A DNA stretch of 32,000 nucleotides from Nitrosococcus oceani ATCC 19707 (lineage in GTDB: Bacteria; Pseudomonadota; Gammaproteobacteria; Nitrosococcales; Nitrosococcaceae), in contig NC_007484.1 of the NCBI RefSeq assembly GCF_000012805.1, positions 720,001 through 752,000 on the forward strand, given 5' to 3'. Made by a program: the position numbers and the translations under genes. Under the pieces are notes generated by a model. That model saw only the letters and a list, made by a program, of their open reading frames with translations, had not been told where the DNA came from and made no database searches. Numbering within the stretch: position 1 is the stretch's first letter; every line of letters starts with the position of its first letter. This document shows, piece by piece, positions 1-32,000 of this stretch.

Positions 1-28
1 TGGATTCGGCGTCAGTCTGAAGACCAGC

Positions 29-424
29 ATGGGGACGCGGGTGAGCACGATGACAAGTGAACAGGACGATACGAACGACCAGCTGGAACGATCCCTGATC
101 GATGTTGCAGTCGAGAGCTGGAGATTTGCCCGACTGTTCTCCCGTCTTGTCAACAAACTGGATGCTGGCGAATCCACTCGTTACGTCAACCAGCTGCGCT
201 ACTTCCAGAAAAAGCTTGAAGAGAGCCTGGATGCCAGTGGCCTGAAACTGGTGAATGTTGAAGGTCAGCCATATGACCCTGGAATGGCTGCATCGGCGCT
301 TAATATTGGGGATTTCGGCCCTGATGATGAGTTGCTGGTTGATCAAATGGTGGAGCCCATCATCATGGGGCCAGAAGGCTTGCGCAAGCAGGGCACGGTA
401 ATGCTTAGGAAGGTGCATGCATGA
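29..424 (+). CDS. GrpE-like nucleotide-exchange factor (short, divergent)
   Basis: ORF track 29..424. The C-terminal half 'GLKLVNVEGQPYDPGMAASAL...VEPIIMGPEGLRKQGTVMLRK' follows the GrpE beta-domain pattern (G..[FY]DP...A ... lR.a.V.V). The stop overlaps the Hsp70 start (ATGA at 421-424). Start choice is uncertain (ATG 29 vs ATG 50). Assignment is by motif memory only. Confidence 0.55.
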   Translation: MGTRVSTMTSEQDDTNDQLERSLIDVAVESWRFARLFSRLVNKLDAGESTRYVNQLRYFQKKLEESLDASGLKLVNVEGQPYDPGMAASALNIGDFGPDDELLVDQMVEPIIMGPEGLRKQGTVMLRKVHA

Positions 425-2913
425 AATACGTCGGGATTGATCTTGGAACAACGAACAGTGCAATTTGCTCCTATGACGGAGAGTCGGTGCGCCTTTACAA
501 AAGTCCCGATCAAAATGACGTCACGCCATCAGCCATTTTTATTGATAGACGGGGCAACAAATACTTAGGCAAGCGAGCCTATGATAGTGCGGCCAAGAAT
601 CCTGATAATGCCGCTACGAAATTTAAGCGCATGATGGGGACCAGTACCCCAGTCAAGCTTGCCGCCGTTGATATCACCATGACGCCAGAGGAGTGTTCGT
701 CGGAGATCCTCAAGCTCTGCTTTGGGTATTTACCAGAGGAAATTAGAAACGGTGGAGAAACCGGAACCGTAATCACCGTTCCTGCCGCTTTTAATCAGAT
801 GCAAAAGGACGCCACGTTGGCTGCTGCTGAAATGGCTGGCCTGGGTAGCGTCGCGTTAATGCAAGAGCCAGTTGCGGCTGTCATGTGTGTTATGAAACAG
901 CGCAAAGGCGACGGCGTTTTTCTGGTGTTCGATCTCGGTGGTGGGACACTGGATATTGCGATTGCTGAAAGTATCAGTGGACGGGTGAGCCTGCTGGCTC
1001 ATGGTGGTGTCGCGATGTGTGGTGGCACCGACTTCGATCGCGCCATTCTTGATAACGTGGTCAAGCCATGGTTGATGTCCACCTTTGATCTTCCTGACGA
1101 TTTCAGCGCGAATTCGAAATACAAATCGCTTCTGAGAATGTGTCTTTGGGCCTCGGAAAAGGCAAAGATTGAATTGTCGGCAAAAGAGGACGCTGTCATC
1201 AGCCTCACAGAGTCTGATTTAGGTGTTAATGATGAATCTGGTGATGAAATCTATGTCGATATCCCCTTTACCAGAGAGCTGCTCGATAGCTTGATCGCCG
1301 ACAAGGTCGATGAATCTATCCAATCGGCTCGAGATACACTCGAGAAAGCGGGTCTGAGTCCTCATGATGTCGAGCGCGTCGTGTTCATCGGCGGACCAAC
1401 CCAATACAAACCGCTGCGTGATCGAGTCGCGTTTGAGCTCGGCATAGCACCATCATCCGATATGAATCCCATGACGGCCGTCGCAGAGGGCGCAGCCGTT
1501 TTTGCAGAATCGATCGACTGGAGTTCACAAAGCCGTGGCCGAAAGAATGCTCGGGGAGCACTCAGCACCGGCGGCTCGTTGGACCTCTCTTTCAATTACA
1601 TATCAAGAACGCCGGATTCGAAGGCGAAAATTGTAGCGAAACTTGGAGGGGATGCAGCGGCAGGCGTTGAGTTTCAGATCGATAGCCTGGATACCGGTTG
1701 GTCCTCGGGGCGAATGGCTCTTCAAGACGGGGCTGGCGTCGAACTCTCCCTGGCGAAGCCCGGGGAAAACACATTCAAAGTGTTTGTATTCGACTCCAAG
1801 GGTGGGCCTGTCGCATTAGGCGATGACAAAATTGTTATATCGCGAACAGCAGCCAGTATTGATGCCATTCCTGCGTCGCACTCGATCGGTGTCGAGGCGC
1901 GGGACAAGCTTGGTGGGCGTCTCGTCCTCGATCATCTTGTTCGCGAAGGTGATCAATTGCCAAAGAAAGGCAAGAAAATCTTCAAAACGGAGGAGTCACT
2001 CCGGGCAGGCAGTACCGGCTCGATCAAGTTCAAACTGTGGGAGGGCGAGATTTCCGACCCGGTAAACGACAATCGATTCATTGGTATGTTCGAGATCAAG
2101 GGATCTGATTTTGATGACGGTGTGATCGCCGCTGGTGCCGAGCTGGTTTGTGAGTATGAAGTGCTGGATTCCGGGAACATCGTGATGGAGGTTTCAGTGC
2201 CTTCGATCGGTGGTTCCTTTCATAGTGGGCGCAATTTCTACTCTCGTCAGGACGGTCAGATTGACTACACAAAGGCGTCCAAGCTCGTTGAGGAACAGTC
2301 GGAAAATACACTTCAACGTCTTGAGGAAATGGCTTCCAAGATTGACGATTCGAAGTTGGATCAAGCGCGAGAAAAGCTTGAGCGAGCTGAGTCTATCAGT
2401 AGTAGCGAATCCGATCCCGAAACGGCGAAGCAGGCAATGGACGATGTCCAGGAAGCCAAACGGCTATTGGCTCTTACTCGCAAGGAGCATTTGAAGGACA
2501 TTCGTCAGCTTGAGCTGGATAAGGCAATTGAGTTTTTCGATAAGGCAGTTCGAGAGCATGCTCGCCCTACTGAAGCCAATGCTTTCGACAATCTCGCCAA
2601 AACTGCCCAGCGTTCGATTGACAACAACAACGGCGACTTCGAATCGCATCTGGACGAACTGCGTGGAAAGAACTTTATGATCCTGTGGCGTCAGGACTGG
2701 TTTGTCATCGATCGCTTTAAATGGCTTGCTCAGGACACTTACCTGTTCCCCGATGCAAGAGAGCATGCGGAGCTAGTCGCAACTGGCGCCGAGGCACTCA
2801 AGGCGAACGATATCGACAAGTTGCGAGCGGTAGTCGCACATCTCGACTCGGTACGCATTGGTTCAGCGGGCGAAGATGAAATGATGGTTGGCGCAAATAT
2901 AGTTCGGAGTTAA
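421..2913 (+). CDS. Non-canonical Hsp70/DnaK-family ATPase (830 aa) with an inserted domain and a long helical tail
   Basis: Hsp70 nucleotide-binding-domain motifs are present: 'MKYVGIDLGTTNSA', 'ITVPAAFNQMQKDAT', 'VFDLGGGTLDIAI', 'VVFIGGPTQYKPLRDRV'. Further on, 'IPASHSIGVEARD...FKLWEGEISDPVNDNRFIGMFEI...ELVCEYEVLDSGNIVMEV' resembles the Hsp70 substrate-binding beta domain. There is extra sequence between the two domains and a helical C-terminus of about 230 aa. Length is 830 aa versus about 640 aa for housekeeping DnaK. Confidence 0.9.
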   Translation: MKYVGIDLGTTNSAICSYDGESVRLYKSPDQNDVTPSAIFIDRRGNKYLGKRAYDSAAKNPDNAATKFKRMMGTSTPVKLAAVDITMTPEECSSEILKLCFGYLPEEIRNGGETGTVITVPAAFNQMQKDATLAAAEMAGLGSVALMQEPVAAVMCVMKQRKGDGVFLVFDLGGGTLDIAIAESISGRVSLLAHGGVAMCGGTDFDRAILDNVVKPWLMSTFDLPDDFSANSKYKSLLRMCLWASEKAKIELSAKEDAVISLTESDLGVNDESGDEIYVDIPFTRELLDSLIADKVDESIQSARDTLEKAGLSPHDVERVVFIGGPTQYKPLRDRVAFELGIAPSSDMNPMTAVAEGAAVFAESIDWSSQSRGRKNARGALSTGGSLDLSFNYISRTPDSKAKIVAKLGGDAAAGVEFQIDSLDTGWSSGRMALQDGAGVELSLAKPGENTFKVFVFDSKGGPVALGDDKIVISRTAASIDAIPASHSIGVEARDKLGGRLVLDHLVREGDQLPKKGKKIFKTEESLRAGSTGSIKFKLWEGEISDPVNDNRFIGMFEIKGSDFDDGVIAAGAELVCEYEVLDSGNIVMEVSVPSIGGSFHSGRNFYSRQDGQIDYTKASKLVEEQSENTLQRLEEMASKIDDSKLDQAREKLERAESISSSESDPETAKQAMDDVQEAKRLLALTRKEHLKDIRQLELDKAIEFFDKAVREHARPTEANAFDNLAKTAQRSIDNNNGDFESHLDELRGKNFMILWRQDWFVIDRFKWLAQDTYLFPDAREHAELVATGAEALKANDIDKLRAVVAHLDSVRIGSAGEDEMMVGANIVRS

Positions 2914-2918
2914 CAAAT

Positions 2919-4361
2919 ATGCCCCTTGATGCGTGGCTCCCTGTTGGGTACAAATTGCCGGATGGCGCTAAGGTCCGCGTCGCTGTCTCTGAGGGGGTAA
3001 ATTGGCAAATTTGCGAGACCCACGGCGGTGGGCGAGCGCTCGTTGTTCAGCACGAACTCGCCAGCCGATGGATAGATGCCGGGCTGATCACAGAGGGGCC
3101 GATTAGGTTCTTTGATTTCGGCAACCAGCAATACGGGGCAATCGCTTGCGGTGCAGACCAGGTGTTATGCCCGATTGTAGAGGGAAACTCGCCGGACACG
3201 AAGGCTGAGGCTTTGTCGTTCGCGTTGGCGCTGAAGGCGACCCGCGACATAGATTCAGACTCACCGTTACAGGACGCTCTATACGTCGAAAAGATCAGCC
3301 GCCTTCTACCTACTTACAGCATTACAGCAAGAACCGACGATGATGTAGTACTTGGTTACTGGCTCACTGGTGGAGCGACTGTGTCTGCGAAATCGTTTCG
3401 CCGACTTCGTCAGACCATGAGCTGGCTAAGTGCAAGCCACCTCCAGGAGGTTGTTCAAGCTGGTGGGTTCGAAGTCGCTGAAGTTATACCGGCTGACCGG
3501 TCTCGAAGCTTGCCTTCGCGGCCAGATAACAAGCAAGCAGAGCGTACCGATCGAAAAGAAGAGCCGCGTGATCAGCAACACGCGTCGAAAGCCTTTGAAT
3601 TGGCTGGGCGACCTGACCTCGCCGCCTTCTTCAATGAGCATATCGTTGACATCATCCAAAACCGTGATCGTTATAAGGCTCTTGGTATTGAGTTCCCGTC
3701 GGCCATAGTTTTGCACGGACCTCCCGGATGTGGAAAGACGTTTGCGGTAGAGCGACTGATCGACTTCCTCGGTTGGCCAAGCTTTCAGATTGACGCTTCC
3801 AGCGTTGCTAGCCCCTACATTCATGAAACCAGCAAGAAGGTAGCCGAGGTTTTTGATAAGGCGATGGAGAATGCACCGTCTGTGTTGGTTATCGACGAGA
3901 TGGAGGCATTTCTGGCAGATCGCGAGACCGGTTCCGGCCATCATCGTGTCGAGGAAGTGGCTGAATTCCTGCGCCGGATTCCAGAAGCTGCAAAGAACGA
4001 CGTGCTTATTGTCGCGATGACAAACCGTGTCGATATGATTGATCCGGCCATCTTGAGGCGGGGCCGCTTTGATCATGTGGTCAATGTTGACTTTGCCAGC
4101 GAAGTAGAAGTGCTCTCATTGCTGGAGAAGTTGCTGTCAACCTTACCCAAAGAGGATGACGTTGACCCGACGCCATTTGCCCAGGAGCTCGCTGGGCGAC
4201 CGTTATCAGATGTGGCTTTTGTTGTCCGCGAGGGAGCTAGGCTTGCGGCACGGGCTGGCAAGGACAGATTGGATCAGGACAGCCTGCTCACAGCAATGCA
4301 TGCGGCACCAGCCAGAGAGCGCGAAGGCGCTAAGCGGCATCCGATTGGCTTCATCCGGTAA
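2919..4361 (+). CDS. AAA+ ATPase (classical AAA clade, single ATPase module) with an uncharacterised N-terminal domain of about 230 aa
   Basis: Walker A 'GPPGCGKT', Walker B 'VLVIDEME', and 'AMTNRVDMIDPAILRRGRFD' (second region of homology/arginine fingers). It starts 5 nt after the Hsp70 stop. Confidence 0.9.
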   Translation: MPLDAWLPVGYKLPDGAKVRVAVSEGVNWQICETHGGGRALVVQHELASRWIDAGLITEGPIRFFDFGNQQYGAIACGADQVLCPIVEGNSPDTKAEALSFALALKATRDIDSDSPLQDALYVEKISRLLPTYSITARTDDDVVLGYWLTGGATVSAKSFRRLRQTMSWLSASHLQEVVQAGGFEVAEVIPADRSRSLPSRPDNKQAERTDRKEEPRDQQHASKAFELAGRPDLAAFFNEHIVDIIQNRDRYKALGIEFPSAIVLHGPPGCGKTFAVERLIDFLGWPSFQIDASSVASPYIHETSKKVAEVFDKAMENAPSVLVIDEMEAFLADRETGSGHHRVEEVAEFLRRIPEAAKNDVLIVAMTNRVDMIDPAILRRGRFDHVVNVDFASEVEVLSLLEKLLSTLPKEDDVDPTPFAQELAGRPLSDVAFVVREGARLAARAGKDRLDQDSLLTAMHAAPAREREGAKRHPIGFIR

Positions 4362-4368
4362 GGCTAAC

Positions 4369-5826
4369 GTGAACGATGAAGAAGAAAAAAAACAGGGCGA
4401 GGGCAAAGGTTTTGCGGGTCTGTCATCAATGGTGTCAGATGTTGATGACGTCGTAAGCAGTAAACCGAAACAGCCCCAGAAGCCCCACTCTGAACCGCCT
4501 CCAAAACAGACTGCCGGCGGTAGTCAGCAGCCGAAACAAACGTCAACCAAACCAACCTCGCAGACTTATCAGGCACCTGCACAACCATCGGGCGGCTCAT
4601 CAGCGGGCAAGTGGTTTGTGGGAATTGCTGTGGTTATTGGCCTCATCTGGCTTGCTAACCAATCAGACAACAACAGGCCATCGAAGTCGGGTTATTCCCC
4701 AGGATCTTCTTCAACTTCCACAGCGCCGACCAGCCAACCAGTAATCGCGCAGCCCCAGGCGCCGAGTCGTCCATCTGAAAGCAAGCCTTCCGTTGGTCGA
4801 AACAATGTCCTTTCAACTGCGCAGATCCGCTACTGTTTGGCCGAGAAAATTCGGCTCGATGCAGCAGAGGTGGTTCTCAATAATTACAGCGATTCGGACG
4901 TGGATCGCTTTAATGGGTATGTGAACGACTATAACAGCCGTTGTGGTGAGTTCCGCTACCGCCAGGGCGCCCTTGAGAGCGCTCGAAGAGATGTCGATCC
5001 ATACCGTAGTCAATTACAGGCCGAGGGGCGGAACAGATTTGTTCGTAGTCCTGCTACAACAGCGAACGCTCCGGCCTCTACTCAAGCATCTAAGCCCTCT
5101 CGCCCTACGCCAGACGCAACGGTGCTGGCTATTCAGCGTCGATTGAATGAGCTCGGGTATAACGCGGGTACGCCTGATGGTTTGTTCGGGAACAAAACAC
5201 GGTCTGCAATTCAGGCTTTTCAACGGGATAACGCAGTGGCCACCGATGGCGTAGCTAGTCGTTCCCTTCTTTCTCAATTGAATGCTAGTACGCCGAGGGC
5301 TAGCGGACAATTCGATGGGCTCAATTCACTTAGTGGTAAAGCTGAGTTAAAGGGCGGATCAGCGCCAAACGTTGTTCGGCGTCCCGAACCAAGTAGGGAC
5401 AGAGAAAATTTCGCGACATGTATATCCGGTGAGTACCCATCACTCTGCAAGCATTCGTTGCTGACTCGAGAGGAGGCCGTGCAAGTAGAAGCTGCAGAAA
5501 AGCGCGCGAACTTCGGTACTTGTATATCAGGTGAGTATCCATCGCTATGTAAACATTCATGGCTCACCAGAGAAGAAGCAGCTCAAGTGAACATTGCGGA
5601 AAAGAGAGCTAACTATCGGACATGTATCACCGGAGAGTATCCGTCTCTCTGCAAGCACTCCTTGTTGACTGGCGAAGAAGCAATACAAGTCCAAGTCGCA
5701 GAGCGGCGGGCTAATTTCAGAACATGCATATCTGGAGATTACCCGTCACTGTGCAAGCACTCTCTGCTCACACCAGATGAGGCCTTAAAGGTAGCGGAAG
5801 CGGAACGGCGAGCGAAAGGAAGATAG
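4369..5826 (+). CDS. Single-pass membrane protein with a peptidoglycan-binding (PG_binding_1-like) domain and four C-terminal Cys-pair repeats
   Basis: The track ORF 4156..5826 overlaps the AAA gene by 206 nt. I place the start at GTG 4369 (AAGG 5 nt upstream, 7 nt after the AAA stop); ATG 4429 is the alternative. It has a Pro/Gln/Ser-rich N-terminal tail and one TM helix, 'WFVGIAVVIGLIWLA'. 'LAIQRRLNELGYNAGTPDGLFGNKTRSAIQAFQRDN' matches the PG_binding_1 signature. Four 34-aa repeats follow. Confidence 0.8.
   Translation: MNDEEEKKQGEGKGFAGLSSMVSDVDDVVSSKPKQPQKPHSEPPPKQTAGGSQQPKQTSTKPTSQTYQAPAQPSGGSSAGKWFVGIAVVIGLIWLANQSDNNRPSKSGYSPGSSSTSTAPTSQPVIAQPQAPSRPSESKPSVGRNNVLSTAQIRYCLAEKIRLDAAEVVLNNYSDSDVDRFNGYVNDYNSRCGEFRYRQGALESARRDVDPYRSQLQAEGRNRFVRSPATTANAPASTQASKPSRPTPDATVLAIQRRLNELGYNAGTPDGLFGNKTRSAIQAFQRDNAVATDGVASRSLLSQLNASTPRASGQFDGLNSLSGKAELKGGSAPNVVRRPEPSRDRENFATCISGEYPSLCKHSLLTREEAVQVEAAEKRANFGTCISGEYPSLCKHSWLTREEAAQVNIAEKRANYRTCITGEYPSLCKHSLLTGEEAIQVQVAERRANFRTCISGDYPSLCKHSLLTPDEALKVAEAERRAKGR
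5407..5814 (+). repeat. 4 x 102-bp in-frame tandem coding repeat (34-aa unit N[FY]xTCI[ST]G[ED]YPSLCKHSxLTxxEAxxVxxAE[KR]RA)
   Basis: Read directly from the translation, residues 418-553 of the track ORF. The four consecutive units are NFATCISGEYPSLCKHSLLTREEAVQVEAAEKRA, NFGTCISGEYPSLCKHSWLTREEAAQVNIAEKRA, NYRTCITGEYPSLCKHSLLTGEEAIQVQVAERRA and NFRTCISGDYPSLCKHSLLTPDEALKVAEAERRA. The DNA copies have diverged at synonymous positions. Confidence 0.9.
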
Positions 5827-5901
5827 AGATATGCATCGAGAATTTCTTGCTGAACCGAGTTGGCGGGTTGGTCATCTGATCAATATTGGAGGGCAGATCA
5901 G

Positions 5902-7911
5902 ATGACCAAAGCAATTTGTTTTAGCTGTGGTGCTGAAAAATTTGGTGCGCTAACCCAATGTGGGGCATGCAAATCAACACCCAGAGTAGAGGGTGATCTA
6001 GCTTTGTCCCTTGTTCTTTCTGATCATCTTTCGTCGGAAACGCAGTTGGAAGTATTGGCCCATGAAATCCGGAGTCATCTAAAACTCACTGTACCTGAAG
6101 CTCTTCTTCGTCAAGCACACGAAGCTCTTAAGGACCCTCAACTACTTGCAATGCTGGGAACTGGTCCTGGGAATGCAACTGATGGATCACAGGCGCGACC
6201 TACACCTCGAACTGCGCGGCCTGGATCACCACCGACGACCCGTTCATCGTCGAACCGACGCCAACGGAGTCTGCATCAATCAGAGCTTCAACAAAATCCC
6301 TTTGCGCTGCTCGGCGTTACCACTAGGGATGATCGGCGCCGGATTGTTGAGCTGGCAGAGGAAAAGTCACTGGAGCTGGATCATGACGCGTGCCAAAAGG
6401 CGCGCTCTGACCTTACCAGCCCGAGGATGAGGTTGAGTGCAGAAATGTCCTGGCTGCCCGGCGTCTCGCCAGGGAAGGCCGCACAGTTTGTTTCCGCGCT
6501 GCATTCTGACCCGATGTCGGTTCGTGAGGAGTCGGGCCTGCCGACTCTTGCTCACTTGAACCTCCTGGCGTCGGCATTTGAGGCTATAGACGGCAATGAT
6601 TCAGCAGATGATGTCGCTGAATTTATCCAGGAGATGGCGTATCTGGTGGACGACCTCTCTGCGGAACAGGTGCTGCGCGATATCAACGAAGACCGTTCGG
6701 TATCTGGTTTTCCCGAAGTCAAGGGTATCGAACAGGTGGAGGCTGAGCTGTCCGAGCGAAAGCGCTATTACCGTAACGCAATCAAAGACGCTTTAAACAG
6801 GCTTCCGCCTGCTTCTCTTGTCGATGCCATGACTACTGCCGTCGACCAAATTACCGGTGGCGGAGAAGATCACGCACCGGAACTCATCGACGACCTGGTG
6901 GATAGCTATGCCGTTGAGACACAAGGATTCTTGCAGAAAGAAGCGGAGAGTGTAGAGAAGCTGATCAATGCAGCCAGGGACTCAGCTACGTCAGGTGAAA
7001 AGGTAGTAAAGCCGATTGTAGACAAGCTGGTGGTAGTCGCCAGGAATTGGGACAAGGTTGCACAACCAATTCAGCTTAGCGCAAAGGCAAGAGGAATCGA
7101 TCACGATCCGAGCCATGAAATTGCCTATTCAATACGAAGCCTCGCGATTGATCTATTTAACGAGCATGACATGCTTGATCAATCGCAGAGACTTACTGAG
7201 CTGATTCAAGAGCTTTTTGCAGAGCTACCCGAAGTTGTAGAAAGGGTAGAGCAAGATTCAGAAGCGCTTGCCGATATTTTTCAGAACCGAAAAATGAATG
7301 AGGCGCAGAAAGATGAATGGGCCCGCGACATCACCTATCGAGCTGAAGTCGGGGTGATGTTCAAAGATGTATTAAGTATCTCGCCGGATGGGCTTAGTTG
7401 GAAAAACCAACGGTTTCCGTTAGATGCCGTTACCCGCGTGCGATGGGGAGCTGTGCGTCACTCTGTTAACGGCATACCTACCGGCACAACCTATACGCTC
7501 GCATTTGGCGACAATCGTTCAGAGGCAGTTGTCGAGCTAAAGAAGGAATCAACATACTCCACGTTTCTAGAGAAGCTGTGGAAGGCTGTCGTTATTCGAT
7601 TACTGACAGAATTGTTTGAGACATTGCAAGGCGGAAACGAGGTCCGTTTCGGTGAAGCAACGCTCAGCGACGATGGAGTGACGTTGGTCAAACACAAATT
7701 TCTTGGGACCAATGAAAAAGTTCGTTGCTCGTGGGGGCAAGTTCATGTGTGGAGTGCTGACGGCTCTTTTTATATCGGTTCCAAGGACGACAAAAAGACC
7801 TACGTCGGCCTGTCTTACATCCATGCTGCCAATACGCACGTCCTGGAACAGGCGATCAGAATGGCTTTTAAAAAGCCAGGAATGCGGCGGTTAAGCGACA
7901 TGCTTCAGTGA
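5902..7911 (+). CDS. Zinc-ribbon protein with a degenerate J-domain-like segment and two C-terminal beta-rich modules
   Basis: The track ORF begins at a non-ATG codon (5860). ATG 5902 has GGAGGG 8 nt upstream. 'CFSCG...CGAC' forms a zinc ribbon. 'NPFALLGVTTRDDRRRIVELAEE...ARSDLTSPRMRLSAEMSWL' resembles J-domain helices I-II and III-IV but has no HPD tripeptide. The C-terminus holds two similar modules ('ISPDGLSWKNQRFPLDAVTRVRWG', 'LSDDGVTLVKHKFLGTNEKVRCSWGQVHVW'). The CDS call is solid; the J-domain assignment is tentative. Confidence 0.7.
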   Translation: MTKAICFSCGAEKFGALTQCGACKSTPRVEGDLALSLVLSDHLSSETQLEVLAHEIRSHLKLTVPEALLRQAHEALKDPQLLAMLGTGPGNATDGSQARPTPRTARPGSPPTTRSSSNRRQRSLHQSELQQNPFALLGVTTRDDRRRIVELAEEKSLELDHDACQKARSDLTSPRMRLSAEMSWLPGVSPGKAAQFVSALHSDPMSVREESGLPTLAHLNLLASAFEAIDGNDSADDVAEFIQEMAYLVDDLSAEQVLRDINEDRSVSGFPEVKGIEQVEAELSERKRYYRNAIKDALNRLPPASLVDAMTTAVDQITGGGEDHAPELIDDLVDSYAVETQGFLQKEAESVEKLINAARDSATSGEKVVKPIVDKLVVVARNWDKVAQPIQLSAKARGIDHDPSHEIAYSIRSLAIDLFNEHDMLDQSQRLTELIQELFAELPEVVERVEQDSEALADIFQNRKMNEAQKDEWARDITYRAEVGVMFKDVLSISPDGLSWKNQRFPLDAVTRVRWGAVRHSVNGIPTGTTYTLAFGDNRSEAVVELKKESTYSTFLEKLWKAVVIRLLTELFETLQGGNEVRFGEATLSDDGVTLVKHKFLGTNEKVRCSWGQVHVWSADGSFYIGSKDDKKTYVGLSYIHAANTHVLEQAIRMAFKKPGMRRLSDMLQ

Positions 7912-7943
7912 AATCTTGTATTGCGGCATATTGAGGATCGACT

Positions 7944-8193
7944 ATGGGATTTATATCCAAATTATTTGGTGGTAACAAAGAGGACAAAGCACTTCGCGAA
8001 GCGTTTGAGCAGATACGACGCATCATTGAAGATGAGCAATTCCAGCTCGATATGATTCATCCTGCAATGAAGGCGATGATCGAGTCTCGACCTGCCTATG
8101 ATCAGGATCCGAACGGTACTGGACCCTTTGGGTTTTCCGAGACCAACCCGATTCCCGTAAATGGTTCAATTGGCCAACTTGCCTATTTATCTA
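7944..8193 (+). pseudogene. 5' part of a small hypothetical gene interrupted by an IS5-family insertion
   Basis: GAGGA lies upstream of ATG 7944. The ORF runs into the IS end at 8194 and terminates 3 codons inside it (track end 8204). Confidence 0.8.
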
Positions 8194-9665
8194 GTCGGCG
8201 CTGAAAAAGCCGGTTCTCAGGCTGCACGAGGTGGAGCAAGTAACAGGTATTGTATAAAAGCCGGTTGGATTTTGAGCCAAAAAATCCTCAGGTACCTGAG
8301 GATCAGCCGGAGATTCTGGCCGGCACCGCACAGGATGGCGTTGATTGCATCGCCCTCGACCCCTTTGAGATAATTGCGATGCAACAGGCCGTCGTTTTTC
8401 ATGTGACCAATGATCGGCTCGATAGCGTTACGTCGTTTTAACTCACGTCGGATAGTGCGCGTGACGCCACGCTTTTGTCGAGCTTTGAATACGTCGACGT
8501 CGTCAACATCGTGACCGCGATAACCTAGATCCACATAACAACGCTCGGGCCGTTGTCCGGTTAATCGCTCAACCTGGTGCAAGGCTTTCTTCAGCGTATG
8601 ACCATCGTAGGGACTGCCTGGCAGTGACTGTGCGCCCACCACCAGGTTGGAACGGTTGGTGGTGGCGATACTAACCTTGACACCAAACTCGTAGCGCTTG
8701 TGCGCCGTGCCTTTGGCAATGCACTCAACCTCCGGTGCGTGCAGCGCGTAGAGTTTATTTTTATCGTGACGTTGTTGATCGAGCAATCGTTTGGTTAATG
8801 CCATCGACTCTGCAAAGGCCGCTTGCACCGAGGCCGATTGCTTCGGCAATTTGCGCTCAATGTCCCGAACCACCCGCCCCAGCACGGTCTTCAGCTTCGC
8901 GGCGGTGCGGCGCATGCGGCGTGTCTGTCGCGCATAACCGTAGCGGTTGTTCTTGAACAAAAGTCGCGGGCCCACGCGCACGTAGCTTTGGCGCAACGGT
9001 ACGCCGTGTGCTTTCGCCAAGCGTACCAGGCGCTCACGGGCCCGGTTGTACAGCTTCGAGTCGGTGGGGAACGCAATCGCTTTCTCCTGCACCGTCGTGT
9101 CAACCGTAACGCACTTTAAATCTCGTGCTTTCACCGCCTTCGACGCAATCGCTGCATCGATCGTCGCACTCAGTAACGATTCCATACCCTCGTCACCTAA
9201 ACGCTGACGCCAACGTGTCAACGAACTCGGGTTCAATGGCAGCTCGTGTTGAAAATACCTTTCACCACAAAAGTATTGCCAGTACGGATTCTCTGCCCAG
9301 CGTTGCACCACCTGTTCATCGGACAAGCCGTAGGTGTGTTTCAAGTAGTGCAGACCCGCAATCAATCGGGTCGCGATGGCAGGACGACCGTTCTCACAAA
9401 ATGCCTCACCCCACTGTGCATCAAAGAACTCCCAATCAATTAACGCTGCGAGTTTGGCCAGCTCATGGCGCGTATCAATGAGGTTTTCCAGGCGGTGACG
9501 AAACAGATCATCGGTGGGTAAATCGGGTGGCGTTTGAGGCTTCATTTTAGCTTCCGAAATTGCCAGCTTCGGATACGTATCTTACCATTCGCTGGCAATT
9601 TCTTCTCTACAAAATTACCTTATTCCTAAATACTTTCAGGGCCTTATGACTTCTTCAGCGCCGAC
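8194..9665 (-). mobile_element. IS5-family insertion sequence (1472 bp)
   Basis: Terminal inverted repeats are GTCGGCGCTGAAAAAG (8194-) and the reverse complement of CTTCTTCAGCGCCGAC (-9665), with 15 of 16 positions matching. The element is flanked by the direct repeat TATCTA at 8188-8193 and 9666-9671. It contains one transposase ORF. Confidence 0.85.
8217..9545 (-). CDS. IS5-family DDE transposase (442 aa)
   Basis: The N-terminus 'DDLFRHRLENLIDTRHELAKLAALIDWEFFD...GRPAIATRLIAGLHYLKHTYGLSDEQVV' is typical of the InsH/DUF772-type N-terminal domain of IS5-family transposases. It is a full-length ORF between the inverted repeats. Confidence 0.9.
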   Translation of the reverse strand: MKPQTPPDLPTDDLFRHRLENLIDTRHELAKLAALIDWEFFDAQWGEAFCENGRPAIATRLIAGLHYLKHTYGLSDEQVVQRWAENPYWQYFCGERYFQHELPLNPSSLTRWRQRLGDEGMESLLSATIDAAIASKAVKARDLKCVTVDTTVQEKAIAFPTDSKLYNRARERLVRLAKAHGVPLRQSYVRVGPRLLFKNNRYGYARQTRRMRRTAAKLKTVLGRVVRDIERKLPKQSASVQAAFAESMALTKRLLDQQRHDKNKLYALHAPEVECIAKGTAHKRYEFGVKVSIATTNRSNLVVGAQSLPGSPYDGHTLKKALHQVERLTGQRPERCYVDLGYRGHDVDDVDVFKARQKRGVTRTIRRELKRRNAIEPIIGHMKNDGLLHRNYLKGVEGDAINAILCGAGQNLRLILRYLRIFWLKIQPAFIQYLLLAPPRAA

Positions 9666-9671
9666 TATCTA

Positions 9672-10066
9672 AGCTGGAAACAGAAAGGGGAGAGAGAATC
9701 CTATTTCATAGAATTGGTGCAGTGGATACGATTGACGTGTTCGAGGCTGTCACTTTCTCAGGAAGCGAGTGGTTCATCTTGTTTTTGGACCTATACCACC
9801 CCCGGCGTTCACGTCTAACGCCAGATGGATTTCGCTTTACACAGGAGGTCGGTCAGTTCTCTGGTTTCCATAAATTTTGCACTGACTTCCCGTATGACTT
9901 CGTGGAGATGAAGCAGTCAGAGAGCGAATCTGGATTGAGTATGGCGTATATCGCCATCAGCAAGTTTATGGAACCCATTCAGAACAGAGCATACCAACGA
10001 CCACTTGCGCACAAGGCGAAGTTAGATCTAGTGAAGAGTCGCCTGACCAGTGTTCAGGCACAATAA
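9672..10066 (+). pseudogene. 3' part of the IS-interrupted gene
   Basis: Removing 8194-9671 joins ...AYLS to KLETERGERILFHRIGAVDTIDVFEAV... in frame. The track ORF 9722..10066 is the tail of this frame. Confidence 0.8.
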
Positions 10067-10128
10067 GACCTGGATGATGCTCGTTTCGCCAATCGAGAGG
10101 AGCGCTGTTTGATGAGCCAGGTGATGGC

Positions 10129-11379
10129 ATGACGAAGACGGCCACTCACAAATGGATCTTCCCTGCACGTTTTCGTGCAGGGGCCTATGGTTGGAAATCC
10201 TCCAAATTAGCGTGCCAGCGACTTCGCGAAGCCGTTTCCGAAATCAAGAAGGTGGCGAAGAAAGAACCTGATCTGGCTGCAGAAGGTGCCGTCCGCCTGA
10301 TCGAAAAGCTCTGGCCTGCGCTGGAGCATGTGGACAGCTCCAGCGGCGCCCTGGGTTCTGCGGTGAACAAAGTACTCGACCAACTGCTTCCAGTCATCAT
10401 CAATGCGCCGGCGGATCCCAATACACGCCAAAAATGGCTTGAACGCTTATGGCAGGCGATGGAGGATGATGGCGTCGACTACCTGGGGCCGGTGGGTGAC
10501 CGCTGGGGAGAGGTGTGCGGTTCGGTGGAAAGCGCCAATCAGTGGGCCGAAGAATTGATGCCGACATTGAGGTCGTGTTGGGCCGACCCGAATCCCGGAA
10601 ACTATTTTCATGGCGCAACGGCCTGCCTGTCCTGCCTGCTGGTGGCCGAACGCTATCAGGATCTGCTCGACCTCCTGGCGCTCGACCGTAAACCTTTCTG
10701 GCACTACCGTCGCTATGGTGTCGAGGCGTTATTGTCGATGGGCAAGAAGTCGGAAGCGCTGCAATACGCTGAGGGATCACGAGGCTTGAACCAACCGGAT
10801 TCGGCGATTGATCAGGCCTGCGAAGAGATCCTGATTTCCTCGGGTCTCCATGATGAGGCCTATCGGCGCTATGGGCTGAGGGCGGCCCAGGGGAATTGGT
10901 ATCTCGCCCAATTTCGTGCTGTGGCAAAGCGCTACCCCATGAAGGATGCGTCAGCGATTCTGGCCGACCTCATCGCCACGACCCCCGGAGATGAAGGAAA
11001 ATGGTTTGCGACGGCAAAGGAGCTGGAGCTGTATGTACTCGCATTGGGCCTTGCGAACCGGAGTCCCTGTGATCCAAAAACACTGACCAGGGCGGCCAGG
11101 GATAACCTCGATTCGGCACCGGAATTTGCCCTGGGTTCAGCCCTGACCGCGTTGCGCTGGCTGAGTGAGGGTTGGGGTTACGAGGTGACCAACGTCGATG
11201 TGATGGAGGCCTATGACCGGGCAATGGACGCTGCCACCCGCTTGAATAAGGCTGACGACGTTACCGGGCAGATCCGGCAACTCGTTGAGGCGAACGACAA
11301 TGGGGCGAGACAGTTTGTGCGCCAGGCATTGCAGGGAAGAATGCGCGTCGGTAGTGACGACAACGGCCCAGAGACATAA
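10129..11379 (+). CDS. Hypothetical alpha-helical protein (416 aa)
   Basis: Long ORF with coding-like composition. A decayed paralogous 3' fragment is present at 21749-22070. I recognise no catalytic motif. Confidence 0.75.
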   Translation: MTKTATHKWIFPARFRAGAYGWKSSKLACQRLREAVSEIKKVAKKEPDLAAEGAVRLIEKLWPALEHVDSSSGALGSAVNKVLDQLLPVIINAPADPNTRQKWLERLWQAMEDDGVDYLGPVGDRWGEVCGSVESANQWAEELMPTLRSCWADPNPGNYFHGATACLSCLLVAERYQDLLDLLALDRKPFWHYRRYGVEALLSMGKKSEALQYAEGSRGLNQPDSAIDQACEEILISSGLHDEAYRRYGLRAAQGNWYLAQFRAVAKRYPMKDASAILADLIATTPGDEGKWFATAKELELYVLALGLANRSPCDPKTLTRAARDNLDSAPEFALGSALTALRWLSEGWGYEVTNVDVMEAYDRAMDAATRLNKADDVTGQIRQLVEANDNGARQFVRQALQGRMRVGSDDNGPET

Positions 11380-11419
11380 CTCAGTAACAGAAACAGAACG
11401 TTGTTGGGGCATTTAAATA

Positions 11420-11437
11420 GGTAACATATATGCTACC
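11420..11437. promoter_or_regulatory. 18-bp imperfect palindrome GGTAACATATATGCTACC upstream of the orphan antitoxin gene (candidate operator)
   Basis: 16 of 18 positions are self-complementary. It lies about 50 bp upstream of ATG 11489, in the position where copy B carries the toxin gene. Confidence 0.3.
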
Positions 11438-11488
11438 ATTGGCTTCACATGACAGAGGTTAGAGAATAACTCGACAGTGAGCGACACG

Positions 11489-11812
11489 ATGGCTTTGACG
11501 AAAGATTTTAAGGACAGCATACAGGCACGCACCCAACGGGATCCGGCGTTTCGCAAGGCTCTGCTGCAGGAAGGGGTTGAGTGCCTGCTGGCCGATGATG
11601 TCGCCACCGGCAAGGCGGTGCTGCGTGACTACATCAACGCGACCATCGGGTTCGAGGAGCTGTCCCGGGTCTTCGGTAAATCGAGCAAGAGTCTCATGCG
11701 CATGTTCGGGCCGAAAGGTAACCCCCAGGCGAGTAACTTGTTCGCGGTGATCCATTATCTGCAGGAGCAGGAGGGCATACACCTGGAAGTCAAAGCCCGG
11801 AAGGTGGCCTAG
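11489..11812 (+). CDS. HTH 'addiction-module antidote' antitoxin (HigA-like), orphan
   Basis: 'MALTKDFKDSIQARTQRDPAFRKALLQEGVECLL...IGFEELSRVFGKSSKSLMRMFGPKGNPQASNLFAVIHYLQE' follows the pattern of the antidote family that pairs with RelE/ParE-type killer proteins. The track start 11477 is GTG; ATG 11489 matches the start of the paralogue at 22300. No toxin gene lies upstream. Confidence 0.8.
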   Translation: MALTKDFKDSIQARTQRDPAFRKALLQEGVECLLADDVATGKAVLRDYINATIGFEELSRVFGKSSKSLMRMFGPKGNPQASNLFAVIHYLQEQEGIHLEVKARKVA

Positions 11813-12211
11813 TGTGCGTTGTGGCGATGCTCAATCTGCAAATTTTTCGAGTATTTTGAAGGATTTTCTGAGCATGGTATTTTTCATGGTATTACCGATT
11901 TTAAGGAAAATAAGCCATTGAAAATAAACGATAAAAATGTCTTATTGATAATCGAGTGGGAGTAGGGGGTACTCACGGATAGTCACTGGTCTTTGAACCT
12001 ACCCTGAGCTGAGTCGCTCTGAGATTGCCACTCTAAGTTGAGTAATAAAGGCTCAACTATTCGAAGAGCTGCCATAAGAAAAGTCAGTGTCTAAGACGAT
12101 ATCCCGCGGTCGGCGTTCACGATGAATATGCGCGTCAGTTATGTCGCAAAAGGGGATTTACCGCCTAAGTAGTAAAATCTTTGCTGTTCTCCAGATGCTC
12201 ATCGCCAGCGT

Positions 12212-13594
12212 TTACTTGGCCTGATTAAGCGGTAGGCGAATGCGCACACTGAGCCCGCCATTGGGTTCATTGCTTGCGGATATTACGCCACCGTGCAGGT
12301 GTATCGCGCGTTCCGCGATCGCTAATCCCAGGCCGTACCCCCCGCTCTCCCTGTCGCGGGCATCACCCACGCGCACGAAGGGTTCAAATAATTTCGTCAA
12401 CATATCGTCCGGCACGCCGGGACCATGGTCTCGCACTTGAACAAGCAGCCAGCCGGGGTGCTCAGGGTCGTGCTGCAGGGTGATGTCTACCGAGGTATTC
12501 TCATCCGTATATCTGATTGCGTTGCGCACTACATTTTCCAGGGCGCTTCTCAGCAGGGGTTCGTTGGCCTCGATGGTTGCCGACAGGCTATTATTGATGG
12601 TGCGCACCTGGCGATTCGCGGCACGCGCCTCAAAATCCGCGTTCTCAGCGACTTCCGCCAGGAGGGCGGCTACATCAACCGGCTCTGAATGGGTGAGCTG
12701 GGTATTGGATTCCAGGCGCGTGAGTGATAAGAGTTGTCCGATCAATTCATTCAGACGTTCGGCTTCGTGCTCGATGCGATCCAGTTCGGCATTGGTCTGA
12801 TGTTGTTGGCGTTGGCGTACGAGCCCCAATGCCACCTGCAGCCGAGCCAACGGTGAGCGAAGTTCATGTGAAACGTCGCTGAGCAACTGCTTTTGTGAGC
12901 CGATGAGAATTTGCAGGCGTTCGGCCATATGGTCGAAATCACGGGCGAGATCGGCGACTTCATCCCTGCGCCTACCCATGGTTGATGCGACCCGCAAACT
13001 GAGATTACCGGCAGCGAATTGATGGGTCGCATTGCTGAGTCGCCGTATAGGCCTGGTGAGATATCCAGCCAGGAGAAAGCAGACCAGCCCGCTGACAATC
13101 GCGGCCACGATGACGGGGGGCGCGATGACCCGCGGCCTGCTCAGCACTCTATTCAGGGTTACCGCCTGAAAGTTTGGCACCAGCAGGTATTCGCCGGCGC
13201 CGGGTACCTGAATCAGGTCACGGCGCCCAGGCGATCGCCTTTCATCCGTCGGACGCCGTGGCTTCCTCCTGCGATCTAAGCGTTCCGCGAGGTGGGATGA
13301 TATGGGTCGATCAAGTAAATCCTTGCCTGCTCTATCGATCAATAAAAAGGGGATTGCCTCGGTTCGGTCCAGTTTTTTTAGCCACGACTTCAGTCCTTCA
13401 ATTCCTTCGATTTTCGCAACTAACCGAGCCTCGTTAATATAGGTTAAATGCCGGTCGCGTGGACTTTCGATCTCATCCTGCGCGTGTGTGCGCTCCAGAA
13501 AGAGCGACGCTGCCAGCAGACCGGCGCCGGCGAACAGAATGAGGGAAATCCAGAAGGAGAGAAAAATTTTCCAGAAAAGGCGGTTCATCATCAA
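12212..13594 (-). CDS. cpxA: Sensor histidine kinase, CpxA-like
   Basis: Two TM segments flank a periplasmic domain. A HAMP-like segment is followed by the H-box 'SHELRSPLARL'. 'VVRNAIRYT', 'DHGPGV' and 'RVGDARDRESGGYGLGLAIAERAI' closely resemble E. coli CpxA. The start overlaps the regulator stop by 4 nt. Confidence 0.85.
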   Translation of the reverse strand: MMMNRLFWKIFLSFWISLILFAGAGLLAASLFLERTHAQDEIESPRDRHLTYINEARLVAKIEGIEGLKSWLKKLDRTEAIPFLLIDRAGKDLLDRPISSHLAERLDRRRKPRRPTDERRSPGRRDLIQVPGAGEYLLVPNFQAVTLNRVLSRPRVIAPPVIVAAIVSGLVCFLLAGYLTRPIRRLSNATHQFAAGNLSLRVASTMGRRRDEVADLARDFDHMAERLQILIGSQKQLLSDVSHELRSPLARLQVALGLVRQRQQHQTNAELDRIEHEAERLNELIGQLLSLTRLESNTQLTHSEPVDVAALLAEVAENADFEARAANRQVRTINNSLSATIEANEPLLRSALENVVRNAIRYTDENTSVDITLQHDPEHPGWLLVQVRDHGPGVPDDMLTKLFEPFVRVGDARDRESGGYGLGLAIAERAIHLHGGVISASNEPNGGLSVRIRLPLNQAK

Positions 13595-14286
13595 CGTGTG
13601 TACTGGTAGCCAACACCACGAACGGTTTTGATTCTTTCCTCGCCGTTGGTAAGTGGTCCAAGCTTTTTGCGCAGACTGCTGAGGTGCATGTCGATACTGC
13701 GGTCATAGCGCGTCAGCTCCCTGCCCAGGGCGCGTTCTGATAACTCCGCCTTGGACACGACATGGCCGGCTTCACGCAGTAGCACTTCAAGCACACTGTA
13801 CTCTGTGCTCGTCATGGTGACAGGCCGCCCATTCAGGGCAACCGTGCGCGACCCGGTTTGAACCTCGAGATCATCGAGTTTCAATATTTCCGGTGGCGCT
13901 GATTTTTCGCCGTGTTGTGTTTGTGATTGTAAACGCCGGAGTATGGCGCGGATGCGGGCGACCAGTACGCGCGGGTTACAAGGTTTTGGTAGATAGTCGT
14001 CAGCGCCCAGCTCAAGGCCGATAATGCTATCCACATCCTCGCCGCGGGCCGTCAGCATCAGCACCGGCACTAAAGAGTCTTTACGCAATTCGCGTAATAC
14101 ATCAAAGCCATTGAGCTGCGGCATCATCACATCGAGTACGGCCAGGTCGTAGCCGCCTGTCCGGGCCTGATTCAATGCGGACTCGCCGCCATGGGCCATA
14201 CCCACCTGGAAGCCTTCGACTTCCAGGTATTGCTTTAGCATCCCGCACAACTCAATGTCATCATCCGCCAGCAGTATTCGGTTCAT
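13591..14286 (-). CDS. cpxR: OmpR-family response regulator, CpxR-like
   Basis: 'ILLADDDIEL...DLAVLDVMMPQLNGFDVL...LMLTARGEDVDSIIGLELGADDYLPKPCNPRVLVARIRAILRR' is close to E. coli CpxR. A winged-helix C-terminus is present. Confidence 0.9.
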   Translation of the reverse strand: MNRILLADDDIELCGMLKQYLEVEGFQVGMAHGGESALNQARTGGYDLAVLDVMMPQLNGFDVLRELRKDSLVPVLMLTARGEDVDSIIGLELGADDYLPKPCNPRVLVARIRAILRRLQSQTQHGEKSAPPEILKLDDLEVQTGSRTVALNGRPVTMTSTEYSVLEVLLREAGHVVSKAELSERALGRELTRYDRSIDMHLSSLRKKLGPLTNGEERIKTVRGVGYQYTR

Positions 14287-14377
14287 GGCATATTTCGGAT
14301 CTTAATCAAAATACCTGTACTGATGTTGGCACAATAGGAGATATAAGTAATGACTCGTTTTTCAACAATTACCCATC

Positions 14378-14392
14378 TTTACACAATCTTAC
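14378..14392. promoter_or_regulatory. Candidate CpxR box (TTTAC-N5-CTTAC, i.e. GTAAG-N5-GTAAA on the other strand)
   Basis: One mismatch to the established CpxR consensus GTAAA-N5-GTAAA. It sits centrally in the 199-bp divergent cpxR/cpxP intergenic region. Confidence 0.45.
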
Positions 14393-14485
14393 TCAGCTGC
14401 GACACACATTGACGCCGAAATTCACTAATCTGGCAGCATGCTTTGATTCACAGAGCATATCACTAACATAGATAGGAGATTAATT

Positions 14486-14965
14486 ATGAAAAAGTCATCA
14501 AAAGCACTGTTGGCCAGTATGTTGATCGTGAGTTCATTGGGACTTGTTGCGACAGTGTCTGCCAAGCAGCACAGCGATAGGCCGGACTGTAAGCGCGATG
14601 GTCATCACATGGGGGCGGGTTATAAGCATGGCGACAAGGGATTTAACGTGGACCGCATGGCCAGAAAGCTGGACCTCGGAGATGACCAACGTACGCAGAT
14701 TGAGGCCATTATGGAAGCATCAAAACAGCAGATGAGCGATCAACGCGACAAGATGCAAGCGAATCGCGAACAGCTGAGATCGCTGACGACGCAAAGTCCG
14801 CTTGATGAAGCGGCGGTGCGTACGGTCGCGGACGCTCAGGGCGATCTGGAGGCCGATATGATTGTGCTGCGAGCGCAGCAACGCGCGAAGATCAATGCTA
14901 TTCTCACCGATGAGCAGCGCGCTGAGCTGGAAGACATGGGTGGCAAGAAACGCGGGCATCGCTGA
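14486..14965 (+). CDS. cpxP: Periplasmic CpxP/Spy-family protein
   Basis: Signal peptide 'MKKSSKALLASMLIVSSLGLVATVSA'. LTxxQ-type motifs are present ('LGDDQRTQIEAI', 'ILTDEQRAELE'). It is divergent from cpxRA, as in E. coli. Confidence 0.8.
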   Translation: MKKSSKALLASMLIVSSLGLVATVSAKQHSDRPDCKRDGHHMGAGYKHGDKGFNVDRMARKLDLGDDQRTQIEAIMEASKQQMSDQRDKMQANREQLRSLTTQSPLDEAAVRTVADAQGDLEADMIVLRAQQRAKINAILTDEQRAELEDMGGKKRGHR

Positions 14966-14984
14966 TTTTGCCAAAACCTACTAC

Positions 14985-15009
14985 GTGGCGGTCCGTGCAG
15001 GACCGCCAC
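14985..15009 (+). terminator. Perfect 10-bp stem hairpin (GTGGCGGTCC-gtgca-GGACCGCCAC) 20 nt after the cpxP stop
   Basis: Read from the sequence. No T-tract follows, so intrinsic-terminator function is uncertain. Confidence 0.4.
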
Positions 15010-15287
15010 CACAGGGGCATGTGACGAAAGATGAAGCTGACTTATAGCGACGTGATCCATATACCTAATATATCCACCGCACCTGCGCATAATCTGCACA
15101 TTGTTTTTGTACAGTCTTCAGTAATGGCGCATAAGTACGCAGCGCCCTGGTATGATTGGCGGCAACGCAACCTGCTGCGAATCCATAGTGTTTCATCGTA
15201 AAGGCAGGATTAGACAGGACAGCGCATTCCTTGGTAATCAGTTAGGCCAGGTCGATACGCCGCGCATTCCAGGCGGGAAGGTGGAAA

Positions 15288-15712
15288 ATGCCGCTGACGT
15301 ATTCGGGCATGCTGCTTATTCCGTTCTTCGTCGCTGCTTCATTGACTCTCGATGATAAGGGGCTCTATGCGTCGCTGATCAGTGTCCTGAACATCACCGC
15401 CATGATAGCGCTTTTTGCCCAGTTTCCGCTGGTTGGGCGTGATGGCAACGCAGGGCAGTTCAATCCGCGCCTGGCCGAGTGCCGGCTCATTGTCGATGGC
15501 GGCTTGAGCCAGAAGATCGCAACCATCGCAGGAGCAGGCATTTCGATGAACTCCCTGTGAAGTGTTCGCCGCGAACTTGCCGATGGCTCGCTGGTCCGTG
15601 TCCTGCCCGACTATACGAGCGATGACCAGGCGGCCCTGTGGCTCGTCTATCCGAAATCGAATGTCCTGACGGCAAAATCAGGATCTTCATCGACTTCTTG
15701 ATAGAGAGGATT
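15288..15712 (+). pseudogene. LysR-type regulator remnant (C-terminal substrate-binding part, multiple frameshifts, no HTH)
   Basis: The pieces 'IATIAGAGISMNSL*', 'LADGSLVRVLPDYTSDDQAALWLVYPKSNVLTA' and 'KIRIFIDFLIER' lie in three different frames. Together they reproduce the conserved LysR C-terminus. The N-terminal two thirds of the gene are missing. Confidence 0.6.
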
Positions 15713-15717
15713 GGGAA

Positions 15718-16290
15718 GTGCTTTATGCCGTGGAGTTTCTGACCAACCCCAGGTTGCGCGATGAAGTTGGCAATATTCGCCTGGTGCCGCCGGAAGAGCG
15801 TATCTATGGCAATGGCGCCTCCTGGAGCATGGCGGCCTTCACCCACCTACCGGTGGATGGTCGAGGCGGTTGCTTTAACCGGGATTTCGGCATCTATTAC
15901 TGCGCCGCCGATAAGGTAGTGGCCATCGCCGAATCATCCTTCCATCGGGCACGATTCCTACGAGAATCCAGAATCGACAGGACCACCCAGGAAATGCGCG
16001 TTATCCGCGCACAACTGGGACCTGTCATCTTGCATGACGTGCGGCACCTGGACGGAGACGCCATCTACGATCCCAATGATTACCGAGAGGGACAGCAGCT
16101 CGGCTATGGGTTACGTGATGCCAAAAGTTACGGCGTTCGCTATCGCAGCGTGAGAGCGAAAGGGGAGTGTTATGGGGTGATGCGTCCCAAGGCGCTTTCG
16201 GATGCCATTCACTGGCATTATCTGCGCTATCACTATGACCAGGGGATGATCGTTGAGGTTGAATCCCTGGATGGCAGTGGCAGAGGGTAA
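15718..16290 (+). CDS. RES-domain protein, apparently 5'-truncated and lacking an antitoxin partner
   Basis: 'LTNPRLRDEVGNIRLVPPEERIYGNGASWSMAAFTHL...GGCFNRDFGIYYCAADKVVAIAES...YGVRYRSVRAKGECYGVMRP' matches the long RES family I remember. That family normally has about 40 more N-terminal residues and 'SRF/GRW' where this protein has 'GCF'. The ORF opens with GTG right at the junction with the LysR relic. Confidence 0.65.
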   Translation: MLYAVEFLTNPRLRDEVGNIRLVPPEERIYGNGASWSMAAFTHLPVDGRGGCFNRDFGIYYCAADKVVAIAESSFHRARFLRESRIDRTTQEMRVIRAQLGPVILHDVRHLDGDAIYDPNDYREGQQLGYGLRDAKSYGVRYRSVRAKGECYGVMRPKALSDAIHWHYLRYHYDQGMIVEVESLDGSGRG

Positions 16291-16962
16291 TGGCAATGTA
16301 TAACGAACTACTGTGGATATTCACCCAACTCCCGGACGATTACGTCGTTCTCGACACCGAAACCACCGGACTCCCTGAGGAAAACGGCCTGCCTGATATC
16401 GTCACTTTAGGGCTAACAGCGGTTAAAAATCGGGAGATTTCAGAATCCGTAGAGTTTGAAACGCGACTGCAAAGACGCATTTTAGAAGAAGCGCAATCAA
16501 TACACGGTATTACTAACATACAGACTGCCAGGTTTGAATCGTTTGATTCCCGGTGGCACCAGATTACCGATTACCTGAAAGATGAAAGATCAACTCATCG
16601 TCATTCACAATGCCAGTTTTAACTGGCCCATCCTGCTTGATCATGTTGTGCGATACCATCTAAATATGCCGTCTATCAAAGGTGTATTTTGTAGTCAGAA
16701 AGCGATTATTCCTTGGGTGCAGGCCATGAATCTCCAGTGCGGCCACAGAGGTCCGTCGTTAGGTACGTTGACGAAAGTGTTGGGCGTTGAAGATCTCCGG
16801 GGCAAAGAGGGTGGAATTCATGGGGCGGAGATTGATAGCCAGCAGACTGCGAAGGTAGTTGAAGTGATAAGGCGTAGTGGGAACGGATTACGCATCAAAT
16901 TACACTCTCCGGCACCTAAAACAGCCACACGTGACAATTTAATCGAGGGTAAATTTATTTAA
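16290..16962 (+). pseudogene. DEDDh (DnaQ-like) 3'-5' exonuclease, frameshifted by a 7-bp tandem duplication
   Basis: ExoI is 'VVLDTETTGL', ExoII is 'VIHNASFNWPIL' (Asn where the canonical FD aspartate sits), and ExoIII is 'HGAEIDSQQTAKV'. The two track ORFs (16290..16622, 16582..16962) join in frame if one copy of GAAAGAT (16577-16583 / 16584-16590) is removed. Confidence 0.85.
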
Positions 16963-19900
16963 TGCGGATCACAGCAACACACCTTGCCGAATGGTCAGAT
17001 CAGCGGGTTGCGCAGGGAATGCTCCCTATCATGGTGCGAAGATTGATCAATACTACTGCCCAGATTAAATCTATCGCTATGCCTGGTGGTGAGTCCGTGG
17101 GCGAACCCGGATGGGATGGCGTCTTGAGTGTAGCGGTTGGTAATCCATGGGTGCCGGATGGAGCCAGCTGTTGGGAGCTTGGCACATCAGCAGACCCTGC
17201 CCGAAAAGCAAGGGATGATTTTAAAAAGCGGGTAACCGAGCTATCTGCCGAGCATGCAGCACAAACAACTTATGTTTTTGTTACCTCTAGGCGGTGGCGT
17301 GAAAAGGGGAAATGGCAAGAAAAGGCGCGAAATCAGAACGTCTGGGCTGATGTTTTAGTGTGGGACGCTGACGACCTAGAAGCTTGGCTGGAAACATCGG
17401 CAACCACCTCCCTATGGATGGCATCTCAAATTGGTATCGCGGGGCCCGGAATCGATTCAATAGAAACCTATTGGGATCACTGGCATAGGCAGCCCAGCCC
17501 CATCTTGACTTCAACAGCTTTGCTGGTAGGGCGCGAAAAAGCGCGCGATGAGTTGTTAAAGCTTATCGATCAGCGTGATCCCTTGATTGCTGTGATGGCT
17601 GATAGTCAGTCGGAAGCTGTTGGATTTGCAGGTAGCCAATTAATTGAAAGTGATTATTCTCAACGGGCTGTTTGTGTGACATCGATGAAGGGATGGCAGT
17701 ATGTCGATGCTAATCCCGGTGTGGAACTAGTCATCGTTGCCAATAATCAGCTTGCAAGTAACCGTGCTCCGCGCGAGGGAATGAGCTTGATCATTCCACT
17801 AGCGGTTGGGGATGAAGCTTTCAACCTCATCGGGACGGCAGCAAAGGCAGCCGATCAGAAAGTTATCGAGTTGAGTCGGCCCAAGCCTGGCGAGTTTGAG
17901 CAGGCACTATTAGAGTTTGGCATCGCGCCTTCGGATGCTGCCCGTTACACCGGGACTCTTGGAAGATCTTGGACGGTTTTTCGTCGTATGAATGCGTTGA
18001 ATCCTGCCGTGAGAAAACCCGAATGGATAGATGGACCTAATGCTACCAGCCTCCACGTCCTAACATTGGTTGGAGCATGGAGCGGTGAATCGCAAGGTGA
18101 TAAAGCTTGTATAGAACAGGTTGCTAACAGGCCCTATGAAGAAGTTGAGGCTGAGCTTTTGGAGCTTGTATTACTTGATGATGCCCCTGTATTGAAAATA
18201 GGGAATCTCTGGAAGGCCAAAGCACCTCTGGAACTACTGAATTTAGTAGGTCCAAAACTGACGGGAGCAGTTCTATCGAGATTTTTCCAAGTAGCAAGGG
18301 CAGTTTTCGAAGAGCCAGACCCTGTTTTGGAGTTAGAAGATGATAAACGCTGGATGGCAACTATTTATGGAAAAGTTCGTGAGCATTCCGGCGTCGTTTT
18401 AGATGCCATGGCAGATTCTATCGCAAAGCTGGGCTATTTTGCGGACGCTAGTCCGAATGCCGGTAATGTGGGGCGAGAGGTCAGAGCGTTTATCAGGCAA
18501 TTGTTGTCGAATGCTAGCGAAGACCGTTGGTTATCCGTCTCTCAGTACCTCAGATCATTTGCAGAAGCCGCACCAGATGAATATTTATCCACGATTCAGG
18601 AAAGCTTGGATGCTCCTGAAAAACCCGTAATTCGGCTAATCGCGGAAACCCAGTCATCGGGTGTCTTTGGTCGTTGCTGGCATGCTAACCTGCTCTGGTC
18701 ACTTGAGATACTGGCTTGGTATCCGCAGCGTCTAATGAAGGTCGCTGAAATTTTGGCCAAACTATCTGAAACGGAAGTGAAAGGTAACTGGGGTAATACA
18801 CCTTTCAATTCGTTAATTTCACTCTTTCGTCCATGGTTACCACAGACTGCCGCAACGGTTGATCATCGAATCCGTGTGGTTCGGAATATCGTTGACCAAT
18901 ATCCGCAAATCGGCTGGCGCTTACTCTTGGCACTAGCGCCCAACCATCATGATTTTGCGTCAGCAAATGCAAAACCCCGTTGGCGTGAGGATGATGCAGG
19001 AGCCGAAGGGGGCGTCACGCATGGTGAGCATCGTCATTTCGTCTTAACAATTTCGAGTCTGTTACTTGATCAATCCCGAGGAGATGCCGCACGCATAGCT
19101 GAACTCGTCCCAATGATTGACCGTCTAGGTATCGAATTCCGTGAGGGAGTCATAGCTCTGGTCAATGCCTCATTGGAATTTGAGGACGAGGACAAAGAGC
19201 AGATTCGGTCAGCAATTAGGAGACATCTCCATTGGAAAAATTCCTTTAATCTGTCCGGGGAAAGGCATGATCGCTACGCTGCTGACGCTTTGAGGCCAGC
19301 TTTTGATTCCCTTGCTGCTGACGATTTAGTGATACGCCACGCATGGCTTTTTTCTAATGGCTGGGTTGATTTGCCAGATGGACGAGAGGATGACTACGAG
19401 GAGACCAATCGAGCTAGGGAAGATCTACGCGCTACAGCAGTTCGGGAGATTTTCAATCTACAAGGTTGGCAAGGTATCAATCAGCTTGTTAATCGAAGTG
19501 GCGATCCAAGGCTTATCGGCTGGGAACTGGTCAGCGACCCTTTTGGCCGGAAAGAATTAATAGAGTGGTTATGTCATCGCTATTTGAATTTAGCCGAGTA
19601 CTCGTTGGACTCTTTGACGTCGGGTGTACTGCACGCTGTAACAGAAACGGAATGCCGCGAATTTTTGGTGTTAGTCATTGCTGAGTTGGAGCGAAGAAAT
19701 GCTCAATCATCCGCAATTGCGGGGTTGATGTCCAATGCTCGCCAAAGAATGTGGGTATGGTGCCTCATCGAGGAACAAGCGCCAGAGATTCGCGAGCAAT
19801 TTTGGAAGATTGCTCGACCATACTACGTTCGAGCAGAAGGTGATGATCTGATATTTTGCATTGAAAAGTTGCTGTCGGCGAATAGGCCAAGAGCTGCGTT

Positions 19901-20723
19901 TGAGGCTTTGGGTAATCGGGCTGCTGATGTGCCCAGTTCGTTATTGACTAAAATTCTGGAAGGTATTGGCGCTAGCCAGGAAAAAGACGCACCACTTCCA
20001 CAGCCATGGAATATCTCCCGACTGTTTACAGCACTTTCCCAAGCAGGGCAATTATCCCAATCTGAATTGGCTAGCCTTGAATTCGTCTACTATAAAATCT
20101 TGCATAGGGAAGAATATGGAACCCCAAACCTGTTCGCGGAAATATTGAATTCGCCAGAGTCCTTTATTGAACTGATATGCTTAGTATATAAGCCTCGGAA
20201 TTCTGAATCTGAACCGATACCGGAAAGCATGCAAGGCACAGCCCAGACTGCCGGTTCTTTGCTCCACAATGGGCGTGGAATCCCGGGAAGAGACTCCAAT
20301 GGAGTAATTGATCCAAAAATATTTTTTGGATGGGTTAAGAAAGCTCGTGAGCTAGCAAATGAAAAAGACAGGTTAGCCGTAACGGACTTAACAATAGGCA
20401 CTTGGCTCTCCGACTGGCCGTGTAATAAGAACCTGGAGTTTTGGCCTGATAAAGTTATTGCAGAGCTGTTAGATCGAGATGACTGTGAGGACATCAGGCG
20501 AGGATTCAGTATAGGGGTGCAGAATAGTAAAGGTGTTAGCTCACGGAATCCTTATGATGGCGGAAATCAGGAACGCGAAATTGCTAATAAGTTTAAAGCA
20601 TTTGCCGCCACTTGGGGTGACGAAAAAACGAATCTCTCGGCGATGATCGAAGATATCGCAAAGTCATTTGAACACCAAGCTCGGAGTCATGATGACGACG
20701 CACTTTGGACACAGGAATCATAG
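16962..20723 (+). CDS. Large (1253 aa) uncharacterised protein: N-terminal domain of about 170 aa plus a long helical-repeat-like body, no P-loop
   Basis: Uninterrupted 3.76-kb ORF. The start overlaps the exonuclease stop (TAATG). There is no GK[ST] anywhere in the translation. N-terminal 'GESVGEPGWDGVLSV...CWELGTSADPARKARDDFKKR...YVFVTSRRW' is a possible nuclease-like core. Confidence 0.9.
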   Translation: MRITATHLAEWSDQRVAQGMLPIMVRRLINTTAQIKSIAMPGGESVGEPGWDGVLSVAVGNPWVPDGASCWELGTSADPARKARDDFKKRVTELSAEHAAQTTYVFVTSRRWREKGKWQEKARNQNVWADVLVWDADDLEAWLETSATTSLWMASQIGIAGPGIDSIETYWDHWHRQPSPILTSTALLVGREKARDELLKLIDQRDPLIAVMADSQSEAVGFAGSQLIESDYSQRAVCVTSMKGWQYVDANPGVELVIVANNQLASNRAPREGMSLIIPLAVGDEAFNLIGTAAKAADQKVIELSRPKPGEFEQALLEFGIAPSDAARYTGTLGRSWTVFRRMNALNPAVRKPEWIDGPNATSLHVLTLVGAWSGESQGDKACIEQVANRPYEEVEAELLELVLLDDAPVLKIGNLWKAKAPLELLNLVGPKLTGAVLSRFFQVARAVFEEPDPVLELEDDKRWMATIYGKVREHSGVVLDAMADSIAKLGYFADASPNAGNVGREVRAFIRQLLSNASEDRWLSVSQYLRSFAEAAPDEYLSTIQESLDAPEKPVIRLIAETQSSGVFGRCWHANLLWSLEILAWYPQRLMKVAEILAKLSETEVKGNWGNTPFNSLISLFRPWLPQTAATVDHRIRVVRNIVDQYPQIGWRLLLALAPNHHDFASANAKPRWREDDAGAEGGVTHGEHRHFVLTISSLLLDQSRGDAARIAELVPMIDRLGIEFREGVIALVNASLEFEDEDKEQIRSAIRRHLHWKNSFNLSGERHDRYAADALRPAFDSLAADDLVIRHAWLFSNGWVDLPDGREDDYEETNRAREDLRATAVREIFNLQGWQGINQLVNRSGDPRLIGWELVSDPFGRKELIEWLCHRYLNLAEYSLDSLTSGVLHAVTETECREFLVLVIAELERRNAQSSAIAGLMSNARQRMWVWCLIEEQAPEIREQFWKIARPYYVRAEGDDLIFCIEKLLSANRPRAAFEALGNRAADVPSSLLTKILEGIGASQEKDAPLPQPWNISRLFTALSQAGQLSQSELASLEFVYYKILHREEYGTPNLFAEILNSPESFIELICLVYKPRNSESEPIPESMQGTAQTAGSLLHNGRGIPGRDSNGVIDPKIFFGWVKKARELANEKDRLAVTDLTIGTWLSDWPCNKNLEFWPDKVIAELLDRDDCEDIRRGFSIGVQNSKGVSSRNPYDGGNQEREIANKFKAFAATWGDEKTNLSAMIEDIAKSFEHQARSHDDDALWTQES

Positions 20724-20988
20724 CTGTAATTTGGTCTGCTGAGTCAATCTAAATTAACTACTTGTTCATTAAGTCTATTCAGTTCAATTCACTAAGCATA
20801 CCCACCTGAAGAATCGTTTTCTCCTTCCTAGTTGAAAATTTGATAATAGGGAACGGTAGTTATTCTGATGACAGATAAATGTGCATAAAATTTCAAGAAG
20901 CACCCCACCCACCGAATAGATTTCCCATCGTCCCTCGCACCTAATTCTCGCACTATGCCCCGTAACAACTCACGGGAGATGCAGTGCC

Positions 20989-21291
20989 ATGAAACGCCAA
21001 TTCTGGCCATTGACCTTTCTGATTCTCGCTTTGTCCGTCGCGCCGGCAGCGTTTGCTGATGCAGATGCGGAGCGCGAGGTGTTGGCGAAAATCATCCATG
21101 AGCTTAATGCCCTTGACCCGCTAATCAAGCGCACCGAGGCCAACGCTGATCAGGATTCCCACATCCGTCTTCGTTATGACTGGCTGCATCAGGACCTGAA
21201 GCAGATAAGAGACGGCATCCAGTCACACATCAATTTTCCCCGCGCTCAGCCACGCTCATTTCTGCCACTGCGCGGCGATTACCGCCGATAG
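20989..21291 (+). CDS. RAQPRD-family integrative conjugative element protein
   Basis: Signal peptide 'MKRQFWPLTFLILALSVAPAAFA' and the family-defining C-terminal motif 'FPRAQPRS'. Size (100 aa) is typical. Confidence 0.8.
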   Translation: MKRQFWPLTFLILALSVAPAAFADADAEREVLAKIIHELNALDPLIKRTEANADQDSHIRLRYDWLHQDLKQIRDGIQSHINFPRAQPRSFLPLRGDYRR

Positions 21292-21300
21292 GTCTCGATC

Positions 21301-21532
21301 ATGACCGCCGCACAACACAACTGCATTCCAGGCTGGTTCCGGCATTACCCTAGGCACCAGGCTGACCGCTATCGCGTCGATGGTTCTGGTGTTGGCGTTT
21401 GTCTGGGTGATCTGGGTGGCGTTAGGCACTTTTCGCGCTTGGCAGAAAGGGCAGGACACGGTCTTCGATCTGACCTAGAGCACCCTGCGGGCAAGTATTG
21501 TTTTGATGGTTTTGGGTTTCTATTTGCGATGA
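21301..21532 (+). pseudogene. DUF3262/TIGR03758-like ICE small membrane protein, frameshift plus in-frame stop
   Basis: An alternative frame reads 'TAFQAGSGITLGTRLTAIASMVLVLAFVWVIWVALGTFRAWQKGQDTVFDLT*STLRASIVLMVLGFYLR*'. ATG 21301 is in a different frame. The 150-aa track ORF 21301..21753 is a read-through artefact. Confidence 0.5.
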
Positions 21533-21619
21533 GTCAATCGAGAAAGTCCGGCAAGGGTAAACGGCGCTACATTGCAGTGGGATGCGGGGATAGACTCTAT
21601 TTTTATCAGCGTTATAGAA

Positions 21620-21748
21620 GAGGGCATTTGTTGTGGGTACATCAAATTCAATGCGAAAACCGCTGCCATCTGCAAGCAGCTATTGGCAGCGGCTGTGGTG
21701 TTTTTCCCACTGCCGCTCTGGGCGGCGTTGCCGACGCCGGGAGAAGAT
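21620..21748 (+). pseudogene. 5' fragment (signal peptide only) of a TIGR03745-like ICE membrane protein
   Basis: 'KTAAICKQLLAAAVVFFPLPLWAALPTPGED' resembles the N-terminus of the ICE protein that follows DUF3262 in clc/PAPI-type ICEs. It breaks off at about 21740-21748, where homology to 10985 onward begins. Confidence 0.4.
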
Positions 21749-22070
21749 GGTAAGTGGTTCGCAACGGCCAAGGAACTCGAACTTTATAATCTGGCATTAC
21801 AGCGTCGGAGTTTGCCCCGGGGTCTGCCATATCAGCGCTGCGTTGGTTGAGTGAAGGGTGGGGCTACGAGGTGACGAGCGTCGATGTGGTGGAAGCTTAT
21901 GACCAGGCGATGGACGCTGCGGCCAGGTTGAATAACATTGACGAGGTGACCAATCGGATTCGGTAACTCGTCAAGGCGGGTGACAATGTAGCGACACGGT
22001 TTGTTCGACAGGTTTTGCAGGGACGAATGCGAGCAACTCGGGCCGGCAATTCCACTGGTGACGACAGCAG
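21749..22070 (+). pseudogene. Decayed 3' fragment of a paralogue of the 10129..11379 gene
   Basis: 'GKWFATAKELELY...' and 'SEGWGYEVTSVDVVEAYDQAMDAAARLNNIDEVTNRIR*LVKAGDNVATRFVRQVLQGRMR' align to residues of about 290-410 of the 416-aa protein. It carries an internal deletion and a CAA-to-TAA stop at 21964-21966. Confidence 0.7.
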
Positions 22071-22300
22071 TCCATCGGATGGAGCAAGGTAACTTCTCTA
22101 ATGTGAAAGGTATTGGCGCCGGCGTCAATGAATACCGAATTGGTTTTGGTCCTGGTTATCGGATCTACTTCGGCAAGGACGGGGATCGGTTGGTGATATT
22201 GCTCGCGGGAGGTACCAAGAAGCGCCAGGACGCAGACGTTGCTGCCGCAAAAGGGCATTGGCGCGACTATAAGCGCCGGAAACGGAAAGAGGTGACATGA
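22001..22300 (+). pseudogene. RelE/ParE-superfamily 'addiction-module killer' (HigB-like), probably 5'-truncated/fused
   Basis: 'GNFSNVKGIGAGVNEYRIGFGPGYRIYFGKDGDRLVILLAGGTKKRQDADVAAAKGHWRDYK' matches the killer-protein pattern (GPGYRvYF...ivlLL.GG.K..Q..DI). The first 20 or so codons of the track ORF are encoded by DNA homologous to the 3' end of the 416-aa gene, so the native N-terminus appears lost. Confidence 0.6.
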
Positions 22301-22621
22301 TGGCTTTGACGAAAGATTTTAAGGACACCATACAGGCACGTGCCCAGCGGGATTCTGCCTTTCGTAAGGCCCTGCTGCAAGGAGGGGTCGAATGCCTGCT
22401 TGCCGGTGATGTCGATACCGGCAAGGCTGTTGCGCGACTATATCAACGCGACAATCGGGTTTGAAGAACTCTCTCGGGTCTTCGACAAGTCGAGCAAGAG
22501 CCTCATGCGCATGTTCGGGCCGAAAGGAAATCCTCAGGCGAGCAATCTGTTTGCGATGATCCATTACCTGCAGGAGCAGGAGGGCATACACCTAGAAGTC
22601 AAAGCCCGGAAAGTGGCCTAG
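22300..22621 (+). pseudogene. HigA-like antidote antitoxin, frameshifted copy
   Basis: Paralogue of 11489..11812. 'MALTKDFKDTIQARAQRDSAFRKALLQGGVECLLAGDVDTGKAV' is followed by a 2-nt deletion relative to copy A (about 22425-22435). The rest, 'RDYINATIGFEELSRVF...', lies in another frame (track ORF 22340..22621). Confidence 0.8.
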
Positions 22622-22740
22622 GGGGTAGCTGTATGGCAGTGTCCAATCGGCAATTTTTCCAGGCATTTGGAAAGATTCTCTGAGCATGGTATTTTTCATG
22701 GTATTATCGCCTGCACCAAAAAGTAAGCCATACTATCTAG

Positions 22741-23250
22741 CTAATCAGCTGGTATCGAAACGTTCTCACGAATCTCAGGGAAAATCCCGATCAGCCCCGT
22801 AAAGCCTTTGACGAGGCGGCCCTGCAAAAGCTTGCCGACTCCATAGAACAACACGGATTAATTCAGTCTATCACCGTTGCATCAGATCCGGGGAATGAAG
22901 AGGGTTACATGGTGGTAGCTGGCGAGCGCCGATTCCGTGCTTTTAAGCAGCTTGGGCGAGAGACCATCCCGGCCATTGTTACTCAGGGGAATCGTGATGA
23001 GATCGCTTTAATCGAAAATCTTCAACGCGAAAACCTCAACCCACTTGAAGAAGCAGAAGCGTTAGCATAAATTATGAGCCGCCATGCGTACACTCAAAAT
23101 GAAGTAAGTAAGGTCATCGGCAAAGCCAGAAATACGGTGAATGAGCTTTTGTGCCTCAACACGCTGCCTCAAGGCATTAAAGAGGAGTATCGGAGTTGGA
23201 CGTCCGACTCCAAGATAGAGAGCAGGGGTAATACTGCTCTTCGAGCTTAG
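22741..23250 (+). pseudogene. ParB/Spo0J-like partition protein, 5'-truncated with an in-frame stop
   Basis: 'LTNLRENPDQPRKAFDEAALQKLADSIEQHGLIQSITV...VVAGERRFRAFKQLGRETIPAIV...LIENLQRENLNPLEEAEALA*IMSRHAYTQNEVSKVIGKARNTVNELLCLNTLPQGIKEEY'. There is no start codon, TAA sits at 23068-23070, and the C-terminal half is missing. Confidence 0.75.
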
Positions 23251-23775
23251 AAAGTCTAATTGTGTAGCGATCATCATTCTATGTCCACGTTATTCCTTGC
23301 CTGAATGATCGCGAGCTGCCCCCGTTCTTTGTGGTAACGGGGGTAGAGAAAATTTGCTAGCTGGTTTTTTCCTCTCTCTGTTTTTCGAGTCGGCACCCAA
23401 CACAGCCCCCACGGTCTGGAGGGATCTGTACTTCATAAGAATGAAATCCTTTCGGCGAAAAGTATGGAACGGAATGAGCAGCTCGAACAACCGTTATCCG
23501 ACTTACTAAGGAAAACCCCTTCACCCCAAGACGAGGTTTTGATGGAGAATCACTAAAACTAGGGTTTTAGTAACTTTGATTTGAAGATTGTGGAATACCG
23601 GTGTTTTTTTGCCAGACACTCCTATATTTACGAAAAGTGGTTTCAACTTTAAAGCACTAAAATACAGATTTCAGTAAATTGAAAACCCGGCGCCTGGGGC
23701 GCCGCAAGAGCAGCAGGGGATTAAAAGCCGCATGGAGCACTCGACCCGGTTTTGAAGTGAGGAGACATTTTGACG

Positions 23776-24708
23776 ATGGAAAAGAAGACCGCTGATTTCT
23801 GGCAGGCACGAAAAGATTTTCTGGCGCATCTGCATTACGCCAAGGGGTACAGTCAGGGGACCTGCTATGCCTACCACTCGGACCTGGGCATTTGGGGCCG
23901 GTGGCTAGAAGAGGCGAGCAAGGACTGGCGTCAGGCCACCCATCTGGACACCGAGCAGTTTGTGGCCTGGCAGATGCGGAAGCGGGGCACGAAGGCGCAC
24001 ATCGTAGCCCGCCGCTCCAGTTGCTTGGGCTCATTCTACAAATGGGCCATGAAAAACGCCCTGGTGGAATCGGACCCCATCTATCTGGCCGATAAACCCA
24101 AGCGTCCCTATCGCATCCCTGTTTGGCTGGAGAAAGAAGAGCAACGGGCTTTCCAGGAAGCCGTCCAACGGGTCGAGGACTTACCCGAGAATATCTTCGG
24201 GCGTACTCAGGAGCATATTAAAGCGGTCCGGCGTCGCTATGATGTTCTGTTTGGCCTTATCCTCAACAGCGGTCTGCGAATCAGTGAAGCCCTGGCGGTG
24301 AAAGTCCGGGATGTGCGTATGGTGAACGGTGTGGCCAAATCCGTGCGGATCATCGGCAAGGGCAATCGGGAACGGCTGGTGCCACTGCCGGAAGCCTTCG
24401 GGCAAGTGTTGGGTGCCTGGCTACAGGGCAGAGGAGGGGAGGACTTCGTGTTCGCCAAGGCCCCAGGGGAAAAACCACCCGGACCCCATGCGGTACGGGC
24501 TTACTTGCGGCGGCTCATTGAGCGGGCGGGCATCGATAAGCCCGTCACACCCCACAAGCTGCGCCATACCTACGCCACGCGGCTATTGGAATCCGGTGCC
24601 GAGCTGGTGGATATCCAGGCTTTGCTGGGGCACGTGGACTTATCCACCACCCAGATTTACACCCACGTGAGCGAGGAGCGGATGGCGGGGATAGTGGCGA
24701 AGTTGTAG
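23776..24708 (+). CDS. Tyrosine site-specific recombinase (XerC/XerD-like phage-integrase family)
   Basis: The N-terminal SAM-like domain is followed by 'GLRISEAL', 'HKLRHTYATRLLESGAELVDIQALLGHVDLSTTQIYTHV' (R..HxxR..H..Y catalytic signature). ATG 23776 lies downstream of GAGGAG. Confidence 0.9.
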   Translation: MEKKTADFWQARKDFLAHLHYAKGYSQGTCYAYHSDLGIWGRWLEEASKDWRQATHLDTEQFVAWQMRKRGTKAHIVARRSSCLGSFYKWAMKNALVESDPIYLADKPKRPYRIPVWLEKEEQRAFQEAVQRVEDLPENIFGRTQEHIKAVRRRYDVLFGLILNSGLRISEALAVKVRDVRMVNGVAKSVRIIGKGNRERLVPLPEAFGQVLGAWLQGRGGEDFVFAKAPGEKPPGPHAVRAYLRRLIERAGIDKPVTPHKLRHTYATRLLESGAELVDIQALLGHVDLSTTQIYTHVSEERMAGIVAKL

Positions 24709-24795
24709 TCCATGGGAAGAGGCGATCTTGATAGCTGTAAGTCGTAGAGCTTAGACTATAGATGGGATTGAAAATCTTTCCCGCCCCAATTTCAA

Positions 24796-25107
24796 TTAGA
24801 AGGTGACACCCAATTCTTTCTCGGCGCAGCTTTGACAAATCTCTTGATCCAGCATGTGGCCAGCGTTTACTCGTTCGTTGCAATGACTACAAACACGGAA
24901 AAACCGCGGCGTTTCAAGCAACTTCCTTTGGGCCGCTGCAAGTCGCTCGTTGGTAGGATGTTTGGACCACTGGCGAAAAACCTTCCAATTGAGTTCTGGG
25001 CTATGGCTATGTGCCCCGCCCCATGTGACCACGCCTACTTCGAGAACGGTTTTTCCGTCTCTTTCCGCTAGGCGCGTGAATTCGCTAATAAGCTCATCGT
25101 CGGTCAT
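24796..25107 (-). CDS. Hypothetical small protein with a C-terminal CxxC...CxxC zinc-ribbon-like motif
   Basis: The track ORF 24796..25167 is trimmed to the internal ATG 25107 (GGAG upstream). Motif 'CSHCNERVNAGHMLDQEICQSC'. I recall no family. Confidence 0.45.
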   Translation of the reverse strand: MTDDELISEFTRLAERDGKTVLEVGVVTWGGAHSHSPELNWKVFRQWSKHPTNERLAAAQRKLLETPRFFRVCSHCNERVNAGHMLDQEICQSCAEKELGVTF

Positions 25108-25323
25108 CGCTCCTGGCCTCTGTGTATGGGGTAGCTTTAACGGATGAGATCGGGAATGTGCTCCCATATCTCTGGGTATTCCGCAAGTACAACTCCGGTT
25201 TTAATGTAATATGACTTTATACTCAGAATAGTCTGGCTCCTTCGCCTTACGGACCTGCACGTTCAGGAGAAGTACGAGCATAAATGGTAGAGCCTCATCC
25301 CAAGACCAGAACATACTCAATTT

Positions 25324-25367
25324 AATTCCTAGAATATACCTTTTCGGGGGGAATCTGAAAAAACCCC
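25324..25367. repeat. Left arm of an imperfect inverted repeat of about 44 bp
   Basis: The reverse complement of AATTCCTAGAATATACCTTTTCGGGGGGAATCTGAAAAAACCCC closely matches 25990-26033. Confidence 0.6.
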
Positions 25368-25493
25368 AACGTGCGGATCAGTTCAGAGGCTTGAACAATA
25401 CCTAGTTTAAGCGAACCGGCGATACGCATTGGCTTAGCGTACGTTTTCATTCCGTTGGACTTCAAACCCCATGTTCTATAGGAGGAAATGATT

Positions 25494-25760
25494 ATGAGAC
25501 TTCCGAAACAAGCAGAGGGCGTCATTCGTAACTCAGGAATATTTCCGCAAGAAACCTCTTGGAGAATAGGCGGAGAGGGTATACATGCAGATCGACTTGA
25601 AGGTGGGCAAGCACTTTTGATGATCCAGCTGGCGCGTATGGGAGATCTGGGAGAGCAAACATGCCGGCGGATATACGACCGATGTATTAGATACGGTGGA
25701 CGATGCTGGTCTTGCTTGGGCATATACACGGACTGCAGGGGTCTCGGTATTGAAATTTAG
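25494..25760 (+). CDS. Small Cys-rich hypothetical protein (88 aa)
   Basis: GGAGG lies 8 nt upstream of ATG 25494 (the track start 25488 is only 2 nt from the SD). The C-terminus is 'CRRIYDRCIRYGGRCWSCLGIYTDCRG'. It lies inside the IR-bounded unit. Coding status is unproven. Confidence 0.4.
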   Translation: MRLPKQAEGVIRNSGIFPQETSWRIGGEGIHADRLEGGQALLMIQLARMGDLGEQTCRRIYDRCIRYGGRCWSCLGIYTDCRGLGIEI

Positions 25761-25989
25761 AAGCAAGCTTGGGCGACACGGTCCTGGCTACATGGTCTAA
25801 TGCTTGCTGCTTTTTAGACTACTTAGTGACTTTATCCTCTCAGAGGCATGAAAATCGACACCGAATTCTGCTATGTTCGTCATTGCTGGATTTTGACCCA
25901 CCGGTGCTTGAAGCCGGTATTTACAGATCCTTTTTCGCCCTACGCTGCAGAGATGAAGTTAAATTACGCCAAGTAGTTATACCTTATAT

Positions 25990-26033
25990 GGGTTTTTTTG
26001 CAGATCCCCTCGAAAAGGTATATTCCAAAAATT
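25990..26033. repeat. Right arm of the inverted repeat
   Basis: GGGTTTTTTTGCAGATCCCCTCGAAAAGGTATATTCCAAAAATT; pairs with 25324-25367. Confidence 0.6.
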
Positions 26034-26149
26034 ATTCGGCTAAGTTCTGTTGAAGCGCGACCTGCGCTAATTTCTAAATGATGGCTGAGGTATCCTGAAA
26101 AAAATGGACACCCCTGATAGGTTAAAATAACTGATTGAGGAGGCAGAGA

Positions 26150-26416
26150 ATGGAACTTAAACAAGACGATACGCCGGAGTTTTGGGCAGAGGCGATGAAG
26201 CGAGTATTAGAGTATTATAAACAAGGGTTATCGTTGGCGGAGGCTGCCGAGCGGTTATCGATTCCGAAAGTGACCTTAACGACATGGGGTCAGCAAAGCC
26301 AAAGGGGGAAAGCGCCAGCGGCGCCACTCGTGCCTTGGCTACCTGGCCCCGGCTGTGTTTGCTCAAAACTTCCGCAAACCACAGGGGGTTACCTGAAACA
26401 GGAGCGTCCACGATGA
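26150..26416 (+). CDS. Small HTH protein (possibly a remnant of a transposase OrfA-type or regulator gene)
   Basis: GAGGAGG lies 6 nt upstream of ATG 26150. 'GLSLAEAAERLSIPKVTLTTW' is a helix-turn-helix. The C-terminal 35 aa look non-globular. The stop overlaps ATG 26413 (ATGA). Confidence 0.4.
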   Translation: MELKQDDTPEFWAEAMKRVLEYYKQGLSLAEAAERLSIPKVTLTTWGQQSQRGKAPAAPLVPWLPGPGCVCSKLPQTTGGYLKQERPR

Positions 26417-27936
26417 CCAGGACACCTCAGTCACGATTGAAGGTTTGGAGACCCATGCCATCGTCCACAGCCATGAAGCATCAGGATATCGGTTGGCATT
26501 TTGATAACACCTATGCGCAGCTGCCCGGCCACTTTTACACGAAGCTGCATCCGGTTCCTGTGCATGAACCACGCCTTGTCATTGTCAATAATGCCCTGGC
26601 AGAAGAACTAGGATTAAATTTCAAAGCCTCCTCTGAGGATGAATTAGCGCAGCTTTTTTCAGGCAATCAGCTTCCAGAAGGTGCAGAGCCTCTGGCGCAG
26701 GCCTACGCCGGGCATCAGTTTGGCCATTTTACCTATTTGGGTGATGGGCGGGCCCATTTAATCGGCGAGCATCTCACCCCAGACGGCAAACGGGTGGATA
26801 TTCAGTTCAAAGGCTCGGGCCAAACACCCTATGCCCGGCGCGGTGATGGGCGTGCAGCGTTAGGTCCGATGCTGCGAGAGTATATCATCAGCGAAGCCAT
26901 GCATGCGCTGGGCATCCCTACCACCCGTAGTCTTGCGATAGCCACCACCGGCGAATCTGTTTACCGGGAAACGGTACTGCAAGGAGCGATTCTGACCCGC
27001 GTCGCATCCAGTCACTTGCGTGTGGGCACATTTGAATATCTGGCCGCACAAGAAGATAAAGCAGGCCTGAAGCAACTTACTGATTATGCTATACAGCGCC
27101 ATTATCCAGAAATAATAGACTCTGATACCCCCTATCTTGAGCTGCTCAAGGCCGTCATGGCTTGCCAGATAAAACTTATCACCGAATGGCTGCGAGTAGG
27201 GTTTATTCACGGCGTGATGAACACGGACAATATGGCCGTTTCCTGTCAGACCATTGATTATGGTCCCTGTGCATTCATGGATAACTATGATCCCAACACC
27301 GTGTTCAGCTCCATCGACCACATGGGGCGTTATGCCTATGCCAATCAGCCCCGTATCGCGCAGTGGAACTTAGCACGGTTTGCTGAAGCTATCCTTCCGC
27401 TACTGCATGAAAATATTGAGAAGGCTGCCGCCATGGCAGAGGAAGCCATCCAGTCATTCAAGGCATTATTTCAGCAGGAATGGCTAGCCATGATGCGTCG
27501 CAAGCTGGGGCTGTTCGGTGAAGAAAAAGAAGATATGGAATTCATCACCGGGCTCCTGCAATGGATGCAGCGCAGTCATGCGGATTATACCAATACATTC
27601 CGTGATTTGATGGATGAGCATTTTCCCGAAGAGCCACACTATCAGGATCAAGAATTCAAACATTGGTACGATAGATGGCAACAGCGGCTGGAACATAACA
27701 CCAAACCGTTCCCATCCTCCCTGTGCCTCATGGGTGCGACCAACCCGGTGGTCATACCCCGTAATCATCGTGTAGAAGCAGCGCTTAACGCTGTAGAACA
27801 GAACGCTGACTTCTCAAAACTACATGAATTGCTGGATGTGCTGTCTGAGCCCTATAAAGATAAAGAGAAATACACTGAATTCAAAAACCCTCCTGCGCCG
27901 AAAGAACGTGTGTCCCAAACCTTTTGTGGTACTTGA
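26413..27936 (+). CDS. selO: SelO/YdiU protein adenylyltransferase (AMPylase)
   Basis: 'HQFGHFTYLGDGRAHLIGE', 'QFKGSGQTPYARRGDGRAALGPMLREYIISEAMHALGIPTTRSLA' and 'HGVMNTDNMAVSCQTIDYGPCAFMD' are close to E. coli/Pseudomonas SelO. The start is uncertain. ATG 26413 has AGGAG 8 nt upstream, but homology to known N-termini favours ATG 26473 (or 26455). Confidence 0.9.
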   Translation: MTRTPQSRLKVWRPMPSSTAMKHQDIGWHFDNTYAQLPGHFYTKLHPVPVHEPRLVIVNNALAEELGLNFKASSEDELAQLFSGNQLPEGAEPLAQAYAGHQFGHFTYLGDGRAHLIGEHLTPDGKRVDIQFKGSGQTPYARRGDGRAALGPMLREYIISEAMHALGIPTTRSLAIATTGESVYRETVLQGAILTRVASSHLRVGTFEYLAAQEDKAGLKQLTDYAIQRHYPEIIDSDTPYLELLKAVMACQIKLITEWLRVGFIHGVMNTDNMAVSCQTIDYGPCAFMDNYDPNTVFSSIDHMGRYAYANQPRIAQWNLARFAEAILPLLHENIEKAAAMAEEAIQSFKALFQQEWLAMMRRKLGLFGEEKEDMEFITGLLQWMQRSHADYTNTFRDLMDEHFPEEPHYQDQEFKHWYDRWQQRLEHNTKPFPSSLCLMGATNPVVIPRNHRVEAALNAVEQNADFSKLHELLDVLSEPYKDKEKYTEFKNPPAPKERVSQTFCGT

Positions 27937-28099
27937 TAAGTCTCTGTTGCAAAAACTCTGTCATCGGGCGAGGATGGGGAGCATCAATAACTGCGGGGTA
28001 ATCATGCTGCCTGCTTGAGTTCATCGGTCTCATCATGACAGTCAAAGCCCAGGGTACCATTCGGCAAATCTTGTCTTCAGCTCGCCGTTTTAAGATTCG

Positions 28100-28129
28100 G
28101 GCGCGCATTTGCAGCAATAGATGCGCGCC
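28100..28129 (+). terminator. GC-rich hairpin GGCGCGCAT-(12 nt)-ATGCGCGCC followed by TTTGTG
   Basis: Read from the sequence. It lies about 160 nt downstream of the selO stop, so assignment to selO is uncertain. Confidence 0.35.
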
Positions 28130-28468
28130 TTTGTGCGACCATTTTAGCTAGCTTACCCAAGTGTTTGTATCGTGTTCGAGCGCTTCGGCTTGCCAATCCA
28201 GATCTTCAATTTCTTCCCGGGCCTCGTAGACATTACCGTGCCAGAGGTATCACTTGATGCTATCTGGCCTAGTTACAGCGAAGCTGTCATACGGTGCCCA
28301 ATAAACTTTCTCTAATATTGGTTAAATTTCAACAAAGGTACGAAACGCGGCATAGGAATTTCGATAAGTAACAGAAACTTATAGGATTTTAGGTTTATCT
28401 CAGCCCCCAAATTTTGCCCGCAAAATATGGCTAAATTTTAGGAGTAGTAAAGTTACTGAAAATCTATT

Positions 28469-28624
28469 TTTATCATAAGCTTATCAAAGATCCGGAAAGT
28501 CTTGGCAGCGAAGGCGAAGAACGACTTGATCGAGGTCTGAACGTATGTTGCACAGGAGAATGCGGCGAGCGCCGACCAGTTGCTCAATGAGATTGATATC
28601 AAGTTTCCTAAGGCATTGAAATAA
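28469..28624 (+). pseudogene. ParE-like toxin relic (N-terminal ~45 codons, nonsense codon)
   Basis: The frame reads 'KVLAAKAKNDLIEV*TYVAQENAASADQLLNEIDIKFPKALK*'. Compare the ParE pattern 'A.aDL..IWtYi......aA......i......L'. TGA at 28538-28540 occupies the conserved Trp position. No start codon is present and the C-terminal half is absent. Confidence 0.4.
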
Positions 28625-28730
28625 TGCGCCTCGTTCATGAGGCACGATAGCTGGATCGACTTTTGCTGTAGACATTTCTTCCGGGCGGCGGTGCTCTGTT
28701 TGCGTTTATTGCGGGCCGCTACTGCTGTCC

Positions 28731-28982
28731 TTAGTTATCGGTCGGGGGGCCGTAATTAGCGCGGTATTCCTGGTGCTCTGGACATTCGGCCACCAGCCTC
28801 ATGGCTTCGAGCATGCTGCGTTCCCAGGCGCCAGGACGCCGACTGCCGTCGGCGACACTGGCAAGAATGTAGGCGAGCAGGTCGGACACGTTGTCGAACG
28901 GATTCGGCGCACCGGCTTTCTTATGTAAGGTGATCATGTACGCAAGATCTTTGAGTACGCCAGGGGAAATTTCAATCTGCAT
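28731..28982 (-). CDS. Hypothetical protein (83 aa)
   Basis: GGAGG lies 8 nt upstream of ATG 28982 (the track start 29003 is less likely). It is co-directional with and downstream of brnA. I recognise no family. Confidence 0.55.
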   Translation of the reverse strand: MQIEISPGVLKDLAYMITLHKKAGAPNPFDNVSDLLAYILASVADGSRRPGAWERSMLEAMRLVAECPEHQEYRANYGPPTDN

Positions 28983-29038
28983 AAACACAACCTCCAGGCA
29001 CAATAATAAAAAACCCAGCCAGCTCGACCCGGCGCAGG

Positions 29039-29335
29039 CTACCGCCCCTCATCCCGGTGGGCTTCATAGTAAGCCCGCAAAACCGCATTAATCCGGCTTT
29101 GGTAACCTTTGCCCTGTGCCTTCATCCAGTCCAATACGTCTGCATCTATCCGCAAGGTCAGTTGCTTTTTTCCGGGGGGCATCACCACCTTGGCATTTTC
29201 AAAAAAACGCGCGTCCAGCTCCGGAATATCGCTGCAATCAATATCTTCGTCCTTCATGGCATCCAGCCGCTTCCAATCAGTTTGACTTTGTTCCAGCCCT
29301 TCGCCTAATTTCATTCTCGTAATATGCTTGCTCAT
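29039..29335 (-). CDS. brnA: BrnA-family (DUF4415-like) antitoxin
   Basis: 'TDWKRLDAMKDEDIDCSDIPELDARFFENAKVVMPPGKKQLTLRIDADVLDWMKAQGKGYQSRINAVLRAYYEA' matches the BrnA pattern (tDw.rl.amtDeeID.sDiPEl ... K..vtlRlD.dvl.wfka.G.GYQtriNavLR). Confidence 0.8.
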   Translation of the reverse strand: MSKHITRMKLGEGLEQSQTDWKRLDAMKDEDIDCSDIPELDARFFENAKVVMPPGKKQLTLRIDADVLDWMKAQGKGYQSRINAVLRAYYEAHRDEGR

Positions 29336-29571
29336 TTTTTCTCGCCTTTCTGGCGCTAATCAAGCGCCGCTTTATCTCCTCGCCATGTGTAAATTACCGT
29401 GATGCAACGATCAGCCAGCATCCCAATAGCAATGATCCGGGCTTCACCATGCCCTGCTTGCGGGGAAAATATTTCCACAACCGGCCCTTGCCAAATATCC
29501 TTGGCATCCAGGAAATCGAGGCTGTGCTTATCGAGGTTGCGTTGTCATTTTTCTTCGTGCCATTCAAACAC
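29277..29571 (-). pseudogene. brnT: BrnT-family (DUF497) toxin, in-frame TGA plus a frameshift
   Basis: The minus strand from GTG 29571 reads 'VFEWHEEK*QRNLDKHSLDFLDAKDIWQGPVVEIFSPQAGHGEARIIAIGMLADRCITVIYTWRG'. The hallmark C-terminus 'RRLISARKARKNEQAYYE' is in a different frame. The TGA is at 29545-29547 and the shift is near 29374-29382. Confidence 0.7.
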
Positions 29572-29748
29572 GGCCTATTCTTTTAATGTAACTACAAATG
29601 TAGTTTTTATAGCCGCCTTTGTCAAGCAAAAAAGTAGCATCTGCTCACGCGGACACCTCAGATTGGAGCGACATATCGTAGCTGAACGTCTAGAACGGGG
29701 TTTCTGGGAAAAGGGTTCTATTCCAACAGAAGTACAAAACGCGACATA

Positions 29749-29786
29749 AGGGCAGCACCCAGATTACTGTAAAAATACACGCTAAG
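29749..29786. repeat. Degenerate Tn3-family 38-bp terminal inverted repeat
   Basis: AGGGCAGCACCCAGATTACTGTAAAAATACACGCTAAG is a copy of the IR at 31543-31580, at a constant offset of 1794 nt. The inner half is identical and the outer half has diverged. Confidence 0.6.
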
Positions 29787-29804
29787 GATTTTGGGTAGCA
29801 CGGC

Positions 29805-29940
29805 TCATACTCTATTGGTCTTTTCTTGCGCCTCCCGGACATAGCTATAGAGGGTGGACTTTGAAATCCCCATCATCTCGCAGATTTTCGTGACCGGCAG
29901 CTTCTTCACTTCATACAGAGAAACCACCAACGCCCGCTTG
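29805..29940 (-). pseudogene. 3' fragment (HTH domain, ~45 codons) of a serine resolvase, truncated by IS6
   Basis: Near-identical to 31599-31734. Homology stops exactly at the IS6-family IR (29941). Confidence 0.8.
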
Positions 29941-30760
29941 GGCGCTGTTGCAAAATCGGAGAAAGGGTACAGAAGATCTGCTGGCTCTGGTCGTCAGATT
30001 GAATAGATGCCGAATTGGCGGTTGATCAGGCGCACTTCGCCCATAACGCTGTCATCATAGCGCCATGGGGCGGTCTGACCTTTGCGCAAGGCGTTCATTA
30101 CCTCGTAACCCTTGAGCATAGCCATAGGCCGTCTTCATCGATTTGAATTCCAGTGTCGGCTTGCCATGATCAGCCTCGACAATGTTGTTGAGGTATTTCA
30201 CCTGACGATGCTGCGTCTCCAGCGGACACCTACCCTCCGCCTTCAGTTCGGTAATGGCGGGCCCATAAGCCTGTGCCTTGTCGGTGTTGATGGTTTCCGG
30301 CTTTTCCCCATCCTTCAAACCGGCCAGCGCTTTGCCCAGGAAGCGTTTGGCCGCCTCGGCATTGCGCGTGGACGACAGATAGAAGTCGATTGTGTCACCG
30401 CGCTTGTCGACGGCCCGATAGAGATAGACCCACTTGCCCTTGACCTTCACATAGGTTTCGTCAACCCGCCAGCTGCACCACATCGACGGTCGTTTCCAAT
30501 ACCAGCGCAGGCGCTTTTCCATCTCTGGCGCATAGTGTGCTGCACCCATCGATAGATTGTCGTGTGATCAACCTCGACGCCGCGTTCGCACAGCATGTCT
30601 TCAAGATCGGGGTAGCTGACCCCGTATTTGCAATACCAACGCACTGCCCAGAGGATCACCTCGCCGCGAAAATGACGCCATTTGAAATCGCTCATAAAAC
30701 ACCTGCCTCAAACCATCCGCGGCTCAGATTGCACAATCACCAACTTTTTGTAACAGGAGC
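29941..30760 (-). mobile_element. IS6-family (IS26-like) insertion sequence, 820 bp, decayed
   Basis: Ends are GGCGCTGTTGCAAA (29941-) and TTTGTAACAGGAGC (-30760); compare the IS26 IR GGCACTGTTGCAAA. The 820-bp length is typical of IS6 elements. Confidence 0.85.
29994..30695 (-). pseudogene. IS6-family transposase with at least two frameshifts and a small internal deletion
   Basis: 'MSDFKWRHFRGEVILWAVRWYCKYGVSYPDLEDMLCERGVEVDHTTIYRWVQH' (track 30447..30695) continues in another frame as 'YAPEMEKRLRWYW...DETYVKVKGKWVYLYRAVD...' (track 30055..30549). The C-terminus 'KGYEVMNALRKGQTAPWRYDD...' lies in a third frame. Close to the IS26 Tnp26 sequence. Confidence 0.85.
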
Positions 30761-31056
30761 ATGACTGGCGAGGCGACGGTATTCCTTACAAAAATGGCAA
30801 GCGCCGGGAAGCATTCAACATTGTCTTGTCCATGCCTCCAGGAACAGATCGTGTTTCAGTTAAGAGGGCGGCCATGACGTTTGTGGCAGAGCTATTCGGC
30901 AACCATCAGTATGTTTTCGCTGCACACGACGATGAGAAACACCTGCACGTTCACCTATCGATCAAGGCTGTTGATCATGATGGCATACGACTTAATCTTA
31001 ATCCAGGCACGGCCGATATAAAACCGATTAAAGGAGCTCTTTTTATTTTTATATAG
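30761..31056 (+). pseudogene. Relaxase (MOB) fragment, truncated at both ends
   Basis: 'EAFNIVLSMPPGTDRVSVKRAAMTFVAELFGNHQYVFAAHDDEKHLHVHLSIKAVDHDG' contains the relaxase histidine triad (H.D...H.H). It begins at the IS6 boundary, has no start codon, and loses similarity after about 31010. Confidence 0.6.
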
Positions 31057-31064
31057 GAGAAATA

Positions 31065-31481
31065 ATGAAAACTTGGTTAGTTAACACGAATATAAGACCT
31101 GAAAATGGCAATCCGAATGCCTTTAAATACATGCTACGCCAAAACAAAGCAGCAGCTTTCTACGGGAGAGCCGTAGAAATAGATAATATTTGTAGGGGTG
31201 ATTTGGTGTGCTTATACCATAATGACAATCGTATTATTGCAGTAGGCGCAGTTGTAGAACCTTATCAAGGACACGATTTCGAAGAGATGGAATTAATTGA
31301 GCATTGGGTTGATGTTAATTGGCTCTGGAAAGCCGATTTTAACGATAGCTTTGAGCCTCTAAATTCTATCGATCGGCGTGAATTAGGTATCAAGATGGTA
31401 AATGGCACTGTGATTAATATCACCGACCAAGTTAATTATAAAGAACTACTTACGCAAATCGCGCAACGCCCAATCTTTTAA
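31065..31481 (+). CDS. Hypothetical protein (138 aa), low-GC orphan; possible PUA-like (EVE/ASCH-type) fold
   Basis: AGGAG lies upstream of ATG 31065. The gene is clearly AT-richer than its surroundings. 'KTWLVNTN...GDLVCLYHNDNRIIAVGAVVEP' resembles the WL...GD.v..YH....I.a.G.V pattern of EVE/ASCH domains; this similarity is weak and untested. Confidence 0.7.
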   Translation: MKTWLVNTNIRPENGNPNAFKYMLRQNKAAAFYGRAVEIDNICRGDLVCLYHNDNRIIAVGAVVEPYQGHDFEEMELIEHWVDVNWLWKADFNDSFEPLNSIDRRELGIKMVNGTVINITDQVNYKELLTQIAQRPIF

Positions 31482-31542
31482 AATAACTATGAAACTCTCA
31501 ATAATTTAAGTTATCGGCACATAAGAAAAATAATACAGGAAT

Positions 31543-31580
31543 GGGGTAGCGCCCAGCTCGCTGTAAAAATACACGCTAAG
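31543..31580. repeat. Tn3-family 38-bp terminal inverted repeat (outer end at 31543)
   Basis: GGGGTAGCGCCCAGCTCGCTGTAAAAATACACGCTAAG is exactly 38 bp. It starts with GGGG and ends with ACGCTAAG, as Tn21/Tn501-type IRs do. It lies 18 nt from the 3' end of the resolvase gene. Confidence 0.7.
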
Positions 31581-31598
31581 GATTTTGGTTAGCACAAC

Positions 31599-32000
31599 TC
31601 ATACTCTATTGGTCTTTTCTTGCGCCTCCCGGACATAGCTATAGAGAGTGGGCTTTGAAATCCCCATCATCTCGCAGATTTTCGTGACCGGCAATTTCTT
31701 CTCTTCATAGAGAGACACCACCAACGCCCGCTTATCGGAATTGAGGGACTTGCGCCGACCCCCCAAGCGACCTCGCGCCCGCGCCGCTGCCAGACCCGCC
31801 TGGGTGCGCTCCTGAATGAGATTCCGCTCGAACTCCGCCAAGGCCCCGAACAGATGAAAGGTCAGCCTGCCGGTGGGCGTGGTGGTATCAATCGACTCAT
31901 GCAGGCTTTGCAGTCCCACCCTCTGTGCATCGAGGGTGCGTATCTGCTCGATCAGATCGCGCAACGAGCGGCCCAGCCGATCCAGCCGCCAGACCACCAG
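31599..32000 (-). CDS. tnpR: Serine recombinase/resolvase (Tn3-family TnpR-like), partial; the N-terminus lies beyond the window edge
   Basis: 'VVWRLDRLGRSLRDLIEQIRTLDAQRVGLQSLHESIDTTTPTGRLTFHLFGALAEFERNLIQERTQAGLAAARARGRLGGR' plus the C-terminal HTH 'ICEMMGISKPTLYSYV'. The ORF is open to position 32000. Confidence 0.9.
   Translation of the reverse strand: MVVWRLDRLGRSLRDLIEQIRTLDAQRVGLQSLHESIDTTTPTGRLTFHLFGALAEFERNLIQERTQAGLAAARARGRLGGRRKSLNSDKRALVVSLYEEKKLPVTKICEMMGISKPTLYSYVREAQEKTNRV

What the first reader, a model, noticed from the sequence alone, without database searches (positions are those of the whole stretch)
29..7911. Self-contained non-canonical Hsp70 machine (own GrpE-like and J-like partners) wired to an AAA+ ATPase and a peptidoglycan-binding membrane protein
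Seen in sequence:
- Five co-directional genes have operon-type junctions: an ATGA overlap at 421-424, a 5-nt gap, a 7-nt gap (if GTG 4369 is the start), a 75-nt gap, and then 32 nt to a sixth small gene.
- The Hsp70 keeps NBD motifs and an SBD-beta-like segment, but it is 830 aa with extra sequence between NBD and SBD and a long helical tail.
- It is preceded by a 131-aa GrpE-like ORF.
- It is followed by a classical AAA ATPase (GPPGCGKT / VLVIDEME / RRGRFD), a membrane protein with a PG_binding_1 signature, and a zinc-ribbon protein with a J-like segment lacking HPD.

Established knowledge: housekeeping grpE-dnaK-dnaJ loci do not contain an AAA ATPase or a PG-binding protein. Canonical DnaK is about 640 aa, and canonical JDPs carry HPD.

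Inference: this is a dedicated chaperone/unfoldase module. It may act on or through the envelope-anchored component, whose Pro/Gln-rich cytoplasmic tail could be the client. Its position in an island full of IS elements, TA relics and ICE debris makes a conflict/defence or envelope-surveillance role plausible. I know of no named system with this gene set, but I cannot search.
Basis: partly seen in the sequence, partly recalled or inferred. Interest (0 to 1): 0.85.

Follow-up and report, generated by a model that had tools for sequence, protein, structure and literature searches.

The report
Mobile Hsp70–AAA cassette in defence islands
A five-to-ten-gene operon built around an unusual 830-residue Hsp70, a Cdc48-like AAA unfoldase and a membrane-spanning protein is conserved as a unit in hundreds of unrelated bacteria, travels on mobile elements, sits beside known anti-phage systems, and appears never to have been described, so it is a strong candidate for a new chaperone-based defence system.

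Summary

The unit is larger than stated. An HTH_17 regulator gene overlaps g1 upstream (its 3' end is window 1-60). The sixth gene is a 214-aa gene split by an IS element (window 8183-9664).

The five-gene core is colinear in essentially all 80 species-level loci examined, out of 267 relatives found across at least six phyla. It lies next to BREX, type I R-M, QatABCD, RADAR, TOTE, BrxR and integrases, and is Tn7-like cargo on one plasmid. A distant three-gene version (g5-like, g1-like, Hsp70) points to that trio as the ancestral core.

The co-chaperone labels are only weakly supported. Of 55 g1 relatives, 30 give sub-threshold Pfam GrpE hits. g5 has a degenerate J-like hairpin (0 of 100 shuffles reach the score) but no HPD and no DnaJ HMM hit. 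PG_binding_1 occurs in only 27 of 63 g4 orthologues.

PADLOC has no model for g1, Hsp70 or g5, and no paper in the library describes the set. Best reading: an undescribed, membrane-associated Hsp70/AAA+ conflict system. Function is untested.

The parts
1..60 (+). 3' end of a 73-aa HTH_17 (AlpA/MerR-like) regulator gene that starts upstream of the window. Its stop codon (58-60) overlaps the start of g1.
   Evidence: L081 7414-7635 carries PF12728; sequence. An HTH_17 gene is adjacent upstream in 20 of 74 eligible species loci and in L090, L091, L093 and L094. It is fused to g1 in L092.
29..424 (+). g1, a small alpha+beta protein (131-aa ORF; the probable start is ATG 50, giving 124 aa). It is a candidate GrpE-like nucleotide-exchange factor.
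   Evidence: Present in 80 of 80 loci, always immediately upstream of Hsp70 and overlapping it. Pfam GrpE E=0.075 for the window protein; 30 of 55 family members hit GrpE, best E=0.002. hhalign against E. coli GrpE aligns in the same register, with 3 of 100 shuffles reaching the score. AF2 pLDDT is only 53.
421..2913 (+). Long atypical Hsp70 (830 aa). Domains: NBD aa 1-363 (nt 421-1509); beta-rich insert aa ~365-477 (nt 1513-1851); SBD-beta-like segment aa ~478-600 (nt 1852-2220); helical tail aa ~610-830 (nt 2248-2910).
   Evidence: PF00012 E=4e-54 over aa 4-363 only. DnaK structures match aa 2-362, E=3e-61. ATPase motifs are invariant in 38 orthologues. The C-terminal half has no PDB sequence hit. 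The SBD-beta match is in register with P=0.022. NCBIfam DnaK, HscA and HscC cut-offs are not met.
2919..4361 (+). g3, a single-ring classical AAA ATPase. It has an N-terminal domain of unknown fold (aa 1-183, no hit) and an AAA module at aa ~241-466 (nt 3639-4316). Walker A is at nt 3717-3740, Walker B at 3882-3905, and the SRH arginines at 4056-4073.
   Evidence: PF00004 E=1e-30. Closest solved relatives are NVL, VAT, p97 and Cdc48, E about 1e-51. PADLOC IetA-like E=2e-25, but below NCBIfam's IteA cut-off (86 vs 510 bits). Present in 77 of 80 loci.
4369..5826 (+). g4, a bitopic inner-membrane protein. Features: cytoplasmic N-terminal motif KGFAGLSSMVSDVD (nt 4405-4446); Pro/Gln-rich linker; TM helix (nt 4612-4656); conserved periplasmic Cys module (aa ~145-225); PG_binding_1 (aa 251-304, nt 5119-5280); four 34-aa Cys repeats (aa 347-482, nt 5407-5814).
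   Evidence: Only the N-terminal ~225 aa are conserved. PG_binding_1 occurs in 27 of 63 orthologues; others carry EGF-like repeats, PG_binding_2, SLT, TonB_C or SH3. The same N-terminal motif is found on the paralogues PGB2 and c25.
5902..7911 (+). g5 (669 aa). Domains: accessory zinc ribbon aa 1-85 (nt 5902-6156); disordered linker; degenerate J-like hairpin aa ~128-190 (nt 6283-6471); helical body to aa 477 (nt ~6472-7332); two PH-like beta-sandwich-plus-helix modules at aa 479-576 and 581-656 (nt 7336-7869).
   Evidence: AF2 pLDDT 86. No significant PDB or viral fold match; centaurin, a tandem-PH protein, scores prob 0.75. J-profile hhalign P=0.0015 with 0 of 100 shuffles. There is no HPD and no PF00226 hit. 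The family has 2,821 clusters at 50% identity, and most members start at the NPFxxLGV motif. Some members replace the PH-like C-terminus with TM helices.
7944..8182 (+). N-terminal fragment of g6, an accessory gene that is 214 aa when intact and has unknown function. The ORF as listed runs on to 8204, into the IS element.
   Evidence: Cluster 5 joins 7944-8204 and 9722-10066 with intact 214-aa orthologues. blastn against L060 gives the break points. g6 is present in 28 of 80 loci.
8183..9664 (-). IS element (DDE_Tnp_1/DUF772 transposase, 8217-9545) that interrupts g6. It is not part of the system.
   Evidence: Terminal inverted repeats: CTAGTCGGCGCTGAA / TTCAGCGCCGACTA.
9665..10066 (+). C-terminal fragment of g6.

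Best explanation
This is a horizontally mobile, operon-encoded, membrane-associated Hsp70/AAA+ protein-remodelling machine. It most likely serves as an anti-phage or anti-mobile-element defence system.

Shown:
- A small HTH_17 regulator gene, g1, a catalytically intact but architecturally atypical Hsp70, a Cdc48-type single-ring AAA ATPase, a bitopic membrane protein (g4) and a large helical protein (g5) are inherited together across phyla.
- They sit in defence or mobile islands.
- The oldest layer is the trio g5 + g1 + Hsp70.

Inferred working model:
1. g1 acts as the nucleotide-exchange factor of this Hsp70.
2. g5 acts as its dedicated adaptor. It docks through a degenerate J-like hairpin and sits at the inner membrane through its PH-like modules, or through TM helices in other members.
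3. g4 spans the membrane. Its exchangeable periplasmic domain (peptidoglycan-binding in this window) reports on the envelope. Its conserved cytoplasmic N-terminal peptide (KGFAGLSSxVSDVD, shared with paralogous membrane proteins of the long form) is the handle read by the Hsp70 substrate site or by the AAA N-domain.
4. In uninfected cells the Hsp70 cycle keeps the membrane partner(s) silent.
5. During infection, one of two things shifts this balance: envelope perturbation, or titration of the chaperone by phage proteins. The AAA unfoldase then extracts or remodels the tagged membrane protein, or phage proteins at the membrane. The result is blocked genome entry or assembly, or abortive infection through membrane damage.

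The general claim (a dedicated conflict system acting at the membrane) is much better supported than any single step of this model.
For: Unit conservation: g1 is present in 80 of 80 loci, AAA in 77, g4 in 69, g5 in 62. All are colinear, and most absences fall at contig ends or IS-disrupted copies. The junctions overlap or are very tight, and there is no convincing internal promoter or terminator.

Mobility:
- The Hsp70 is 65-98% identical across Alpha-, Beta-, Gamma- and Deltaproteobacteria, Planctomycetota, Acidobacteriota, Nitrospirota and Armatimonadota.
- It is Tn7-like cargo on an IncP plasmid.
- It lies in a CP4-type island in 1 of 5,426 complete E. coli genomes.

Defence neighbourhood:
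- QatABCD with BrxR and an SNF2-like gene.
- BREX PglY/PglZ/BrxD.
- PglZ/BrxL, UvrD-PDDEXK and NERD-TOTE.
- An McrB-like gene, a type I R-M system and BrxR.
- RADAR rdrB and a dptF fragment.
- Among 95 upstream neighbours from 65 species, roughly a quarter (my tally of the family list) hit defence families at E<=1e-10: WYL x6, Hhe/PDC-S37 x3, Mokosh-like x3, ZorD-like x3, mad2 x2, ZacC, SoFic, CapP, GajB-like. There are also 5 integrases.

Active enzymes: Hsp70 and AAA catalytic motifs are invariant or intact.

Membrane focus:
- g4 has a TM helix.
- g5 has alternative PH-like or TM C-termini.
- Accessory genes encode signal-peptide proteins, a g4 paralogue and an RDD membrane protein.

Specificity-like pattern: identity falls in the order Hsp70, g1 (77%) > AAA (71%) > g5 (59%) > g4 (46%), and g4 ectodomains are swapped between orthologues.

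Co-chaperone logic:
- The trio g5-like, g1-like and Hsp70 exists alone on Aminobacter plasmid pAM01.
- One metagenomic protein fuses a canonical DnaK to the g5 core.
- GrpE and J-like signals are weak but consistent.

Precedents for chaperones as infection sensors:
- DnaJ with bNACHT25 (PMC12169576).
- SecB-like chaperones in toxin-antitoxin-chaperone systems (bioRxiv 10.1101/2024.02.24.581848).
- DnaK-like domains fused to EACC1-protease modules (PMC12642450).
Against: - No experiment exists.
- There is no recognisable effector domain (nuclease, protease, TIR or pore-former) in the conserved genes.
- The Hsp70 and g1 are unusually well conserved for defence genes.
- Some loci have no neighbouring defence genes. 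In L095/L096 the cassette lies between the isc and tct operons with only ParD and Abi_2 nearby.
- Defence enrichment was counted descriptively, without a genome-wide background.
- g1 as GrpE and g5 as J-protein remain below the family thresholds. The g1 model is unreliable, and Foldseek finds no J-domain in g5.
- The SBD-beta assignment is marginal, so even substrate binding by this Hsp70 is inferred.
- Which protein reads the g4 tag is unknown.
Confidence: 0.5

Rival explanations
1. It is a mobile envelope or protein quality-control (stress-tolerance) module. A transferable chaperone-unfoldase set would extract, refold or clear damaged inner-membrane or periplasm-facing proteins under heat, solvent or envelope stress. 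This is comparable in spirit to transmissible stress-tolerance loci, with no role in immunity.
For: The enzymatic parts are all proteostasis machinery (Hsp70, an exchange-factor-like protein, an AAA unfoldase). The partners are membrane or periplasmic proteins. There is no toxic effector domain. The strong purifying selection on Hsp70 and g1 resembles housekeeping chaperones. In N. oceani a Cpx-like envelope-stress two-component system lies 4 kb downstream. Some loci lack defence neighbours.
Against: The recurrent, taxon-independent neighbours are BREX, R-M, Qat, RADAR, TOTE and BrxR, not stress genes. The Cpx-like genes are not conserved with the cassette. Occurrence is very sparse even within a species. 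The swapped g4 ectodomains look like specificity determinants rather than a general quality-control adaptor. No small heat-shock protein, protease or ClpB/ClpK-type partner is present.
Confidence: 0.2
2. It is a conflict module working for the mobile element rather than the host. It could be an entry-exclusion, addiction or anti-defence device carried by transposons, integrative islands and plasmids. For example, it could remodel envelope proteins to block incoming rival elements, or stabilise the element through a chaperone-controlled toxic membrane protein.
For: It is Tn7-like cargo on an IncP plasmid. It lies in integrative islands with integrases, antirestriction and TA genes. An HTH_17/AlpA-type regulator, typical of islands, lies upstream. 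There is a membrane protein that could be toxic. The cassette is absent from phage genomes, and only one IMG/VR contig carries it.
Against: Defence systems are themselves typical cargo of exactly these elements, so the context does not separate the two readings. The cassette is found with many different element types and also with none recognisable, which argues against a function tied to one element's life cycle. No partner antitoxin-like gene is evident.
Confidence: 0.15
3. It is a specialised housekeeping Hsp70 paralogue locus, like hscBA or hscC-djlBC, that was mis-read as exotic.
For: The gene order g1-Hsp70 recalls grpE-dnaK. E. coli HscC also works with membrane-anchored J-proteins (from my own knowledge; not checked here).
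Against: NCBIfam scores are far below the DnaK, HscA and HscC cut-offs (200 vs 648-822 bits; 27 vs 331 for PRK11678). Genomes carrying the cassette keep their own isc-hscBA operon close by, a few kb upstream. Only 267 relatives were found among 185,579 species representatives, spread across phyla at up to 98% identity, and it occurs in 1 of 5,426 E. coli genomes.
Confidence: 0.03

Closest known systems
DnaK-DnaJ-GrpE with ClpB (the bacterial Hsp70/AAA+ bi-chaperone disaggregase)
   Same: An Hsp70 with an intact ATPase is encoded after a small GrpE-like gene, together with a J-like adaptor and an AAA+ unfoldase. The logic of Hsp70 targeting followed by AAA threading is the natural functional analogy.
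   Different: The Hsp70 shares only the NBD clearly. It has a ~115-aa insert and a 220-aa helical tail. The AAA is a single-ring Cdc48/VAT-type, not a two-ring ClpB with an M-domain. g5 lacks HPD and any PF00226 match. The set is mobile, sparse and membrane-linked.
HSP70-GrpE-DnaJ/FNIII modules of GAP1-N2 GTPase-centric conflict systems (Kaur et al. 2020, PMC7159879)
   Same: This is a dedicated Hsp70 with its own GrpE and J-type partner, embedded in a predicted biological-conflict system.
   Different: Those systems are defined by GAP1-N2 GTPases and FNIII-repeat proteins and occur mainly in Actinobacteria and Firmicutes. No GTPase or FNIII protein belongs to the conserved set here, and the taxa are mostly Proteobacteria.
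CnuD/CnuCD Hsp70-like proteins of Type III CoCoNuT McrBC systems (PMC11090510)
   Same: Hsp70-like NBD/SBD proteins with added helical repeats occur in defence operons.
   Different: CnuD works with McrB-like GTPases and McrC homologues, and its Walker-A-like motif is described as degenerate. Here the ATPase motifs are invariant and there is no McrBC partner in the cassette.
DnaK-like domains fused to EACC1-protease antiviral modules (PMC12642450)
   Same: An Hsp70-family domain is proposed as a sensor within an antiviral module.
   Different: There the DnaK-like part is about 50% identical to canonical DnaK, lidless, and fused to a protease-effector pair. Here the Hsp70 is a separate, far more divergent protein with a long tail, and there is no protease.
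IetAS (Gao_Iet): AAA ATPase plus serine protease defence system
   Same: g3's ATPase module is the best PADLOC match to IetA (E=2e-25).
   Different: It scores far below NCBIfam's IteA cut-off (86 vs 510 bits). The N-domain is different, and no IetS protease is encoded.
Zorya ZorAB (peptidoglycan-anchored membrane sensor of a defence system)
   Same: The concept is shared: an inner-membrane protein with a periplasmic peptidoglycan-binding domain coupled to cytoplasmic defence components. This rests on my own knowledge of Zorya.
   Different: There is no homology. PADLOC Zor models do not match g4. g4 is a single-pass protein, not a MotAB-type stator, and its peptidoglycan-binding domain is optional.

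Membership tests
Hsp70 (PF00012) | Actin-like nucleotide-binding domain with phosphate-1, phosphate-2 and adenosine motifs and the catalytic Lys and Glu | tested here: met
   PF00012 E=4e-54. DnaK structures match aa 2-362, E=3e-61. GIDLGTTNS, K69, E149, DLGGGTLD and GGPTQ are invariant in 38 orthologues.
Hsp70 (PF00012) | Canonical architecture: NBD, then a hydrophobic linker directly followed by SBD-beta and the helical lid (about 600-640 aa) | tested here: not met
   The Pfam match stops at profile position 373 of 599. About 115 extra residues separate the NBD from the SBD-like segment, and the total length is 830 aa. The C-terminal 466 aa have no PDB sequence hit.
Hsp70 (PF00012) | Substrate-binding beta-sandwich (SBD-beta) | tested here: inconclusive
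   hhalign matches canonical SBD-beta in register over 67-85 columns (IPASHSIGVE / TPLSLGIE; FKLWEGE / IHVLQGE; NRFIGMF / NKSLGQF). P=0.073 against the single E. coli SBD sequence and P=0.022 against a four-sequence SBD profile; 2 of 100 column shuffles reach the score.
DnaK / HscA / HscC equivalogs (NCBIfam) | Score above the curated whole-protein cut-off | tested here: not met
   200 bits against cut-offs of 648-822 for DnaK; 178-184 against 620-709 for HscA; 27 against 331 for PRK11678.
GrpE (PF01025) | Match above Pfam's gathering score | tested here: not met
   13.1 bits against 25.8, E=0.075. The best family member reaches E=0.002.
GrpE (PF01025) | Long N-terminal helix followed by a C-terminal small beta-domain that contacts the Hsp70 NBD | tested here: inconclusive
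   30 of 55 members give GrpE as the commonest Pfam hit, all in the C-terminal region. hhalign against E. coli GrpE aligns g1 aa 56-106 to GrpE 123-175, with 3 of 100 shuffles reaching the score. The AF2 topology is two long helices plus a beta-domain, but pLDDT is 53. Foldseek ranks GrpE 3a6m 4th at E=1.6.
J-domain proteins (PF00226) | Conserved HPD tripeptide between helices II and III | tested here: not met
   The aligned position reads LDHD, LDPD, LDAE, IDYD, LDSS and so on, and is not conserved. hhalign places a 13-residue deletion right after it.
J-domain proteins (PF00226) | Recognisable J-domain by HMM or by fold | tested here: not met
   No PF00226 hit appears among the listed families for the 49 g5-family members scanned at E<=1. 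There is no J-domain among the top 50 Foldseek PDB hits of a pLDDT-86 model. Only a 50-column partial resemblance (helix I/II and the end of helix III), P=0.0015, 0 of 100 shuffles.
Classical AAA (PF00004) | Walker A, Walker B, second region of homology with arginine fingers, pore-loop aromatic residue | tested here: met
   PF00004 E=1e-30 across the full profile. GPPGCGKT, VLVIDEME and RRGRFD are present, with PYIHE at the pore-loop position. Cdc48, p97, VAT and NVL match at E about 1e-51.
IetAS defence system | IetA ATPase paired with the IetS serine protease | tested here: not met
   NCBIfam IteA scores 86 bits against a cut-off of 510. No protease gene occurs in any form of the cassette.
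PG_binding_1 (PF01471) membrane protein | Peptidoglycan-binding domain as a constant part of the system | tested here: not met
   It is present in the window's g4 (E=1e-15) but in only 27 of 63 orthologues. Others carry EGF-like repeats, PG_binding_2, SLT, TonB_C or SH3, or nothing.
Any defence system modelled in PADLOC-DB v2.0 | Component HMM matches for the system-specific proteins | tested here: not met
   There are no hits for g1, Hsp70 or g5. Only the generic AAA module hits IetA and TRIP13 models.
GAP1-N2 GTPase-centric HSP70 systems (Kaur 2020) | GAP1-N2 GTPase and an FNIII-repeat protein in the neighbourhood | tested here: not met
   Neither occurs among the conserved clusters in about 100 loci, nor in the Pfam-annotated neighbourhoods.
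Anti-phage defence system (functional class) | Experimentally shown protection against phage | not testable with these tools
   Only genomic context is available.

The most novel reading that the evidence does not exclude
This is a previously unrecognised class of bacterial immune system. A private Hsp70 chaperone cycle (Hsp70, its own exchange factor, and an HPD-less adaptor) is coupled to a Cdc48-like unfoldase and a modular envelope-spanning receptor. The system detects infection at the cell envelope, or through chaperone titration, and stops it by ATP-driven extraction or unfolding of proteins at the inner membrane. It would be immunity executed by protein remodelling rather than by nucleases, NADases or pores.
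Probability: 0.3. Interest if true: 0.9.

Novelty: new variant of a known kind. Interest (0 to 1): 0.78.

Why it matters
If it is a defence system, it would be the first centred on a complete, dedicated Hsp70 cycle plus a Cdc48-type unfoldase, and it has no classical effector. That would add protein remodelling at the membrane to the known ways bacteria stop phages. It would also be a bacterial counterpart of eukaryotic Hsp70/p97 extraction machinery in an immune setting.

Independently of function, it offers a natural example of an Hsp70 that apparently works with an HPD-less adaptor and a minimal GrpE-like factor. That bears on how Hsp70 cycles can be rewired.

The cassette is compact (about 8-12 kb). 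It occurs in an E. coli strain and on an Aeromonas IncP plasmid, and its ATPases have obvious point mutants. The question is therefore directly testable.

Tried and rejected
- Megablast of window 1-8200 against plasmids: no match.
- g5 tblastn against phage genomes: none. IMG/VR: one contig only.
- PHROGs: nothing for g1, g5 or g6.
- g1 family profile against PDB sequences: no GrpE hit.
- AF2 of g1: low confidence, so its Foldseek ranking is not interpretable.
- Hsp70 C-terminal half against PDB sequences: nothing.
- Foldseek of the confident g5 model against the PDB and BFVD: no hit at E<=0.001.
- Pfam on g6, c6, PGB2, c10, c29, c25, the g3 N-domain and the Hsp70 C-terminal half: only RDD for c9.
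- N-terminal extensions of long g5 relatives: uninformative, except for one DnaK fusion.
- Promoter and terminator scan: no more sites than in shuffles at the intergenic gaps.
- Eight literature searches and four papers read: no description of this gene set.
- Membership in CoCoNuT, GAP1-N2 GTPase systems, IetAS and Zorya was considered and rejected because their defining partners are absent.
- The housekeeping dnaK/hscA/hscC reading is rejected on cut-offs and distribution.
- The neighbouring Cpx-like two-component system was considered as part of the unit and rejected because it is not conserved with the cassette.

Full report
**Source and anatomy**

The window is from Nitrosococcus oceani ATCC 19707: the 830-aa protein is 100% identical to that organism's 'Heat shock protein Hsp70'.
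- g1 29-424 overlaps Hsp70 421-2913 by ATGA.
- A 5-nt gap precedes the AAA gene (2919-4361).
- A 7-nt gap precedes GTG 4369 (g4, to 5826).
- A 75-nt gap precedes ATG 5902 (g5, 669 aa, to 7911).
- A 32-nt gap precedes ATG 7944.

The GTG 4369 start is supported because orthologues align from residues 1-5 of that reading. The ATG 5902 start is supported because Met15 of the longer ORF is nearly invariant.

Three corrections extend the unit.
- Window 1-60 is the 3' end of a 73-aa HTH_17 regulator gene whose stop overlaps g1.
- Most g1 orthologues are 124 aa and begin at the ATG at window 50.
- The 'sixth small gene' is the N-terminal piece of a 214-aa gene. An IS element at about 8183-9664 cut it, and its C-terminal part continues at 9665-10066.

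**What each protein is**

Hsp70.
- PF00012 covers aa 4-363 only (E=4e-54). Solved DnaK structures align to aa 2-362 (E=3e-61).
- All ATPase motifs are invariant in 38 orthologues, so the protein is very probably an active ATPase.
- The remaining 466 residues hit nothing in Pfam or in PDB sequences.
- Scores are far below NCBIfam's DnaK, HscA and HscC cut-offs.
- The alignment is in the expected register over 85 columns. P=0.022, and 2 of 100 column shuffles reach the score. This is suggestive, not proven.
- A ~115-aa beta-rich insert separates the NBD from this segment, and a ~220-aa helical tail follows it.

g3.
- It is a classical AAA ATPase with intact Walker A and B and SRH arginines.
- It is closest to Cdc48, p97, VAT and NVL (E about 1e-51).
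- Its first ~180 residues match nothing.
- PADLOC's best match is IetA, but below NCBIfam's IteA cut-off and without the partner protease.

g4.
- It is a single-pass membrane protein.
- It has a conserved cytoplasmic N-terminal motif (KGFAGLSSMVSDVD), a Pro/Gln-rich linker, a conserved periplasmic Cys module, PG_binding_1 (E=1e-15) and four 34-aa Cys repeats.
- Across 63 orthologues only the first ~225 residues are conserved.
- PG_binding_1 occurs in 27 of them. The others carry EGF-like repeats, PG_binding_2, SLT, TonB_C or SH3, or nothing.

g5.
- The model is confident (pLDDT 86).
- It shows a zinc-ribbon domain (aa 1-85), a disordered linker, an all-helical body (aa 133-477) and two modules of seven strands plus a helix, typical of PH-like folds (aa 479-656).
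- Neither the PDB nor the viral library gives a significant match.
- The family is large, with 2,821 clusters at 50% identity. Most members are about 545 aa and start directly at the NPFxxLGV motif, so the zinc ribbon is an accessory.
- Some members replace the PH-like C-terminus with TM helices.

**The co-chaperone labels**

g1 as GrpE.
- The window protein hits PF01025 at E=0.075, below the gathering score.
- A family profile finds no GrpE in PDB sequences.
- The AF2 model is poor (pLDDT 53). Foldseek ranks T. thermophilus GrpE fourth at E=1.6.
- Scanned one by one, 30 of 55 family members hit GrpE, far more than any other family (best E=0.002).
- hhalign against E. coli GrpE aligns the same C-terminal region, and 3 of 100 shuffles reach the score.
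- Verdict: a consistent but sub-threshold signal.

g5 as a J-protein.
- No PF00226 hit appears among the listed families for 49 members, and no J-domain appears among the Foldseek hits.
- The HPD position is variable.
- A small J-domain profile aligns 50 columns: helix I/II, then a 13-residue deletion, then the 'A..L.DP..R' end of helix III. P=0.0015, and 0 of 100 shuffles reach the score.
- Verdict: a degenerate J-like hairpin, not a J-domain by membership.

**Conservation as a unit**

A scan of one genome per GTDB species found 267 relatives of the Hsp70. I fetched the best 80 loci. They come from Alpha-, Beta-, Gamma- and Deltaproteobacteria, Planctomycetota, Acidobacteriota, Nitrospirota and Armatimonadota, at 65-98% identity.

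tblastn finds g1 in 80 of 80 loci, AAA in 77, g4 in 69 and g5 in 62, always colinear. Most absences are at contig ends or in IS-disrupted copies. A minority of loci have the order g1-Hsp70-AAA-g5-g4.

About a third of loci add g6. A subset also adds a signal-peptide protein (c6), a g4 paralogue with the same N-terminal motif (PGB2), a second signal-peptide protein (c10) and an RDD membrane protein.

Median identity to the window proteins falls in the order Hsp70 and g1 (77%) > AAA (71%) > g5 (59%) > g4 (46%, with only about half its length alignable).

A Vibrio plasmid carries a divergent five-gene version. Aminobacter plasmid pAM01 carries only g5-like, g1-like and Hsp70, and each is a demonstrable homologue:
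- g5-like: hhalign E=2e-19.
- g1-like: hhalign E=1e-15.
- Hsp70: 35% identity over the full 830 aa.
The trio therefore looks like the ancestral core, with the AAA and membrane genes as later additions.

One metagenomic protein fuses a canonical DnaK, with SBD and lid, directly to a g5 core. This is a single, unverified 'Rosetta stone'.

**Genomic context**

Neighbourhoods in unrelated genomes:
- N. oceani: SNF2-like gene, BrxR and QatABCD lie immediately upstream.
- A Burkholderiaceae genome: BREX PglY-PglZ-BrxD-helicase lies immediately upstream.
- Marine Pelagibaca contigs: PglZ/BrxL, UvrD-PDDEXK and NERD-TOTE genes.
- Another lineage: an McrB-like gene, a type I R-M system and BrxR.
- An IS-riddled region with a DruA fragment.
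- E. coli HeN100: a CP4-type island with RADAR rdrB, a dptF fragment, and antirestriction and TA genes. It is the only one of 5,426 complete E. coli genomes with the cassette.
- Aeromonas caviae: cargo of a Tn7-like element on an IncP plasmid.
- One lineage: a small insertion between the isc operon (with its own HscA) and tctABC, with only ParD and Abi_2 nearby.

I also scanned 95 upstream-neighbour ORFs from 65 species. Roughly a quarter (my tally of the family list) hit defence families at E<=1e-10: WYL x6, Hhe/PDC-S37 x3, Mokosh-like x3, ZorD-like x3, mad2 x2, ZacC, SoFic, CapP, GajB-like, PDC-S21 and PDC-S68. Pfam adds 2 dynamin-family proteins and 5 integrases. This count is descriptive; I computed no genome-wide background.

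The cassette is absent from 50,697 phage records and occurs on one IMG/VR contig.

**Interpretation**

What is shown:
- It is a co-inherited, mobile operon with two intact ATPases.
- It has a membrane-spanning partner with exchangeable ectodomains.
- It has a large adaptor-like protein with membrane-targeting C-termini.
- It is embedded in defence or mobile islands.

What is inferred:
- g1 and g5 serve this Hsp70 as exchange factor and adaptor. This rests on gene order, the minimal trio, the DnaK fusion and the weak homology signals.
- The machine assembles at the inner membrane (g4's TM helix, g5's PH-like or TM ends, and periplasmic accessory proteins).
- The shared N-terminal peptide of g4, PGB2 and c25 is the handle read by the cytoplasmic machine.
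- The system acts in conflict with phages or other invaders.

I favour a model in which the Hsp70 cycle holds the membrane partner(s) in check until infection changes the balance. The change would come from envelope perturbation sensed by g4, or from titration of the chaperone by phage proteins. The Cdc48-like unfoldase would then extract or remodel the tagged membrane protein, or phage proteins at the membrane.

Chaperone-based sensing has precedents:
- DnaJ with bNACHT25 (PMC12169576).
- SecB-like chaperones in TAC systems (10.1101/2024.02.24.581848).
- DnaK-like domains on EACC1-protease modules (PMC12642450).

The main weakness is the lack of any recognisable effector, and of any experiment.

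Rivals:
- A mobile envelope proteostasis module.
- A function serving the carrier element (exclusion or addiction).
- A housekeeping Hsp70 paralogue, now very unlikely.

**Comparison with known systems and novelty**

Hsp70-family proteins have been predicted in conflict systems before:
- GAP1-N2 GTPase systems with HSP70, GrpE and DnaJ-FNIII (PMC7159879).
- CoCoNuT CnuD (PMC11090510).
- EACC1-protease fusions.

None shares this gene set, and their defining partners (GTPases, McrBC, proteases) are absent here. PADLOC v2.0 has no model for g1, Hsp70 or g5. Every source names g1 and g5 'hypothetical protein'. Eight full-text searches found no description. Subscription-only literature could not be searched.

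I therefore rate it a new variant of a known kind: a chaperone- or NTPase-centred conflict system with an unprecedented composition. There is roughly a 30% chance that it represents a genuinely new immune mechanism.

**Verdict**

- The module and its conflict context are right.
- The GrpE-like and J-like labels are weak.
- PG-binding is not a defining feature.

Interest is high because the cassette is widespread, sharply defined, unannotated and directly testable in E. coli.

Noticed in passing
window 8183-9664: An IS element (DDE_Tnp_1/DUF772 transposase at 8217-9545, minus strand) with terminal inverted repeats CTAGTCGGCGCTGAA / TTCAGCGCCGACTA is inserted into the 214-aa g6 gene. The other five cassette genes are intact.
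   Followed up: yes
L081 25-7304 (N. oceani DNA just upstream of the window): An SNF2-like gene with a BrxR (WYL) regulator, then a complete QatABCD defence system (KAP NTPase, QatB, QueC-like, TatD), lie directly upstream of the HTH_17 gene that leads into the cassette.
   Followed up: partly
window 12212-14965: A Cpx-like envelope-stress set: a HAMP/HisKA sensor kinase and an OmpR-type regulator on the minus strand, and a divergent LTXXQ/CpxP-like periplasmic protein. It is not conserved next to the cassette in other genomes.
   Followed up: partly
window 15718-16622: A RES-domain toxin gene (15718-16290) is followed by a short RNase_T-like exonuclease fragment (16290-16622). This is probably a RES-Xre type toxin-antitoxin remnant.
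   Followed up: no
window 16962-20723: A 1,253-aa ORF has no Pfam match at all. It lies between the RES toxin and a tyrosine integrase (23770-24708). SelO is at 26284-27936.
   Followed up: no
window 10129-11379: A 416-aa ORF with no Pfam hit follows g6 both here and in the closely related locus L001. It may be a lineage-specific accessory of the cassette.
   Followed up: partly
P0391 (metagenomic protein, 1078 aa): A canonical DnaK-type Hsp70 (PF00012 E=2e-197, with SBD and lid, N-terminally truncated) is fused directly to a complete g5 core. It could be a real fusion linking the g5 family to Hsp70, or an assembly or gene-calling artefact.
   Followed up: partly
L099 9968-15406 (Aminobacter sp. 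MSH1 plasmid pAM01): A minimal three-gene relative: g5-like (841 aa), g1-like (117 aa) and long Hsp70 (843 aa), with no AAA or membrane gene. The extra ~500 C-terminal residues of its g5-like protein were not analysed.
   Followed up: partly
L016, L029, L034, L052, L064, L071 (g5 orthologues): In these loci the g5 protein keeps the J-like and helical core but replaces the two PH-like modules with a different region ending in about two transmembrane helices.
   Followed up: partly
L097 1-5645 (Aeromonas caviae plasmid pKAM471_1): The long form of the cassette lies immediately after the Tn7-like transposition genes (Mu-type transposase, ATP-binding protein, TnsD-like, TnsE) on an IncP mobilisable plasmid. 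Its Hsp70 gene appears frameshifted or split there.
   Followed up: no
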